A DNA stretch of 64,000 bases from a virus: IMG/VR virus record IMGVR_UViG_3300009425_000015, positions 1 to 64,000 of that record. The stretch is one strand, 5' to 3'. Under the pieces are notes generated by a model. The model searched no databases and was not told the origin of the DNA. It worked only from the letters and a program-made list of their open reading frames with translations. Below, piece after piece: positions 1-64,000 of this stretch. The first letter of the stretch is position 1. Every line of letters starts with the position of its first letter. Both the position numbers and the translations under genes were made by a program.

Positions 1-199
1 CCTCTCCTTTTAACTTATATATATAATTAGTAGCTATTTTAGATATATACTCAAAGATGCGCGCGTACGCGAGATTAAGCCCCGGGGATGCTACGAATGA
101 TATCCTAGCTAGCTATGCGTACGCGTTAACATATTAACGGGGGGACGGGCAATGTTAACGACGCTTTTTTTTGCGCCGAAATTTTTTTAATTAATGAGC

Positions 200-397
200 T
201 TAACTACCGCTATAATCTCCGCGTTCACGCTTCTTTCTGAGTACGTCACGCTTCCTCATAGTGTTAGGGATGGTTTCGACAACCTTGATAACTTCCTTTG
301 AGAAGAAGACAGCTTGTGATTTCTCGCGGCGATCGATAATGCCAGAATTGTCATCTTCCGGAGAGGGATTGCCGTATATAAAGTCTTTAGCTGCCAT
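200..397 (-). CDS. hypothetical protein
   Basis: ORF overlapping the stop of the upstream gene; no motif recognised. Confidence 0.5.
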   Translation of the reverse strand: MAAKDFIYGNPSPEDDNSGIIDRREKSQAVFFSKEVIKVVETIPNTMRKRDVLRKKRERGDYSGS

Positions 398-1127
398 GGC
401 GCGTACGGCGCGGGCCCATCCCTGAAGTGGCTAGCCGCGTGCGCGCGCCGGCTTCCTGATTAGCTATATACTTTGCATTAATTGCGAATATGTGCTTCGC
501 TTTCTTTCTAGCTTTTTCTGCCGCGGCGATACCGGCCGGTGAAGACTTCTGCAGATAAGGCAGCACGTGCTTGCGCCTATATGTCATATTATATATTTTA
601 GTACTCATTTCCACGTGCTGGAATTGCTTAGCGATATCTGCAGGTACTTCGCCTAATATATTCTGATAGGCTTGATTGTACTCCAATGTCGCTTTATCGC
701 CGCCGCCGGCGACTTTCGCGGCTTCTGATGCGGCTTCGTATACACCTTCAACCATTCCGACGATTTCTAATATCTTTGTATCTACGTCTTGCACCGCGTC
801 ATTGCCGGCCGCGGCATATGCGCCCCTGCCCATGGCGCTGTCTATTTCCTTAAACCCGGCTGTACCGCCGGTACCGACACTCCCTTGCCCCATGGGCCCT
901 AGGGGATCCGCTGCAGCTATCGTTTTTTTCATCATATCAGCAACGGATATGCCTTTCTTTGCTGATGAGCTACCCATGCCAAGCGCGCCCTTAATGCTAT
1001 CTAGAAAGCCTTCGTCGACTGTACTATCTAGTTCTTCTATAAGTATTGCTTTAATCCTAGCTTCATGAATTGAATTGCTATCAGCTGCATTTCGACGTCT
1101 ATAAACTATTTTCTTTCTTTTAATCAT
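387..1127 (-). CDS. hypothetical Ala/Gly-rich protein, probably late or virion-associated
   Basis: 246 aa ORF; ILIEEL...DEGFLD motif shared with 1139..1624; lies downstream of an ACTAATTA motif. Confidence 0.7.
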   Translation of the reverse strand: MIKRKKIVYRRRNAADSNSIHEARIKAILIEELDSTVDEGFLDSIKGALGMGSSSAKKGISVADMMKKTIAAADPLGPMGQGSVGTGGTAGFKEIDSAMGRGAYAAAGNDAVQDVDTKILEIVGMVEGVYEAASEAAKVAGGGDKATLEYNQAYQNILGEVPADIAKQFQHVEMSTKIYNMTYRRKHVLPYLQKSSPAGIAAAEKARKKAKHIFAINAKYIANQEAGARTRLATSGMGPRRTRHGS

Positions 1128-1138
1128 GATATTATTTC

Positions 1139-1624
1139 CTATAAATCAGAGCCATCGATTTGAAATAGAGATGTTACGTACTGGTATAACATCAATTGAT
1201 GCCTGTGGGTGTTAAATTTTGGCGCGACTGCACCGTTCTTCATCGCGCCTTGTAATAATGCTAGCGCTTCTTTCTTATTAAGCATGTTGGTGTTTGCTAT
1301 AGCTTTCGGGCTAAAAGTCTTAATTTTTTTGGCGCTACTTTTGCCGCCGGTTTTTTTATGCAGCTCGATTTGCTTTTGGATATCCGGTACTGCGCCGGGC
1401 ACCTTTGCTGCTAGCGCATGCATGCCTTGCGTTGCTAGCGCTTTAACTTCTTTACTTTTGCTATTCGCGACTTGCAGGAGTTGCTTAGCCAGCGCGCTAG
1501 CGCCACCGGCGTCTTTAACTGCGGCTAATTTTTTTTTAAGGGCGTCGATGAATTTTCCTTCTAATAATATTACGTCGATTTCTTCTTCGATAATTTGCGC
1601 TATCTCTTCTGCAGAATATTCCAT
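1139..1624 (-). CDS. hypothetical protein, probably late
   Basis: 161 aa; AGAGGA RBS; IIEEEI...LLEGKFID N-terminus; ACTAATTA ~30 nt upstream. Confidence 0.7.
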   Translation of the reverse strand: MEYSAEEIAQIIEEEIDVILLEGKFIDALKKKLAAVKDAGGASALAKQLLQVANSKSKEVKALATQGMHALAAKVPGAVPDIQKQIELHKKTGGKSSAKKIKTFSPKAIANTNMLNKKEALALLQGAMKNGAVAPKFNTHRHQLMLYQYVTSLFQIDGSDL

Positions 1625-1653
1625 TATGCGCGTCCTCTCTATGCTTGATGCTA

Positions 1654-1661
1654 TAATTAGT
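1654..1661 (-). promoter_or_regulatory. putative late-promoter motif ACTAWTTA (also at 24-31, 21074-21081, 25006-25013, 30516-30523, 33468-33475, 36337-36344, 38488-38495)
   Basis: The same 8-mer lies shortly upstream of gene starts where I found no adjacent TTGAC-type promoter. Confidence 0.5.
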
Positions 1662-1736
1662 ACCGCGGTATCTTATATCTCCGAAAATTTCCTAGCCGTT
1701 TAACGTACGTATCTGATCATGGTAAAACCCCAATGA

Positions 1737-1749
1737 TATCAAGGACTTA
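1737..1749 (+). promoter_or_regulatory. IHF-consensus site
   Basis: TATCAAGGACTTA matches WATCAANNNNTTR. Confidence 0.35.
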
Positions 1750-1827
1750 CATTCCGGGTACCGGGGGGAGGGGGGGTGTCAAGTAAAAAATAAAAAAAGA
1801 ATTTACTTGACAAAAAGATTGGTGCGG

Positions 1828-2043
1828 CTAAGCCTCCACCTTATAGAAGCGCCGCCAGGCGACAGCACGTACTGACTGATCATAGTCGAATCGTACAACT
1901 ACCATTCGTGGATCCGGGTGGCTACGTAGCACCGTGGCGTGAAAGTCTTCGCCGCCATTGAAGTGTGCAACGTGATTAACACGAAAGATTCGCTCGCCCT
2001 GGTTGAGTGAACCGCGTCGAATGACTTTGTTTGACTTGCGCAT
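1828..2043 (-). CDS. small hypothetical protein, SH3-like pattern
   Basis: LNQGERIFRV...ATVL...VVRFD; TTGACT-17-TATAGT promoter at ~2097-2125. Confidence 0.55.
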   Translation of the reverse strand: MRKSNKVIRRGSLNQGERIFRVNHVAHFNGGEDFHATVLRSHPDPRMVVVRFDYDQSVRAVAWRRFYKVEA

Positions 2044-2158
2044 ATGGAAACCCTTTCGAGGCATGGTGTCAAGGTGCATTCCCTAACCACTCCTAGACTA
2101 TAGACGAATGAGCGGGCTAAGTCAAGTAAAAAAGAATTTAATTGATAAGGAGAGCGCG

Positions 2159-2476
2159 CTAGAAGCCTAGCGCTTCGAGTAGTGCCGCGTGTGCGTCAAT
2201 CTCTTCAACTGTTGGTACATCGACACCGGGCAGCGGTACAACCTCATCGCGTACCGCGCTGTGCGGTGACACGTTGAGTACCGGATAGGCTAGCCCTTCG
2301 ACTATGACATCGACGCTAGCCGGGGGCGCGGTGAAGAAATCGTCTTGAAACTCACATGGTAAATCGTCATCGTCCATCCAATTGATGTCGACATCATCGA
2401 GCCATGAATTGACTGAACCGTACTTGTCGATGATAGCAGCCTCACGGCGTTGAATGTTTTTAATTTGTTCTAACAT
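2159..2476 (-). CDS. acidic hypothetical protein
   Basis: Asp-rich segment (DDVDINWMDDDDLP); TAATG coupling with the upstream gene. Confidence 0.6.
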   Translation of the reverse strand: MLEQIKNIQRREAAIIDKYGSVNSWLDDVDINWMDDDDLPCEFQDDFFTAPPASVDVIVEGLAYPVLNVSPHSAVRDEVVPLPGVDVPTVEEIDAHAALLEALGF

Positions 2477-2700
2477 TAATTCCAACCTTTACCTAAAGTC
2501 GTTAACGTATCTCGGATAGCGCAACCATGGGCGTTCATCGCGATGTCGTATGAATGCTTGGCTAAGTCGTCTGCGCCGATACGGATATATCGCGCGACGT
2601 CTAACAGCGCCCTGCTGCGGTGGCTGCCATCGACGACAAAATGATGTACGCCGTTAATCTCGACGGAGTCGATTGGATAGGTAACGTCGGATTGAATCAT
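2476..2700 (-). CDS. hypothetical protein
   Basis: 74 aa ORF coupled to the downstream gene. Confidence 0.55.
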   Translation of the reverse strand: MIQSDVTYPIDSVEINGVHHFVVDGSHRSRALLDVARYIRIGADDLAKHSYDIAMNAHGCAIRDTLTTLGKGWN

Positions 2701-2745
2701 AGGGTATACCCTTGCTCTATTAATTGTTACAAATTATATAGTTGT

Positions 2746-3096
2746 TATCGCGCCGTGGGCATTACGGTATAGCCCTGAAGTCATCCAATTGAGTTGGCTT
2801 GTGCTGCGATGTTCTTGATGGATTCTAGCATTGTTTAACCCTTCCACTTGGTTGGACATGGAGACAATTGGCCGCGAATAGAGGCAGCATGCAATGTGTT
2901 ATTGGCAGTACATGCCTTCTGAAGCTCGGTGTGGAGCGATTGGCGCTCGGCTCGTGTAAGGTTATGATTTACGTCGTAACATGCACAGGGTATCTTATTC
3001 ATGCTCTATATCCTTTTTTAAATACTTTTTATTTCTTCTATCGGGACTTTCTATCGCGCCGAGGGCATTACGGTGTAGCCCTGAAGTCATCCAATT
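2746..3096. repeat. 45-bp direct repeat (2746-2790 and 3052-3096)
   Basis: TATCGCGCCGWGGGCATTACGGTRTAGCCCTGAAGTCATCCAATT; 2 mismatches, 306 bp apart, intergenic. Confidence 0.85.
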
Positions 3097-3178
3097 TATT
3101 TACACTCCTTTCGAGTTAATAGGGTTAGTCATGACTAGCTCCAACTTGTTAAGGGGTATACCCTCAACTTCTGTATAC

Positions 3179-3206
3179 ATTATATCAAACTGAGCGAATA
3201 AGTCAA
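3179..3206 (-). promoter_or_regulatory. sigma70-type early promoter
   Basis: TTGACT-16-TATAAT. Confidence 0.65.
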
Positions 3207-3673
3207 GGACTTATTTGCATTTATTTAATTTAATCCTCGCCCTAATTCGATGCTATGAATAAGAGCGTACATGATGCTCCGAGTATACCCCTCAAAGGGT
3301 GTGCATTTATTAACGGTGTAATTAGGTGTTGTCACGTGTTATCCGGTGGTGTATAAGGACACATGGCTAGCAGCACCATCGCCCCTACCATCTAAATACA
3401 TCCTAACAGTCAAACCGCGTAAAGTCTAGAGCAAAACACAACCACAAGCACTAATCATCATTATTAAAAACAATACAGATTATTAAAACAACCAACACTA
3501 TAAGCACATGTCAACTCCGAGTCATTGTTAGGAGCACTAACAAAGCCAACAATACGTTAGTCGTTGCGGGGTGTGTCAGTATGTCCATCACTATAAGATA
3601 ACAAAACTGAATAGAGCACCCAAAGAAACGCCGATGATGAATAGCATTAAACCGTCATGCTGTATACGACTCA

Positions 3674-3916
3674 TTATAGCACCCCTTCGATTGATGCATC
3701 ATTTAGGTGATGAATCCTAACTGAGTCTGTCATCGCGGCTAGGTGTGGTTCTCTACTAGGGCAGACTCCTAATGCATCCTTAATCTTTGCAATTGCTGAA
3801 TTGTCCCTCATAGTATAAGCCATATCAAGCGAACGCATTGCATATGCTCGTTGTGGCTTAGTAACGGCGTGAGGTGAATTGCATCCACAATGGACGGTAT
3901 AGAATCGCTTACTCAT
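3674..3916 (-). CDS. hypothetical protein
   Basis: 80 aa ORF; AAGGGG RBS; TTGACA promoter upstream. Confidence 0.6.
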   Translation of the reverse strand: MSKRFYTVHCGCNSPHAVTKPQRAYAMRSLDMAYTMRDNSAIAKIKDALGVCPSREPHLAAMTDSVRIHHLNDASIEGVL

Positions 3917-4261
3917 GTCTTAACCCCTTATAGGTTTTATTTATTGTTCTCTCAACTTCTATCCTTATACTATCACAACCATATGGAACGTGTCAAGCGA
4001 TTCTTTGTACTATGCATGAAATTTCTTTGTCGGTTGCGCTTGCGCTCGCATGCCTTCCGATTGCTGGCAGGGGGTGGCACTGGTGCCATGGGTACAGTAT
4101 CGGCTGTATCGTCAATTGTTACGATTCGATTAAAGATATTGTTGATTGAACGCATGATTATTTTCCTCTTTTTGTCTTTGCCCATGTAGTACGTAAAGTC
4201 TTTGCTTTCTTCGGTTTATTGCTCTTCGTCTTCCCTCGTTTGCCTTTCTTATTGCCTATCA

Positions 4262-4486
4262 TTATGGCGCACCGTCGCTAAAGTGAAAGGCGCTTAAGTC
4301 GCTATGCATATGTGCCAGCATCTTGATGGTGTTCTCAACTGCAATTTGTGCTTCGATACTGCGCCCACTGTGTTGATTATCATGCAATAGCCTTTGCACA
4401 CTGTTTTCAAATTCCATGGACATCACGCCGACTGTATCACCAACTTTAACTTGCGTCCAATACGAATCAATTAATTCACTATTCAT
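4262..4486 (-). CDS. hypothetical protein
   Basis: Overlap-coupled to the upstream ORF. Confidence 0.55.
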   Translation of the reverse strand: MNSELIDSYWTQVKVGDTVGVMSMEFENSVQRLLHDNQHSGRSIEAQIAVENTIKMLAHMHSDLSAFHFSDGAP

Positions 4487-4655
4487 CGTCTTCGCTTTCG
4501 TCTTCGCCCTTTGTGACGTCTAACTCTACTAGCTCGCTTACTTCGGCTTCAGGGTTATCATCAACGTCAATTTCTGCATCATCCCGGTATTCATCATCCC
4601 GGTTACGTATACGACTATAATCATTCTCGCTGAATAAGTCAAATAAATCTTTCAT
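4479..4655 (-). CDS. very acidic small protein
   Basis: AAGGA RBS; MKDLFDLF...EDESEDDE; first gene after a promoter. Confidence 0.6.
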   Translation of the reverse strand: MKDLFDLFSENDYSRIRNRDDEYRDDAEIDVDDNPEAEVSELVELDVTKGEDESEDDE

Positions 4656-4877
4656 GTTTTTTTCCTTCTTTGTTTTTGTTTGTTCTCTCAACGTCTGCAA
4701 TCATTCTATCTAAGCAGCGCGATAAAGTCAACATGTTTTTCAATTAATCGTAAAAGCTCAATATTATCAACAAGATAAAATGAATGCTAGCCCAACCCCT
4801 CTAGCATTCTGGCATATTGTATGCCCCCACTGGTAACGGCGGGATTAATGTCACCAGAATTATTCACGCCTTATGTC

Positions 4878-5156
4878 TTACGCCTCCGGCTTAGCTAGCT
4901 TGTCAATATTAGCCTTGACAAATTCGGCAACCTTGCCCGACGTGAAAAGCTCGGAAACCTTCGGAAGCTCGGCAGTCTTAAGGGTGATAGGGAATTTACG
5001 AATGCCATAAATTGCCAAGTGTCCGTTCTTGGATACTCCGATACGTACCATCGTTTTCGCTTTCGCTCGCAATTCCTTAAGCTCGTTTTGCTGCGCTTCA
5101 AGCTCGGCAAGTCGTGAAAGAATGGTATCGTTGTTATTTGCAGTCGTCTTGCTCAT
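4878..5156 (-). CDS. conserved hypothetical protein (coiled coil plus VSxxGxxxxYGxxxFPxTL domain)
   Basis: Resembles a small bacterial family I recall with the consensus KVSEKGxxSVYGLGRFPVTLY; TTGACA-17-TATTAT promoter upstream. Confidence 0.65.
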   Translation of the reverse strand: MSKTTANNNDTILSRLAELEAQQNELKELRAKAKTMVRIGVSKNGHLAIYGIRKFPITLKTAELPKVSELFTSGKVAEFVKANIDKLAKPEA

Positions 5157-5396
5157 GATTGAGCCTTTCATTCAGTGGCACGCATGCGCCGGTAATTGTT
5201 GATGCGGTAGCTCAGAGTCTACCCGCCTTCCTGTATTGTGTCCCTATAATATCAGGGATAATTTAGTTTGTCAAGAGAAAAAATTTTCGGTTGAAAAAAA
5301 ACCGGCGATGTCGCTCTCCTAACTTGTGCATACATTCTATCAAGTATCGTTGAGAAGTCAAGAAAAAAAACAAACAATCGTAAAACCTCAATTAAT

Positions 5397-5639
5397 TCAA
5401 ATGATTGTAAATGATACTTGACATGGTTTTGGTTTTCCTCCGTTTAACTTCAATTTCTTGATATAGTCCTGCAACCCCTGATACACTGAATCTATCCAAT
5501 ATTCGCCCTCTGCCTCCTCAATTAATTGTGATGCTTCCATGGTAGTCACTCCCATGTCCTCCAAAGAATCGCAGACTCCAGCGGCGATTGACTCGCCAAG
5601 GTACATTGCGCGCAATTGCTTATGCTTATCGTCGTTCAT
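5397..5639 (-). CDS. hypothetical protein
   Basis: GGAGG RBS before MNDDKHK; the longer track start overlaps the promoter. Confidence 0.6.
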   Translation of the reverse strand: MNDDKHKQLRAMYLGESIAAGVCDSLEDMGVTTMEASQLIEEAEGEYWIDSVYQGLQDYIKKLKLNGGKPKPCQVSFTII

Positions 5640-5764
5640 ATTGCCTCCATCGTTCTCAATTTGTGCAACCATTATACGATATGGATTCAAGAAAGTCAAG
5701 GTTTATTTCAATTAATCGTAAAACCTCAATGATATGATAAACTTAACATGCATTCCCGTTCATG

Positions 5765-5965
5765 CTATTTAATCACCTCCATGTCCTCAATTAAATGTAT
5801 TTCATTTCCCCAAGGCATATATACATCAACGACTTTATATATCTCACAGTCTAAAACGCCGAACAATGAAACATTGTCTTGCGGTGTTGAAGCCCTTGGT
5901 TCCGACAGTAAGACGCCTACAGTACCGGGATGATAGTCACAACAAACAATGTCACCAATATTCAT
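5765..5965 (-). CDS. SH3/KOW-like small protein
   Basis: MNIGDIV...GVLL...MEVIK. Confidence 0.6.
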   Translation of the reverse strand: MNIGDIVCCDYHPGTVGVLLSEPRASTPQDNVSLFGVLDCEIYKVVDVYMPWGNEIHLIEDMEVIK

Positions 5966-6092
5966 ATAAACAACTTTCTTTCTGCTATCTGGAGCGTTGC
6001 TGCTCTCAACTTCTGCAATCATTATTCGAAACGCCACAAAGAAAGTCAAGGTTTATTTCAATTAATCGTAAAACCTCAATAATAACGCTTGC

Positions 6093-6341
6093 TTAGTCAA
6101 CGACGTCTGCATGCATTCGAGCTTTGCCGACGTGGCAAGATGTTGTCTGTGAATGGTATTCATGCTTGCCTCCTGCTGTATGTTCTCTGAGAATCTTTGT
6201 ACCTGTAGACGGGCATGTATCACCTATACACAATCTATATGAATACAGTCTTTGTCCGTCCGTCCAAAAATTGCCGGTATGACTTTCGGCAGACTGTCCA
6301 ACGCTCCAGGCGCGGGGTATTTCACTGTTCGAGTATTTCAT
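6093..6341 (-). CDS. phage hypothetical protein
   Basis: ATGA coupling; LYSY...SQTTSCH motif of a common phage family. Confidence 0.6.
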   Translation of the reverse strand: MKYSNSEIPRAWSVGQSAESHTGNFWTDGQRLYSYRLCIGDTCPSTGTKILREHTAGGKHEYHSQTTSCHVGKARMHADVVD

Positions 6342-6532
6342 ACGCTGCCAACTTTCTGCTTAATGTTATTTTCCATCATGCGTTTACGTATTCTTACGAA
6401 CGCTGCTTTGTCTACTTCTAGTGTCCTACCGTTCTTGTCTTCAATTAACCATAGTGGTTTTCTCTTGCTTTCCATTCGCTGCGCCATCATCATCATTCGC
6501 CCCTTTATGTTTATTCGCCTCGACTTCTGCAA
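6338..6532 (-). CDS. small basic hypothetical protein (true start probably near 6496)
   Basis: AAGGGG RBS before MMMMAQ. Confidence 0.5.
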   Translation of the reverse strand: MQKSRRINIKGRMMMMAQRMESKRKPLWLIEDKNGRTLEVDKAAFVRIRKRMMENNIKQKVGSV

Positions 6533-6598
6533 CCATTATACGAAACAGAATCGAGAAAGTCAACGTGTTTTTCAATTAATCGTAAAACCTCAATGATT

Positions 6599-6838
6599 CT
6601 AGCCGTTTGAATTTCTCTTTCTTTTTGATACCGTACAATCTTTAAGGTATATTAGGCAACTATACAGAGTCTTTATCACGCCAGCGTCCACCACTGCCAA
6701 CTCTATAGTCGGATTTTCTTGAGGATGAGTATCACAGGCGTCGCCGACGGTTACGACAAACGCTGTCTTCTTATTCCACCATACGGAAGGCACCCTCTTA
6801 TCTAAATATATCATATCGCCGACGTTCAGACTATTCAT
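6599..6838 (-). CDS. SH3/KOW-like small protein
   Basis: LNVGDMIY...AFVV pattern. Confidence 0.6.
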   Translation of the reverse strand: MNSLNVGDMIYLDKRVPSVWWNKKTAFVVTVGDACDTHPQENPTIELAVVDAGVIKTLYSCLIYLKDCTVSKRKRNSNG

Positions 6839-6974
6839 CGCTCAATACCTTGTGCTTGATTTTTCGAGTATACTTCGCCTTATCCCTATGAACCTTAACG
6901 CCCCCACCATGCCGCTTTTGCAACGCGCTGGCGAAAGGGTTCCTGGCAGAAATGTATTTTCTTGTACGGCTCAT
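6831..6974 (-). CDS. 47-aa basic peptide with an ArfA-like motif (not in the ORF track)
   Basis: MSRTRKYISARNPFASALQKRHGGGVKVHRDKAKYTRKIKHKVLSDE; GAGGA RBS; overlaps both neighbours. Confidence 0.6.
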   Translation of the reverse strand: MSRTRKYISARNPFASALQKRHGGGVKVHRDKAKYTRKIKHKVLSDE

Positions 6975-7156
6975 TTTGTTTCCTCAGTCGTTCGCTCATA
7001 TGGTGCGGTATAAGTGCGCTGTATACCGTCCCGGCATAACGACGCGGCTAGCTGCACTCGAGTTATTCCCTCTTGCGCCTCTTCATGCGTATCGTAAGCA
7101 CCGAATCTTTCTGTGCCGTACTCCTCAGAATAACTGTCAAAATACCATTCTGTCAT
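6971..7156 (-). CDS. hypothetical protein
   Basis: 61 aa; AAGGG RBS. Confidence 0.55.
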   Translation of the reverse strand: MTEWYFDSYSEEYGTERFGAYDTHEEAQEGITRVQLAASLCRDGIQRTYTAPYERTTEETK

Positions 7157-7198
7157 TTTTCTACCCTTGTCGTCATTTTCTTCGTTTTTCCATGAAAG

Positions 7199-7258
7199 TG
7201 GCGAAACGCTGCCACGGCATTAAATACCTAAACACCACGTCTTAGCAGCGTTTCGCCA
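7199..7258 (-). other. 14-bp perfect inverted repeat at the 5' end of a predicted transcript
   Basis: TGGCGAAACGCTGC / GCAGCGTTTCGCCA with a 32-nt loop; promoter TTGACT-17-TATAAT at 7271-7299. Confidence 0.7.
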
Positions 7259-7314
7259 ATTGATAACTATATTATACGAAACAAAGGATTCAAAGTCAAG
7301 AAGAAAATGAAAAA

Positions 7315-7611
7315 CTAAACAATTTCAATCTCTTTGCCTCCTAGTGAGTAAGACATGTCAAAATCTAAATTTGCCGAAGCTTCATTGTATTTTGCGTTAG
7401 GGACTAGCAAGACTAACTGTTCTAAAGTGTCTTGCATTACTACGACAACAGCACACGCATGATACGACTCTATATCGTCGCCAGAAGAAATTTCTTTCTC
7501 CTTGATTACAAGCCCGGTTCTTCGTACACCTTCCTCATCAAATTTAATCATTTTTCCTAACATGCTTAAGCCCATGATACTCTTCTTTCTACATATAAGT
7601 TGAAGCGGCAT
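7315..7611 (-). CDS. hypothetical protein (true start probably near 7563)
   Basis: ORF following 7566..7910. Confidence 0.5.
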   Translation of the reverse strand: MPLQLICRKKSIMGLSMLGKMIKFDEEGVRRTGLVIKEKEISSGDDIESYHACAVVVVMQDTLEQLVLLVPNAKYNEASANLDFDMSYSLGGKEIEIV

Positions 7612-7910
7612 ACGTCACCGACAGTCTCGACATCAGCGTAATCCTCGCCGAGTCTGACATATCCGTACGCCATGTCGGGTAAGCTAGCTAGAAAAGCTGT
7701 CATTGCACCGATCCCGTGATACCCTTCGTACCATTTAACATCAATCCATTCATATACCGTGAATTCATGCTCATCGCCTTGGCAAGAGTGCATGCATGAT
7801 TCATTAAGCAATTCAAGCAAATAATTATCCGAAGATAGAGATATTAAAGCATGCATAGACGCTATAGCGTGACTATCCATCGCAATATAAACTTCTGAAC
7901 GGTATCCCAT
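7566..7910 (-). CDS. phage hypothetical protein
   Basis: MGYRSEV...KWY...RLGED pattern of a common phage family. Confidence 0.65.
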   Translation of the reverse strand: MGYRSEVYIAMDSHAIASMHALISLSSDNYLLELLNESCMHSCQGDEHEFTVYEWIDVKWYEGYHGIGAMTAFLASLPDMAYGYVRLGEDYADVETVGDVCRFNLYVERRVSWA

Positions 7911-8011
7911 AGAATTCTCACATGCTTTTAGGTATGATTAGCGGTGCTACGAAAACGGCAGCAACCAAGACAACGCCACCTAGCACGCAGATTGTCGCGA
8001 CTAGGACAGAC

Positions 8012-8212
8012 TTAATCAATCTCTTCTCCGAAAATATCCTCCGATGGTGTCGATACCCACCCATAACTAATTAATGCCTTTGCTGTCCTACCGTAAGAGC
8101 CTTGTAACTTCCAGGCTAGTCCGGTATCCACTAAGTCTTGGAAAAATTCAATAGTTTCATCCTCTGTCATTTCCCCCAATTCATAACGTGCAATACTATT
8201 CATTTGACTCAC
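8012..8212 (-). CDS. phage hypothetical protein
   Basis: FQxLVDTGLAWxLQGSYGRTA motif. Confidence 0.65.
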   Translation of the reverse strand: MSQMNSIARYELGEMTEDETIEFFQDLVDTGLAWKLQGSYGRTAKALISYGWVSTPSEDIFGEEID

Positions 8213-8402
8213 TGGTACTCTCCTTCAATTTTCTCTCAATTCTTATTTCTGTCATTCTCTCAATAACTGCTAGTCTGTAATCAGTTTCTAAAGAATCTAA
8301 CATTTCTCGTCTTTTGCCCTTTGACATGTCCACCCACAGCCTCGCAAGCCTTCGAGCAGATGCCATTGTGTACCGACTGTTCATTATTCTAGCCTTTCTC
8401 AA
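8196..8402 (-). CDS. hypothetical protein
   Basis: Short ORF downstream of the tRNA. Confidence 0.45.
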   Translation of the reverse strand: MRKARIMNSRYTMASARRLARLWVDMSKGKRREMLDSLETDYRLAVIERMTEIRIERKLKESTSESNE

Positions 8403-8429
8403 TATTATAGTTTCTTTCGTTGTAATGTG

Positions 8430-8502
8430 TGGAGCATCCGAGAATCGAACTCGGAACCAGCGGATTAAAAGTCCGATGCGCTACCAATTGCGCCAATGCT
8501 CC
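8430..8502 (-). tRNA. tRNA-Lys (anticodon UUU)
   Basis: GGAGCAT/ATGCTCC acceptor stem, GCGC D-stem, CTTTTAA anticodon loop, TTCGATT T-loop; CCA not encoded. Confidence 0.93.
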
Positions 8503-8946
8503 AATGTTCTACTAGAATCCTGAACGACATGCCTCATCATGACTCACTGTTTTTTTTCGCCTCCTTCCTTGCTTGCCTATATATACTATCAAGCTTTTTT
8601 CTAAAAATCAAGTCTTTTTTTGATTTTCTTTAATTCCCCTTTGGATCCAATAGTCTAACAGCCTTTCTCTTGTGCGCGTGATAATACCTTCTTTGTATGG
8701 TATGCCCCCACCAGACGCAGGGGGTATACGAACAATCCCCCACGTAGCATCAAAATCTGTCCAATCTCTATCATCCTCCATCGTTGGCAACCTTTCTTAG
8801 ATAATTGGTGCTCACCACCCATTCATTTCCTGTATTCGTCCTAACAACTGCGCGGGGGGTGCCAAGATTACAATAAAACCCTACAATAACCCCCTCGATA
8901 TTATTTTTGTGTGTGATTATTACTCTATCATCTTTCCTTAGAATCA

Positions 8947-9156
8947 CTAAGTACCTCCCCGTCTTTCGATAACTCGGAATTGACGGGGGGTGTACCCCCA
9001 CCAATGACTATAGTCATACGGTTTTCCACTTTGCCATTTGACGTACACTTTTGAGTGAAAATCCCACCCTAGCTCGTCCTCTATTCTTGCGATAATGCCA
9101 AGAAATATACAATTGTGATGCGCGCAGTGACTCTTAACCAAGTCTCCAACCTTCAC
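8947..9156 (-). CDS. SH3/KOW-like MKVGDLV protein without the DNA repeat
   Basis: MKVGDLVK...GII...VKW...FRVI; different codons (AAG GTT GGA GAC) from the array junction. Confidence 0.65.
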   Translation of the reverse strand: MKVGDLVKSHCAHHNCIFLGIIARIEDELGWDFHSKVYVKWQSGKPYDYSHWWGYTPRQFRVIERRGGT

Positions 9157-9443
9157 TCTTTGCCCTTGGTAAGTGGGAAAGGCACAAGGTTATTAATAGC
9201 TTTCTGGCTTCCCCCTCTGTCAGACAACCTCCACATGACTTTGCCAGTGTCACTATATGCTCCCTTAACACGCCCCTCGCAAACAAGCTGAATCAAAGCT
9301 ATAAACAAGTCATTGCTTTTCTGATCCTCCATGGATCCACTAGCATAGTGCTCCATCAGGGCATGCAGAATTTTGACGCCTTGTCCCAACACATTGCAGC
9401 GCAATTCTTTCTCTGTAGGAGTGTTATCAAAGTGTTTCTCCAT
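9153..9443 (-). CDS. hypothetical protein
   Basis: 96 aa, coupled to neighbours. Confidence 0.6.
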   Translation of the reverse strand: MEKHFDNTPTEKELRCNVLGQGVKILHALMEHYASGSMEDQKSNDLFIALIQLVCEGRVKGAYSDTGKVMWRLSDRGGSQKAINNLVPFPLTKGKE

Positions 9444-9444
9444 A

Positions 9445-9696
9445 TTACGTACTCTCTCTTTTTTTATTGATAATTATCAGCCATTCGTCACGAGGTTCTG
9501 CGTAGTAGTCTATTTCCTCTATAAATACTAGATGCTTGACTACCCTCGTTCTGCTATTGTAGCTACCTTCCTCCTTATCGACACTATAGGGACGAATGAC
9601 AACTGCCCTCATCCCTTTGGCGTTATTATGAAAAACATCATAATCGTGAGTTATCTCAACAATCATACCTTTTTCTATTACTCTCTCTGACGGCAT
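9445..9696 (-). CDS. SH3-like hypothetical protein
   Basis: IEKGMIVEI...AVV pattern; GAGG RBS. Confidence 0.6.
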   Translation of the reverse strand: MPSERVIEKGMIVEITHDYDVFHNNAKGMRAVVIRPYSVDKEEGSYNSRTRVVKHLVFIEEIDYYAEPRDEWLIIINKKREST

Positions 9697-9730
9697 ATGC
9701 TAGCCTCACTCATTAAATTTATGTGATATA

Positions 9731-10972
9731 TCACATGTCTTTATCTGGAATTGCTATTATGCGCTCATTTGTTGAAAAGTACGGACGTTTAGCATATTCC
9801 TCCGTCGTAATCCACATTCTCTGAGGCTTTGACGGTACAGGTTTAGGTGCCATCAAGTCAGTGAGAATGATATGTCCGTCAAAGTTTCTAGCGTTAACCC
9901 ACAAGGAGGGAGCATCGAAGCAAGTGCCGCCGCAACTAACTCGCTCCCATGTGCGGCGTTCGCCTTTCTTCCACACATATACCTTGTCTTCTGCAACCTG
10001 AGTATCGAAAGGAATTACCGTAAAGGTGGCAATGCTGGATAATTTATTCAACTCTGCGAAAAATGATGCCAGCATTCGATTACTCACAGAACCCGACTGA
10101 TCGATAGAAATAGCAACTCTGGCAACCCTATCAGACTTTTTACCAGAGTGAATATACGGATACCTACGGTTAATCCGTCTGATACTGGATTTGCGGTTTG
10201 CTTTCTGTGACGTCTTTATAAAGTATCGGAGTGTCTTTTTCCAATCAATGACACTCCGTAAACCCTTCATTATGTCTTCTCGGACAGATGCAGATACCGT
10301 ACCCCAACTGTTTGCCTTGGCAGCCTCTTCACTCGCCTGACGTACCACGTCCTTGAGTCTTTCTTTGGCTATCTCCTTCGTATCATTTGAAGCGTCTGCC
10401 CACATAGAATGCTCGTCAAGAGAGTCATAGTCTTCTATGGACGGTGATGGCTTCCCCGACGAGTCGCCTTCTTTTCCGTGTTCGGGCTTCGCGGGTGGTG
10501 CTGGCATATTCTTCATATACCATTCTGCACTCTTGCCAGACGGCAATTGCTCGAAGGGACTACCTAATACTCCAGGCTTGCAGCACCCTTCTGGCAAATT
10601 ATGTAAATGAGAGTTGATAGACAAATCTGTAGCAATATTCCACATTTTTGACATTTTTGCGCCTCCATCAACGAACGGCAGCCTGTCAGTTACATGCAGG
10701 AATACAATATGGTAAAATTCGTGTTTAAGTACATCCTTTTTCTCATCATCCGTCAACTGGGCGAAAAAATCTGGGTTATATAGCATCTCGAATTGAGCGC
10801 TCGTTGGGTTGACGCAAACCCCGGCAGTGGGTATGCTTTTACTTGGGCGTTTATCAACGCGCCGGGATATTGCTGCGAAAAATGGCTCATCCATGAGAAG
10901 GCGTGCCATGTGCAGGTTTAAGTCAAAGGCGCGAGGCTTAGAGACTTCCACTTCTTGTTGAATCCGAGACAT
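9731..10972 (-). CDS. DUF2201-type metallopeptidase plus VWA domain protein
   Basis: HEFYH (HExxH), NIATDLSIN, MIDAS-like DQSGS, GGT; adjacent to an AAA ATPase. Confidence 0.85.
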   Translation of the reverse strand: MSRIQQEVEVSKPRAFDLNLHMARLLMDEPFFAAISRRVDKRPSKSIPTAGVCVNPTSAQFEMLYNPDFFAQLTDDEKKDVLKHEFYHIVFLHVTDRLPFVDGGAKMSKMWNIATDLSINSHLHNLPEGCCKPGVLGSPFEQLPSGKSAEWYMKNMPAPPAKPEHGKEGDSSGKPSPSIEDYDSLDEHSMWADASNDTKEIAKERLKDVVRQASEEAAKANSWGTVSASVREDIMKGLRSVIDWKKTLRYFIKTSQKANRKSSIRRINRRYPYIHSGKKSDRVARVAISIDQSGSVSNRMLASFFAELNKLSSIATFTVIPFDTQVAEDKVYVWKKGERRTWERVSCGGTCFDAPSLWVNARNFDGHIILTDLMAPKPVPSKPQRMWITTEEYAKRPYFSTNERIIAIPDKDM

Positions 10973-11142
10973 AGTAACACCTCAATTTTTTCGTTTTAAT
11001 TTTCTCATCTCTTACACAAAGTATATCCTCATTATACAATTGTGTCAATAGAAAAGCGCCGTTATTATTTAATTTCCTGTAAGCAGGAGTACCAACAACG
11101 CAACCAACCAGCGAAGAAACCAAGAGACATACGATGAATAAT

Positions 11143-12207
11143 CTAATCATCAGTATCGCCTGCCAAGATTGTAACGATATAATCACTAACAGAACTACCG
11201 TCTACCTCTGCCTGGTGGAGCTTAATAGTATTATTAATATCACCAGCACCTAACACTGTCCACATTTTCATCGCAACCTCTGAAGGTAATGTTAGAAAAT
11301 ATCTGGCTAGATTGTTAACGTGCTCTTGAGGAAGCTCATCAGCAAAAGTATTTGCTCCAGCGAATTTATCAACGATGGCAGTGTGTTCATTAATTCCGAA
11401 GTTGGCTGTTCTTTCAATTTCACCCTTGATTAAAATATCCTCTACTGACACTTGCCTGTCATAAGTCGCAACAAAATCGTTAAACGATACGGCAGCCTCA
11501 AAGCCTACAAATGCGCTAGCGAGGGGATACAGCGGTGCTGTGGGTACCTCCCCATCCAACAGCTTAGAAGCGGTGAGACAGTCGCTTAAACGCTCCCACG
11601 AACGTCGTGAGGGGTATACCTTGTTTGGCTCAAAGTCATCGGAATGTTCTAGGTGGTTCCTATTGTGGTTAATAAAATCCCAGACTATAGTGTGGACTTT
11701 TCCACTAGCCCAAGTCATCCAGTCCTCTAACGAAGGTTCGATGTCAAAAACAGTCCACCTGTCTAATTCAGCAGGATCCATCTCGCCGACTTGGTATTGA
11801 GCACTGTGTTCTCCACCATTAACAGCAGCGAATACTAGCGTATCCTTATGCAGCGTGTGCCCATTCAACTTGCGACTATCTGTAAGCTCAAATATACCCT
11901 GGCGAACCTCCAGCGTTGCCCTGTCAACTTCGTCAAGAAAGAGAACCACCGGATTATCGCATGCTTGTTTGAACCAATCAGGCGGATTAAACTGTGTGCT
12001 GTTACCTTTCACCGAAGGAAGTCCAACCAGATCGCCTTCAGTCATCTGAGAAGCTCGGCGCTCAACGAGATTCATGCCGATTCGTTCGGCTGTTTGATAT
12101 ACCACTGTAGATTTGCCTATACCATGCCGCCCTCGCAAAAGGACTGGCTTGCGTACCGCAGTCACGTAATCCACAATTTCAGAAAAAGTCTTAAAGTCAA
12201 CTGCCAT
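11143..12207 (-). CDS. MoxR-like AAA+ ATPase
   Basis: Walker A GRHGIGKS, Walker B LFLDE, MDPAELDR, PSRRSW. Confidence 0.88.
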   Translation of the reverse strand: MAVDFKTFSEIVDYVTAVRKPVLLRGRHGIGKSTVVYQTAERIGMNLVERRASQMTEGDLVGLPSVKGNSTQFNPPDWFKQACDNPVVLFLDEVDRATLEVRQGIFELTDSRKLNGHTLHKDTLVFAAVNGGEHSAQYQVGEMDPAELDRWTVFDIEPSLEDWMTWASGKVHTIVWDFINHNRNHLEHSDDFEPNKVYPSRRSWERLSDCLTASKLLDGEVPTAPLYPLASAFVGFEAAVSFNDFVATYDRQVSVEDILIKGEIERTANFGINEHTAIVDKFAGANTFADELPQEHVNNLARYFLTLPSEVAMKMWTVLGAGDINNTIKLHQAEVDGSSVSDYIVTILAGDTDD

Positions 12208-12312
12208 GATAAATCTCCTAAAGTAATTAGCAGTTAATGTTTCGTTCGATGTGTAAACATCTTCTCATAAGAAAAATAATTTGTCAAGAAAAAAATGAAA
12301 TATTTAATAGTT

Positions 12313-12921
12313 TTAACTACTTGGAGACTTCTTGCTGCTTAGTCTAACTAGCGCAAGTTTACCGTATTTGGCAGCAGCGAGGACGCTAGATGTGCTCATC
12401 ATAATCGCTAACTTCAATGAACAATTCGGATGATTTGCCAAATGTCGATAACTCCCTTCAGAGTGACGATGAATTCGCGGTTGAGCTGTGTTATCTTCAA
12501 AATCAAAATATGAATGCCAGATGTCCTCTAACACGTCAGGGGGTGTGTTCGTTGGTGCCGACTTGTCATGACACGCCCAATAATTCATTACGAAGGAATT
12601 CTGTACTCTCCAAAACCCTCCATATCTGCCGTGGGCGGTGGTCGTACTTGCTCCGGCAAAATACAACTCCCTTATCACAGCATAGTCTCGCAAAGCGCCG
12701 GTACCAACCATCGACCACTTAGCAAGCAGAGATTTTCCATCCAGTATAGCGTTCATAGCTTCAGTACATATGTCAGGACGTTCGGCTAGGTAGTATCTTG
12801 CCTGTAGGTGGGCATGTTTTGCAATCCATACTTGAATATCTTCATCACAATACTGGTTTTTTGCCAGGTTATTCCACTCAATCTTAGTCATTTTGTGGAT
12901 ATTTCGACGTAGGCTACTCAT
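12313..12921 (-). CDS. helical-repeat (LRV-like) hypothetical protein
   Basis: LAxNxxC, NTPPDVL and LANHPNC repeats. Confidence 0.6.
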   Translation of the reverse strand: MSSLRRNIHKMTKIEWNNLAKNQYCDEDIQVWIAKHAHLQARYYLAERPDICTEAMNAILDGKSLLAKWSMVGTGALRDYAVIRELYFAGASTTTAHGRYGGFWRVQNSFVMNYWACHDKSAPTNTPPDVLEDIWHSYFDFEDNTAQPRIHRHSEGSYRHLANHPNCSLKLAIMMSTSSVLAAAKYGKLALVRLSSKKSPSS

Positions 12922-13091
12922 TCTTTAATTCCTCAATGTTGTCTTAAATATTTTCAATTGCCTCAATAATATCGTATCGCGTAAACCCCCAAGTAGCTGG
13001 AGGTAGGGACTCAATCTTTTCGATTTCTTTATCTATTATTGCAAATATTTCTTGTTTTGTCAAGGTATTTTTCTTTCATTCAATGTTATTT

Positions 13092-13430
13092 TCACCAACC
13101 GTAATCAGGGTAATCAGGTATGATAGGTTGAGTTTCTTCTTTTGTCTTTGTGCTGAACCTCTCATCATGAGCCTCAACAATGCAGATAGTCTCTATTACG
13201 ACGTCGCCTGAGTATCCCCCCCTATACACTCTCATCTTAGTGCCTCCGTTTAGGGTGATATAAGGATCCCTGTCTTTCACAAACTCAACAAAACTCTTTG
13301 CTGTAAATGTCTTAACGCCTCTTCCCGCGCCGTAGCGGCTGGCCTTTTTTTTCAAAGTAAATTTGCCACCCTCACACACGACACGCTTTCGTTCGTCTTC
13401 AGAGACTAAGTAAGAGATTGAAGCAATCAC
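13092..13430 (-). CDS. hypothetical protein
   Basis: GTGA coupling with the upstream gene. Confidence 0.6.
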   Translation of the reverse strand: MIASISYLVSEDERKRVVCEGGKFTLKKKASRYGAGRGVKTFTAKSFVEFVKDRDPYITLNGGTKMRVYRGGYSGDVVIETICIVEAHDERFSTKTKEETQPIIPDYPDYGW

Positions 13431-14101
13431 TTTCTAATGCTTCGATGCTTTTTGATGTTTGCCTCAAGTATGTAATACTGACGTGCGGATCCGAAGGGGA
13501 GAACCTTGTATACCTTCGATCCCTTCTTCGCATGTCTGACTGGCAAGGCATTAACCTCTAGCACCACCGCAAGGGTGTCTGTTGCTGGGTTAAAATAACA
13601 ATTGTTGTTTTCGATATAAAATTCTTTAAGTGATTTTGCAGTCCTACGAAACTGTACTATATCTCCCTGCTGGAAGACAGGTTTGGAAAAATGAGCCTCT
13701 AAGATTTTCTCTGCATACTTGTTCTCGCATACGCTTCTATACTCTTTTTCGGGGGGGATATAACCGTATGGCGCGGCACTACCGAATTTGGTAGCATGCT
13801 CTGCTACCCGTTGGACAACAGCCGTGTAGTATCCTTCTTTTTTATAATATGACAACATAAGCGAGAAAGACTCCCTAACCTTCTCGTTCGTCATGAAGAA
13901 TCCTCGCCATCGCAACTTTTCTTCAAGTGCCGATGTGTTGTATCTTTTTTCAACCTGAGAAAGCACTTCAAGTTGGCGATCAGAAAGAGTGCCATGGCTG
14001 TTCGTATGGTGAAGTACGCTTTCTAAAAAGCCTCTATCCCACGGTTCCAGCGCGTTGTGCTCGACACCTGACAACAACTCTCTCATTCTTTCAATCTTCA
14101 T
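13427..14101 (-). CDS. hypothetical protein with a C-terminal SH3-like domain
   Basis: FLES...LSDRQ N-terminus; FQQGDIVQF...YKVLP C-terminus. Confidence 0.7.
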   Translation of the reverse strand: MKIERMRELLSGVEHNALEPWDRGFLESVLHHTNSHGTLSDRQLEVLSQVEKRYNTSALEEKLRWRGFFMTNEKVRESFSLMLSYYKKEGYYTAVVQRVAEHATKFGSAAPYGYIPPEKEYRSVCENKYAEKILEAHFSKPVFQQGDIVQFRRTAKSLKEFYIENNNCYFNPATDTLAVVLEVNALPVRHAKKGSKVYKVLPFGSARQYYILEANIKKHRSIRK

Positions 14102-14349
14102 TCCATTTTCCCACTAATCCATTGTGACGGGATTCTGACATTCTTTCTATCAATCCACAGTTTCTTTCCGATGCTTGTCTCACGATGGCTTCTTACTATA
14201 AGTACCTGGATTTGGCCAACGAAGAGACCGCCGTAGCCATGTTCATCATACTTTTCCTTGGTTCTCTCTCTGCCTAGACAGACACCCAAAATAACTGTGC
14301 CAACGACGGTATGGAACGCTACTAAATCTCCTTTTTCATACATCCCCAA
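14098..14349 (-). CDS. SH3/KOW-like small protein
   Basis: YEKGDLV...GVCL. Confidence 0.6.
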   Translation of the reverse strand: MGMYEKGDLVAFHTVVGTVILGVCLGRERTKEKYDEHGYGGLFVGQIQVLIVRSHRETSIGKKLWIDRKNVRIPSQWISGKME

Positions 14350-14572
14350 CCCCTGATACCAGCATAAGCCACTTCCCCCTAATCATGACAATCCTCTCGC
14401 TACCTAACAACTTTACCATACAACTATATTCATCTGGGTGTGTATTTTCCTTAAACGCATAATGTATCCTCTGCAAAACAACACCCGAAGCGTTCGGAAA
14501 ATCAGGGGTGTACTCCTTGCACTGCACTAAGTCTCCCTGCTCAAATGGTTTGTGATCTCTCCTGCTTAACAT
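14336..14572 (-). CDS. SH3/KOW-like small protein
   Basis: FEQGDLV...GVV...LMLVS. Confidence 0.6.
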   Translation of the reverse strand: MLSRRDHKPFEQGDLVQCKEYTPDFPNASGVVLQRIHYAFKENTHPDEYSCMVKLLGSERIVMIRGKWLMLVSGVGDV

Positions 14573-14753
14573 ACTTTAACTCCCTCCTATCCATACTTAG
14601 GCTCTTTGCCCCGTCAGAGCACCACATTACCGAAAAGAAATGGTTGTGAATCTTCGCGACAACAATCCCTATATCTTTTCGTCTCCGACGATGATAGCTC
14701 AACCCCTTAGAGTAGGCAGATAGTTGAACCAAATCACCGACTTTCATTTTCAT
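14541..14753 (-). CDS. array cassette, SH3/KOW-like
   Basis: MKMKVGDLVQLS...GIVV...VMW...ELKYV. Confidence 0.75.
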   Translation of the reverse strand: MKMKVGDLVQLSAYSKGLSYHRRRRKDIGIVVAKIHNHFFSVMWCSDGAKSLSMDRRELKYVKQERSQTI

Positions 14754-14911
14754 TCGCTCAACACTTTCAAGGCACTAGATCTGACACTAAGTAACCTGTA
14801 AACTGATGATTGAATATCCACTCTCCATCCACCGTATTCGTTACGATACATTTTTGTCACAATATAAATCGCTTGATCAAGTTTCCTTCTTACCAGGCTA
14901 CCGACTTTCAC
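14750..14911 (-). CDS. array cassette, 53 aa (not in the track)
   Basis: MKVGSLVRRKLDQAIYIVTKMYRNEYGGWRVDIQSSVYRLLSVRSSALKVLSE. Confidence 0.75.
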   Translation of the reverse strand: MKVGSLVRRKLDQAIYIVTKMYRNEYGGWRVDIQSSVYRLLSVRSSALKVLSE

Positions 14912-15074
14912 TGATTAACTCCAAATCTCTTTTGGGAGTTGATGTTCTCACATTGTTGTCCCTGAACCACATAACTTGTTTATATTCCTCTGTACCGGGT
15001 ATCTCTCTGATTATTGTCCCGTACCAATTGTGCCAATTGGGATGATTGTATTTTACTAAATCACCGACTTTCAC
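14898..15074 (-). CDS. array cassette, 58 aa (not in the track)
   Basis: MKVGDLVKYNHPNWHNWYGTIIREIPGTEEYKQVMWFRDNNVRTSTPKRDLELISESR. Confidence 0.8.
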   Translation of the reverse strand: MKVGDLVKYNHPNWHNWYGTIIREIPGTEEYKQVMWFRDNNVRTSTPKRDLELISESR

Positions 15075-15255
15075 TTATCACCTCCAATTTAGAAACCGCT
15101 TCAATTGTTTTCAACCCAGCTAAATGTCCTGATCCTGGGTGGGTATGTGACCAAAGCACATGACAGTGGGCGGGTTGGAGTTGTCTGGTTTCAACAATAA
15201 TACCAGTTCGTAGGGCATCAATAGATTTATGTCTTACCAAGTCACCGACTTTCAC
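15061..15255 (-). CDS. array cassette, 64 aa
   Basis: MKVGDLVRHK...GIIV...VLW...LEVISESR. Confidence 0.8.
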   Translation of the reverse strand: MKVGDLVRHKSIDALRTGIIVETRQLQPAHCHVLWSHTHPGSGHLAGLKTIEAVSKLEVISESR

Positions 15256-15415
15256 TGATTAACTCCAATTGAATATGATCTGACGGTATACGTCCGGTTC
15301 CTAATCCCGTGAACCACTTAATATCTACTGACGATACTGGAGAGAATGGTATCACTTTTATAACGACTCCTATACCGCTGTCTGACTTCCATCTCACTAA
15401 GTCACCGACTTTCAC
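15242..15415 (-). CDS. array cassette, 57 aa (not in the track)
   Basis: MKVGDLVRWKSDSGIGVVIKVIPFSPVSSVDIKWFTGLGTGRIPSDHIQLELISESR. Confidence 0.8.
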   Translation of the reverse strand: MKVGDLVRWKSDSGIGVVIKVIPFSPVSSVDIKWFTGLGTGRIPSDHIQLELISESR

Positions 15416-15599
15416 TGATTAACTCCAAAACATCTTTAAGCATGTCTAATTCTTCGTACATTTCTTCAGTATTGCTGCCATCGCACCACAGCACAAGGAA
15501 GGTGTGCGATTCGTATTCATCGAATTCTTCTCGAAGAATAATCCCTGGAATAATAGAATGCCAGGAATATGCTCGAACAACCAAATCACCGACTTTCAT
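15402..15599 (-). CDS. array cassette, 65 aa
   Basis: MKVGDLVVR...GIIL...VLW...LELISESR. Confidence 0.8.
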   Translation of the reverse strand: MKVGDLVVRAYSWHSIIPGIILREEFDEYESHTFLVLWCDGSNTEEMYEELDMLKDVLELISESR

Positions 15600-15777
15600 T
15601 TATCACCTCCAGGTTGGTCCTATGACAAAACTCAATCTTGCCGTCAACCAACACATCGTAATAGTCCTCTTTGCCTCGCCATGGCTTATCGGGATCAGTG
15701 TTTATGACGGCAGATACCAATCCAACGCGCTTGGTTTTCCAAGGGTCCAGCCATCTTACCAAGTCACCGACTTTCAC
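15586..15777 (-). CDS. array cassette, 63 aa
   Basis: MKVGDLVRW...GLV...LEVINESR. Confidence 0.8.
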   Translation of the reverse strand: MKVGDLVRWLDPWKTKRVGLVSAVINTDPDKPWRGKEDYYDVLVDGKIEFCHRTNLEVINESR

Positions 15778-15931
15778 TGATAACCTCCAGGGAACGCGCT
15801 GTTGTCCAGAAGACCCCGTAATCGCCAGGCCAACATACTTTCACAGCCGTGTTGGGCGATGGGCGGGCGGTTTCAATGACGACGCCGATGACGGTGCCAC
15901 TGTGCTTTTTTACCAAGTCACCGACTTTCAC
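15764..15931 (-). CDS. array cassette, 55 aa (not in the track)
   Basis: MKVGDLVKKHSGTVIGVVIETARPSPNTAVKVCWPGDYGVFWTTARSLEVISESR. Confidence 0.8.
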   Translation of the reverse strand: MKVGDLVKKHSGTVIGVVIETARPSPNTAVKVCWPGDYGVFWTTARSLEVISESR

Positions 15932-16094
15932 TTACAATCTCCATTAAGCTTATCGACATAGGGCAATCATATCCGTAAACAAACACCCAATCATTCTCTT
16001 CCTCCAGCCTCCGAACAAGATATATGCCGTTGGCGGCCGGCAGGAAACGGCAGTTTCCCTCGATTTTACACCTGATAATGTCTCCCAACTTCAT
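15918..16094 (-). CDS. first cassette of a run, 58 aa (not in the track)
   Basis: MKLGDIIRCKIEGNCRFLPAANGIYLVRRLEEENDWVFVYGYDCPMSISLMEIVSESR. Confidence 0.75.
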   Translation of the reverse strand: MKLGDIIRCKIEGNCRFLPAANGIYLVRRLEEENDWVFVYGYDCPMSISLMEIVSESR

Positions 16095-16329
16095 ATAGAG
16101 TCAATCTCCCTTTGGTTATGCCCTGTATAAACAATGTCTCATCGTCCTCCCTAATGCTTACCATGACGTTTTCTAGTCTTTCGGGGGGTGGGCTTCTCAA
16201 GGCGTATTTCCACAAAATAGCACCATTACGCGCTGCTCTCCTACCCAGAAGCACACCAAGGGCATGATTGGGCTTAAAATAAACACAATCCCCAACTCTC
16301 AGCTCTATCTGCTGGACACTTTTACTCAT
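16066..16329 (-). CDS. SH3/KOW-like small protein
   Basis: LRVGDCVYF...GVLL; promoter TTGACT-17-TATAAT at 16328-16356 overlaps the ATG, so the start is uncertain. Confidence 0.6.
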   Translation of the reverse strand: MSKSVQQIELRVGDCVYFKPNHALGVLLGRRAARNGAILWKYALRSPPPERLENVMVSIREDDETLFIQGITKGRLTLYEVGRHYQV

Positions 16330-16370
16330 TATAGCTTATCTTTTGTTTGAAGTCAAATAATTATTAATTT

Positions 16371-16703
16371 TTATCTTACTCTCGCTTGCGGACAATAATA
16401 GCAAAGTCTGCGGGGGTGGTACGCACAATAATACCCATATTCCTCGTACCTATCTCCGTACCAAACTCCATGTTGCGGATAACACTCTAGCCACTCACCG
16501 TCAACCACTATCTGCTCTGTGGGATGCCTAGACTGGTACATCGGACTCCAACTACAGACGTGTAAACTTCGGCAGTCGCCGTATTCTTCACATACCCATT
16601 CCGTGTGATGGTAGTCTGGATTCTTTGGATCACATGTGTCGTCGTAATGTATGTTACATCCCATGAAGAACAGCATAGACACAAGTATTGTAATTAGTTT
16701 CAT
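16371..16703 (-). CDS. Cys-rich putative lipoprotein
   Basis: MKLITILVSMLFFMGC lipobox-like signal; ATGA coupling. Confidence 0.65.
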   Translation of the reverse strand: MKLITILVSMLFFMGCNIHYDDTCDPKNPDYHHTEWVCEEYGDCRSLHVCSWSPMYQSRHPTEQIVVDGEWLECYPQHGVWYGDRYEEYGYYCAYHPRRLCYYCPQARVR

Positions 16704-16921
16704 TGATTTACTTTCTTGAGGCTCGACGCCATTATCTTGCGATGTTCCAATTGCGATCCACCTCCCTTCTTGCACCACAACACAGAACAAAGATAATCTG
16801 TTTGACGAAACACTGCTGACTCTACCTTCATAACAAGTCCATGGCGTTCGGAGGTATCACTGAGATTACAAAAACTGTGCTGATGCACTACCAAATCACC
16901 GACTTTCACCAACTTTTTCAT
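16700..16921 (-). CDS. array-type cassette, SH3/KOW-like
   Basis: MKKLVKVGDLVV...GLV...VLW...LKKVNQ; repeat core at 16896. Confidence 0.7.
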   Translation of the reverse strand: MKKLVKVGDLVVHQHSFCNLSDTSERHGLVMKVESAVFRQTDYLCSVLWCKKGGGSQLEHRKIMASSLKKVNQ

Positions 16922-17083
16922 CTGTTTCTCCAACTGTCTATCAACATCTGGCCGGCCCACAAGCCGATTGCAATAGTTATCACGCTTCCTAGAAATTCCA
17001 TTGTCTTTCCTCCATTTGATATATCAATCATATATCATTTTTTCTCATATGTCAAGCTTATTTTTTATAAGCCTTGTTACATG

Positions 17084-17157
17084 TACCCCGGACAGGACTC
17101 GAACCTGTAACCCTCGGCTTAGAAGGCCGATGCTCTATCCAATTGAGCTACCGGGGC
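17084..17157 (-). tRNA. tRNA-Arg (anticodon UCU)
   Basis: GCCCCGG/CCGGGGT acceptor stem, GCTC D-stem, TCGGC-CTTCTAA-GCCGA anticodon arm, TTCGAGT T-loop; CCA not encoded. Confidence 0.95.
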
Positions 17158-17311
17158 TTATTGTTTTACATTCGCTTCTTACTCGCCAGAATGTTCTCTC
17201 CCTCTCAAAATCATAAAATTTTATTGTCCCACCCTCTATGTTGTCATAAAGCATGATGCCAATCTGTGTGTCATAGGTGCTCCGCCAAAGAATCAAATCA
17301 CCGACTTTCAC
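17135..17311 (-). CDS. array cassette, 58 aa, with its stop inside tRNA-Arg (not in the track)
   Basis: MKVGDLILWRSTYDTQIGIMLYDNIEGGTIKFYDFERERTFWRVRSECKTISPGSSIG. Confidence 0.7.
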   Translation of the reverse strand: MKVGDLILWRSTYDTQIGIMLYDNIEGGTIKFYDFERERTFWRVRSECKTISPGSSIG

Positions 17312-17501
17312 CTGTCACCACCTTTAAATCATAATCCCACACGTTGTTCCCTATGGTACCGTTGTTCCACAATACCTTGAACGTCTTGTTGGTGCAACCC
17401 ATGCCCTTGTTGTGTCCGACATTTTTAATAAGCACACCGAACCGATCAGTGTGAAATATCCGGTTTGGATGGTTGTCTTTTACTAAATCACCGACTTTCA
17501 C
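17298..17501 (-). CDS. array cassette, 67 aa
   Basis: MKVGDLVKD...FKVLWNNGTIGNNVWDYDLKVVTGESR. Confidence 0.8.
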   Translation of the reverse strand: MKVGDLVKDNHPNRIFHTDRFGVLIKNVGHNKGMGCTNKTFKVLWNNGTIGNNVWDYDLKVVTGESR

Positions 17502-17664
17502 TGATTACCTCCAAGTAATTTTTAGACCAGTCATTCCGGCTGTGGTTGTCATCGAGCCACTGTACAGATACTTGGCCGGAGCAGATTTTAACCACGATAC
17601 CCATAGACTTCCTGTATTTCTTCCAGCCTTTATCTCGTGGTAGCACTAAATCACCGACTTTCAC
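17488..17664 (-). CDS. array cassette, 58 aa (not in the track)
   Basis: MKVGDLVLPRDKGWKKYRKSMGIVVKICSGQVSVQWLDDNHSRNDWSKNYLEVISESR. Confidence 0.8.
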   Translation of the reverse strand: MKVGDLVLPRDKGWKKYRKSMGIVVKICSGQVSVQWLDDNHSRNDWSKNYLEVISESR

Positions 17665-17839
17665 TTAACACCTCCATGGCATGATAGCTCCACACACAGT
17701 GACCTATTGCAGTTATAACATGAATATCTGGATTCTCAAAGGGGCATTTCTCGTAACTCGGACATACGCCGCACCAGCCGACTCCCGTTACGATACCGGT
17801 ACGCCCTTGCCCATTTTGTACTAAGTCACCGACTTTCAC
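17651..17839 (-). CDS. array cassette, 62 aa
   Basis: MKVGDLVQN...GIV...MEVLSESR. Confidence 0.8.
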   Translation of the reverse strand: MKVGDLVQNGQGRTGIVTGVGWCGVCPSYEKCPFENPDIHVITAIGHCVWSYHAMEVLSESR

Positions 17840-17842
17840 TGA

Positions 17843-17944
17843 TTAACTCCAAGAATCTTGTGTCACAATCATCTTCACAACATGCTTGTCGCATGCCATC
17901 GAAGCGGCGATGTTTGGATTTTCGTCTAATACAAAAATATTCAT
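17843..17944 (-). pseudogene. truncated pyrimidine-dimer DNA glycosylase-like gene (N-terminus only)
   Basis: MNIFVLDENPNIAASMACDKHVVKMIV, then an out-of-frame join to a cassette tail; GAGG RBS. Confidence 0.7.
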
Positions 17945-17947
17945 TTG

Positions 17948-18205
17948 TTACCTCAATCCTTCGAGTCGCTCACTTTCGTAAGCACCACTCAAGTCAATCG
18001 AGTGGGTAGGATCCTCTTGGTTGATGTCTGCCCACACTCGCAGGGTGTATTTACCCTCATAGAATTCGATATACGCTATCGCACCGAATTCTTCTGCGCA
18101 ACTCCCCATACCCGTGATATATATATCACATGAGGTGTCGACACTGCCATTGTTGATCGAGTTCCCAATTCTAGTACTAACACTCATTATACCCTCCATC
18201 CACAT
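17948..18205 (-). CDS. hypothetical protein
   Basis: GGAGG RBS before MSVSTRIG. Confidence 0.6.
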   Translation of the reverse strand: MWMEGIMSVSTRIGNSINNGSVDTSCDIYITGMGSCAEEFGAIAYIEFYEGKYTLRVWADINQEDPTHSIDLSGAYESERLEGLR

Positions 18206-18271
18206 TTATTGCAATAGGTTGTCCAACTGAATATCCATGTATATCCGCAATTTCCACAAGGACTACCGGAA

Positions 18272-18439
18272 TTATTGATAAAAACTGATGACTTCAAAAT
18301 ATTTTGCACGATTTGCTCCACTAAGTAACGTATAATGTTTTCCCCATAGACGGATCCAACCACCGTCCCCATGGTTAATCCAAGCGACAACACCGTATAT
18401 CTGTGTACGGCGGCTCCACACTAAATCACCGACTTTCAC
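18272..18439 (-). CDS. array cassette, 55 aa, with a broken 3' junction
   Basis: MKVGDLVWSR...GVV...FEVISFYQ. Confidence 0.75.
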   Translation of the reverse strand: MKVGDLVWSRRTQIYGVVAWINHGDGGWIRLWGKHYTLLSGANRAKYFEVISFYQ

Positions 18440-18581
18440 TGAGCGACTCATATTGGGGGTTCCCAACCCAGAAGTCCTGCCTAATCCCACAACTCCACAG
18501 TACTGTTCTGCGACCGAATCCATGGGTCAGGATCACGAGTCCAACATTATCGAGCTTTCTTACCAAGTCACCGACTTTCAC
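18426..18581 (-). CDS. array cassette, 51 aa (not in the track)
   Basis: MKVGDLVRKLDNVGLVILTHGFGRRTVLWSCGIRQDFWVGNPQYESLSESR. Confidence 0.78.
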   Translation of the reverse strand: MKVGDLVRKLDNVGLVILTHGFGRRTVLWSCGIRQDFWVGNPQYESLSESR

Positions 18582-18768
18582 TGATTACCTCCGAAGACTG
18601 TTCTATTTGTCTGCCCAACTGGATGATCCTGCCAGCAACAAGTAATTCCCAGTCATAGTTTAGCCAGTCGGCACGAGGGAGTTTCCTGATCAGCAGGGCG
18701 ATGCCCGTTGGCAATCCCCAGTGTCTACAACAGCCGGGTGGTAAGTTTATTATGTCACCGACTTTCAT
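18568..18768 (-). CDS. array cassette, 66 aa (paralogue of 19973..20173)
   Basis: MKVGDIINL...CRHWGLPTGIALL...SSEVISESR; promoter TTGACT-17-TATTGT at 18796-18824. Confidence 0.8.
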   Translation of the reverse strand: MKVGDIINLPPGCCRHWGLPTGIALLIRKLPRADWLNYDWELLVAGRIIQLGRQIEQSSEVISESR

Positions 18769-18820
18769 TTGACTTCTCCAAATCTTCATATTAACACAAT
18801 ATCAGTTGTTTTCTTAAAAG

Positions 18821-18973
18821 TCAAGCATTATTTTTACTAATTATCTCCAACTCTGCGGCGATGGCCCAATACCACTTACCGGATGGATAAAGCACGCGAT
18901 AGTTGTTGAACATAATCTCTACTAGTAACCCTACGCCGAAATCGTAAGTCTCAACTAAATCACCGACTTTCAT
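18821..18973 (-). CDS. array cassette, 50 aa (not in the track)
   Basis: MKVGDLVETYDFGVGLLVEIMFNNYRVLYPSGKWYWAIAAELEIISKNNA. Confidence 0.75.
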   Translation of the reverse strand: MKVGDLVETYDFGVGLLVEIMFNNYRVLYPSGKWYWAIAAELEIISKNNA

Positions 18974-18987
18974 TTTCTCTTGCCTTG

Positions 18988-19431
18988 TCAAGTAGTTTCT
19001 ATTACTTTTCGGAGTCTCGCCCTCATCCTATCCTCATCCCAGTCGAGAGTCTCGCTATGACACTCGGTGATGATCTCTTTGATGAGCCTGTCGTATAATC
19101 GCTTATCTTCGTCGTCGAGGATGTCCTCTTCTCTCCATGTAATAACCTTTTCCAGCCGCTCAATCTGCTCTTCAACTCTTTCTGGTGTATTGCCGCCACA
19201 AATATGACAAGCATCATCTTTACAAGAGGAGTCGCAGTAACAATCTGGGCATCCCATTCCGCCTTCTTGATAGGCAACACAGTCTTCTTTTAGATGCTTA
19301 TAAGGATATGGATTGTCCGCCAACTTTTGTAATGTTTCTTTGTGATCGTCAATAACTTGTTCTGCTGCTTTTCGGCATAGTGATCGCAGTTTGATGTTTT
19401 CTTTTTTTAGTTTTCGGTTTTCGTCAGTCAT
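18988..19431 (-). CDS. Cys-containing hypothetical protein
   Basis: 147 aa; GAGGA RBS; CxxC clusters. Confidence 0.65.
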   Translation of the reverse strand: MTDENRKLKKENIKLRSLCRKAAEQVIDDHKETLQKLADNPYPYKHLKEDCVAYQEGGMGCPDCYCDSSCKDDACHICGGNTPERVEEQIERLEKVITWREEDILDDEDKRLYDRLIKEIITECHSETLDWDEDRMRARLRKVIETT

Positions 19432-19493
19432 TTTATTTCTCCTCGCAACTGTCCATAAGTATCAAACTCTTGTTCGCAAGTTAACACAGTGTG

Positions 19494-19811
19494 TTAACTT
19501 TCGCAACCATTCTTGATTGCAGCGTTTGGCCCTGATCTCCTTGCTTTTGGGAATAGGGTGTTTTCTTTTTTTAGATCTCGTACCAAACTATCCTCAATTG
19601 GCTCTGGATGGATACCTTTTGTCTCTTTGTTTGGTAAGCGTTCTATTTCGCTGAATATTCCCTTTATTGCGACGTTTGCAAAGTGCTCACAACTGTCTTC
19701 CAATGTAGTATCCCTGTCATAGACAGTGCAAAAACCAGTCTCAGCTGTGCAGGTTGATCTAAGATAAACACAGTTTCTACAATGGCGCTTGACCAAATCA
19801 CCGATTTTCAT
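19494..19811 (-). CDS. chimeric cassette: MKIGDLVKR head fused to a Cys-rich domain
   Basis: CRNC...C...C...CEHF follows the repeat-encoded head. Confidence 0.65.
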   Translation of the reverse strand: MKIGDLVKRHCRNCVYLRSTCTAETGFCTVYDRDTTLEDSCEHFANVAIKGIFSEIERLPNKETKGIHPEPIEDSLVRDLKKENTLFPKARRSGPNAAIKNGCES

Positions 19812-19986
19812 TTACAACCTTCAAATCGTAATCCCATACGCGATTGCCAATGGTGCCGTCTTGCCACGAGACTTTGAAACTCTTGTTTAGGGCTGTAGGC
19901 ACGTTGAGATACATTTCGGTTAGAAGCACACCAATTTTCTTTGCTCGCCCAGGATAGTTATAGTAAACTAGATCACCGACTTTCAT
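19798..19986 (-). CDS. array cassette, 62 aa (paralogue of 17298..17501)
   Basis: ...FKVSWQDGTIGNRVWDYDLKVVNENR. Confidence 0.8.
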   Translation of the reverse strand: MKVGDLVYYNYPGRAKKIGVLLTEMYLNVPTALNKSFKVSWQDGTIGNRVWDYDLKVVNENR

Positions 19987-20173
19987 TGATTACCTCCGAA
20001 GATTGCTCTAGCTGTCTACCGAGTTCAATATATCTGCCATCAACGAAGACTCTCCAGTCATACTCCAACCCGTCATTGCGTGGTAGCTTCTCAACCAAGA
20101 GCGCGATGCCCGTTGGCAGTTCCCAATGGCGACAGGCACCTCTTTGCAACCTTATTAAGTCACCGACTTTCAT
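19973..20173 (-). CDS. array cassette, 66 aa
   Basis: MKVGDLIRL...CRHWELPTGIALL...SSEVINESR; promoter TTGACA-16-TATACT at 20214-20241. Confidence 0.8.
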   Translation of the reverse strand: MKVGDLIRLQRGACRHWELPTGIALLVEKLPRNDGLEYDWRVFVDGRYIELGRQLEQSSEVINESR

Positions 20174-20861
20174 TTGGATAATCCTTTTTTAAGAATTTCT
20201 GACTTACCTATTTAGTATATCATATATTTTCCAATTGTCAAGCGATTTCGATTCTAGAAAACTTAATTTTTTTACCATGCTCCGCGATAAGATTCTTCCT
20301 TTTCTTCTCACAGATTTGCTTGGTGGCATATATATGCTGTCTTTTGCCATCACCTACTCTATAAGCCAAGTGGTATATCATTCAATATCTCCCGATACTT
20401 GATTAAAGCTAGTTCTTTTTTATACTTTATCTACGAAAGTGTCGCGGGGGCGAAACAACTGCTTCACTCTTGCTAAAGCTTTTTGTGGTAGCGTCAATGC
20501 CCTGTAAACATCGTAACATGTAGTGGACATCAACATATCCGCTGGACTGACTGTCCTCTTAATATCCTCTCGTGGCTCCAAGTGTACATCTGTATTCTTC
20601 ATGAATTCTTTTTCCTCCTTTTTTGTTTTTATTTGTAAGAAGAATATATTATATACCCAATTCAGCCAAGATTAAAGCGAATAAACAATATTGTAGCAGG
20701 AATTCAGTAGGTTGCCTAGCTAAGAATTAGGGACACACCCAATATGAAAACGCCCAATACCAGCAATTTCAAAAGGACTAACCAAGTTAACATATTTCTT
20801 TTTTCAACTTTCCTATAATATAGGATTTAATCGTGTAAGTCAAGCCAAAAGACAATAATAA

Positions 20862-21068
20862 TTAAATTCTCTTTCTCTTACTGATTATCTTCCACCTTTG
20901 GGTACCCCACCACCGAGAATCACCAGAGTTATCCAACACTAGTATATCTTTTAGCGTGGAATTGACGTCTAGAATTATCCCATGTTGCAAGACTTCCGGC
21001 TCAGGGAGAGAAGTGTTGAAGATATAACTAACTACTAGATCACCTATTTCATATTCGTCTTCGTTCAT
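20862..21068 (-). CDS. SH3/KOW-like small protein
   Basis: YEIGDLVV...GIIL...WKIIS. Confidence 0.6.
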   Translation of the reverse strand: MNEDEYEIGDLVVSYIFNTSLPEPEVLQHGIILDVNSTLKDILVLDNSGDSRWWGTQRWKIISKRKRI

Positions 21069-21072
21069 ACAC

Positions 21073-21651
21073 TTAAATAGTACCTAGTATGTGTATGGAC
21101 GACGCTAAAAGCACAATTACGTGCCATATCGTGTGATAATACCTCTTCTCATCATTAATATAGAAGTATATCCCCACCAAGTAAACAAGACAACCAATCA
21201 AGAAAAAAGCTATCTCTCCAACGCTGCCAGAAACACAAGCTACAACGCACAGGTTGGCGATGCCGATTGTAATAGGAACAAAAAGAGAATTTCTCTCAAA
21301 GGAAGGCTTGCCATAATATATAGCGATGTATTGACAACCCGAAGCTGCCAATACAATAGGGAGCGCAGAAAACAAAAACGAAGAACCAAGTATCAAACAA
21401 TATGCGACGGACGTGCCGCCGATGGCTAACTGTATTGAAATCATATCCAACATTCTGAGAATGTCTTTCTTTTTTGCTTCTCTCTCGTAGTGGTAAAGTG
21501 TCGAAAGAGCATACACAATGCACATGCTGATACACACTATCTTTGTCTCTATTCTTGGTAGCGACAAGGCTAGCGGCAAAGATACTGCGATACCGAGCGC
21601 ATGCGTTCCAGAGTTCCACAACTCTTCTAATCGTGCTCTGTCTTTCGCCAC
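21073..21651 (-). CDS. hemolysin III / PAQR family membrane protein
   Basis: EELWNSGTH, STLYH, LDMISI, HTIWH motifs; several TM segments. Confidence 0.85.
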   Translation of the reverse strand: MAKDRARLEELWNSGTHALGIAVSLPLALSLPRIETKIVCISMCIVYALSTLYHYEREAKKKDILRMLDMISIQLAIGGTSVAYCLILGSSFLFSALPIVLAASGCQYIAIYYGKPSFERNSLFVPITIGIANLCVVACVSGSVGEIAFFLIGCLVYLVGIYFYINDEKRYYHTIWHVIVLLASSIHILGTI

Positions 21652-21654
21652 TAA

Positions 21655-22920
21655 TTATTTTACCTTCTTGGCAGAAACTAGCTCGTCTTGCCACTCAAGC
21701 ATAGTCTCTATCATTTGCTTCTTGTTCATGGAGCTTATCTCTTTGTGAGACAACTTCCCATTGCTTGTTATCGTCTGCTGACTACTGGTAATTATCTCCC
21801 TCTTGTATCCTTCTTTTTTAATTTTTTCTGCAATCCTCATCCTCTCTATAGCAAGATTTGCATATTTGTGTGAGATGTCAATGCCAATCCAATTTCTTTC
21901 ATTAATATGCGCCATCTTCGTGGTTGTGCCAGAACCAACAAATGGATCTAAAACAACATCTCCGGGGGAAGTCCATGTTAATACATGATCCTCTACCAGC
22001 CTTTCAGGGTAAATCGCTGGATGATCGAAAGCTATGGCATCCTTTGTTGAAAAGTTTTTTCCTGTATTGTATTTCCATATATTATTTCTCGGTGAAAATT
22101 CTGGTACAGGCTTCTGTACACGACTCTTTAGCTTTCCATCCTTACCTCTCATCGAAGATATTCCAAGCCCCAACTTGGAATAGTTAACTCTCGTAAAATC
22201 AAACCCAGAGTCATCAATTGTGACACCCTCTTGAGTCTCTTTGTATCCCATTGACTTCAGTGCTTTCCTGATGAGTTCAAACAATTCTTGCTTTTCCGTC
22301 TCGGTGTGACTTCCCCCAATGGAATCAAAGTTAAATTTATCATTAAAGCTACCCCACCCAGTCCACTTATTGGGCTTGTCGCACACAAGATTGTGAGTTT
22401 TGGGCTTTCCCTTAGAAAACACAAACATGTATTCAAAAATCTGAGAGTATCGGTTGCCATCGCGACGGGCAGGAAAGGATGTGCCGTTCTTTTCATATAT
22501 CATCGTGTCATGAATGTTAAACCCTATTTCCTTGAAGTACAGCGCTTGGCGGAATGAGCTTCCAGATTCGCTACCCTTGTCGACGGCATCTCCAACAACC
22601 CATACAACCACCCCACCTGGCTTAGTTACCCTATGAAGCTCGTCTGCAATGCTCTCAAACGGGAATGAGTAACCGTTGTTTTCTGTGAGTTTTTCTGCAA
22701 TCTTCTTTTTCTTGAATGCTGACAATTGTCTCTTGTATTCATTCTCATCTGAGAAGTCGACAGCAGATAGATTGAAGGTTTCAGTAAACTCGTCGGAATA
22801 AAATCTAATGTCATCGTACGGTGGCGAAGTCACCGTTAAATCAACACTGCTATCGGGTAAATTTTTAAGCTTCTCTACAGAGTCGCCACACAATATTCTG
22901 TTAAGCGGCAATTGTGACAT
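21655..22920 (-). CDS. N4/N6 DNA methyltransferase (beta class)
   Basis: TSPPY catalytic motif precedes HPA and DPFVGSGTT. Confidence 0.92.
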   Translation of the reverse strand: MSQLPLNRILCGDSVEKLKNLPDSSVDLTVTSPPYDDIRFYSDEFTETFNLSAVDFSDENEYKRQLSAFKKKKIAEKLTENNGYSFPFESIADELHRVTKPGGVVVWVVGDAVDKGSESGSSFRQALYFKEIGFNIHDTMIYEKNGTSFPARRDGNRYSQIFEYMFVFSKGKPKTHNLVCDKPNKWTGWGSFNDKFNFDSIGGSHTETEKQELFELIRKALKSMGYKETQEGVTIDDSGFDFTRVNYSKLGLGISSMRGKDGKLKSRVQKPVPEFSPRNNIWKYNTGKNFSTKDAIAFDHPAIYPERLVEDHVLTWTSPGDVVLDPFVGSGTTTKMAHINERNWIGIDISHKYANLAIERMRIAEKIKKEGYKREIITSSQQTITSNGKLSHKEISSMNKKQMIETMLEWQDELVSAKKVK

Positions 22921-23659
22921 TGGATATCCCTTTCCCTGCCGGAGCAGCACTAGCTAGTGTGTTGTTACTATCTCGGTATGAGCACAGTGATTCCTTGAGA
23001 ATTTTACACCATTTCCTCTGGGGCGCAACAGAACCTAGAGCAATGTACTCCGAATAACGTGATGCTACCGAATTGTGAATTTTAGCCTTAGTGAAACTGC
23101 TTTTATCAGTGGCTTTGCCTGCCCAACCCATGTCAAACCCGTCAACTACTGAAAAGTGCGCGGACTTAAACATGCCAGCTATCGCAGATGTCGAGAATGG
23201 TGGCAACTGAATGTCTTTATCTAACTCGTAGTTGATAAGGACATAGTTGTCAATCTTTCCGCTGCCCTCCGAATGAGATGAGCCAGTCCAGCCATTATCG
23301 CTCTGACTAGTCTTTACTTCAAAGTATACTACAGACTCTTTATCTAAAACTTTCACGCCAAAGTCGTTTTTTTGTTTCTTTGCGTTGTGAAGTTTAGATA
23401 CTGTAACGAAGCCACTATCGGATAAGACTTTCTTAATAGCATACTCAAACTCATATGCAGCCCTAACAGTCAAGAAAACAGTCTGCTGCCCCTTGTCTTC
23501 CTCGACATGCTGCACGTAGTCGTTAAGCGTTCGGATCGAAGGCTCAAGTCTACGAAGAGATTTAAAATTATCTCCGACAACATTCTCCACCAAGGCGAGC
23601 ACGCTAATAGCAAATTTCTTCGTCCTCATGAAAGATACTAAATCATCGTATGTCTTCAT
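22901..23659 (-). CDS. putative PD-(D/E)XK restriction endonuclease
   Basis: ND...FEVKTS motif; overlaps the MTase start. Confidence 0.55.
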   Translation of the reverse strand: MKTYDDLVSFMRTKKFAISVLALVENVVGDNFKSLRRLEPSIRTLNDYVQHVEEDKGQQTVFLTVRAAYEFEYAIKKVLSDSGFVTVSKLHNAKKQKNDFGVKVLDKESVVYFEVKTSQSDNGWTGSSHSEGSGKIDNYVLINYELDKDIQLPPFSTSAIAGMFKSAHFSVVDGFDMGWAGKATDKSSFTKAKIHNSVASRYSEYIALGSVAPQRKWCKILKESLCSYRDSNNTLASAAPAGKGISNVTIAA

Positions 23660-23889
23660 CTCTAACACTCCCTTTTTTAATTAATTTTGTTATGACGTAA
23701 GTCAATACTAGTCTATCATTTTCGCAAGACAAGTCAATCTCTCTGAATTCCTTAAGCAGTTGTTCGATATCTCTGAACAGTAACTCTTCTTCACAATGAG
23801 AAGTAATTGGCACTGGCGTCACATGTGGTGATGGCCAGGAAACTTCCCTATCGGATCCGTATTGTCCTTTACATTTTTGTATAGGCATC

Positions 23890-24096
23890 TTATTCTTCTC
23901 CAGTGTGAGAGCTAATTTCATTGGCTATCATTGTCAGCGCGTCGGCGATGTCAAATGCATCGTCAGGGCTGACATTTATACTAAAATTTGCCCCGATAGC
24001 GATGCTCATCATACCGTGGTGCTCTAAAATTTCAACCCTTACCACATCACCTTCCTCTGCTGTCACATAGAACGATCTAGAATTGACTTCAAACAA
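23890..24096 (-). CDS. hypothetical protein
   Basis: AGGAG RBS. Confidence 0.55.
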   Translation of the reverse strand: MFEVNSRSFYVTAEEGDVVRVEILEHHGMMSIAIGANFSINVSPDDAFDIADALTMIANEISSHTGEE

Positions 24097-24118
24097 TTAT
24101 TTTCTCCTACTTTCTTTC

Positions 24119-24682
24119 TCACAAGTGATTGTGTAAACTACTTTCAGACATTCCCTTAAGGGGTATGTATACGTATTCTATTTCTATATATATTATACCT
24201 TCGTCTGAGAAGAGAGAAGCCTCAATCTCAAAATGTGGTATCTTCCAAGTTGTATTGATTTCAGCTACACCTACCCCTATTGCGTAACACTCTGAAGCGA
24301 ATACAAGTTCCTCCATGATTGACTCTCGTATAATCTCTCGGAAGCGGGGGGGTCCATACTTCTTTGACATAGCTGACACTATATCTTTATATCTTACTTT
24401 GCAATTGAACTCATTAATACCTACTGGGCCGATGACTAACCATGCTTTGCTTATCTTTGATTTAAAAAATTTAATTATTAATTCAGTTTCATATATCTGC
24501 TCGATCTGCCCTCGGAATCGCATTTCTCCGTATTCCAAGTCTCCCATGATGTATCGATAATTTTTATATTTTTGAAAATTATAATTCAGCTCTTTTGCCC
24601 AAGGAAGATCCAAAGGAGTAGCTACCACGTTTATCTGTGGGGCTAACATTGATAACAAACATAGGAGCGGAATATATATCAA
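24119..24682 (-). CDS. hypothetical exported protein
   Basis: Hydrophobic N-terminus; KKYGPP motif. Confidence 0.6.
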   Translation of the reverse strand: MIYIPLLCLLSMLAPQINVVATPLDLPWAKELNYNFQKYKNYRYIMGDLEYGEMRFRGQIEQIYETELIIKFFKSKISKAWLVIGPVGINEFNCKVRYKDIVSAMSKKYGPPRFREIIRESIMEELVFASECYAIGVGVAEINTTWKIPHFEIEASLFSDEGIIYIEIEYVYIPLKGMSESSLHNHL

Positions 24683-24740
24683 ACCCTTTCACCAACTGTT
24701 TATATATAGTAACATATAAAAATCAGACTTGCAAGTTAAT

Positions 24741-24974
24741 TTAAATTTTTTGTCTGGTTTCATAACTCTTCCTATAAGTGTTCATCGCCATCACTAACCT
24801 AGCTTGCAAGTCCGCTATCTCTGGGCGGTGGGGGATATTATTAGGAGACGTCAAATCGATAAAGGATTCTAGCACAGTTTCAATGCCGTACCTCCCAATA
24901 ATCTTAGACATTTCCTGAGAAACCATATCTTTCTGGCTCTCAGGCTTCTGTTCTTCTTCATTTTCGTTACTCAT
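24741..24974 (-). CDS. hypothetical protein
   Basis: AAGGAGG RBS; ACTATTTA upstream. Confidence 0.65.
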   Translation of the reverse strand: MSNENEEEQKPESQKDMVSQEMSKIIGRYGIETVLESFIDLTSPNNIPHRPEIADLQARLVMAMNTYRKSYETRQKI

Positions 24975-25264
24975 GTGTTTCCTCCTTCCAGCACTGATAT
25001 ATATATAAATAGTTTACTTTTTCCCTATTGTATCTCTTAAAATCCCAACCTCTTTCTGTAGGTTTCTCATTTCAAGTGTCATCATGCGCATTTCCATTAC
25101 CACTTTCGACTCCTTTTCCGATTGATATTTTGCAACATCCACCGTTATAGAATTCGACTCCGCAGTTTGACTCATTATCATGAAAGTCACACATGCGAGG
25201 CACCCCAATAACAAGAAAGCCAGGATGTTTATCCCCTTTGATAATTTAACTGCAACTTCTCTCT

Positions 25265-25489
25265 TCACAGCCCATAATCCAAATCTGATAGCCAACAAAA
25301 GGCATGTTGGTTTCCGGCTTCCAAGCAATCTTCTGTGCACCTCAAGCCGTGTAATTCTGATTCAGGATTGTGACATAGCCACAGGCTTGGCGTTGCATCG
25401 TTTGTCGAAGAGTCTGTCGTCTCTGAATACAGTACATTCTGCTCTTCACAAGAAACTAACATAAACGCAAACAACCACAAGTATCTCAT
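25265..25489 (-). CDS. small Cys-rich putative lipoprotein
   Basis: MRYLWLFAFMLVSC lipobox. Confidence 0.6.
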   Translation of the reverse strand: MRYLWLFAFMLVSCEEQNVLYSETTDSSTNDATPSLWLCHNPESELHGLRCTEDCLEAGNQHAFCWLSDLDYGL

Positions 25490-26088
25490 ATATTCTCCTT
25501 ATGCTGAACCACAAAAATAGTCCTATTCGGCATGCCGTTCTTGTCCAGCACTTTAAAAGAATCTATTACTCTGTTTCTCTCGTTCAACAAATTTTCTAAT
25601 TCTTCTTTTTCGATACTCAGACAGTCTGCTGAGTTTAATGCAAAATACGCGTCTGTGCACCCATACGACCACTCAATAAAGCATGCGCCGCCTTTTTTTA
25701 AAGTACGCATCCACTGATTCAGGCAATATCTAAAATCATAACTGTGATCTATCGAATTAGAATAAATAAAATCAAACTTTCCTACCCACCCTTCTTTAAT
25801 ATCATGAAAGTCCCACTGAAGTACGTTTGCAAACCTACTTGCAGTTTCAGAAATTTCCGTACCTATTATGTCAGCTTCAAGTAAATTTCGAAACCTCTCA
25901 ACTTCAAATCCGTTTCTGACGCCATGGCACACTCCACTTTCAACTTCCATATCGGAATTCTTAATCCATTCAACTATCGAATCTATCTCCCTTTCGGATA
26001 TCCAAACTCTTTCTAGTTTTCTTTTATTCGTATTTGTCTGTGCGTCAACATATTCATCATAATTTTCCCATGGACGATTATATTTCAT
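25486..26088 (-). CDS. class I SAM-dependent methyltransferase-like protein
   Basis: CHGVRNGFE, GTEIS, FDFIYSNSIDH, LKKGG. Confidence 0.75.
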   Translation of the reverse strand: MKYNRPWENYDEYVDAQTNTNKRKLERVWISEREIDSIVEWIKNSDMEVESGVCHGVRNGFEVERFRNLLEADIIGTEISETASRFANVLQWDFHDIKEGWVGKFDFIYSNSIDHSYDFRYCLNQWMRTLKKGGACFIEWSYGCTDAYFALNSADCLSIEKEELENLLNERNRVIDSFKVLDKNGMPNRTIFVVQHKENI

Positions 26089-26102
26089 TGCTATTCCTTC
26101 CT

Positions 26103-26339
26103 TTATTCAAAGTCTGTCGGAGATGGATCCACCACTAACAGACTTCCACTGTTGTATGCGCTCTCATTATAGCACGAGTACCCATACTTCTTCACAACTT
26201 CCTCGGTTATTTGCTTCATTTTTTTAGAATTGCCAGTTATAATACGGCAAGGCAATTCTGCCCAGTTTAAAAAACAGCTGATTTTCTCTACCGCAGCAGA
26301 GTGTCGTATGTTATGTAAATCCAAAATCTGAAGAGCCAC
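26103..26339 (-). CDS. stand-alone Smr domain protein
   Basis: LDLH...IITG...NSG. Confidence 0.75.
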   Translation of the reverse strand: MALQILDLHNIRHSAAVEKISCFLNWAELPCRIITGNSKKMKQITEEVVKKYGYSCYNESAYNSGSLLVVDPSPTDFE

Positions 26340-26351
26340 GTGACACCTACT

Positions 26352-26993
26352 TTAACATACTTCTCTGGCTAAATCTAACTCTTCAAGCAGAGTGTACGTG
26401 AAAGAGTTACCCCATACGTCGGCGGCACGATTACAAGTGTCCATGAACTCATAAAAGTCTTTACTACTTTGGAATACTTGACAGCCTGCAGATACCCCAC
26501 CTGTATACTCCCTTTCGTCAGATCCCCATTGACGATGAATATTGATGCCGTACCATCCCTCGTCCTCTGCGCCGACATAGTCAGGGGTAGAATCTCTATT
26601 ATTGTCCCTCCAAACCTTAACCTTCGAACCTCTCTGCACAAGGGCTGTGTACTTCCGCTTGCCGCCGTGAGTTCCTATTCTATATGTCGAACGATACTGA
26701 TCAGGTACTAATATCGCAGTACCCTTGCTCTGAACGCTGGCTAGCGGTTTTCTCAGGATACTGATACCTGGTTCAGTTGTCGCAGGATAAATATCACAAA
26801 CCCAGGAATCATCCACCTTGTACAGAATGTTAATAAAGTCGTCGAAGCGTGATGCACTCCCCGACTTATTTCTCACGCCGACGATATTCAAGTTATAATC
26901 CCCATTCTTAAAGAATGAATAACCCTTGCTCTCCATAGCTGCCGCATAACTTTTCGCCAGAAGCTTCGCTTGTAATCCGATTATCTTTGCCAT
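26352..26993 (-). CDS. YkuD / L,D-transpeptidase-like cell-wall enzyme (endolysin candidate)
   Basis: GINIH...SAGCQV His/Cys motif. Confidence 0.65.
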   Translation of the reverse strand: MAKIIGLQAKLLAKSYAAAMESKGYSFFKNGDYNLNIVGVRNKSGSASRFDDFINILYKVDDSWVCDIYPATTEPGISILRKPLASVQSKGTAILVPDQYRSTYRIGTHGGKRKYTALVQRGSKVKVWRDNNRDSTPDYVGAEDEGWYGINIHRQWGSDEREYTGGVSAGCQVFQSSKDFYEFMDTCNRAADVWGNSFTYTLLEELDLAREVC

Positions 26994-27016
26994 TTCTCAA
27001 TGCTCCTATTTGTCGA

Positions 27017-28897
27017 CTATGCTTCTTCAAACTCTGCATCAATGATATCGTCATCTTGCGAGTCTTGAGTTTGTTCTTCTGCTGGCTCTGCTTGTTGTGC
27101 TGCCTCATACATTTTCTGGGTTGTCGACTGAACTAAGGCAGTAAGAGAGTCAAACTCCGAATTAATTTCAGACGGGTTATCTGAACCCTGAAGTGCAGCC
27201 TTCGCAGAAGCTATCGCTGTTTCCATTTTTTCGATGGAGCCAGCTTCAAGCTTTTCAGAATTTTCATCCATGAGTTTGCGGGTTTGAAATACTAGGGACT
27301 CCAGAGAATTCCTCTTTTCTACGTTCTCTCTTTTTTGTTTGTCTTCCTCCGCGTAGCGCTTGGCGTCCTCTACCATGCGCTCGATGTCTTCTGCGGACAT
27401 CGATCCTGATCCCTGTATCTTTATCGACTGCTCTTTGGAAGTTGCCTTGTCCTTAGCAGAAACGCTAACAATGCCATTTGCATCGATATCGAAAGTTACT
27501 TCTATCTGAGGCACTCCGCGGGGTGCGGGTGGAATTCCATCCAGTTTAAAGACACCGAGCCTCTTGTTGTCTGCCGAAAACTCCCTCTCCCCTTGCAAAA
27601 CCTTAATGTCGACTGCTGGTTGGTTGTTCTCCGCAGTAGTGAATACCTGAGACTTCGAGCATGGAATAGTGGAATTCCTCTCTATCAGTCTTGTCATGAC
27701 GCCGCCCATGGTTTCTAAGCCTAGGGATAGGGGGGTGACGTCCAATAAGAGAATGTCTTTCACCTCTCCCGAAAAAACTCCTCCCTGTACCGCTGCGCCT
27801 AGGGCAACAACTTCGTCTGGATTCACCGATGAACTGGCGCTTTTTTCAAATAATTTCTCAACCGCCTGACGGACTAAAGGTATCCTAGTTGAACCTCCGA
27901 CGAGCAAGACTTCATCAATATCCTTGATAGAAGCTGACGCATCCTTCATTGCTTTTCGCACTGGATCTAGAGTCTTTTCTACCAGCTCATCTATCATTTG
28001 TTCAAACGTCGATCGAGTGAGAGAAACGTTCATATGCTTAGGGCCCGACGCATCAGCTGTCAGAAATGGCAGATTTATATCTGTCTGTTGCGCGCTTGAT
28101 AGTTCAATCTTTGCCTTCTCTGAAGCCTCTTTAAGCCTTTGCAACACCATCGGATCTCCAGATATGTCAACTCCCGTCTCCTTCTTGAATTCGCTCACAA
28201 GCCAATCAATTAAAATTTTATCAATATCGTCGCCGCCCAAATGAGTATCCCCGTTTGTACTCAACACTTCCACAACTCCGTCTGCGATGTCTAATATAGA
28301 AACATCGAACGTTCCTCCACCGAGATCATACACGGCTATCTTGCGCTCTTTTCCCTTGTCAAAGCCGCATGCCAGAGCTGCTGCAGTAGGTTCGTTGATA
28401 ATTCTCCTGACTTCCAGGCCTGCTATCTTTCCAGCATCCCTAGTTGCCTGACGCTGAGAGTCGCTGAAGTATGCCGGGACTGTTATAACAGCCTCTCTGA
28501 CTTCTTCCCCCAAGAAACTTTCCGCTGCTGCTTTGAGTTTTAAGAGCACTTGTGCGCTGATTTCCTGAGGGGCGTGCAACTTCTCGCTAGCTAGAACTTC
28601 ACACATTCCAGAAGAAGACTTCTTCACCGAGTAGGGCATGGACTCTGCTTCGGCTGATATGTCATCGTACTTCATACCCATAAATCTCTTTACTGAAAAA
28701 ATGGTATTTTGCGGGTTCGTGACTGCCTGCCTTCTGGCTGGACTGCCCACTAGCCTATCTCCTAATTTCGTATATGCAACCACTGACGGGGTTGTCCTCG
28801 CCCCCTCTTCGTTTGTAATTATCTGGGGAGTTCCAGACTCCATGACTGAAACGACACTGTTCGTTGTTCCTAAATCTATTCCTATAACCTTTGACAT
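27017..28897 (-). CDS. dnaK: Hsp70 chaperone DnaK
   Basis: [27 protein letters not shown]-terminal IDAEFEE. Confidence 0.98.
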
Positions 28898-29004
28898 GAA
28901 ATTCTCCTTTTCACCTTAGTCCTCTTAAATATAAACACATTTTTTACCTATGCAACCATTATAGCATAAATAATTGCAAAATCAAGACAATTTTTTAATT
29001 ATTT

Positions 29005-29274
29005 TTAATCCAAGGCAACAAACTTTATCAACCAGTTAACCGACACCCACCCTTTATACGGGCCCGTTTGCTTCGAGAACGCCTTCTCGAAGTGAGAAGA
29101 ATATTCTGTTCCCGGCATCATATGCACGAGCGCTGCATGCTTGCCACTACTTAAGCCTTTATCATTCTTTTTCACTTCCAGAACAACACCCACCCACTCC
29201 TTACCATACAATATATGATACACTAAGTCACCTGGCTGAAACTCCTCTTCCTTTTTCCACATTCTCTGCAGCAT
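29005..29274 (-). CDS. SH3/KOW-like small protein
   Basis: FQPGDLVY...GVVL. Confidence 0.6.
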   Translation of the reverse strand: MLQRMWKKEEEFQPGDLVYHILYGKEWVGVVLEVKKNDKGLSSGKHAALVHMMPGTEYSSHFEKAFSKQTGPYKGWVSVNWLIKFVALD

Positions 29275-29502
29275 CCGTTGGTATCTCAGTCTGGAGTGTA
29301 TTTAATCCGTCGTCAAACCAAACCAAATAACACAAACATATCCAAGCGGCGAGCCAAAGCACTAGTACCGCCTTCATAAACTTATCATTCACAACTAATT
29401 ATGCTCCAGCTACGAGAATCTTTCCCATTTTGAATATCGAACTTTTCTTTTGCGCAAAACATTACTATAGTCAACAATACGGCGAGGGCCCCCAGTTTAA
29501 TA

Positions 29503-30114
29503 TTATAACTTTTCATCTACGTCATATGGTATGATATTAACTATCTGAACTAGCCTTGAGATATATGAAGACGCAATGTCTTCTCTGTTTCTGTCTCGAG
29601 CCTCTGATATTCGCCACCTAATAGCTTCGAATGTCATGCCACAATTTATATAAAATTGGTATGCCTCAAAAACAACCCTCGCCATTGAAGCATTTATAGA
29701 TCTGCCATATGCCCTAAACGTCATGGCGCTACCGTTACTACTGCACGTCTCTAAGATGACTAAAGCTTTAGCATCAGCCCCTGATGGCGTCTTTCTTGTG
29801 CCAACATCAGCCTTAACTGAAAACCCTGAGAATGTCAGATTCCTTAAAAGGGGAAACTCCTCCACGTATTCTGACATAAGTGCCCCAAACAGTGAATTCA
29901 CTGCCCCTTCTGACGTGTTTCTGATTTTTTTTTCTTTCTTTTTGTGCACGCCGCGCCTTTCTTCATATGAGCATGCAACCTCCGTCACGCCGGAATATTC
30001 TTTGATACTGATACCTTTAAACGAAAAATCTATTAGATTTTTATCAGATATGTCTGATATTATCTTTTCAACATGGTGCCTTCTTGTTTCCTCTGGACGC
30101 AAGATGTCTCCCAT
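29503..30114 (-). CDS. LeuA allosteric (dimerisation) domain-like protein
   Basis: GAVNSLFGAL...FSVKA...GADAKALVIL...GRSINAS. Confidence 0.55.
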   Translation of the reverse strand: MGDILRPEETRRHHVEKIISDISDKNLIDFSFKGISIKEYSGVTEVACSYEERRGVHKKKEKKIRNTSEGAVNSLFGALMSEYVEEFPLLRNLTFSGFSVKADVGTRKTPSGADAKALVILETCSSNGSAMTFRAYGRSINASMARVVFEAYQFYINCGMTFEAIRWRISEARDRNREDIASSYISRLVQIVNIIPYDVDEKL

Positions 30115-30495
30115 CTATTCTACTCTTTCTAACGAAGTTGAAACCTTAAAGATGTTGCTTACGCCTTTAAGCCTCTGGACGTCCCTCAGTATCCTTTTCT
30201 TGACATCCTCTGGTGCTCGAAACTCGCCTGGCACACTAGGTATAAATTTAATACTTACGCCCGCTACGTACCTCATCTCCCCTAAACGCTGGTTAGCTAT
30301 AACCACGGTGACAATAGTGACATTCGCTAGCGCTCGCAAGTCGGCAAGTATGTCATCTAGCCCTCTCTGAGTGGTGCTGTCGGACTCAATAGTGTAACCC
30401 AACATGCAGTAAAACTTGTATATACCCCTTTGGCGAGATCTACCTTTCTCTTCAGATATCTCTGAAAAATAATTCTGTATTTCTTTGCGCAACAT
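30115..30495 (-). CDS. hypothetical protein, probably late
   Basis: AGGAG RBS; ACTAATTA upstream. Confidence 0.7.
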   Translation of the reverse strand: MLRKEIQNYFSEISEEKGRSRQRGIYKFYCMLGYTIESDSTTQRGLDDILADLRALANVTIVTVVIANQRLGEMRYVAGVSIKFIPSVPGEFRAPEDVKKRILRDVQRLKGVSNIFKVSTSLERVE

Positions 30496-30585
30496 ATAGT
30501 GCTCCTATTCTATACTAATTAGTAAAACAAAAACAAAAGGCTGCACGTTTGTGTCACCTTTTTCTGAGGTGTCATTCTAACATAA

Positions 30586-30939
30586 TCACGTAAATATCTG
30601 AATAACAACAATCAGCAAAGATAATGCTACACACGATAAAGTTTTAGCTGTCATCATACTCTCTTTTAGGAATACGCTAGTAAGTATCGGGAACGTAACA
30701 TAGGAAAGCCCGAAGCTCATAAACCTCGCCGACCAAACAGATTTACCGAGCCCCTCTGCAGTGAACCTCCATGCATACCAAAATGATAAGCCGCATGGAA
30801 TGCCCAACAGAACCACAGTTAGCAAGCCCTTGTCTTTCCACCAGTCATTAATGAACTGAAGATTCAGCTGAAACCAGCTTACTGTCTGAGCCAATAAGAA
30901 CAGTCCTGCTCCAATTATTATCTTTTCCTGCGACGTCAT
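30586..30939 (-). CDS. small 4-TM DMT/EamA-like membrane protein
   Basis: Four hydrophobic segments; FLKES motif. Confidence 0.65.
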   Translation of the reverse strand: MTSQEKIIIGAGLFLLAQTVSWFQLNLQFINDWWKDKGLLTVVLLGIPCGLSFWYAWRFTAEGLGKSVWSARFMSFGLSYVTFPILTSVFLKESMMTAKTLSCVALSLLIVVIQIFT

Positions 30940-31292
30940 TATTGAGTCTCCAGGCTTATACCAGCCTTAAGTAGTTCCGATCGGTTGACATTTAGCATCG
31001 CTGTTATTTTAGATAGCCCCAACACAACTTCTACATCAACTTCGTAGTGGGTCTTCCCTGGTTCTGGAACAAAGTGTATCTCCAGCATCTCTCTGAAGGC
31101 GTGAGCCTCTAGCAGGATTTCGTGTACTCGGCTTGACACCTCTCTGCTGTGCAAGACGTTTCTAGTTGTGTAGTGATCAGCCAGTAGGGCATCGGCTCGT
31201 AAGGATAAGCTCTGTGCTTCTACAAAGAACCTCCTTACCTCAGTGGCTGTAAATGCTAGTCTTTTTTTAGGCTTTGGTTTATCTTCCGACAT
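30939..31292 (-). CDS. hypothetical protein
   Basis: Coupled ORF. Confidence 0.65.
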   Translation of the reverse strand: MSEDKPKPKKRLAFTATEVRRFFVEAQSLSLRADALLADHYTTRNVLHSREVSSRVHEILLEAHAFREMLEIHFVPEPGKTHYEVDVEVVLGLSKITAMLNVNRSELLKAGISLETQ

Positions 31293-31294
31293 GC

Positions 31295-31690
31295 TTAAAT
31301 CCTCTTCCCTTTGCCCCAGAAGAAAGCGCTCTTCCTTGCCCGTGTGATAAGAAGGGCAGATATATATTTCTTACCGCGGGACTCCATTAAGCTAGCCTTG
31401 TGCAGCTCAAAGAGCCCATACTTTGGATATCTTTGCCTTTTGCCATACTTTTGCCTGGGCGGCGGTTTATTTAAGTAAGCCACGCAAGCTGCAGCCAACT
31501 CTTCGATGGTTGCGTCTACCATGTCTCCGTCGTTGACGCGTATCTTTACTGCAACAACCCACTTTTTGGCGCCATACCCTGAGATTTCCCAGAAATTGCT
31601 GCCGTGGTATCTTCCGAATCTGACAGGGGACAACTTTGACGATGTTGAATATTCCCTTACTGGCTGTAAGTCACACTCCACCTCATACAT
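31295..31690 (-). CDS. hypothetical protein
   Basis: AGGAG RBS; coupled. Confidence 0.65.
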   Translation of the reverse strand: MYEVECDLQPVREYSTSSKLSPVRFGRYHGSNFWEISGYGAKKWVVAVKIRVNDGDMVDATIEELAAACVAYLNKPPPRQKYGKRQRYPKYGLFELHKASLMESRGKKYISALLITRARKSAFFWGKGKRI

Positions 31691-31943
31691 TTTGTTCTCC
31701 TATTTCTTTTTCCACGTCCGAGAAGCCTCCGACTAGTCGTGTGGCCCCGGTTAAAAGGTTGTTCTCCAGTATGATAGGTATTGTTCCCCAGCTATAATAC
31801 CTTTTTGCCTCCTCTATACCTTCAACATCTTCCTCCATGTTCAAGAATACATATTTTATATCCAGCGACGTGAGCAAGTCTTCCGCTTTTCTGCAATAAT
31901 TGCATGATGGTGTGCCATAAATTATGTATCTTGAATTACCCAT
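31683..31943 (-). CDS. glutaredoxin
   Basis: CNYC, TIP, VGGF. Confidence 0.88.
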   Translation of the reverse strand: MGNSRYIIYGTPSCNYCRKAEDLLTSLDIKYVFLNMEEDVEGIEEAKRYYSWGTIPIILENNLLTGATRLVGGFSDVEKEIGEQNV

Positions 31944-32244
31944 GTAGAATCACCTTCTTCGAAGAGAGGGAGAGACTCTCGCTCACCTCGTTCAGAGATC
32001 CAACGACTGTAATCTCTGTATGATAATTGGAGTGACTACTGGTGAACATAATTGTACAAAAAGCTCGGTTCTCTCCTATCGTCGATGTGCTCTCAAATAT
32101 CGCCGTATTCAGCTTCTTGTTCTCTCGAAGAAACGCAACATGCTCTGAGTTGACAAGTATCTCCCTTGTTCTATACAACATTTTCGATGCCGGATTCTCT
32201 AAACTAGTAGATTCCCTGTATACTTCTTTTAACTTAACTATCAT
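31936..32244 (-). CDS. hypothetical protein (FlbD-like xLVNxxHV pattern)
   Basis: ILVNSEHVAFLRE...VVGSLNEV. Confidence 0.6.
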   Translation of the reverse strand: MIVKLKEVYRESTSLENPASKMLYRTREILVNSEHVAFLRENKKLNTAIFESTSTIGENRAFCTIMFTSSHSNYHTEITVVGSLNEVSESLSLSSKKVILHG

Positions 32245-32462
32245 TTCCTATCTCCTTCGATTAAGAAAGCATTGCTTTTCATAACTAACCACGGGACACC
32301 GTCACAGAGAACTTTGTATATATCTCCAAAATCCCCCAACACCAACACCACTCGCGGTGTATGCAATTTCTTATACGCTGATGGGGAATTCTCATGATTC
32401 TGCATCAGCGTTTCCGATGGTAGGTATACCAAGCTATTCTTCAATGCTTTCCTGGTTTTCAT
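32241..32462 (-). CDS. hypothetical protein
   Basis: Coupled ORF. Confidence 0.55.
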   Translation of the reverse strand: MKTRKALKNSLVYLPSETLMQNHENSPSAYKKLHTPRVVLVLGDFGDIYKVLCDGVPWLVMKSNAFLIEGDRK

Positions 32463-32745
32463 GATTATTTATCTTTTCGACAAGACTGTTAGCTAGCGCC
32501 GAGTTGTAGCTGGCAACAATTGCTAAACAATCGCTGATCAGCAAGTCTGCATGCACCATCTTGTCTCTAGCTTCGCTAAGCTTAATGTAGAATTCTTCTG
32601 GCGTTTGTTTATTCTCGAATTCTGACGCGGCGTCTGCTAAATCCTTAGAAGAAAGTCTCGAATACGAAACTGCCTTATCTAAAAGTCTCGCTACTTCTTC
32701 TGGGATATCATCCATATCTACTGTATATTGTAATTTTACTTTCAA
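32434..32745 (-). CDS. hypothetical protein
   Basis: MKVKLQYTVDMDDIPEEV; helical. Confidence 0.65.
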   Translation of the reverse strand: MKVKLQYTVDMDDIPEEVARLLDKAVSYSRLSSKDLADAASEFENKQTPEEFYIKLSEARDKMVHADLLISDCLAIVASYNSALANSLVEKINNHENQESIEE

Positions 32746-33095
32746 GCTCCCTCTCTTTCCAAATATCTCTTATATTTTTTTATTGAAATCCGAGACTCCT
32801 CGTCGTACGACTCTGGCAAAGGTATCCCAAGAGATAAAGCCAGCAGCTTACCGTACTCCCATGCTGATAATTCCATATTCAAGACATCATCCTCAGTGCC
32901 CGAAGCATGTCCTAAGATTGCATGCGATGCCTCGTGCAATAGTCCGCATAAGCATGACTCTGCGGTTTGGCTAGAATTCATCTCTATTAGACATGAGTCG
33001 TGATAGTAGCTATCTTCGTATGCTGAGTCGTAATCAACAACGATGTCGTACTCTTCGAGTAAAAGATGCTCGATTCTTCTAAGTAACTCTTCCAA
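32742..33095 (-). CDS. HExxH metallopeptidase-like protein (ImmA/IrrE-like)
   Basis: LLHEASH...ELSAW. Confidence 0.65.
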   Translation of the reverse strand: MEELLRRIEHLLLEEYDIVVDYDSAYEDSYYHDSCLIEMNSSQTAESCLCGLLHEASHAILGHASGTEDDVLNMELSAWEYGKLLALSLGIPLPESYDEESRISIKKYKRYLEREGA

Positions 33096-33146
33096 AACTC
33101 AAATCCCCTAACTATTAACTAATTCTACCAGATCTAAGATAGAATG

Positions 33147-33434
33147 TCAAGAGCCAGAAGATATTTTATTCAGAACTAGTGCCCCGATGACACCAACAAA
33201 ACTGGTGAACAATATCCACATCATCTTCGTGGAGGTGGATTTCCATGTTTCAAGATTCTTAATCCTAGCATACAATCCGTCATCGGGATTATAAACCGCT
33301 TCTTTTATTTTTGCTATATCTTGAGACATCTCTTCCTGCTTCTCTCTCATAACAGAGATATCATTCATCATCTGACTCATCTTCAAGTCTATCTTCATCA
33401 TGCACTGTTCTGCGTTGGGATTCTCATTACTCAT
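33147..33434 (-). CDS. coiled-coil protein with a C-terminal TM helix (holin-like)
   Basis: GGAGG RBS; ACTAATTA upstream; C-terminal hydrophobic helix. Confidence 0.6.
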   Translation of the reverse strand: MSNENPNAEQCMMKIDLKMSQMMNDISVMREKQEEMSQDIAKIKEAVYNPDDGLYARIKNLETWKSTSTKMMWILFTSFVGVIGALVLNKISSGS

Positions 33435-33470
33435 AGCTCACCCTCCAAAGTAGGTTAGAATACACCGTAA

Positions 33471-35045
33471 TTAGTCATCGCAGTCGACAATTGCGTGATT
33501 AGTTGTCAATAATGTACCAGAAACGGATACTGCATTCACTAGGGCGCAGCGGGCAACCTTAACAGGATCAATAACCCCGACAAGATACATATCAACCATG
33601 TCTCCTGTTGAGAAATTCATGCCAGTATCACCTGATTCATTCAGAATACTGTTGATTACAACGTCCTCGGACATTCCGCAGTTTAAAGCCATTTGTCTAA
33701 CCGGTGCCTGTAGCGCTTCCTTCACCACGGAAACCCCGATTGCTTGCTCTTCAGTGTCCGTTTCAACTGTCAGGTTCTCACTAATTCTCAACAAGGCGAT
33801 GCCGCCGCCGGGGATGACACCCTCTTGCTGCGCCGATCTCACCGCCTCAAGTGCGTCTTCAATTCTATGCTTCTTTTCTATCATTTCAATTTCTGTTGCG
33901 GCGCCAACCTTTATAACTGCGATACCACTAGCTAGCCTTGTAATCCTCTCCTGTACCCTCTCTGCGGCGAGGAGCGAGTCAGTCGTCTCCACCTCCCCCT
34001 TCAACATATCTATACGCTCCTCTGCCTTGTCAGCGTCACCGCGGCCTCCGACGATGGTGGTAAACCCTTTCGAGATCTCGATTGACTGAGCCGATCCGAA
34101 TTGTTGCATTTCAACGTTCTTAACATCGTCTCCTCGTGATTTCTCAAAATAATGCCCACCTGTGGCGATAGCTAAGTCGCTCATGATACCGCGGCGCTCC
34201 TCTCCATACCGAGGGGCTTTAATAGCTGCCACTTTCATAGTGCCTCTCATGGAATTCATGATTAACGCAGCAAGTGCTTGGCCAGAAATATCATCTGCGA
34301 CAATGACAAAAGGCTTGTTCTCCCGCGCAGCTATCTCTAGCGATGGAAGTATTTGCTCTACGTTTTCTATTTTCTCATTCACAATTAAGAACATCGGGTT
34401 TTCGTAATTCACAGTGCCGCGTCTTTCGTCTGTAACAAAAGCCCCGGCTGCGTAGCCTGCATCCATGCGAAAGCCCTCTTTTAATTCTAGCGTAGTTTCT
34501 ACTGAGCGTGCTTCTTCGATTGTTATAGCGCCATCTTTCCCGACTCTATCGACAGCCAGAGCAATAAGATTTCCTATCTCCAAATCCCCATTCGCGGATA
34601 TCGTCGCAATGTGTGACACGTCCTGTTGACTCTGTATGGGGCGCGAGGATTCCTTGAGCCTCTCAGACACCTTCGCTACGGCTTTGTCCATCCCTCTCTT
34701 TATTTCGATTGGCGAGGCGCCAGAAACCAAGTGTGCCATGGCAGACTTAAGTATTGCGCGAGCGAGCACAGTCGAAGTTGTCGTACCATCACCAGCATCA
34801 ACGTTTGTTTTCGCTGCTGCCTGCTTTACAATCTGCGCTCCCAAGTTTTCAAACTCATCCTCAAACGAAATGAACTTAGCAACAGTCACTCCGTCTTTAG
34901 TTATGTACGGCCTGCGGTTTTTCTCTTTAATGATAACGTTCCTTCCGCGTGGGCCCATCGTCGATGCCACGTTATCGGCTAAAGCATTAACACCTTTCAT
35001 TAGCTTCTCTCTTAAAGAAATTTTCGAATCATACTTTTTAGACAT
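33471..35045 (-). CDS. groEL: chaperonin GroEL
   Basis: TMGPRGRNV, TKDGVTVAK, GDGTTT, PGGG, IDPVKV. Confidence 0.97.
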   Translation of the reverse strand: MSKKYDSKISLREKLMKGVNALADNVASTMGPRGRNVIIKEKNRRPYITKDGVTVAKFISFEDEFENLGAQIVKQAAAKTNVDAGDGTTTSTVLARAILKSAMAHLVSGASPIEIKRGMDKAVAKVSERLKESSRPIQSQQDVSHIATISANGDLEIGNLIALAVDRVGKDGAITIEEARSVETTLELKEGFRMDAGYAAGAFVTDERRGTVNYENPMFLIVNEKIENVEQILPSLEIAARENKPFVIVADDISGQALAALIMNSMRGTMKVAAIKAPRYGEERRGIMSDLAIATGGHYFEKSRGDDVKNVEMQQFGSAQSIEISKGFTTIVGGRGDADKAEERIDMLKGEVETTDSLLAAERVQERITRLASGIAVIKVGAATEIEMIEKKHRIEDALEAVRSAQQEGVIPGGGIALLRISENLTVETDTEEQAIGVSVVKEALQAPVRQMALNCGMSEDVVINSILNESGDTGMNFSTGDMVDMYLVGVIDPVKVARCALVNAVSVSGTLLTTNHAIVDCDD

Positions 35046-35117
35046 TATTACCCCTTTGTAAAATCAAGTACCCTATATATTATAATCATTTTATCAGATT
35101 TGTCAAGTGTTTTAAAA

Positions 35118-36320
35118 TTAAATACGGCCGGCGGATTTAGAGACAGCGTCGGCTGAACTCTTCACTTTTCCTGCTTTTTCTTTCGTATTTGCTGATGGGG
35201 CATAAAGTAGCTCCGTTGATTTTTTACTAAGATCTTGCAGGGTTGATAGTAAGCCTTTAAATTTCTCGTCCAGATCAGACAGTATCTGCTCTGTGCGCGC
35301 CTCTACATTTTCGAACTCTATCGTTCCAAGATGCTGATATGCTGCCTGATTTAAGAGCCAGGAGCTGTCCACCTTCATTCCTTCTGGCTCCCTTGGCGAA
35401 TCCACGCCTAGGTGCCTCTTTATCGTCGGAACACTTTTCGCAAATTGACTTTTAGAAGATACTCTAGACATAAGCGGATCTCCGGGAACATATTTGTCAG
35501 ATTTCTTTTTCCTACCCTTCCTCTGTTTCTTAATATATTTCCTTGGGGCTCTCTCTCGAAATGCGTCGATGACTTCCTCAGAGATATGGAAAGCTTCAAA
35601 AGATAAAGTATTCTTACCCTTATCCGCAACAATGTAAGTAAACCCTTCAGGGTATTTCTCTAGCGACATTTTTATCGAAGCTTCGCTGAATTTTACTTTT
35701 GTTGCCCCTGAGGATATTAATTTTATTGATGTCGCAAGACTGGGGAAATCGACATCAACCACGCCGGAATCTTTCGTCTTCTTGTTGTCCGGACGTATAC
35801 GCTCTCCACCAAACACTAAAGCCATTAGAACTTCAAACAAAAATCCGGCAGATGATGCATCCGGTGTTTTTTGCAAATTATAAAATATTCTCAAAACCTG
35901 TATTGTTGATAGCGCAGCTGCATGATCATTGACGCTCACAGAACTATTCAAGAATGAATTCATCTCATTTATGAAGCTCCCCAAGTCTCTGATGTCTCTT
36001 GTCACCCTAAGACTTTCCAACGCTGACTTTAGCTTTTCTTTTTCGTGCGGAAAGGACGCGCCCTCAGCATTGATGCTCAGCCAGCTGGGATCAAGCTGAA
36101 AGTCTGGTATCAGCAATTTCACCTCTTTGCTCGTCCCTTTCGCACTAGCTGATTCTAATATCTCCGGATTTTGCTCAACCTCAGTGGCGGCTTCAACCTT
36201 CTTATCGAAGGGTGATGAGCCTTCAACCTGCTCCACCAGCTCAACTAGGTTCTTAAAATTTAGAACGTTCTGGGCTTTGCGGGGTAAAAATTTCTCTACT
36301 ATATCCTCGAACGACGGCAT
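35118..36320 (-). CDS. hypothetical late protein with a possible nuclease-like fold
   Basis: AGFLFE...VD...SIK; ACTAATTA upstream. Confidence 0.6.
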   Translation of the reverse strand: MPSFEDIVEKFLPRKAQNVLNFKNLVELVEQVEGSSPFDKKVEAATEVEQNPEILESASAKGTSKEVKLLIPDFQLDPSWLSINAEGASFPHEKEKLKSALESLRVTRDIRDLGSFINEMNSFLNSSVSVNDHAAALSTIQVLRIFYNLQKTPDASSAGFLFEVLMALVFGGERIRPDNKKTKDSGVVDVDFPSLATSIKLISSGATKVKFSEASIKMSLEKYPEGFTYIVADKGKNTLSFEAFHISEEVIDAFRERAPRKYIKKQRKGRKKKSDKYVPGDPLMSRVSSKSQFAKSVPTIKRHLGVDSPREPEGMKVDSSWLLNQAAYQHLGTIEFENVEARTEQILSDLDEKFKGLLSTLQDLSKKSTELLYAPSANTKEKAGKVKSSADAVSKSAGRI

Positions 36321-36354
36321 TGGGTATCCTCCATCTTAATTAGTTACGTGCAAG

Positions 36355-37122
36355 TTAAATTACCACATCTGCAATGCCATGCTCGATAGCTTCTTCTGCA
36401 GACAGGTATACGTCAACATTCTTTTTCAAAAATTTACGAATTCTCTTCTCAGAAAGGTTTGTCTCAGCTGCTAAACACTTAACATACTGGCTTTGGATCC
36501 ACCTAACTTCTGATATTTCATTCTCCATATTTAGGAAGCTTCCGTGATAGCCGCCGTTAACACTGTGTATCATTACTCGACAATTGGCGCCGATTTCCCT
36601 TTTGCCTTTGGTGCCAGCTGCTAGCAAAAGTACTCCGGCAGACATTACCTTCCCCATCCCAACGGTGTTTACATCGCAGGTTTCCTTAACCAGGTTTATA
36701 GTGTCGTATATCGCAAACATCTCCGAGGCAGTGCCGCCGTTTGTTGAAATTAAAAAACTCATCGACTTTCTTGATTTGGACTCTTCTAAAGTCTCCTCTT
36801 CAATTTCATCGCTTGACTCGTCATTATCTCGGGCAGGGTGTGCGTGATCTTTAAGGAACATGAGAGACTGAACAATTTCGGATCCTTTTTCTTCAGTTAA
36901 ATCCCCGTAGAGAGTCATACTTCTCAGTAGCGATGGTTCTGAGCTTGGCTGCTCTATGTTGTTGATTATTACAAACCGTTCTTCGTCAATTGACGAAGCT
37001 TCGTCAAATTTGAAGTCGTCATCAATAATGATATCTTCCACCTTCCCTTCTTTCGATGATGGCTTCCCCTTGCTCTTCCTATCCTTCGATTTTTTATCAC
37101 TACTTTTATCTTTTTCTTTCAT
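36355..37122 (-). CDS. clpP: ClpP-family protease subunit
   Basis: STNGG, VMSAG (Ser), RVMIH (His), DVYLSAEEA. Confidence 0.9.
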   Translation of the reverse strand: MKEKDKSSDKKSKDRKSKGKPSSKEGKVEDIIIDDDFKFDEASSIDEERFVIINNIEQPSSEPSLLRSMTLYGDLTEEKGSEIVQSLMFLKDHAHPARDNDESSDEIEEETLEESKSRKSMSFLISTNGGTASEMFAIYDTINLVKETCDVNTVGMGKVMSAGVLLLAAGTKGKREIGANCRVMIHSVNGGYHGSFLNMENEISEVRWIQSQYVKCLAAETNLSEKRIRKFLKKNVDVYLSAEEAIEHGIADVVI

Positions 37123-37450
37123 TAAATGTCCTTTTCTTTTCCCGTTTATCTGATAGTTCTACTATTTGGAAGGATAAGCCTTTTGCGAAGGCTACCCATT
37201 CCACCCTTGTACTAAATTCTCTTTCCAACAACACAATGCTCTTCTTAGTTAACGCGTTATATCCCTGCCCCACATTCTTACCTCCGATTTCCGCTGATGC
37301 CTGCTTAAGCAATGTCGGCATTGCAGTTACCTGGAAGATATATAAGAAACCACTTTTTTCTTCCTTTCTCCAAGCGTATGCTTCTATACCACCTTTCATC
37401 GTTTTTTGTCCTCCATTCTTTGCCTTAAAACCCGTTGGGCTTCGTCCCAA
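37106..37450 (-). CDS. hypothetical protein (true start probably 37399)
   Basis: ATGA-coupled MKGGIEAY. Confidence 0.5.
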   Translation of the reverse strand: MGRSPTGFKAKNGGQKTMKGGIEAYAWRKEEKSGFLYIFQVTAMPTLLKQASAEIGGKNVGQGYNALTKKSIVLLEREFSTRVEWVAFAKGLSFQIVELSDKREKKRTFNERKR

Positions 37451-37779
37451 TTAGTATACTGAACAAACTTATGAAAATATCTTGGCATAGAGCCTATTAA
37501 GTTAATTATAACTCCGTCGCGCCACAGTGCTAAAGTTGCTGCGTCTTTCTTGCGGAGAAGCTTCAATGCCTCTTTGCTAGCGCCCTCGGCTTTCAGCTGC
37601 TTATACTTGATTTTGAAAGACATTTCAATGTCCGTACTTGCCGCACGTAACATATTAAGTGTCAGTGTGTCTAGGCGTGTGAACAGAATATATCCGTTCC
37701 CTAACGCTAGCACATAGGTTATCACCTTGTAAAAAAGTGCCCCTCCAAAAAACCACATCAATGATTCGTAAAAATCCAT
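37396..37779 (-). CDS. membrane-anchored hypothetical protein
   Basis: N-terminal TM; promoter TTGACA-16-TATAAT at 37787-37814. Confidence 0.65.
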   Translation of the reverse strand: MDFYESLMWFFGGALFYKVITYVLALGNGYILFTRLDTLTLNMLRAASTDIEMSFKIKYKQLKAEGASKEALKLLRKKDAATLALWRDGVIINLIGSMPRYFHKFVQYTNWDEAQRVLRQRMEDKKR

Positions 37780-37818
37780 ATTACTTATTATACCAAATTT
37801 ATCAGATATGTCAACAAA

Positions 37819-37852
37819 AAAGTCCCCATTATAAATTTATAATGGGGACTTT
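37819..37852. terminator. 34-bp perfect palindrome, probable terminator
   Basis: AAAGTCCCCATTATAAA|TTTATAATGGGGACTTT followed by a T-run on the minus strand. Confidence 0.75.
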
Positions 37853-37879
37853 GACATAAGCAAGAAAATGTCTAATTCG

Positions 37880-38428
37880 CTATTTCTTCATTCGCTCACG
37901 AACGATTCTAGAAGTAACTCTTTTCATGACTTCGTTAACTAAATTATCAAAGCCTTCCTCTTCCATAAGCTCGTCTTCTGGTTCTTCGCCGGGTAGAGCC
38001 TCAGGAGCCTCAGGAGCCTCAGCCTCGGGCCCGGGCTCAAATTCTTCTTCTTCGTCTTCTGGCGCTTCTTCGCCTTCTGGTGCTTCTTCGCCTTCTGGCG
38101 CTTCGACTCCAGCTGCCTGCAATTTCTTACCCAAGCTCACTAGTATCGCTGCTTCTTCATCAGTAAGCTCCATGTCTCCTTCTTCGTCAGGACCACCTGG
38201 ATCTTCAACTGGAACATCGTCCATCGGATCCTCTTCCTCTTCCTCTCCTGCCGGATCACCTTGCATAGGTTCTTCGCCTGGCGGAGGGGCGCCCATGGGG
38301 TCTTCTCGCTCTTCCTCCTCCTCTTCTGTCACAAAATTTTCTTTTATAAAAGAATTGCTAGGAGCGCCTATCGAGGCTAACTTCATAAAACGTCTTATTG
38401 TGTTTTCTTGTAAAATTTTCTTGCTCAT
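37880..38428 (-). CDS. Glu/Pro-rich late protein (scaffold or internal-protein-like)
   Basis: ILQENTIRRFMKLA N-terminus; EAPEGE repeats; ACTATTTA upstream. Confidence 0.7.
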   Translation of the reverse strand: MSKKILQENTIRRFMKLASIGAPSNSFIKENFVTEEEEEEREDPMGAPPPGEEPMQGDPAGEEEEEDPMDDVPVEDPGGPDEEGDMELTDEEAAILVSLGKKLQAAGVEAPEGEEAPEGEEAPEDEEEEFEPGPEAEAPEAPEALPGEEPEDELMEEEGFDNLVNEVMKRVTSRIVRERMKK

Positions 38429-38496
38429 TTGATTTCTCCCTTGTAAGTTTAAACTCTATCAAAGCTATTAGCATGCTATGTCTCTACTAAATAGTT

Positions 38497-38754
38497 CTAA
38501 TTTTCATAAAAACCTTCTTTATTTTTCCAAGATTTTCTCTTCCTCAACTTCTCTAAGGCTTGCTGTTCTATCTGCCTAACTCTGACAAAACTAACCCCGA
38601 TTCTTTCACCTACCTGCTCAAGCGTCATATTACCATGCCTGTAAACAGATATTAACGAACAGTTGAAATCTTCTGCGAAATCCATCCAGTGGCGACACTC
38701 TGATTTATCGCACACATAATCCTTGTCTATACACTCTTTTGAACATTGTTTCAC
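38497..38754 (-). CDS. sigma70 region-4 HTH protein with a Cys-rich N-terminus
   Basis: MTLEQVGERIGVSFVRVRQIEQQALEKLR. Confidence 0.85.
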   Translation of the reverse strand: MKQCSKECIDKDYVCDKSECRHWMDFAEDFNCSLISVYRHGNMTLEQVGERIGVSFVRVRQIEQQALEKLRKRKSWKNKEGFYEN

Positions 38755-39101
38755 TCAATCATCTCCTTTGCTATCATATCAAACAGTCCTTGCTTTTCTT
38801 CTGGAGAGAGATCGAAAATACCAAATAATTCCTCTCCCTCTCTTATTGCCCTTCTGGATTTTGCAATCCTTCTCTTACCATGCCTCCCCAACTCATACTT
38901 ATACTCTGTTAAGTAGTCAATTATCCTCTCATCGTTATTTAGGTATCCAGTTATCATCCTCTGAAAAAACTGAATTTGCGTAATGCCATCATGTCTAAGT
39001 CTTATTCTTAAATCGCCATGGCGCTTATCATCGTCGACGAACGTTATCGTTTTTCCCTCTTTCCCATATCGATATTCTTTCTTCTCCTTGTTATCTGACA
39101 T
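38751..39101 (-). CDS. hypothetical protein
   Basis: Coupled ORF. Confidence 0.7.
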   Translation of the reverse strand: MSDNKEKKEYRYGKEGKTITFVDDDKRHGDLRIRLRHDGITQIQFFQRMITGYLNNDERIIDYLTEYKYELGRHGKRRIAKSRRAIREGEELFGIFDLSPEEKQGLFDMIAKEMIE

Positions 39102-40155
39102 TTAAAATATGTGTTCCACTCTCCAGCTGAGATGCCGAAGTCTGCAAGATAAACTGGGAATTTTCCCTTAGCTCTTCCACATCCCTTGCGCCACTATAAG
39201 AAAATCCGCTTCGTACGTTGTTCGCGATGTCTTCTAGTATAAAAGATGCCGAGCCTTTATAGGGTATCGTAGTAGAAACACCCTCTAGAGAGCTAGCAAA
39301 GCCCCTCCAGTCCTCTTGAGCTTCGCGGCTTGCCATTCCCCTGTACGCCTTGTAAGACTTGCCTGAGGACTCAGTAAACACCTCTCCTGGGGCTTCTAGC
39401 GTTCCCGCTAGCATCGAACCCAACATAACGAAATCTGCACCGGCGGCGATGGCCTTAACAATATCCCCTGACGACTTGATTCCCCCATCAGCGATAATAG
39501 GCTTTGGAGTAAAATTATATTTTTCGCCCGAATGAAAGTGATTCAGCGCAGCCATTCGTGCCATGCGACATGCGAGTATCGACTGGAAGGTACTCATGCC
39601 GTGGCCTGTTTGAATTCTTGTGGAACATATGCTCCCTCCGCCGATGCCGACGCGGACGGCATCGGCGCCCCACCGGCACAAATCGACATATCCGGTGTCG
39701 GTTGCTATGTTTCCAGCTATAATCGAGACGTCTTCACCGAAAATGTCTTTGAGAGTCTTTATCGCTCTCTCGACATTTGTGTGATGGCCGTGGGCAACAT
39801 CAATGCAAATAATATCTGCACCACTTGCTACAAGTTCTTGTGCTCGAACTTTATAATTATCTGTCACGCCCACTGCTGCAGCAACATTCTCCACCCCAGC
39901 TGCCTTGGCAGCGTTAACGATTTTAGCTTGAGCTTGAATATAGTTATAACGATGAAGTATTCCAAACCCTCCTGCCTTTCCTAAAGCGGATATCATCTCC
40001 AGCTCCGTTACAGTATCCATGGGACTAGAAACAATAGGCAGACTAAACTTTACGCCATTCAACTCTGATCCTATGTCTATTTCCTTTCGGCTTTCAATGT
40101 CGCTCTTTTTTGGGACTAATAGCACATCGTCGAACGATAAGGTGTCACTAAACAT
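39091..40155 (-). CDS. guaB: IMP dehydrogenase / GMP reductase family enzyme (no CBS domain)
   Basis: [36 protein letters not shown]; guaB versus guaC not resolved. Confidence 0.88.
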
Positions 40156-40423
40156 TTCCCGCCTCCACGTCTTTTTGAATTTCCATTAGCATCTCAGTTG
40201 CTCGCGTCCAGCACTCTGGACAATACAAATTTACCTTATTTTGCTTTTCTCTCACAACAACCCTCCATGAAGAAACCTGCTCCTTGTCAGACTTATCAAA
40301 TTTGGCGGAGCAGGACAAACACTCTTCAGACAGTTTACCCATTAAGGAAACTTTCTCTTCCAAATCTTTCCCTGCCACCTTCTTCTTATTTCTATTAATT
40401 TTTCTTATTGCCGAAGACATCAA
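40148..40423 (-). CDS. Zn-ribbon hypothetical protein
   Basis: CLSC...CPEC. Confidence 0.7.
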   Translation of the reverse strand: MMSSAIRKINRNKKKVAGKDLEEKVSLMGKLSEECLSCSAKFDKSDKEQVSSWRVVVREKQNKVNLYCPECWTRATEMLMEIQKDVEAGNV

Positions 40424-40869
40424 AAGTCCCCCGTCGAGCCGAGTGCTCCGGATCCGCGAGTGGTGCTGGACTCATACACACTATCCTCCTGTATCTCTTC
40501 AAACTCTGCTGCAGCGATAGGAACAAGGACGGCTTGTGCAACCTTCTCGCCGGGAAGAATAGTTTGTCTGAGCGCCCCGATGTTATGCAGGTTCACAAAC
40601 ACTTCACCATTGTAGCCGCTGTCGACAACACAGGCACCGACAACCAAAGATCTCTTGAATGCCACTCCTGACTTGTTTTTGATTTCGAGCATATATCCGG
40701 CTGGTACGCCAATCTTCAACCCAGTTGGGATTAGTTCACTTTCGTTCTCATAAACGACAAGCGGATCCTCCGCCTCTGGACAATAAAAGATGTCTGCTCC
40801 TGCATCTGTCGGGTGTGCCCTGACGGGCAGTTTCGCATTTTCTCTAACCTTGAATACTTTGAGTTTCAT
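40420..40869 (-). CDS. dut: trimeric dUTPase
   Basis: AGAD, KSG, VDSGYNGE, RGSGALGSTG. Confidence 0.95.
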   Translation of the reverse strand: MKLKVFKVRENAKLPVRAHPTDAGADIFYCPEAEDPLVVYENESELIPTGLKIGVPAGYMLEIKNKSGVAFKRSLVVGACVVDSGYNGEVFVNLHNIGALRQTILPGEKVAQAVLVPIAAAEFEEIQEDSVYESSTTRGSGALGSTGDF

Positions 40870-40872
40870 TTT

Positions 40873-41691
40873 CTATCTCCTTTTTCCCATAAATACACAC
40901 CCATCTACAATCTTTCTAGAATGATATATGTCGTCCTGACTACTCAACACTTCGCGAACACAGTCAACGGTGGAATGTATGACGGATGATGCTTCGAAAT
41001 CAAACTTTCCAAAGTAATCAGACAAGAACAAGCTAGCAATATTATCCCTGACTCTAGAAGATTTCATCACCCTTCTCATTTCCTTATCCACTTCAGGCTC
41101 CCGGTGTACTAACCTCAGTGCTTCGCCTTGAAGTATATTGTTTGGAGCACTCACCTGCTCAAGACGCTGTCGGCGAGCGTCGGCCACGATGACATTTTTT
41201 GCCAAATTAAAAACTTTCATAAAATCTAAGATTTTCTCAGTTATATGGCCCTGCATGCTACCATCGTCTAGAGATGCTATAGCCGAATTGAAAACTTCTC
41301 GATGCATCGAACACCGGAAGTTATCGAAGAAATCAGCAACCTCAGACACAACCATCCTCTCCTCGGCAGCTGCAAATCTTTGTGCAGCGGACAAAGGAAT
41401 ATCTCCATTTTTTATCAGATACTTTACCTCTCTTGCTAGCCTCATAGTGCCGGAATGGCCATAAAATTTATCCCAATTCTCGAAAATCTCTTGAAAGTTC
41501 TCCTCCGTCAACTCAACTTCAGGACTCAAGTAACTCAAGCGCCCACTTGAATATTCTTCTTTAAATTTATTCTTGGCAGCATTTTCAATTTGCTCGTCCG
41601 TTGCAACACTGCACCATTTCAAATATTTGCTTGTATAAACTTCAACTTTCCCATTGAGCTTCTTGCTCACCTTCGACTGTTTTATTTTCAT
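40873..41691 (-). CDS. hypothetical protein
   Basis: AAGGAG RBS before MKIKQSK. Confidence 0.7.
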   Translation of the reverse strand: MKIKQSKVSKKLNGKVEVYTSKYLKWCSVATDEQIENAAKNKFKEEYSSGRLSYLSPEVELTEENFQEIFENWDKFYGHSGTMRLAREVKYLIKNGDIPLSAAQRFAAAEERMVVSEVADFFDNFRCSMHREVFNSAIASLDDGSMQGHITEKILDFMKVFNLAKNVIVADARRQRLEQVSAPNNILQGEALRLVHREPEVDKEMRRVMKSSRVRDNIASLFLSDYFGKFDFEASSVIHSTVDCVREVLSSQDDIYHSRKIVDGCVFMGKRR

Positions 41692-41927
41692 TAGCTGTCT
41701 CCTTTTTGACAAATTATCTCTGATTCTGTTTCTATCCACACCTTCGCACCACAAGAGAGTGGCTTATCCGGTGAGTAAACGACCTTGCAAGGGCCGTCTA
41801 TGTAAACCTCATAACAGTATGTGTTGCTCTTGTATGTCTTCACAGTTATCACCGGCTCTCTCGCATTGTCGGGCAACTTAGAGTTCGCCCTTATCTTATG
41901 TTGATTTACGTGGATTCTCTTTTTCAT
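41691..41927 (-). CDS. conserved phage hypothetical protein
   Basis: IHVNQH...PVITVK...PLSCGAKVWIET. Confidence 0.75.
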   Translation of the reverse strand: MKKRIHVNQHKIRANSKLPDNAREPVITVKTYKSNTYCYEVYIDGPCKVVYSPDKPLSCGAKVWIETESEIICQKGDS

Positions 41928-44900
41928 GCTAACATCCGAAATGCCCTTCCAATGCTTCTCGTTGAGAAGCCCCATTGAGCGTCCCATTCAAGCTTTGCCA
42001 TGTACGGACGATTGACTCTAACAATATCCTTATCTGGACGAACACCCCAACACTTAATCGTGTTTGCCTCGTTGTTGCTATCGATAACCCGAATTAAATA
42101 ATAGTCCTTGCCATTTCGTGTCTTCTTTTTTATTACTTCTCGTGGTACAAACCAAACAACTCCGGCAGATAGCTGGGCATCATACTCAGAAATAGGTGGA
42201 ATGTAATTCTTTTCCAGACTACTCCTAATGTGATCTGATAACACCAAACCAAAAGGAAATACTCCGGTTAAATCTACAAGGTACTGTATCTCTTCCTCTT
42301 CTGAAAAGTTTCCCTCTGGTGCATACTTTACAATGTTTTCTAGCAAGTTTTTCTCCTTGCGAGGCCTATCGACGGCGATAGCACTCCAAAAATGCTTTGT
42401 ACCCTTAAACCTAGCGTCCATGAGCGGGGTAAGTGCCCCGGAGCGTGCCAGCACATCCAACGCTTTCTTGTTCAACTTTGAGTATACAATACCCTCGTTA
42501 AAGAGGAAGTCCTCTATCTTATGAAACGGGCGATTTTCAATAATCTGCTCAATAGCCTTCTCTCCCAAGCCCTTAATCGAAGTTAGCGGCTGTATCAAAG
42601 TCTTGCCGTCTTCCGATATCTCCCATACAGAACCAGAGGTGTTAATGTTTAGAGGTTCAATGCTGAAGCCGTGAGCTTTCGCAACATTGATTGCCTTTTC
42701 CTTCCTTGTTTCTGGCTCTTTATCTAAGAATGCAGCCATCCATTCGGCGGGATAGTAATTCATTAACCAGGCACACTGGAAAGACAGTACGCAATATGAC
42801 ACGGCATGAGATTTGTTAAACCCATAGCCTGAAAAATACTCAAAAGTGTCCCAAAGCTCTTTCGCTTGCCGCTTCTCAAGCCCCTTCTCCAGGCAGCCGT
42901 CTAGAAACTTGGAATATATCTTGTCCTTTTGCTCCTGTACTTCTCCTGTACCTTTTTTTGTCAAAAGCTTTCTGAGCTTATTTCCCTCATCTAGAGATAA
43001 ATCCTTCCCCAGGCGATGCGCTAGCATAGCAATCTGCTCTTGAAAAATGAGGAACCCAAAAGTTTCCTCCGTCACCTCCCTAACGATATCACTAACGTAT
43101 TCCACCTCTTCTGGCGTGTTTTTCGCAGCTATGAATTTCTTATCCACGCCGGCGCCGAGAGGGCCGGGGCGGTATATCGAGGTGATTGCTGCCAATTCGA
43201 TAATGTTATTCGGGGTAGCTCTCTTACAAAAAGACTGGGCTCCGCTTTCAGTAAACTGAAATATACCTGCCCACTTACCTCCATGAAAAATATTATCCCA
43301 CACCTGCTTATCGTTTAAATCGATTGCTTCTGGGTGCAGGAATTTATTATAAAAAGCCTTGACGTCTTCGAAAGTTGGGCTCTCAACTCCCTTATGCCTC
43401 TTTAGTACATGCCTCACCGCACCTTCTATCATCCGAAGAGAAGCAAGTCCCAGTATATCAAATTTAATAAAACCCATTGGTTCCAAATGTCGTACATTTT
43501 GTCCCTCACTCCATGGCGTCTGGCGGACGCCTCCGCTGTTTATCATTGGCATCCATTCGTCTAAGTTCTCACCGATAACAACTCCGCCAGCGTGTCGGCT
43601 TGCCGATCTAACCTGCCCGTATAAAGCCTCGACGTGGGTTTTAATTTTCGGATATTTTACTAAGAAATTTTTTAAAGTATCCGAAAACTCCATCACCTCT
43701 TCAAACGTTGGAGCGTATACCCCCGCTGTGATGCCATGCTTTTTTTTCGCCAAAGGAGTTGCTTCAAAAAGCATCTTCCCAGTGACATTGTTAACCTCAG
43801 AGAACGGCACTTCATAAAATTTTGAAATATCCTTAATCAAAGATCGCAATTGCAAAGTATTCCAATTAGTAATTGGGACTACAGTATCATCCCCCCACTC
43901 GTTAATCAACTCTTCTTTCAAGTCCATCGGAGAGCTTACATCATAATCGATGTCTGGATATCCCGTACCGCCCTTTGTCAAGAACCGTTCGAACTGGAGT
44001 CCGTACTTGATCGGATCCACTTGTGTTATTCCTAAAGCGTAAGAGACTAACGCACCCGCTGCAGAGCCTCTGCCAGCGCCGACGAGCTGGTTCTTTGTAG
44101 CCCTATCCGCAATTGCTTTCATCGTTAGAAAGTACTTACTGAACCCTCTACTATCTATAACTTCTATCTCCATGTCTAACCGATTAATATACTCTTCCTT
44201 TTCTCCAAACCCTAGGAGCCTTGCACCCTCCATACACAACTTAGCTAGAGCATCAGTTGCGCTAAGACCTTCTGGTACCACAAAGTCAGGGAGGCGCACT
44301 GTATTGTCAGGGAAAAAGGATTCAATTCTTTCATGCGCAATTCGATGAGACTCCGTGATAGAGTCCATAACTACACTGTCGTCGTACTCGACGTCGCATG
44401 ACTTAGAGTATTTCTTGTAAGATTCCCACATCTCGTCACCGTTTTTTGGATACAGCTCGTAACCTACGTCGGCGACGTCTAGTGGTAATTCCATGTTCAT
44501 CCATTCGGGAGTGCTTCTGCCTAGCCATGCCAGACGTTTGTATAATTCTCTGTCTTTCCAAACATCCGAATTCGGATAATGGCTATCTGCAGTTGAGAGC
44601 AAGGGTACCCCAAACTCGTGATGCATCTGAACAATATACTGGTTCAAAGTGTGCTGTTCCGGTACGTTGTTCCACTGCAGTTCTCCGTACCATCTATCAC
44701 CAAAAATTGACTGCATCTTTTGAGTGGTTGCTCTCATCGAATCAAGAACTGAGTCAGCGCCGTCATCTCGGTTCTCCCAATAATTCCCGGCATAAACACC
44801 ACCGAGACAAGCAGAAGATGCAATTACTCCTGTATTGTACCTCTTAAGCATTGCATAATCCACTCGTGGGTATCTGAAGAAATGATCACCTCGATAGGAT

Positions 44901-45367
44901 GTAGATATCATCTTGAAGATATTCTTGAGGCCCTCTGGGTTCTGCGCCAGCAAGATGAGATGGCGTCGGCGGTTCAAAGTAGAACTAATTTTCTTTTTAG
45001 ATTCTTCATTTTCGACTGTAGTACCACTCTGTACAGCCTCCTTCTTTCCTCTTTTCTTTTCCTTCTTGGCTGCCTCGTATTCCTCTTTCCAATTAGCGAT
45101 GGATGGGATGAAGTACACCTCACAACCATAAATAGGCTTGAAGCTCTTCCCCTCTGACTGCATCTTCTTAGCATGCAAAACCTGATATGCCAATCCGTTG
45201 GCGTTCCCATGATCTGTCAAAGCAAGAGCATCCATTCCGTTTTGATAAGCGAAATCCATATGCTCCTGCGGATACCCCAAAGCGTCAAAGATGCTTCCCG
45301 CTACCGAGTGGGCATGTAAGCCTACAAAAGGAATGCTGGGCTTCTTTCTAGTTTCTAATTTCTGCAA
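41924..45367 (-). CDS. dnaE: DNA polymerase III alpha subunit
   Basis: PHP domain (LHAHS, LTDHG, DSHY), GRGSAAG, PDIDYD, KFDILGL, GFNKSH. Confidence 0.96.
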   Translation of the reverse strand: MQKLETRKKPSIPFVGLHAHSVAGSIFDALGYPQEHMDFAYQNGMDALALTDHGNANGLAYQVLHAKKMQSEGKSFKPIYGCEVYFIPSIANWKEEYEAAKKEKKRGKKEAVQSGTTVENEESKKKISSTLNRRRHLILLAQNPEGLKNIFKMISTSYRGDHFFRYPRVDYAMLKRYNTGVIASSACLGGVYAGNYWENRDDGADSVLDSMRATTQKMQSIFGDRWYGELQWNNVPEQHTLNQYIVQMHHEFGVPLLSTADSHYPNSDVWKDRELYKRLAWLGRSTPEWMNMELPLDVADVGYELYPKNGDEMWESYKKYSKSCDVEYDDSVVMDSITESHRIAHERIESFFPDNTVRLPDFVVPEGLSATDALAKLCMEGARLLGFGEKEEYINRLDMEIEVIDSRGFSKYFLTMKAIADRATKNQLVGAGRGSAAGALVSYALGITQVDPIKYGLQFERFLTKGGTGYPDIDYDVSSPMDLKEELINEWGDDTVVPITNWNTLQLRSLIKDISKFYEVPFSEVNNVTGKMLFEATPLAKKKHGITAGVYAPTFEEVMEFSDTLKNFLVKYPKIKTHVEALYGQVRSASRHAGGVVIGENLDEWMPMINSGGVRQTPWSEGQNVRHLEPMGFIKFDILGLASLRMIEGAVRHVLKRHKGVESPTFEDVKAFYNKFLHPEAIDLNDKQVWDNIFHGGKWAGIFQFTESGAQSFCKRATPNNIIELAAITSIYRPGPLGAGVDKKFIAAKNTPEEVEYVSDIVREVTEETFGFLIFQEQIAMLAHRLGKDLSLDEGNKLRKLLTKKGTGEVQEQKDKIYSKFLDGCLEKGLEKRQAKELWDTFEYFSGYGFNKSHAVSYCVLSFQCAWLMNYYPAEWMAAFLDKEPETRKEKAINVAKAHGFSIEPLNINTSGSVWEISEDGKTLIQPLTSIKGLGEKAIEQIIENRPFHKIEDFLFNEGIVYSKLNKKALDVLARSGALTPLMDARFKGTKHFWSAIAVDRPRKEKNLLENIVKYAPEGNFSEEEEIQYLVDLTGVFPFGLVLSDHIRSSLEKNYIPPISEYDAQLSAGVVWFVPREVIKKKTRNGKDYYLIRVIDSNNEANTIKCWGVRPDKDIVRVNRPYMAKLEWDAQWGFSTRSIGRAFRMLA

Positions 45368-45572
45368 TTACATTCTCCAATTCTTCTACGATTGTATTTA
45401 GTTCTTCTACTAATTCTTCTCTCACTGGAGTTGCAGTCTTGTATCCAGCCTCATACACATGGTACAAGAGGCTCTGCTCGTCATGAGTTAACTTATGAAA
45501 TGCATATGGCATTTTAGCAAACTCCTTGATATGGCATGGAATTTCATTGTACAAATCTCTAACTTCTTTCAT
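45348..45572 (-). CDS. hypothetical protein
   Basis: Coupled ORF. Confidence 0.6.
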   Translation of the reverse strand: MKEVRDLYNEIPCHIKEFAKMPYAFHKLTHDEQSLLYHVYEAGYKTATPVREELVEELNTIVEELENVIAEIRN

Positions 45573-46453
45573 CTCTTTTCCCTTTCAAACAATACTTTAC
45601 TATATTCATGGTAACTAAACATTTTAGAATGCGGCTTTTTGATAGTCTGACTATGCGGGGAAGAAAGGAAGTTAACATATCTTTCCCACCCATCTATCGG
45701 ATAATACCAATCCAAGTCTTTCACACTTGATTCATTTATTATAGCACAATCAAATATTTCGTCAAGCAAAAAATGCTTAGAACTCCATCTTTTTTTTCTG
45801 TCCAAGGCACTTGAGCCTCCGGTGCACTTATCTTTTACATTCCACAAATATTTGTTATATTCTTGCGCATCCATAGTAAACCCTAAATATTCCCCATCCC
45901 GGATAGTCTTGCCGTTGTGAGACAAGAAAAAAGGCTTGGGGGAAGATATTCGTTTTCGCTCCCCCTTCACGCATGCCGGATCATACACCCCATATGGGAA
46001 AGAGATATAATATCTGTTTGGAGTGAGCCACTTACTTATCTTGCCGGAAACAATAAATGCAGTTAAAGCTCCATGTAGAACGCCCCAGCCATAACTATCT
46101 CTGCGCTCTCTGTCTTTCGGGTGTATCGGTGTATAGAATATTGGTATTTGTCTCCTGTGTTCGGAGGGAAACTTGACAAAATTGTGTTTAGCTAAAAAGT
46201 ACGGATCCTCGATGAAATCACCCATCCTCTTTTTTATTAGGCGCTGCATGTTGTCGTTGCATACAACCCAAATAGTTTCGCATCCGGCATATGCACATTC
46301 AACGACTGAGCGTTCTACTGCTAGATAATCCAAAGCTATTGGCTGAAGGGAGTCGTGCCAAGGAAATCCAAAGTCTAGCGGTGGGCCTGCCGTGGGGATG
46401 ACACCTGCCAAGTGATAATTCCGAGCGCTAATTCCTGCATGCTCATCCATCAC
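45569..46453 (-). CDS. sugar-nucleotidyltransferase-like protein (degenerate)
   Basis: GVIPTAG...LQPI...AGCETIWVV. Confidence 0.55.
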   Translation of the reverse strand: MMDEHAGISARNYHLAGVIPTAGPPLDFGFPWHDSLQPIALDYLAVERSVVECAYAGCETIWVVCNDNMQRLIKKRMGDFIEDPYFLAKHNFVKFPSEHRRQIPIFYTPIHPKDRERRDSYGWGVLHGALTAFIVSGKISKWLTPNRYYISFPYGVYDPACVKGERKRISSPKPFFLSHNGKTIRDGEYLGFTMDAQEYNKYLWNVKDKCTGGSSALDRKKRWSSKHFLLDEIFDCAIINESSVKDLDWYYPIDGWERYVNFLSSPHSQTIKKPHSKMFSYHEYSKVLFEREKR

Positions 46454-46471
46454 TGACTAGTCCCCCACATG

Positions 46472-47257
46472 CTAGTGGCGCACTTCAGAGGACTTCATAT
46501 ACCTAACACAGTCAGTATCCTCATAGCGCGTACGAGTTAATAACTCTACGACTCTTCTTTTGGGCTCGAGCTTTATATTTGATATCCTCTGTCTGTCCTT
46601 GGCATCAAACCCCTTCTTTGCGCCTGTGATGCCGGCGGCTACCATCATCTTCTGTACCTTAAACTTCACCATAGTGTCTGAATATTCAAATTGATTAATT
46701 TCCTCTTCTCCCATATAGGAGACTGATACACAGTCTTTCTTATTGTGGTTCCCATCAACTCTTGAAGATGGATAAAAATAAACCGTCTTAACAAAGTCGT
46801 CATCTCCGTCGAGTTCGTCAACATGGTGGTTGCTTCCAACTCTAACGTCTATCCAGTCAATTACTCTAAACTTGGCTTCTCTATCATCCAAAACAACATT
46901 ATTTTCCGAAGTCACAAAGTCATCTTCGAATATAAAACATTTCTTAAATTCGACACCAACCAAGAACGAATCACGTACAGAGACAAGCATTCTATTTCCC
47001 GTAATGTTTACTTTCGCATCCCCAGAGCCGAAAGGCACTAGACCCTTCATACCATGACTAAAGAGCATCGCAGACCACAGCTCCTCAGCACGGGAAAGAC
47101 TCTCAGTGTTGTCGACAACCTCCGTTACCATGTCAAAAGCGAATGGGGCTCTGTCTGAATTCAATATAATCGGATACTCGTTATGGTAGGCGTACTGTAC
47201 AGCGCTAAGACTATAGCCAATCACCACGTTCTCAAATCCATAAACGTGTTTATTCAT
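46472..47257 (-). CDS. hypothetical protein with a degenerate Rossmann-like N-terminus
   Basis: VVIGYSLSAV. Confidence 0.6.
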   Translation of the reverse strand: MNKHVYGFENVVIGYSLSAVQYAYHNEYPIILNSDRAPFAFDMVTEVVDNTESLSRAEELWSAMLFSHGMKGLVPFGSGDAKVNITGNRMLVSVRDSFLVGVEFKKCFIFEDDFVTSENNVVLDDREAKFRVIDWIDVRVGSNHHVDELDGDDDFVKTVYFYPSSRVDGNHNKKDCVSVSYMGEEEINQFEYSDTMVKFKVQKMMVAAGITGAKKGFDAKDRQRISNIKLEPKRRVVELLTRTRYEDTDCVRYMKSSEVRH

Positions 47258-49328
47258 AGGAGGCTCTCATATACCCATGACTAAGCCCTCTAATATATCG
47301 GGGAGTGGTAGTGTTATCAGGCATATGCATAGGCTCATAGCATGCCAATATTGTAAAATCTTGAGACTTCCCTAGGTTAGCTGCCTCCTCTTCCTGTCGC
47401 GAATTGATACAGGCAGCCTCCTCTATCACCTCTTCGATGGCATCTGCAATCCGTTGTTCGCTATTCACGCCGACGCCACCGAGTTCATCTGTGTGTACTG
47501 CGCCGACATCTATCAACTGTTGGTAGCTATGCCTATTGCCCCTGTTACCAATAATAAAAACCATCCCGCCAGAGTGAGCCATGGCTCTTGCCGCATCGTG
47601 TGCAGTCCACTCATCACCTTGGGCAGGCTCGTCACCTAAGACGAAGATGATACGATGAGTGTGTTGACTTAAATCCACCTCCCAGGAATCTTGGACTCCC
47701 TGAATTTGGGCGAAGGGGCGGTTCGTACTCCAGAGAATATTATCTGGGACACCATCTTGATCCCAGTCAATCAAATCGTCTGTCAAGAATCTACCAATTG
47801 CGTCCAAAGTATTCTCTGAAGAGCCTCCCTGGTTGACAGTCCCAGCTAGTAAGTTTAATCGCAAAGTGTTCACGGCGTTCGACATGTCTTCGATGGGTAC
47901 CACTGGAGGATCTTCCACACCTGGTACGCAGTTGTCACCAGGGTTAAACAAATGGGGATCTGCCTCGTCGTCGTTACCAACCACAGCCAACATATAACAT
48001 ATGCCGTCGACGCCATTGTTGAAAAGTCTATTTACAGAATCTCTTGTAGCGTTAAACGCAGCACTGAGTTCATCTTCATTCATAGAGCCCGATACGTCGA
48101 CAATCATCATGACTGCCACGCTCCCTTGTTCAAAGTCCTCGTCGATGATTCCGTCGCAGTCGTCGTCGAATTCGTTGCAGCGCTCAATTCTTGGCTGTAT
48201 CTCCTGGACACACGTGTAATACCCAGTTTGCCTTGCTCCATCTTCCGCGTTACCTAGTTCGCAAAAAGATATTCCCAGGCGACAATTACCGCCGGCATAC
48301 TGGGGCCCGTCAGCTCGAGCGTCATAAAGAAACACTTCCCCGGTTAGAGCATCAGTAGAGCAGAGCTTTGTCAGTGGGCCTCCTAGGGGTCCTTCGTCGA
48401 TGAAGCCATCACAATCATCGTCGGCGCCGTTACAAACTTCCGGCTGAGGTACGTAATCTGGGTGATCACAAACGCAATCGCCATCGTCGAAATCCTCATC
48501 GATAATGCCATCGCAGTCATTATCAACAAAGTCACATAGCTCTCGAGGTGTAGCGCCGCATGCTCCACAGTCGTTGAGAAGCAGCTCATCGATTTGATCA
48601 TCGCAGTCATTGTCTTCACCGTCGCAGATTTCCACCGGGACGTCACCACATAGACTGCATGCATTAAGAACCCCCTCATCGACTGAATTATCACAATCGT
48701 TGTCTAAATTATCACACTGTTCCATAGTTGGCACTACTTGATTTTCACATTCCCCGTACCCGTAATACACTTCAATTCCAGCGTCTGTGGCTCTCGAAAG
48801 CTCTTGACATAGTGATATCCCAGGAGCGCAAACTCCGTTCTTAGAGCTTCCTAGCGTGCCAGTATAGCAACTTCTAAATAAAACCCCCGAAGGAGGTTCT
48901 CCTGCATCTGGAAGTTCAAACCTTGGAGACTCATTCAATTCGCCGTCGCAGTCGTTGTCAAGTCCATCGCAGATTTCGATACGAGAAAACATAACTGGAA
49001 CACAATCAGACCATCCGAGGGTGTTACACATCTCTATTCCATTGGCACAATTGCCTAATAAGCCAGGTACGTTGCATGGTTGGCGAGCACCAAGGGGCAG
49101 ACAGGGCGGGGGCGGAGGGGCTGCGTCGATGATGGCGTCCTGGATTGGCATCGCATCAAGGATGTGCACAGACTCATCCGGATCTACAAACGAATCTTTA
49201 ACATCTGGAATTTGCGTGTCTGGTACGCTAATTCCCGGCAAGATATCCGGCTCTACAGCAATCGTGTTATCTTTACACGATACAAAGCACAACGTCACCA
49301 GCAAATATATAATACTTTTCATCTTCAA
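47250..49328 (-). CDS. lipoprotein with ExCDGxDNDCDGxxDE repeats (MopE-related, myxobacterial type) and a VWA domain
   Basis: FVSC lipobox; six ExC...DxDCD...DE repeats; DVSGS MIDAS motif. Confidence 0.82.
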   Translation of the reverse strand: MKMKSIIYLLVTLCFVSCKDNTIAVEPDILPGISVPDTQIPDVKDSFVDPDESVHILDAMPIQDAIIDAAPPPPPCLPLGARQPCNVPGLLGNCANGIEMCNTLGWSDCVPVMFSRIEICDGLDNDCDGELNESPRFELPDAGEPPSGVLFRSCYTGTLGSSKNGVCAPGISLCQELSRATDAGIEVYYGYGECENQVVPTMEQCDNLDNDCDNSVDEGVLNACSLCGDVPVEICDGEDNDCDDQIDELLLNDCGACGATPRELCDFVDNDCDGIIDEDFDDGDCVCDHPDYVPQPEVCNGADDDCDGFIDEGPLGGPLTKLCSTDALTGEVFLYDARADGPQYAGGNCRLGISFCELGNAEDGARQTGYYTCVQEIQPRIERCNEFDDDCDGIIDEDFEQGSVAVMMIVDVSGSMNEDELSAAFNATRDSVNRLFNNGVDGICYMLAVVGNDDEADPHLFNPGDNCVPGVEDPPVVPIEDMSNAVNTLRLNLLAGTVNQGGSSENTLDAIGRFLTDDLIDWDQDGVPDNILWSTNRPFAQIQGVQDSWEVDLSQHTHRIIFVLGDEPAQGDEWTAHDAARAMAHSGGMVFIIGNRGNRHSYQQLIDVGAVHTDELGGVGVNSEQRIADAIEEVIEEAACINSRQEEEAANLGKSQDFTILACYEPMHMPDNTTTPRYIRGLSHGYMRASYE

Positions 49329-49341
49329 CCTCTCCTAACTT

Positions 49342-50052
49342 CTATTTAAACTTCTCTTTATATGCTTTCACCGACTCTGGGAATAACTTTTCCGCTATTT
49401 CCATGCATGCGTACGCAACCTTTTGTATTTCCCATTGCGCGCCTTCGTGGACACGGAGAGTTATAAATTTCAATAAATTATGTAAGTTCACCGTGCCATA
49501 GTACTGAGTATACAGGCTTTGCGGCAATACTCCCCTAGCTTGCTCTCTGCATATGCCGCTATCAATCAAAGAGTTGTATAATTCAAGGCTTTTCCTGTTA
49601 TGAGCCGATACGGCAGTCGAGGCAAGATACGAAGGGGTTGGGCACAACTTTAGATCAGAGTTATGCTTGGCTATATCAGGATTTATAAGCTCCTCAGTGC
49701 TAGCCTGCCTATTCGACTTATGTTGGCTTCTAAACTCGCATGGCTCGTAAAACGACATGTCGATGCTTGTATATCTGCGACTAATTTCATTGTAAGCCCA
49801 AGTACGGTGTCGGTGATGCTGGCTCCGAATAAATAAGGGTACGGTAAACCGCATCGTGACAGTGCAATGCTCGAAGGGGCTGGTATGATTGTGTTCCATA
49901 AGATACTTGATAAGCTTTACATCTTTCGGCTTTAACTCATCTCGTGACGCCCCGAACGAAACGCGGGCTGCGTTGACAACTGATAAATCATCTCCCATGT
50001 GGGAGATATATTCCACAGCACCAATATCGTCGCCGTACAGTTCAACCCTCAT
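49342..50052 (-). CDS. thyX: flavin-dependent thymidylate synthase
   Basis: AARVS, HTSPFE, RHR...NEISRRY, REQARGVLP, AQWEI. Confidence 0.95.
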   Translation of the reverse strand: MRVELYGDDIGAVEYISHMGDDLSVVNAARVSFGASRDELKPKDVKLIKYLMEHNHTSPFEHCTVTMRFTVPLFIRSQHHRHRTWAYNEISRRYTSIDMSFYEPCEFRSQHKSNRQASTEELINPDIAKHNSDLKLCPTPSYLASTAVSAHNRKSLELYNSLIDSGICREQARGVLPQSLYTQYYGTVNLHNLLKFITLRVHEGAQWEIQKVAYACMEIAEKLFPESVKAYKEKFK

Positions 50053-50380
50053 TAATGCCTCGAAGTATCCCAACTACATAATTTTCTAATATGAGGTAAT
50101 TTGTTTTGTTATCAACATTTATCTCTTCAATCATGTTTCTGTCCACAATTACTAGCTTTTCGGCAAAAGTGCCGCGACGTAATTTTCTAAAGTGCTCTGA
50201 ACAATCGGGTGCGACATCAACCACCGTCGCGACAATGTGTCGCGACTTAGGGGGCTCATAACCCTCAGGCAGTAGTACAGCACTAGACGACTCTTCCAAC
50301 TTAGGTTCATAATGAGGCACAATCAGAAAATGACGATTGACTGGCTTAAGTGATTTAGGTATTTTAGCCATTTTTGCCAA
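50042..50380 (-). CDS. groES: co-chaperonin GroES-like protein
   Basis: LKPVNRHFLI, VLLP, ATVVDVAP, YLILENYVVG. Confidence 0.7.
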   Translation of the reverse strand: MAKMAKIPKSLKPVNRHFLIVPHYEPKLEESSSAVLLPEGYEPPKSRHIVATVVDVAPDCSEHFRKLRRGTFAEKLVIVDRNMIEEINVDNKTNYLILENYVVGILRGINEG

Positions 50381-50657
50381 CCGTCTTCTTCACGTGCTCT
50401 ACGAAATCTAATAATTGCTCGATGTCCGTGTCGCTCTTCATCAAGCGGTATGCTTTGACAGCCATAGAAATCTCCTCCTTCGTAAGCCATCCGTTCTCTA
50501 CGTAGTTTGCCTTGAGATCTCTCTTTGACTCTTTGTATGGTTCCATAGCGTCCTCGAGGGACACCATCATTTTAATATATTCTGTGATATACCCTTCTTT
50601 CTGTTCCACACTCATGGTGGTAGTCTCGTCCCTAACAACTGATAAATTCGCAGCCAT
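50364..50657 (-). CDS. small helical DNA-binding-like protein (T4 DsbA / GapR-like)
   Basis: LEDAMEPYKESKRDLK...AVKAY pattern. Confidence 0.5.
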   Translation of the reverse strand: MAANLSVVRDETTTMSVEQKEGYITEYIKMMVSLEDAMEPYKESKRDLKANYVENGWLTKEEISMAVKAYRLMKSDTDIEQLLDFVEHVKKTVGKNG

Positions 50658-50714
50658 TTTCTCTCTCCTTTTGTGTTATTTCTTTATATATATTAGCACT
50701 AATTTATGAAAATA

Positions 50715-51341
50715 TCAAGTATTTTTTAATACTTTTTTGGCAATTGCTTTAACTGCCATCCTTTCGTTCTTCGAAAGCTTCTTATATGTCTCGAGCCCTT
50801 CGCCAAAAGTGAAGGGGCGGTTTTTAATTTTTGTCATGAACTCTTTCTCTCTACCGAAATCGCGTCGGCCGACTGCTACCTTCTTACCATACCCTGGAAA
50901 CTCAGAATTGTTGGTACCATACAAATAAGCTCCTTCTCCGCCTTGTGGGATCACCAACACTGAGTCTTGGCAATATTTTTCACCCAAAGTTGTTATGGAA
51001 TGCACAAAGCTAGGATCATCGTTGAGGTTAACCACGAAATAGCTATCTTCGCTTACTTCGAATGCTTCGGGCGTATCATAGTCCTCGATGTAGGAGCCAT
51101 TCGCTTTCGTAACTCCGTATCCCAGAGATAAGAGTGTTGCCTTCAAGTCACGATTCCTTGTGAGGTTAGTGTCTTCCTCCGAAGGGTAATCTGTGCCATC
51201 TGCGCACTTGCTAGCATCTGAAATATCTCCCCTGAAAGCTGTTATTGTTGCAGTTTCATGCTTTTCCATATGTGAGTGTACACGTGTTAAAGAAGACTCA
51301 GACAAAAACTTCCTCCAGACTCCCAATACTGTTGACATCAT
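50715..51341 (-). CDS. SAM lyase (T3 SAMase)-like protein
   Basis: ITAFR, NLTRNRDL, GSYIE, SEDSYFV, YCQDSVLV in the same order as T3 SAMase motifs. Confidence 0.6.
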   Translation of the reverse strand: MMSTVLGVWRKFLSESSLTRVHSHMEKHETATITAFRGDISDASKCADGTDYPSEEDTNLTRNRDLKATLLSLGYGVTKANGSYIEDYDTPEAFEVSEDSYFVVNLNDDPSFVHSITTLGEKYCQDSVLVIPQGGEGAYLYGTNNSEFPGYGKKVAVGRRDFGREKEFMTKIKNRPFTFGEGLETYKKLSKNERMAVKAIAKKVLKNT

Positions 51342-51631
51342 GACTGCAGCTCCGCAAAACGCTTAATTTCTAAAAGTGTCGACACTTCTTTTTCTAAATT
51401 AATTTGCACCAACTTGTCGACACGATACTCATATAAGCCGCAATCTGTACCATCGTTTCGTAACTTATTTGTATTTTTTATGACACTTTCGTAGGCTGTG
51501 TCGTTGAACCATCTTACTTTTGCATATGTCCACGGCACGGATAATCCCTCATCTTTTTCTCGAAGGGACAGTACGATACCATACCTCCGAATACTATGCC
51601 ATTCATTGAATATAACTTGTCCTACCTTCAT
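51338..51631 (-). CDS. SH3/KOW-like protein
   Basis: MKVGQVIF...GIVL...VRW. Confidence 0.65.
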   Translation of the reverse strand: MKVGQVIFNEWHSIRRYGIVLSLREKDEGLSVPWTYAKVRWFNDTAYESVIKNTNKLRNDGTDCGLYEYRVDKLVQINLEKEVSTLLEIKRFAELQS

Positions 51632-52197
51632 ACTTCCCCTCTTTCGCCTTCTGGCAATTCTTTATAAACCTCAATATGCTCAAACCACGCAACCACCGGA
51701 ATTGAACCGTGGCTTATTGCGTAGTGTATTCCTTTGTATATTTTTGACGAACTATCTCTTATCGGTACAAAATGCTCTTCGTATCCGGGTGTTGCCTTGT
51801 CTTTTCCAGCTAAAGCTTTTAAGACTTTGTGTATGTCAGGGACAACTTGGCCAGTTGCCTTTTTCGACTTTTTAAGCAAGTCTTCAACATCAACCCTTAT
51901 GTCGTAAATATCACTAGCTGGTACTTCTGCAGTGAATAGCGTGCCGCTGGCGATATTTCTCTCTGTTTTTTCCTTATCTAGATAAAAGAAAACTCTTGGA
52001 AAGGTAGAAGCATTATACTCATTCTTACTATAACTGTTTCTGTTGGTGACGAACCTGTTCGGGTCTAACACCAAACTATCAGCAGATCGTACCCTGGAGT
52101 AGTGAAACAACTTTACCATATCGGAATGGACATAGTCCTTAAATTGTTCTTTTAAAATATACTTGTTCCAGTTTTCAAAGACTTCATCCATAACCAT
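51628..52197 (-). CDS. hypothetical protein
   Basis: FENWNKYILKE N-terminus; LFHYS...RVFFY. Confidence 0.7.
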   Translation of the reverse strand: MVMDEVFENWNKYILKEQFKDYVHSDMVKLFHYSRVRSADSLVLDPNRFVTNRNSYSKNEYNASTFPRVFFYLDKEKTERNIASGTLFTAEVPASDIYDIRVDVEDLLKKSKKATGQVVPDIHKVLKALAGKDKATPGYEEHFVPIRDSSSKIYKGIHYAISHGSIPVVAWFEHIEVYKELPEGERGEV

Positions 52198-52203
52198 TAC
52201 CCC

Positions 52204-54072
52204 TTATAAAAATTTAATTTCGCAGCTGCCGCCTGCGCAGGCTGCCTCCGCGGTTAACTGTGTATTATCATCGGACTCTACAACCCTAGTCAAATCGACA
52301 CGCGATAAAGACTTCATAAGCGCTGCATACCTCTCCACAGAACAGTCCTCAAACGGAGCTTGCTTATACGTTCCCCCGTTGAACGGAAGTACTGAAAGTC
52401 CGGTATAAGACTCCCTGTTTTCCCACATCCATTCTCCGACGTCTGTCCATTCAGAATCCTTGAGAGATATCGTTGCCGAAACATTGTGATTGTTCGGGCC
52501 TTTTCCTCCGCCAGGGAATACCCACTTTTGTGTAACCTCTTTAACACGTTTGAGCAATTGCAACGCTGATTCTGTCCTAAGTATTGCGCCAGATGGTGCT
52601 TTTTGAGGGACAGAAATAACCGCTGTATCATGAGGGCGGAAATACTCGTCCTCAACCAACTCTGGGTGATTTTTAAGCAAGAATGAGTAAATTGGTTCAT
52701 TCTTGCCTACACGAATTCTCCTAATATAGTAGTCGTTGTGCCATGCGTGAATGCCACTCGATGTGCCAAGGACTAATGACGTGGTGCCGGCTGGCTTAAC
52801 ACAGGTAGCTCTTGCTGCAGGAGAGATGCCTATAAGCTTTGCCACTAGAGCGTTTTCTTTCCTCACTACTGCTGCAGCGGCTTTCATATCTAAATCTAGA
52901 ACTTTTCCTGATGCAATACCAGTCATACTAACACCCAGCAAAGCATCCTTGTCAGTGTTCACTTGCCACACAGGACGTAGATAATGAAAATCTGTATATC
53001 CTGCCTGTAATGTCCCGATAAAGGATGCAATACGTGCGCGCTCTTCTAAGTCCTTCTGGTTTTCTACATCGCTGACGTTTATCTCCGTCAAATTACAAAA
53101 TTGACATGATCTCAGAGATATCTCATGACATGGGTTAAATCCTCGCTCTTTGTCATTGGTGAAAGAAAATCCTGGTTCCCCTGCCCCGCTAGCCTGAATC
53201 CTTTCCCATAATCCTAGGAACATCTCTTTAGTTATTCTATGCCGAAGAATAACAACCGAATTGTTAGCGCGGCCGCGTTGGGGGTTCTTCTCCCACCACG
53301 CTCCAGTCTTCGAAGATATCATGTCCTGATCGTCTGCGGAAAACAAAGATATCATTGCGGCGCGGCGGATGCCACCTGCTAATACTGCGTCTGCGACGTG
53401 GCACATAATATCATGAGCCTCTACGGATTCTAAGCGCTGTCCGTTTTCTTTGCCTTCGAGTATCCCTTTAATTTTCAACAAGCACTCTTTAAGGGGTTGT
53501 GGGCCGGGCGCTTTGCCACCAGAAGTGACGAGCCTTTCGCCCTTTTGTCGGATGTCGCCATAATCAAATCGAACATGGCTGCTCCTATACCCATAATAGG
53601 TTTCCATCAAAACCTTAACTGCGTCTGCCCAACCCTCAATGCTATCCTGTATGAGATATCGGTATGTCCTATTCGATGTTGGTTTTCTAACCTCTGGCAG
53701 CTTCTCGATATGGTGCTTTTGTACTGAAAAGCCTACACCTGTGCCGCCCAGCAACAAAAACATGGACTCGCTAAACGCCCTATAATCGTCCAATGCCACG
53801 AAGGCACAGTTAAATATCCTCGATGGGTTTATTTCAATTGGCTTTCCGCCGAACTGCATTGATCTCATCGAAGGGAGCACTTTTCTGTCATGAACCATCT
53901 TATACGCTTTTCTTATCCTAAGCTCCACTTCAGGAAACTTCTTAATGTGCATATTCATGTTTCTAGTTACCAATTCTTCCCAAGTCTCTCTTCTGTTCTC
54001 TGCAGGTAAGAATCTTGCGTACTTCATATGCACCGTGATATCAGATAATATTTCGTTAGACAATTCATTCAT
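52204..54072 (-). CDS. nrdJ: class II (B12-dependent) ribonucleotide reductase
   Basis: FNC, NPCHEI, CNL, KPAGT, C-terminal CAGGSC; no beta subunit nearby. Confidence 0.88.
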   Translation of the reverse strand: MNELSNEILSDITVHMKYARFLPAENRRETWEELVTRNMNMHIKKFPEVELRIRKAYKMVHDRKVLPSMRSMQFGGKPIEINPSRIFNCAFVALDDYRAFSESMFLLLGGTGVGFSVQKHHIEKLPEVRKPTSNRTYRYLIQDSIEGWADAVKVLMETYYGYRSSHVRFDYGDIRQKGERLVTSGGKAPGPQPLKECLLKIKGILEGKENGQRLESVEAHDIMCHVADAVLAGGIRRAAMISLFSADDQDMISSKTGAWWEKNPQRGRANNSVVILRHRITKEMFLGLWERIQASGAGEPGFSFTNDKERGFNPCHEISLRSCQFCNLTEINVSDVENQKDLEERARIASFIGTLQAGYTDFHYLRPVWQVNTDKDALLGVSMTGIASGKVLDLDMKAAAAVVRKENALVAKLIGISPAARATCVKPAGTTSLVLGTSSGIHAWHNDYYIRRIRVGKNEPIYSFLLKNHPELVEDEYFRPHDTAVISVPQKAPSGAILRTESALQLLKRVKEVTQKWVFPGGGKGPNNHNVSATISLKDSEWTDVGEWMWENRESYTGLSVLPFNGGTYKQAPFEDCSVERYAALMKSLSRVDLTRVVESDDNTQLTAEAACAGGSCEIKFL

Positions 54073-55445
54073 GTTTTTTTCTCCTTCTTGTAAGTGTTGT
54101 ATTTTTCCTTTAATAATTCCCTTTGGTGTTTTGCTGCGTTTTCTATTACATCACCCACAGTCTCACTTGTCGGTGGCAGTACTTTGATTTTGACATTACT
54201 AGTGTCCATGAAGATAGGAAAAATTAAACCGTCGGGCCCGTTCCTATTCTTAGCTACGAATATTCTACCCCCGTTTACACCCTTGTCTTTGATGGTTCTA
54301 GAGATTGTGAATATAAAATCTGCTACAAAACATTTGTTAAAAGCTTCCGATATGGACTCCATTGTTATAACTTCTGCATTTAATCCTGAGCGGTTAGTTT
54401 GTGACGCTGTCCACACAGGGCAACGATTTATTTGGGCTAATCCTCTCAACTCTTCATAAATAGTTTCTAGTTGATGTCTTTTCTCATCTTTTCGTGAACC
54501 TGCAGGTTTTATTAAATCTCCGTAGTCTACAATTATTATATCGGGGTCGAAGCCGCGCATTTTCATCTTTTCTAAATGATTCTTAATTGTCTGAATACTT
54601 GCCGATCTTGTTGGGTATTCCTTAACAATTAGCTTGCCCTCTATGCCTTGAATCTCTTCATATATCTTTTCCTTGAATGCCTTCAAGTCTGACAATCCTA
54701 CGCCGGTTATCGCGCTGTCATATCTACTAGCGACGATAGTGTCCGCTAACTCGAGCGTGTAATGAACAACGTTCTTTCCGTCTTTTAGAGCTTGAGCACC
54801 GAGGTGCACCAGCGCCATACTCTTTCCGGCGCCAGTGGGGGCTATTACTACCCCAAGTTCTCCAGAGCCCAAGCCACCGGTGCACAGAGAATCTATCTCT
54901 TTCCACCCTGTAGTAACTGGACTTCTTTCTTTTATTTCGAATCTTCTCTCAAAGTCAATATGATAATCATACCCAAAGTCGTTATCACTACCAAGTTTAA
55001 TAGCCTCATTAATAATCTCGCTAACCTCGTCAAATGACGACTTCTTTATTAAATCCACAGACTTAATAAGCGCCTCCTTGAGCTTCTGCTTTCGACAAAA
55101 ATCAAGCGCGACGTCCTTAATGTAATCAGAACCTTCAACTTCTAATTTAGTCGAAATTGTATGTGCGAAGTAATCGCGGATACGAACTTTTATCGCGTCT
55201 GTCTCTTCTCTTAATTCAGTCCTTACAACTGATAACATAATCTTTTGAGTTGGGTGTACGTTATATTTCTCTCTGTAATTCTTTATAAGTCCTACAAAAA
55301 CTCTCAAATATTTCAATTCTAAAAACTCGATGTCAAGAACCTCAAATATCTGATCAGCGAATGGTCTGTCTACCAGTATAAGCTGACATAAACTTTCTTG
55401 AAAAGATTTTCCATACTTGGAAAAATTTTCTTGTTCTTTGCTCAT
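54069..55445 (-). CDS. dnaB: DnaB-like replicative helicase
   Basis: APTGAGKS, TLE, IVDY, TASQTNR, KNRNG. Confidence 0.92.
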   Translation of the reverse strand: MSKEQENFSKYGKSFQESLCQLILVDRPFADQIFEVLDIEFLELKYLRVFVGLIKNYREKYNVHPTQKIMLSVVRTELREETDAIKVRIRDYFAHTISTKLEVEGSDYIKDVALDFCRKQKLKEALIKSVDLIKKSSFDEVSEIINEAIKLGSDNDFGYDYHIDFERRFEIKERSPVTTGWKEIDSLCTGGLGSGELGVVIAPTGAGKSMALVHLGAQALKDGKNVVHYTLELADTIVASRYDSAITGVGLSDLKAFKEKIYEEIQGIEGKLIVKEYPTRSASIQTIKNHLEKMKMRGFDPDIIIVDYGDLIKPAGSRKDEKRHQLETIYEELRGLAQINRCPVWTASQTNRSGLNAEVITMESISEAFNKCFVADFIFTISRTIKDKGVNGGRIFVAKNRNGPDGLIFPIFMDTSNVKIKVLPPTSETVGDVIENAAKHQRELLKEKYNTYKKEKKT

Positions 55446-55499
55446 TAAGTGCCTTTCTTTGTAAGATTAATTATAGCTCAATAGTAGCTAAAATGCAAG

Positions 55500-56480
55500 C
55501 TATTTGTTCGAATCTGAAACAATTCTATTAAAAGTTGTAAACAAGTCGAACAGCGAAACTTCCCCAAGTCCGTCTTTCATCATTTCAGTGCGGAGCCCAC
55601 TTTTGTTGAATTCTGGATGAAATTCTGTCATGCATTCTCGTACTTTAGCGTGTGTCTGAGCGGATAAAGACGGTACGTACAGCTGCATCATCTTATAGTT
55701 TTCCCTGACGATGCTTTGGTTCTCAACGACAGTGTGGTGCACCTTAAGCGGGGCATCTTGAGAAAGACAGTCTTTCACAATATCGTCTAAGAAATAGCTC
55801 TTCTCTTCAGATAAAAAAGGAAACCTCTTGGCGACGGTACCCATTCCCACGCCCATTAAGCCAGGCAAGTTATCGCTAGTGTCTCCAACCATCGCTTTCG
55901 CTAAGGCAAAGTTGCTTGGGTGTACACCGTATTTTTTAATGAGAGTTTTCTTATTCAATATCTCTTTCTGAGTTGGGCGGTATATCAAAGTTTTATCATC
56001 CAACAACTGAAAGAAGTCCTTATCCGATGATACTATTACCTTTTCCCAGTCTTCGTGTGATGGATGCTGGACAACTGCTGCAATGATGTCATCTGCCTCT
56101 ACGCCGTCTTCCAAAAGCTGAATTACAGGGGTACAATTCAAGTATTCCAATACTCTCGATAGTTGCCACAACTTATTTGTCGCTTCTTGTTCCTCTGTCA
56201 TAGTCCTTACATCTCTATTTAGCCTTACCCTGGCGGCGCGTGGGACAGGGGGAGAGCGCCCTGCTTTATAATTTTTGTTAATGGACTTTCTTTTTTTTGA
56301 TCCACCCTCACCGTCCCAGACAACAACCACCTTGTCAGGCTTAATTTTTCTAACTAGCGTATTCAAGATTTTAAGAAATCCCTTGCATCCGCCTACGGGC
56401 TGGCCATTCGCTGACATGCTAGGATCTACAATGTAAGATCTTGAGAATTGGTTCAATGCGTCTACTACCATCAGTCTCAT
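55500..56480 (-). CDS. 5'-3' exonuclease / flap endonuclease (T4 RNase H / PolA N-terminal-like)
   Basis: VVD, WDG, YKAGR, EADD, SSDKD, GDTSDNLPG. Confidence 0.92.
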   Translation of the reverse strand: MRLMVVDALNQFSRSYIVDPSMSANGQPVGGCKGFLKILNTLVRKIKPDKVVVVWDGEGGSKKRKSINKNYKAGRSPPVPRAARVRLNRDVRTMTEEQEATNKLWQLSRVLEYLNCTPVIQLLEDGVEADDIIAAVVQHPSHEDWEKVIVSSDKDFFQLLDDKTLIYRPTQKEILNKKTLIKKYGVHPSNFALAKAMVGDTSDNLPGLMGVGMGTVAKRFPFLSEEKSYFLDDIVKDCLSQDAPLKVHHTVVENQSIVRENYKMMQLYVPSLSAQTHAKVRECMTEFHPEFNKSGLRTEMMKDGLGEVSLFDLFTTFNRIVSDSNK

Positions 56481-56503
56481 TACTTTCTCCTTTTTAAAAA
56501 AAT

Positions 56504-56525
56504 AAGCCGCCTGTTAGGGCGGCTT
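56504..56525 (-). terminator. rho-independent terminator after recA
   Basis: AAGCCGCC-loop-GGCGGCTT followed by a T-run on the minus strand. Confidence 0.75.
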
Positions 56526-56544
56526 TTATAGTTAGGGGCACTAA

Positions 56545-57672
56545 CTATTCTTCTGTAGTTCCAGTCTCAAGATCATAAAAATCTGAAGCCTTCCCTGTCC
56601 TTTCGGAAAACTTTTTAATAACATCGTTATCCATCAAGTGCAGTACTCTTGCTCTAAACTTTTCGTTTTCCAGCTTCTCAACCCAACCCTTGCGTTGGAA
56701 CTTTTCCTCCGAGCCGTCCTCATAAACAATCGAAAACCAAGCTCCAGTCTGTTTTAGGCTTTCAGAAATCTGAATTGCATCAAACCAACTTTCCCTATCT
56801 TGGACACCGATTTCTCCACTGTCTCCCCAAAGTATCTTAAAGTTGCAAGTCCTACCTGCCGTGCCGAACCTAGATTTCTCTATCTTCGCCTTAACTTCTG
56901 ATCCAATCCTGAAGCCGTTAACGTCCGTCACATACGATGCTTTCGCTTTTCTCCCAGTAAGCCAAATCCTCAAAGAGTAAGAGTAAGGCAAGGACTTGCC
57001 TCCCGGTGTCATATATGGGGTTGTCATCGCTTCAGACGGAGAACGAGTTATATTGGTTTTTAGCTGATTCAATACCAGCAATGTTGCATCAGCATTAGCG
57101 ATAGGAACAACCAACTTGGACATACCCTTCGACAAGATTCTAGCCTTCTTCCCGACTTCCGAATTCGGGTTAAAATCTCCGGCAATGTCTGAAACCGAAG
57201 GAGTCAAAGCGAGAGAGTCCCAAATAAACAAAAGCCTATTACCAGTCGCTAGCAAGTCTTCTATTGTCTCCAGTACAAATTCTACAGATTGTGCCTGAGT
57301 GTACAACAACCTCTCTAAATCGCAGCCTGCTCTCTCCAGGAAGTTAGGATCGATTGCAGACTCAGAATCGAAATATACGACGTCGATGCCCATCTTTTGG
57401 GCATTTGCAGCAACCTGAGCTGCCATAAAGCTCTTGCCCGTAGATTCCAGGCCTGCAATCTCAGATATTTTGCCCACTGGGACACCTGCCAACTTGCCCT
57501 TGCAAGTGATGGAGTCCAGCCACCTAGATCCTGTCGGAATCCAATCCTTTACCTCAGTGGGGTTGTCCTCCTTGAGACTATAGGCAACAGTAGAGCCTGC
57601 CCTCTTGTTAACCAAGGACTTCATTTGCTCGAATGAAACCTTGCCTGTTTTAATTTTGCTAATTTTAGCCAT
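56545..57672 (-). CDS. recA: RecA/UvsX recombinase
   Basis: IPTG, GLESTGKS, DSE, WDS, NQL, TPGG. Confidence 0.93.
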   Translation of the reverse strand: MAKISKIKTGKVSFEQMKSLVNKRAGSTVAYSLKEDNPTEVKDWIPTGSRWLDSITCKGKLAGVPVGKISEIAGLESTGKSFMAAQVAANAQKMGIDVVYFDSESAIDPNFLERAGCDLERLLYTQAQSVEFVLETIEDLLATGNRLLFIWDSLALTPSVSDIAGDFNPNSEVGKKARILSKGMSKLVVPIANADATLLVLNQLKTNITRSPSEAMTTPYMTPGGKSLPYSYSLRIWLTGRKAKASYVTDVNGFRIGSEVKAKIEKSRFGTAGRTCNFKILWGDSGEIGVQDRESWFDAIQISESLKQTGAWFSIVYEDGSEEKFQRKGWVEKLENEKFRARVLHLMDNDVIKKFSERTGKASDFYDLETGTTEE

Positions 57673-57703
57673 CTTATACCCCCTGTCGTACGATTGTGAA
57701 TCT

Positions 57704-58171
57704 CTAATTATTAGTGTCCTCTGCCACGTCAACTAATTCAATTTCAAAATTTAAAGTTTTGCCTGCCATTGGATGATTAAAATTCAACAATACAGTACCC
57801 GAATCACGAATCTCCGCAATGGTTGCCTGTACCGGAGCATCCTGCGGGCCCGTGCCATGCACAATATTGCCGACATTAAATTCGAAGTCATCTGGAAACT
57901 CTTCTTTTGGAATTTCCTTAAAAAGTTCCGGATTTTCCACCCCATATGCCTCGGTTGGCTTAAGTGTGATATTCTTAGTCTCACCAATTGCCATATCGCG
58001 GACTGCAGTGTCAAAGCCCTCAATTAAAACACCAGAGCCCACCTCGAAGGTAAGTGGCTCGTCTCTAGTCCTAGAGCTGTCGAATTCCGTTCCGTCCGCG
58101 AGAGTGCCCACATAATGGACGCTCACAGTCTTGCCTTCTGTCAATTGCTTATTCTTATTTTTTTTAGACAT
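57704..58171 (-). CDS. FKBP-type peptidyl-prolyl isomerase (SlyD/SlpA-like)
   Basis: VHYVGTL, FDSS, EAYG, FNHPMAGKTLNF. Confidence 0.93.
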   Translation of the reverse strand: MSKKNKNKQLTEGKTVSVHYVGTLADGTEFDSSRTRDEPLTFEVGSGVLIEGFDTAVRDMAIGETKNITLKPTEAYGVENPELFKEIPKEEFPDDFEFNVGNIVHGTGPQDAPVQATIAEIRDSGTVLLNFNHPMAGKTLNFEIELVDVAEDTNN

Positions 58172-58291
58172 TTGATATTACTCCTTTTTTTTATTATTGT
58201 ACATGTGAGGCACCTCTTCCCCGTGCCTCCCTGCGGGTATCTTTCCCCAAGAGGAAGATATCTAATAGGCGTCTACTCTACTAGCCATAGA

Positions 58292-59050
58292 TTAGCCATT
58301 TAGCAAATCATTAAATGCCGCTTCGACAGAATCTTGATTTTGATTAGCTGCTTGGGTAGTGCCAAACTTTTCTACCTGGTTGGTTGAGCCGCCATCATTA
58401 GATAGAAAGGTGTCCAACAAGCCAGAAACTTCGTCTGTAGTCTTTCTCTCAAAAATCGTCTCAAAATCTGGGACTGTGTCCAACAACTCTGCACATCGTT
58501 CATCGCCGCCGACGGAATCATTACACAATACGCTCTTTCGAGGCCTCGGGCGGATATCAGTAGTCGGAAAGGACGCACCTGGGGCTTTACCATAAAGCAC
58601 TTTCAAGTCGTTGCCCTCTTCAACGTCCGTGATATCACCATAGTCCGGATCCAAAACAATATTGAGCAGCTTTTGGTATGCCTGCTTTCCGTATCCCCAG
58701 ACTCGAATTCCTTCCGTCTCCTCTCCCCTCACCAGGACAGGTGAGAAAAATCGTTGCTTAGCGAACATATCCTTTGCAAGCCTCTTACTCTCTTCAGTCC
58801 CCTCATTCCACAGCTTGCTTCCAAAGTCACAAACCGGACATGAGTCTCCAAAATTTCTCTTAGGACACAGAAACCCACCCTTTGCAACGTTGTAGTGAAA
58901 CCAACGCTCCTTGAAGGGATCTCCGTCCGAAGTGGTAACAATTCGAACGTTATTCTCTCCGTCTTGCGGCCGCCAGAACATCTTCCTAGCGCCATCCTTG
59001 CCTTGAAGGGCGCTCAACTTTGCCCTCATTCTGTCAATATCAATAGCCAT
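58292..59050 (-). CDS. single-stranded DNA-binding protein (T4 gp32-like)
   Basis: FWRP, CP...CPVC, DPDYGDITD, G.DL; acidic tail ending FNDLL. Confidence 0.8.
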   Translation of the reverse strand: MAIDIDRMRAKLSALQGKDGARKMFWRPQDGENNVRIVTTSDGDPFKERWFHYNVAKGGFLCPKRNFGDSCPVCDFGSKLWNEGTEESKRLAKDMFAKQRFFSPVLVRGEETEGIRVWGYGKQAYQKLLNIVLDPDYGDITDVEEGNDLKVLYGKAPGASFPTTDIRPRPRKSVLCNDSVGGDERCAELLDTVPDFETIFERKTTDEVSGLLDTFLSNDGGSTNQVEKFGTTQAANQNQDSVEAAFNDLLNG

Positions 59051-59121
59051 AATAAATCTCCTTATTGTTTTTTTGCTCACCGGCTAAAGTAAGTCGGCAA
59101 ATTTCCCGACTCACTAACAAC

Positions 59122-59150
59122 ATTATATTACTATTTTGTCATCTTGTCAA
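59122..59150 (-). promoter_or_regulatory. sigma70 promoter of the ssb gene
   Basis: TTGACA-17-TATAAT. Confidence 0.8.
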
Positions 59151-60001
59151 GTGTTTTTTTCTAATTTCTGAATATTTGAACTGTTAGCCATAACATATAC
59201 GTAATCGTGCTCATAATCCGTTGAATATATCCCATAACTAACTTTTGTACTTTCAGTTAACTTAGATTTAACCTGGTTAACTATCTGCCTGAATAAATGC
59301 TTCTCTGTTTCCAACTTATGTTGGGAGATTGCATAATAATACCTCTTTTCCCGCGGGTTGTCAAGAGAAAAGAAAAATTTCTCTTCACCGCTTTCAAAAC
59401 CAACGAACCCGAAAGTATAGATTCTTGCCGTATTGCCAGGGGGAGAGAATGTATCAGATACTGATTGTGTGTTATTGAAAACATTTACCATATGTATCGT
59501 AGAAACCAAAAAATCGTTTATTGTCTCATGATAATTCATTATAGTAAGATTTTCCACCAAAGGTTCCATATGAACGTTTGACGCCAAATATAATTTGTCG
59601 AATACGCCAGATCTGGTATATTCCTGCAGAACGTTCCTGACTACCCTCTCTTGCTTTGTTTTTATTTCTCCTAACAATTCTACCTCAGGCACTATACAAA
59701 GTATACTAATTTTACAATTGTTTTTTTTCAACTGTTCAAGCGCTATTAAAGAAACGCTGGCAACTGAACTGGCGCCGCATACAACAAAAAGCACCGAAGT
59801 ATCTTTAACTTCTTCAAAGAATACCGATAAGTCAGGAGGGTTGTTCTCATAATCTTCTGGAATTTCAAACGATGGCAGCAAAAAACACCTTTCCCCCTCC
59901 TGCTCTTCAACGTCGATTTTGTACGTACCATATTGTGCATACTTCTCAAATTTTCTGGTAACATTGCAGCCTGCAGTACCTAAACCTACTACTATTTCCA
60001 C
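59147..60001 (-). CDS. tubulin/FtsZ-like protein with a degenerate GTPase signature
   Basis: IVVGLGTAGCNV T1-like loop; CGASSVAS where GGGTGSG is expected. Confidence 0.65.
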   Translation of the reverse strand: MEIVVGLGTAGCNVTRKFEKYAQYGTYKIDVEEQEGERCFLLPSFEIPEDYENNPPDLSVFFEEVKDTSVLFVVCGASSVASVSLIALEQLKKNNCKISILCIVPEVELLGEIKTKQERVVRNVLQEYTRSGVFDKLYLASNVHMEPLVENLTIMNYHETINDFLVSTIHMVNVFNNTQSVSDTFSPPGNTARIYTFGFVGFESGEEKFFFSLDNPREKRYYYAISQHKLETEKHLFRQIVNQVKSKLTESTKVSYGIYSTDYEHDYVYVMANSSNIQKLEKNT

Positions 60002-61188
60002 GTTATCTCCTTAAGATTTCCATAATTCTTGCCAGCGCTCACATTAACATTGAAATTTCCAAACCTTGTATCTCGCAAGGTGTTGACGATGCTAGTTAAA
60101 GATGCCCTGTCCTCCATAGAATAGTCAATTACTATTGAATCGTGCACGGTAAAACATATTTTTGATTTCTTGTCAGACAAGACGTCATGTGCCTCTATCG
60201 CCTTTTCCAAAACCAAATCACTGGTTGTTGATTGTACCAGATAATTCAATGCATGATGTCTGTCTGACGCTATGACTCTTCCGTACGGGGTTTTTACTTC
60301 CTCACCATTCCAATATTCTAAAGATACATTCTTGTCATAATATTTTTCTAGCATGTAATCACTAGCAGTTGGATTATATAGCCATGCAAAAAACCTCACC
60401 TTCATTTCGCTCCGCGTTGTAAGCGATCGGGCACAATTTGTCAAATTCCACTCATGGATATCTTCGTTTGGTTGTGGCTTCCCAGACAGCGCCAACAAAG
60501 TCCTTATCTCTGCGCCGTTATAATCAAGCTCCACAAATAAATCATTTTTAGGCTTAAGTACACAGCGATGATCCCTGTCTAAAGTCAATGCAGGAAAAGT
60601 GTTCTTTAAAGTTGTCAATCTTCCAGTTTTTGTTCCATATAGATTATACCTCACATTTGGCTTCATCTTCAAAAGTTTCTTATAAAAATTTCTAGTCTTA
60701 ACTTGGTGAAAATTGGCTTTAAGCTCGGCAGGTGCAATGTTTAAATCCTGTGCCGAAATGTCTTCAAGCATTTCGTGCACGGACGATAAGAACTTGTAAT
60801 TCCTTGGCTTTTCATAGCTATTTAAAATATGATAACATATTTCATTCCGGATATTGTAATAATCTTTAAGAAATTTCTCAGGTACCAACTCAAAAAAGCA
60901 ATTCTCATCGAGAGAGACTTTGGAAGCTTGAAGTGCTCGAAAGAATGCCCTCATCTTTCCCTCTGCTGCAGCAAACTCTACAGTAAGGTTTCCAGGGCAA
61001 GAATCCCTTAAAGTGGCACCCGAACTAGCGACATAAGCGTAGTCCAAGACACCCTTACATGCTTGCAGGGAAGGAGAATACCTCCACGTGGCACTGAGGG
61101 CTTCCCAATTTATATCTTCCAGTTGAATGTTACCATCGGCATATATACCCAAACACTCTGCTTTTGAATCTAGAGCTTGAAATATCAT
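59992..61188 (-). CDS. compact family A DNA polymerase-like protein
   Basis: TKTGRL, LDYNGAEIR (motif A), RxxxKxxxFxxxY (B), NYLVQS, VHDS (C). Confidence 0.8.
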   Translation of the reverse strand: MIFQALDSKAECLGIYADGNIQLEDINWEALSATWRYSPSLQACKGVLDYAYVASSGATLRDSCPGNLTVEFAAAEGKMRAFFRALQASKVSLDENCFFELVPEKFLKDYYNIRNEICYHILNSYEKPRNYKFLSSVHEMLEDISAQDLNIAPAELKANFHQVKTRNFYKKLLKMKPNVRYNLYGTKTGRLTTLKNTFPALTLDRDHRCVLKPKNDLFVELDYNGAEIRTLLALSGKPQPNEDIHEWNLTNCARSLTTRSEMKVRFFAWLYNPTASDYMLEKYYDKNVSLEYWNGEEVKTPYGRVIASDRHHALNYLVQSTTSDLVLEKAIEAHDVLSDKKSKICFTVHDSIVIDYSMEDRASLTSIVNTLRDTRFGNFNVNVSAGKNYGNLKEITWK

Positions 61189-61214
61189 CTTTTCTTTCTT
61201 TCGTTAATGATTGC

Positions 61215-62471
61215 TTAAGTTTCTTTACCCATTGGGGTAACTCTATCTAATGATTCTATCACAATCTTTGTGCCATTGTCAAGCCTTTTTGCAATCATTA
61301 TTTGGTTGCCTCCGTTGGCATATGCCAAGCTTCTTCCCTTTACTGCCTGATTGATTACGTTCAAGGCTCTTTCAAGGTTGTAATATCGATATGCGATCTT
61401 TGCGCGGGTGATTATTTTCTGAAATTGTCTAACAGATATTGAACTTTCCGATGGTGATTCTTCTAACCTCACCCTCAACAATAGCCTAAGCCAATAAACA
61501 ACGTTATACTTCTTTTCTGTCTCGTCGATGGGCTTCCTGTGACTCAAACGCGAAACAGTCTTTCCCGAACAAACTGCTGTCCTTTTGACTGAGGGGTTTG
61601 ATGCCACAAAACTCTGATACGTAGAGGTGAGGAAGCCCCTCAAATCGTCCATATCATGCATGTGGGTTTTCATGCAATATTCTTCAAAATAATCACTGGC
61701 AGATCCTGGCATCCTTCTCACGCCGGCGCGCACCATATATCTTAGCATTTTTGTCGACGATAGGTTTGCTACAAGCCGCCATGGAGCATTTTTATCTACC
61801 AAGAACCCAAACTGTTCTGCCTTAGCAACATATGTCGTGAAATATTCTGATTCCACCATCGGTGTCTTCACTGAATCGTCAGATATATCATTCTCGCTTA
61901 GATTAATTGCCAGGCCTGAAACTTCGGTTGGCGTGTTGTTAAGCAAGACTATCCCAGTTCTAGTTATCGGGAACTGCACCCCCATGGGCTCCATGTGCTC
62001 TTTTATAAAAACTCTCACAAAGTCATCAAAATTTTGTATGTCTTTTTCATTCCTTTTTAATAAAAAACTAACAAAGTACTTTTTCATTTCAGAAATATGA
62101 TTCTCCCGCAGAAGATCGAAACTGTGCCAGCATGACGTCGGGAGTAGGGGCATTATTCCAGGCGGAGGCTGTGTCGAGTTGCTAGCTAAAAGCTCAATAT
62201 AGCTTCTCCGGAAATCCTCAAAAGCTCTGACTACGAAATTCACCCCAAACACACCTGATGTACCTTCAAAGTATTCTAGGGCGCCCTTCGAGTCTTCAGT
62301 CATTAGATAACAGGCATCGCCCCTCCTGTCGACTTTACCATAAAGCCTATTTTCGTTGGCTGTGTCAATATATGGAATATCCGAGGGGAAGCTGAGGTGC
62401 TTATAGATGCTCCTAAGCTTATAAGATGCCTCAGCGCCATGATTGTTGTTTCCTATGTACTTAGATGGCAT
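61215..62471 (-). CDS. hypothetical phage protein
   Basis: 418 aa; GFLVDKNAPWRLVANL. Confidence 0.7.
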   Translation of the reverse strand: MPSKYIGNNNHGAEASYKLRSIYKHLSFPSDIPYIDTANENRLYGKVDRRGDACYLMTEDSKGALEYFEGTSGVFGVNFVVRAFEDFRRSYIELLASNSTQPPPGIMPLLPTSCWHSFDLLRENHISEMKKYFVSFLLKRNEKDIQNFDDFVRVFIKEHMEPMGVQFPITRTGIVLLNNTPTEVSGLAINLSENDISDDSVKTPMVESEYFTTYVAKAEQFGFLVDKNAPWRLVANLSSTKMLRYMVRAGVRRMPGSASDYFEEYCMKTHMHDMDDLRGFLTSTYQSFVASNPSVKRTAVCSGKTVSRLSHRKPIDETEKKYNVVYWLRLLLRVRLEESPSESSISVRQFQKIITRAKIAYRYYNLERALNVINQAVKGRSLAYANGGNQIMIAKRLDNGTKIVIESLDRVTPMGKET

Positions 62472-62481
62472 TTTTTACCTC

Positions 62482-64000
62482 CTACTTTGTATTCTTTAGA
62501 ACATCTTTCGTATCCATGTACTCTTCTTTTTTGCCGCTATCTTCATGGGCAATCTTAGCTCTCTTGTGTTTTCGGACTTCGTCGGCGATAGACTGGTATT
62601 CTCCGAATAGATCAGACTCGGGATTAACAAACTGGTATATACCTTTTGGCGTGGCGACTTTAACTATGATGGGATAATATGTATCGCCAGTGGCGTCGCT
62701 ATCGCTCGAATAGACGTCACCCTTGCTCATCTTGCCTTCGTTGCCGAGATTTAAGGGATTGAAGCTGTATTTTACCTCGCTGAATTTTAACCTGGGGGAT
62801 AGGGTATCGAGTGCGCCTCGCATTTTGGCGTTGATCAACATGTACTCAGAGTTATCCGCTGTCTGGAGGCTTGGAAGCAATGTCGACATATCTGTCGCTG
62901 ATTCAAAGATTGCCTTCGCAACTTTGCTCCATCCATCGTTGACAGCCTCGGCGGCGTTAAACTGTTTCGCCTTTTTGTACAAGTCCCTCACCTCGCGATC
63001 TAGCCTTTTGGTGTTTTCGCGGACTCGATGGATATTCCCCGCTGCGATGAGAGCTTCGGCCTTCAAAGTGCCCATGCCTGGATCGAACAATGTCTTTGCC
63101 TCGAGCAATTTCTCCTGGACTCTTTCCATATCAGTCATGGGCTTCTCCGAGATATCGAATACGATCTCCGCCGGCGCCGTTGGGGCTTCAAACGGAACGC
63201 TCTTGCTCTTTCTGGCGGCAAAGGATTCGGGCATTCGAGAGCCCTGAAATCCATAACTAGTGAATTGTGCTCTCAAAGTATTTTCAAATGTACCACCTTC
63301 GATTTTCATCGTGGATCCCAAAACAACATAATAGCCGCCCAGGCCCAACTTTGAAACTACAGAATTTTTGTTTTTTGGATCGCCCATGCCAGTCAATGAA
63401 GGGTTCAAATAAAGCTGCATGCCTGGGCGGAAATAAGTGTTGCCAATCAACCTTATGTCTGCATTATACGGGTGTTTTATCCTGTCTATCTCGCTCTCCA
63501 TCGCCAGGCGTGATTCGAAAAAGTATGGCATATCATTTCTAGAGAACTTTATCTCCTTCACTAAGCCCCTATCCCTGCCAAGGGTGAGGTGGAATATTCC
63601 CTCGGATTCGTCATCTCTTTTATTTCCTTTGCGGTGGGATGGTTTAGTAAATGTAGATCTCAATAATATATACTCGTGCAAGCCGCTTGCCTTAAGATTT
63701 GCTGACCAAGCCCTATTCATAGTCTTGAATGCCCCTGCCATGGCGTTAATGTGAACCCGGGGTTCCTTTTTCAATATGTCTCTGGGAACAGAGAAGACAT
63801 CCATAGACAGCTTTTTAGAACTCATTGCTATGTTTGGGGCAGCCTCATAACAAACTCCCCCCAAAGCTGGAAATATCATAGTTGTTGCAATCTTTCTCAA
63901 AAATCTGCCCAGTGGCCACTTCGTTAAGCCCTGTTCTACCACCGATTTTGTATACCAATCTAAAAACAAATTCAAAGAAATTGGTATATCTGCCAAATTA
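62482..64000 (-). CDS. tail/baseplate hub-like protein (probably 5'-partial)
   Basis: Frame open to the window edge; IGNTYFRPG...LGGYYVV pattern. Confidence 0.55.
   Translation of the reverse strand, partial: NLADIPISLNLFLDWYTKSVVEQGLTKWPLGRFLRKIATTMIFPALGGVCYEAAPNIAMSSKKLSMDVFSVPRDILKKEPRVHINAMAGAFKTMNRAWSANLKASGLHEYILLRSTFTKPSHRKGNKRDDESEGIFHLTLGRDRGLVKEIKFSRNDMPYFFESRLAMESEIDRIKHPYNADIRLIGNTYFRPGMQLYLNPSLTGMGDPKNKNSVVSKLGLGGYYVVLGSTMKIEGGTFENTLRAQFTSYGFQGSRMPESFAARKSKSVPFEAPTAPAEIVFDISEKPMTDMERVQEKLLEAKTLFDPGMGTLKAEALIAAGNIHRVRENTKRLDREVRDLYKKAKQFNAAEAVNDGWSKVAKAIFESATDMSTLLPSLQTADNSEYMLINAKMRGALDTLSPRLKFSEVKYSFNPLNLGNEGKMSKGDVYSSDSDATGDTYYPIIVKVATPKGIYQFVNPESDLFGEYQSIADEVRKHKRAKIAHEDSGKKEEYMDTKDVLKNTK

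Follow-up and report, generated by a model that had tools for sequence, protein, structure and literature searches.

The modular theory of phage evolution of Susskind and Botstein holds that short conserved sequences at gene boundaries, like those of the lambdoid phages, guide homologous exchange between unrelated modules; such boundary sequences occur only sporadically, where one functional module meets the next. Integrons, in which promoter-proximal single-gene units between repeats are gained, lost and reordered whole, need the tyrosine recombinase IntI and folded attC hairpins between genes; the genes in their cassettes are not related to one another. In T4-type phages, promoter-early stem-loop (PeSL) cassettes occupy hyperplastic regions (Arbiol et al. 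2010, PMC2839356; Comeau et al. 2014, PMC4122927). The PeSL is an intergenic element of ~100 bp that combines a terminator stem-loop with an early promoter and a Shine-Dalgarno (SD) sequence; every cassette is transcribed as a separate unit, and PeSL mini-circles have been shown by inverse PCR. T4 also encodes the small β-barrel early proteins GoF, MotB.1 and Frd.2, which have an LSm-like fold (Kim et al. 2025, PMC12152347).

By analogy, the array described here appears to be a coding-sequence counterpart of PeSL shuffling and not an integron-like or CRISPR-like system. In both, the variable regions of large lytic phages contain small genes of unassigned function bordered by short conserved elements; whole-gene insertion, deletion and replacement between close relatives are bounded by the element; expression signals travel with the gene on the element; and the variable region sits between conserved genes, the closest relative of the analysed phage (G001) having conserved flanks and different cassettes. 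The mechanism proposed in both cases is the phage's own homologous recombination over patches of less than 50 bp. Unlike the PeSL, the present element is dual-coding, ~33 nt long and free of hairpin and promoter, strong promoter-like sites being found at run heads only; its genes, all of one fold, appear to be co-transcribed and are probably translationally coupled; and its rearrangement was read from contig sequences. In contrast to the lambdoid boundary sequences, the connector is standardised: a genome holds 20 copies, and the lineage as a whole hundreds. A literature search found no paper on an architecture of overlapping barrel-gene cassettes.

The window, a phage fragment of 64,000 nucleotides (its contig is 43% complete by CheckV), contains ~22 tiny genes for one small barrel-type protein (Table 1). 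A motif search of the window found 18 exact copies of RTGAAAGTCGGTGA in the interval 14734-20173, every one on the minus strand, where shuffles predict 0.01, and two near copies on the same strand (GTGAAAGTCGGTAG at 14898 and ATGAAAATCGGTGA at 19798), for the total of 20 counted in a preliminary description of this DNA; a repeat search recovered a core family of 25 nt with 19 members. Each copy of the motif opens an ORF of 50-105 aa, the typical gene having 50-70 aa and the pattern MKVGDLV...LEVISESR-stop. The fixed 14-bp dual-coding junction that had been described was seen at 14 internal junctions: the upstream frame ends ...LEVISESR-TGA, the downstream frame begins GTG/ATG AAA GTC GGT GAY, the stop/start overlap is exactly 14 nt, and GGAG(G/T)T is located 5 nt upstream of the start codon. 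The junction is dual-coding and holds SD, start and stop. Start-to-start spacing is 1 mod 3 in all cases, and homology between paralogues within the window ends at junctions. Nine consecutive cassettes do fill 14541-16094, the join of the last (14750/14747) differing from the 14-nt type. Promoters of the sigma70 type had been placed before several runs, and strong minus-strand sites indeed lie at run heads (20241, 18824, 17055 and 16356); all seven sigma70-like sites with at least 10 of 12 matches are on that strand.

Table 1. Members of the barrel-gene array and associated features of the window.
Feature	Position	Strand	Remarks
Sigma70-like promoter heading run A	20214..20241	-	TTGACA-16-TATACT, extended -10, 11/12 matches
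Run-initial cassette, 66 aa, CRHW..LPTGIALL family	19973..20173	-	Ends ...EVINESR-stop, 14-nt overlap with next gene; ~80% identical homologues in metagenomes
Internal cassette, 62 aa, FKV..WDYDLKVV family, ATG start	19798..19986	-	Paralogue of 17298-17501, homology ending at junctions
105-aa gene	19494..19811	-	Cassette 5′ end (ATGAAAATCGGTGA, MKIGDLV), longer Cys-rich body, no LEVISESR end
Solitary cassette, 50 aa counted from motif ATG	18821..18973	-	Ends LEIISKNNA-stop; 79% aa match to cassette of contig L118, same family in L075/L080
Sigma70-like promoter heading run B	18796..18824	-	TTGACT-17-TATTGT, TG
Run-initial cassette, 66 aa, family D3	18568..18768	-	Paralogue of 19973-20173, 72% nt
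Cassette, 51 aa	18426..18581	-	14-nt overlap at both ends
Cassette, 55 aa, last in run B	18272..18439	-	Ends FEVISFYQ-stop
Relic cassette 3′ end (...FLELISESR-stop)	17826..17947	-	Junction intact, MKVGD start missing
Cassette, 62 aa, Cys-rich loop family	17651..17839	-	Five-strand model; 19 distinct homologues of the family
Cassette, 58 aa	17488..17664	-	
Cassette, 67 aa, FKV family	17298..17501	-	
Cassette, 58 aa, last in run C	17135..17311	-	3′ end without LEVISESR, overlaps tRNA-Arg
tRNA-Arg	17083-17157		
Solitary cassette, 69 aa from motif GTG	16700..16909	-	No overlapping upstream gene
Divergent family member, 87 aa, LRVGDCV, heads run D	16066..16329	-	Behind promoter 16356-16328
Nine-cassette run	14541..16094	-	Seven joins are canonical 14-nt junctions
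Members 1-5 of this run	15918-16094, 15764-15931, 15586-15777, 15402-15599, 15242-15415	-	
Members 6-9 of this run	15061-15255, 14898-15074, 14750-14911, 14541-14747	-	
Three GDLV-type barrel-motif genes	14336-14572, 14098-14349, C-terminal part of 13427-14101	-	No nucleotide junction
Outlying family member, MKVGDLV	8947..9156	-	MKVGD at 9156 in other codons (GTG AAG GTT GGA GAC), as first described; no TGA overlap
RecA-family recombinase	56545..57732	-	PF00154, 122.8 bits
5′-3′ exonuclease (FEN-type)	55500..56480	-	PF02739, 102.8 bits

Judged by their substitution pattern, the cassettes are protein-coding genes, as had been supposed, with a body dN/dS of 0.135-0.139 for the two families sampled best (dS >1) and of 0.33-0.58 for three others. 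The term "hypervariable", first applied to them, is misleading: they form many discrete families, each ~60-90% identical across phages, kept under purifying selection and saturated at synonymous sites, and no diversification process is seen. AF2 models of two unrelated cassettes (19973-20173, pLDDT 91.8; 17651-17839, pLDDT 81.7) agree in the order of their strands (b1, b2, variable loop, b3, b4, b5), and both align to PsaE, Spt5/NusG KOW, eS4 KOW, UvrD/PcrA Tudor and R67 DHFR with Z of 5-7.4 (by VIA-align, PsaE 6.6/7.4, Spt5 KOW 5.8/7.2 and PcrA Tudor 5.2/6.0), middling values whose support reaches the fold class only and not the superfamily. On these models the cassettes share a five-strand, partly open SH3/KOW/Tudor-like barrel of ~60 residues, in agreement with the fold read earlier from the strand pattern. 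Ten cassettes compared with Pfam and PHROG gave no match above the curated threshold, the sub-threshold matches being to Chromo (15 bits), SH3-C_UBE2O (16 bits), R67 DHFR (12 bits) and phrog_16289 (17 bits). Like GoF, MotB.1 and Frd.2 of T4, they would be small early-region proteins of unassigned function with an SH3-like or LSm-like barrel suggesting RNA or protein binding, although the T4 genes form no overlapping arrays and are without the MKVGDLV/LEVISESR ends. The cassette proteins may be small binders for host takeover or counter-defence.

Comparison of contigs shows whole genes to be gained, lost and swapped at the overlap among related phages, and it bears out the preliminary description, which had expected cassette number and order to vary in relatives with breakpoints at the junction. 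For want of a close relative of the analysed contig among the sequences compared, this polymorphism was observed among sister phages and not within the analysed genome. Contigs L005 and L007, and likewise L075 and L080, differ by exact one-cassette indels within 100% identical surroundings, flanked by the 20-nt direct repeat ATGAAAGTCGGTGATTTGGT, and a cassette adjoining a one-cassette indel is replaced by an 82% allele. Comparison of loci with an identity of 95% or more showed 12 breaks in homology, of which 8 fell no more than 23 nt from a motif start, and a deduplicated second analysis gave 10 breaks, in 5 of which each of the four ends was no farther than 25 nt from such a start, against a background of 4.1% (P ~2.5e-5); breakpoints at the junction are partly expected, since alignments run on into any shared sequence. 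Where joints in metagenome contigs map to the window, the shorter side is 22-32 nt, which is the repeat itself, and these joints are uninformative as to excised mini-circles. The closest relative, G001, has flanking genes 74-87% identical in amino acids and differs in cassette content and order, the few shared cassettes being 35-61% identical and otherwise arranged. In one family, 20 distinct junctions lead to 17 different downstream families; 19 of 27 families are found in both internal and run-initial positions; and counterparts of the window's cassettes, 50-90% identical, are dispersed over many contigs in other orders.

We favor, with a probability of about 0.72, a chained family of barrel genes that is shuffled by homologous recombination at a portable coding junction. 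Host-type sigma70 promoters would head short runs of these genes, the family filling the region 13.4-21 kb, and one stereotyped junction chains the genes inside a run. The codons of the predicted last β-strand (L-E-V-I) spell the SD sequence of the next gene, GGAGGT, and the S-E-S-R-stop tail overlaps, out of frame, the next GTG/ATG-AAA-GTC-GGT-GA, which encodes the M-K-V-G-D of the first β-strand. Because the junction is stereotyped, each cassette starts and finishes with identical DNA. The junction supplies portable translation signals and, probably, translational coupling; ATG starts 81% of run-initial genes and GTG 59% of internal genes, a split that fits coupled initiation. It would also be a homology patch for general homologous recombination by phage enzymes (the RecA-type recombinase and the exonuclease) or by those of the host, so that whole genes could be deleted, inserted, replaced or reordered with their frames unbroken. 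The phage RecA is a candidate enzyme for this step; it and the exonuclease were correctly attributed to the window, whereas an SSB, named along with them, was not found in the contig as a PF00436-type protein.

Recombination driven by homology at the ~33-nt junction, rather than site-specific exchange, appears to be the best mechanism, since integrase, resolvase and reverse transcriptase were not found and the junction is free of hairpins. Tyrosine and serine recombinases (PF00589, PF00239) had no match in the analysed contig, where the preliminary description had likewise seen no integrase, or in the relatives G001 (87% complete) and G003 (88%), and the control for PF00589 was positive in 14 of 14 genomes; nor did reverse transcriptase (PF00078) match in these three incomplete records. 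Eight junctions folded as single-stranded DNA gave z of -0.71 to +0.79 against shuffles, with no conserved stem. More tentatively, and with rather less conviction than an even chance would warrant, the junction may have been selected as a universal standard part, the barrel genes being self-contained, frame-safe mobile units that circulate, perhaps as mini-circles, among co-infecting phages of the whole lineage; if so, the array would constitute a library of small binders against host factors or defence systems, combinatorial in make-up and quick to turn over.

The best-surviving alternative, which we consider unlikely, is that these are ordinary tandem paralogues, produced by duplication and divergence, with a junction conserved merely for two protein ends, SD and stop; rearrangements at the boundaries would then be an unselected by-product, and the junction would have no special role in gene flow. 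If both peptides matter, dual coding leaves no base of the 14-nt overlap free; the junctions are unstructured, as expected of translation starts, and the bias at L6 (TTR 76%) and V7 (enriched for GTA) is of the usual AT-rich kind for 5′-end codons. Such ordinary constraints (two frames, a stop codon, SD and AT-rich 5′ codons) can account for most of the invariance of the junction. In copies lacking an overlapping upstream gene, moreover, GGT is at 83% rather than 98% and GTC at 67% rather than 85%, as tandem paralogy would predict, but in these run-initial copies both codons still stand at three times cassette-body usage (30% and 21%), and AAA is at 88% against 52%. Start-proximal codon conservation exceeds what local overlap accounts for, and the nucleotide-level conservation previously claimed for copies without overlap is upheld. 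Tandem paralogy is also at odds with the occurrence of the same families in internal and initial positions beside many different neighbours, with exact indels and allele swaps between otherwise identical genomes, and with the reordered counterparts on many contigs, which indicate exchange and not in-place divergence.

A site-specific, integron-like system, in which the junction would be the attC-like target of a recombinase that excises or integrates circular cassettes, is highly improbable. Repeat-delimited single-gene units 3′ of promoters and precise unit-length indels are what an integron array would present; however, a tyrosine or serine recombinase was found neither in the contig nor in G001 and G003, both 87-88% complete, the junction has neither inverted repeat nor hairpin, the indels are flanked by plain direct repeats like those of homologous recombination, and the candidate sites are coding, lying inside two ORFs, and the cassettes are homologous barrels. 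The earlier proposal of an integron-like or CRISPR-like architecture with dedicated machinery is not supported on these grounds, and the interpretation in which it stood is partly supported overall. A CRISPR array was rejected, as its "spacers" would be ORFs under purifying selection that fold as barrels and its repeat a start/stop overlap. Targeted hypermutation, or a diversity-generating system acting on one scaffold gene, would yield conserved ends and very different middles, as are seen in these cassettes, but can be given almost no weight, in view of the discrete families, which are under purifying selection and whose synonymous sites are saturated, and of the searches that found neither a reverse transcriptase in the three incomplete records nor, in the window, a template/variable repeat pair.

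The array is a lineage-wide feature, not confined to the analysed genome: its junction pattern occurs in at least 119 IMG/VR contigs of one marine phage lineage, which carry 831 cassettes with a median length of 61 aa and tails of the SESR/NESR type. The phage that carries the analysed array is a large uncultured marine phage in which the region 13.4-21 kb is hyperplastic and probably transcribed early. Its relative G003 encodes a T4-type capsid protein (gp23, 202 bits), which was not found in the analysed contig or in G001, both fragments. The relatives measure 158-190 kb, and genes for an ATPase, an HNH-like protein, DnaK, GroEL and RecA are common to the array-bearing contigs and the analysed contig.

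The array is built of minus-strand genes of 50–70 aa that start with MKVGDLV and end with LEVISESR (cassettes), joined by a connector of about 33 nt (the junction) that includes a stop/start overlap. The RTGAAAGTCGGTGA core occurs in 18 exact copies from 14734 to 20173, all on the minus strand (0.01 expected), and with near copies at 14898 and 19798 there are 20, the number counted in the preliminary description; a repeat finder independently recovered 19 copies of a 25-nt core. An ORF of 50–105 aa begins at every core copy. At 14 internal joins, where a start overlaps the upstream cassette, the upstream gene terminates ...L-E-V-I-S-E-S-R-TGA and the downstream gene begins GTG/ATG AAA GTC GGT GAY 11 nt before that stop, which is the fixed 14-nt overlap that had been proposed. 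The L-E-V codons of the preceding gene encode a GGAG(G/T)T located 5 nt upstream of the start, and because all start-to-start spacings are 1 mod 3, successive genes cycle through the three frames. The array is broken up by unrelated genes and a tRNA-Arg. Sigma70-type promoters had also been placed before several runs. The top sigma70-like sites of the region, matching in 10 or more of 12 positions, are without exception on the minus strand, and several lie directly upstream of run heads, at 20241, 18824, 17055 and 16356. Repeated promoter elements bracketing the runs were not found within the window.

Coordinates of cassette runs, single cassettes and other genes on the contig
Feature	Position	Strand
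Cassette run	20173-19494	minus
Cassette run	18768-18272	minus
Cassette run	17839-17135	minus
Cassette run	16329-14541	minus
Single cassette	18973-18821	minus
Single cassette	16909-16700	minus
ATPase	11143-12207	
DnaK (Hsp70)	27017-28897	
GroEL	33471-35045	
ClpP-like protease	36355-37122	
GMP reductase/IMPDH-family gene	39091-40155	
Large polymerase matching phrog_405	41924-45367	
692-aa protein, MopE-type putative metal-binding repeats (PF11617, 79 bits)	47250-49328	
B12-type ribonucleotide reductase	52204-54072	
Separate family-A polymerase domain gene	59992-61188	

In sister phages, this array changes by whole cassettes at the junction. Two related loci, L005 and L007, are 100% identical over ten cassettes apart from one 176-bp cassette that is absent in L007; the absent piece is bounded precisely by two junctions, with the 20-nt direct repeat ATGAAAGTCGGTGATTTGGT on either side. 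A second pair, L075 and L080, differs by another one-cassette indel, and the adjoining cassette is an 82% allele, with 100% identity resuming at the next junction. Loci sharing at least 95% identity showed 12 homology breaks, 8 of them no more than 23 nt from a motif start, and in a deduplicated second analysis 5 of 10 events had all four ends within 25 nt of a motif, a distance that covers 4.1% of the sequence (P ~2.5e-5). In G001, the closest relative reached, the genes flanking the array on both sides are syntenic (74–87% aa identity), whereas few of its cassettes have counterparts in the window, these being 35–61% identical and in a different order. The proposed polymorphism of cassette number and order, with breaks at the junction, is thus supported in relatives. 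Across the listed loci, one cassette family is followed, through 20 distinct junctions, by members of 17 different families, and most cassettes of the window have counterparts 50–90% identical, spread over 9 to 46 of these loci. Within the window, the similarity of two paralogue pairs (~70% nt) stops exactly at the junctions, and their neighbours are unrelated.

Seawater metagenome runs contain short contigs identical to stretches of the array region. When contigs of four such public runs (X1–X4) were compared with the window, many joints fell at junctions, and these were not counted as rearrangements because their shorter side, 22–32 nt, is only the repeat itself. A 281-nt contig of X1, single and of low depth, joins an FKV-family cassette directly to one resembling 17651-17839, a neighbour that differs from the window. 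Over 14500-20050, the short-read assemblies of X1–X4 consist of fragments of 150–640 nt, many of which terminate in a junction. Viromes are likely to contain such arrays in incompletely assembled and annotated form: they break short-read assemblies and are easily overlooked by gene callers.

Neither a tyrosine recombinase, a serine recombinase nor a reverse transcriptase was detected in this 43%-complete contig and two relatives that are 87–88% complete, and the junction DNA forms no hairpin beyond chance. Genes for a RecA-family protein, a FEN-type 5′-3′ exonuclease and a DnaB-type helicase lie on the contig; the RecA and exonuclease of the preliminary description are thus present, while its SSB found no PF00436-type match. 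T4-type recombination requires patches of less than 50 bp (PMC2839356). Together these observations lead us to favor general homologous recombination acting on the ~33-nt junction, which would delete units, insert them from excised circles or from genomes of co-infecting phages, and swap alleles. The accessory genes of a phage lineage would then have been made interchangeable without a dedicated recombinase by standardizing both gene ends, one short sequence serving as protein end, ribosome site, start, stop and recombination patch.

Among known systems, the array most resembles the shuffling associated with promoter-early stem-loops (PeSLs) in the hyperplastic regions of T4-type phages (PMC2839356, PMC4122927). 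In both, boundary elements are conserved, close relatives differ by indels of whole genes and, here by inference, the exchange is by homologous recombination; the type of phage is probably the same. However, the PeSL is an intergenic terminator-promoter that gives its unit transcriptional autonomy, whereas the element of the array is dual-coding sequence, the autonomy of its units is translational, and all of its cassettes share one fold. The array therefore appears to extend repeat-mediated modular shuffling to coding sequence. A diversity-generating retroelement is disfavored by the lack of a detectable reverse transcriptase in the contig and the two nearly complete relatives. The integron- or CRISPR-like architecture suggested earlier did not hold: there is no attC hairpin at the junction, no integrase was found in the contig and two relatives, and the array is not of the CRISPR kind. 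No description of the array was found in the literature.

The codons of the junction had been thought to be conserved at the nucleotide level. In the 14-nt overlap, synonymous sites of either frame are first or second codon positions in the other, and the T of GGT is also required by the upstream TGA, so that two overlapping frames appear to explain junction conservation largely, though not wholly. AAA, GTC and GGT were used in 90%, 85% and 98% of overlapped starts (n=556), in 88%, 67% and 83% of non-overlapped starts (n=112), against 52%, 21% and 30% in cassette bodies. Without an overlapping upstream gene the codon constraint loosens, yet it stays above body level; to this extent the earlier claim is supported. 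Beyond the overlap, on its downstream side, L6 is TTR in 76% of copies versus 35% in bodies, and V7 favors GTA. An AT-rich codon bias is usual at the 5′ ends of genes; it covers L6 and V7 but cannot account for GTC at V3. For 19 of 27 families, a cassette type that lies inside a run in one genome heads a run in another, which indicates that run-initial copies come from the same circulating pool, and history is the simplest account of the residual conservation. That the connector was itself selected for cassette mobility, supplying a library of binders, is a tentative reading to which we assign a probability of roughly 0.3. Start codons also differ by position, ATG being used in 81% of run-initial genes and GTG in 59% of internal genes; this fits ribosome hand-over at internal starts, although the comparison is confounded by the Ser/Asn codon in the tail of the gene upstream.

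The cassettes code for protein: body dN/dS was 0.135–0.139, with dS >1, in the two best-sampled cassette families of related phages and 0.33–0.58 in three further families. AlphaFold models of two mutually unrelated cassettes, 19973-20173 (pLDDT 91.8) and 17651-17839 (pLDDT 81.7), share one succession of elements, b1, b2, variable loop, b3, b4, 3-10 turn and b5, in which b1 is MKVGDLV and b5 is LEVI. In VIA-align, the only source of usable structural Z-scores, the two models matched PsaE (Z 6.6 and 7.4), and both also matched other small barrels: Spt5/NusG KOW, ribosomal eS4 KOW, PcrA/UvrD Tudor, NdhS and R67 DHFR. Foldseek gave no match at E <=0.001 against PDB and BFVD, and the cassettes reached no Pfam or PHROG family. 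The SH3/KOW-like fold proposed earlier is therefore supported as a fold class (SH3/KOW/Tudor), not as a specific family. A profile search recovered 483 metagenomic homologues, all "hypothetical" and none with a Pfam domain, and Protein Atlas returned only viral clusters without names. T4 early LSm-like proteins (PMC12152347) may be a protein-level analogue. Because the cassettes probably act early in infection, they are candidates for host-takeover or anti-defence screens; as modeled, they would form a large untouched set of stable barrels of ~60 residues, usable as small binding scaffolds. A (V/I/Q/K)GD(L/I/C)V first strand also occurs, without the nucleotide junction, in further small proteins at 13427-14572, 16066-16329, 20862-21068, 5765-6049 and 8947-9156, which indicates that the barrel family is older and wider than the standardized connector.

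The junction pattern GGAGNTNATNARTGAAAGTCGGTGA matches at least 119 IMG/VR contigs, and the listed loci contain 831 such genes (median 61 aa), mostly with SESR or NESR ends; the signature GGAG-N7-RTGAAAGTCGGTGA offers a route to hundreds of cassette families in marine viromes. Relatives were found through the junction pattern alone, a pattern search with two flanking proteins returning none in IMG/VR. The ATPase is common to 39 listed loci (<=80% identity), and an HNH-like gene, DnaK, GroEL, RecA and a methyltransferase are likewise shared between junction loci and this contig, which argues that the junction contigs form one viral lineage. Relatives of 158–159 kb are rated 87–88% complete, against 43% for this 80-kb contig; a capsid gene of the T4 gp23 type is present in one of these relatives. 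Among 50,697 deposited phage records, megablast and blastn found nothing relevant and tblastn of one cassette gave no match. The junction occurs in 5 of ~185,000 species genomes, all five being MAG contigs from unrelated phyla (L127–L131, labeled Deltaproteobacteria, Flavobacteriales, Legionellales and WOR-3); such inconsistent taxa probably reflect phage contigs mis-binned into bacterial MAGs, and they were not taken as pointing to a host.

Several members of the array are atypical. An open frame of 47 codons at 17826-17947 terminates in ...FLELISESR* at a perfect junction but has neither an MKVGD start nor a plausible start codon; it resembles a 3′ remnant left by a cassette that was lost. 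The tRNA-Arg (TCT, 17083-17157) overlaps the final 23 nt of cassette 17135-17311, which does not finish in LEVISESR like the others, as though its 3′ end had been displaced by the tRNA; a strong promoter-like site (17055-17027) follows the tRNA, and there is another tRNA (Lys TTT) at 8429-8502. The 105-aa gene at 19494-19811 opens like a cassette (MKIGDLV, differing from the core by one base) but continues into a longer body rich in Cys (CRNC...C...C) and has no standard 3′ junction; it could be a chimera that arose at the junction. Elsewhere, the phage-encoded DnaK, GroEL and ClpP-like protease constitute a chaperone and protease set that is unusual in a phage, the first two also being present in several related contigs. 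The nucleotide and replication module is rich, and its polymerases are not of the T4 PolB type.
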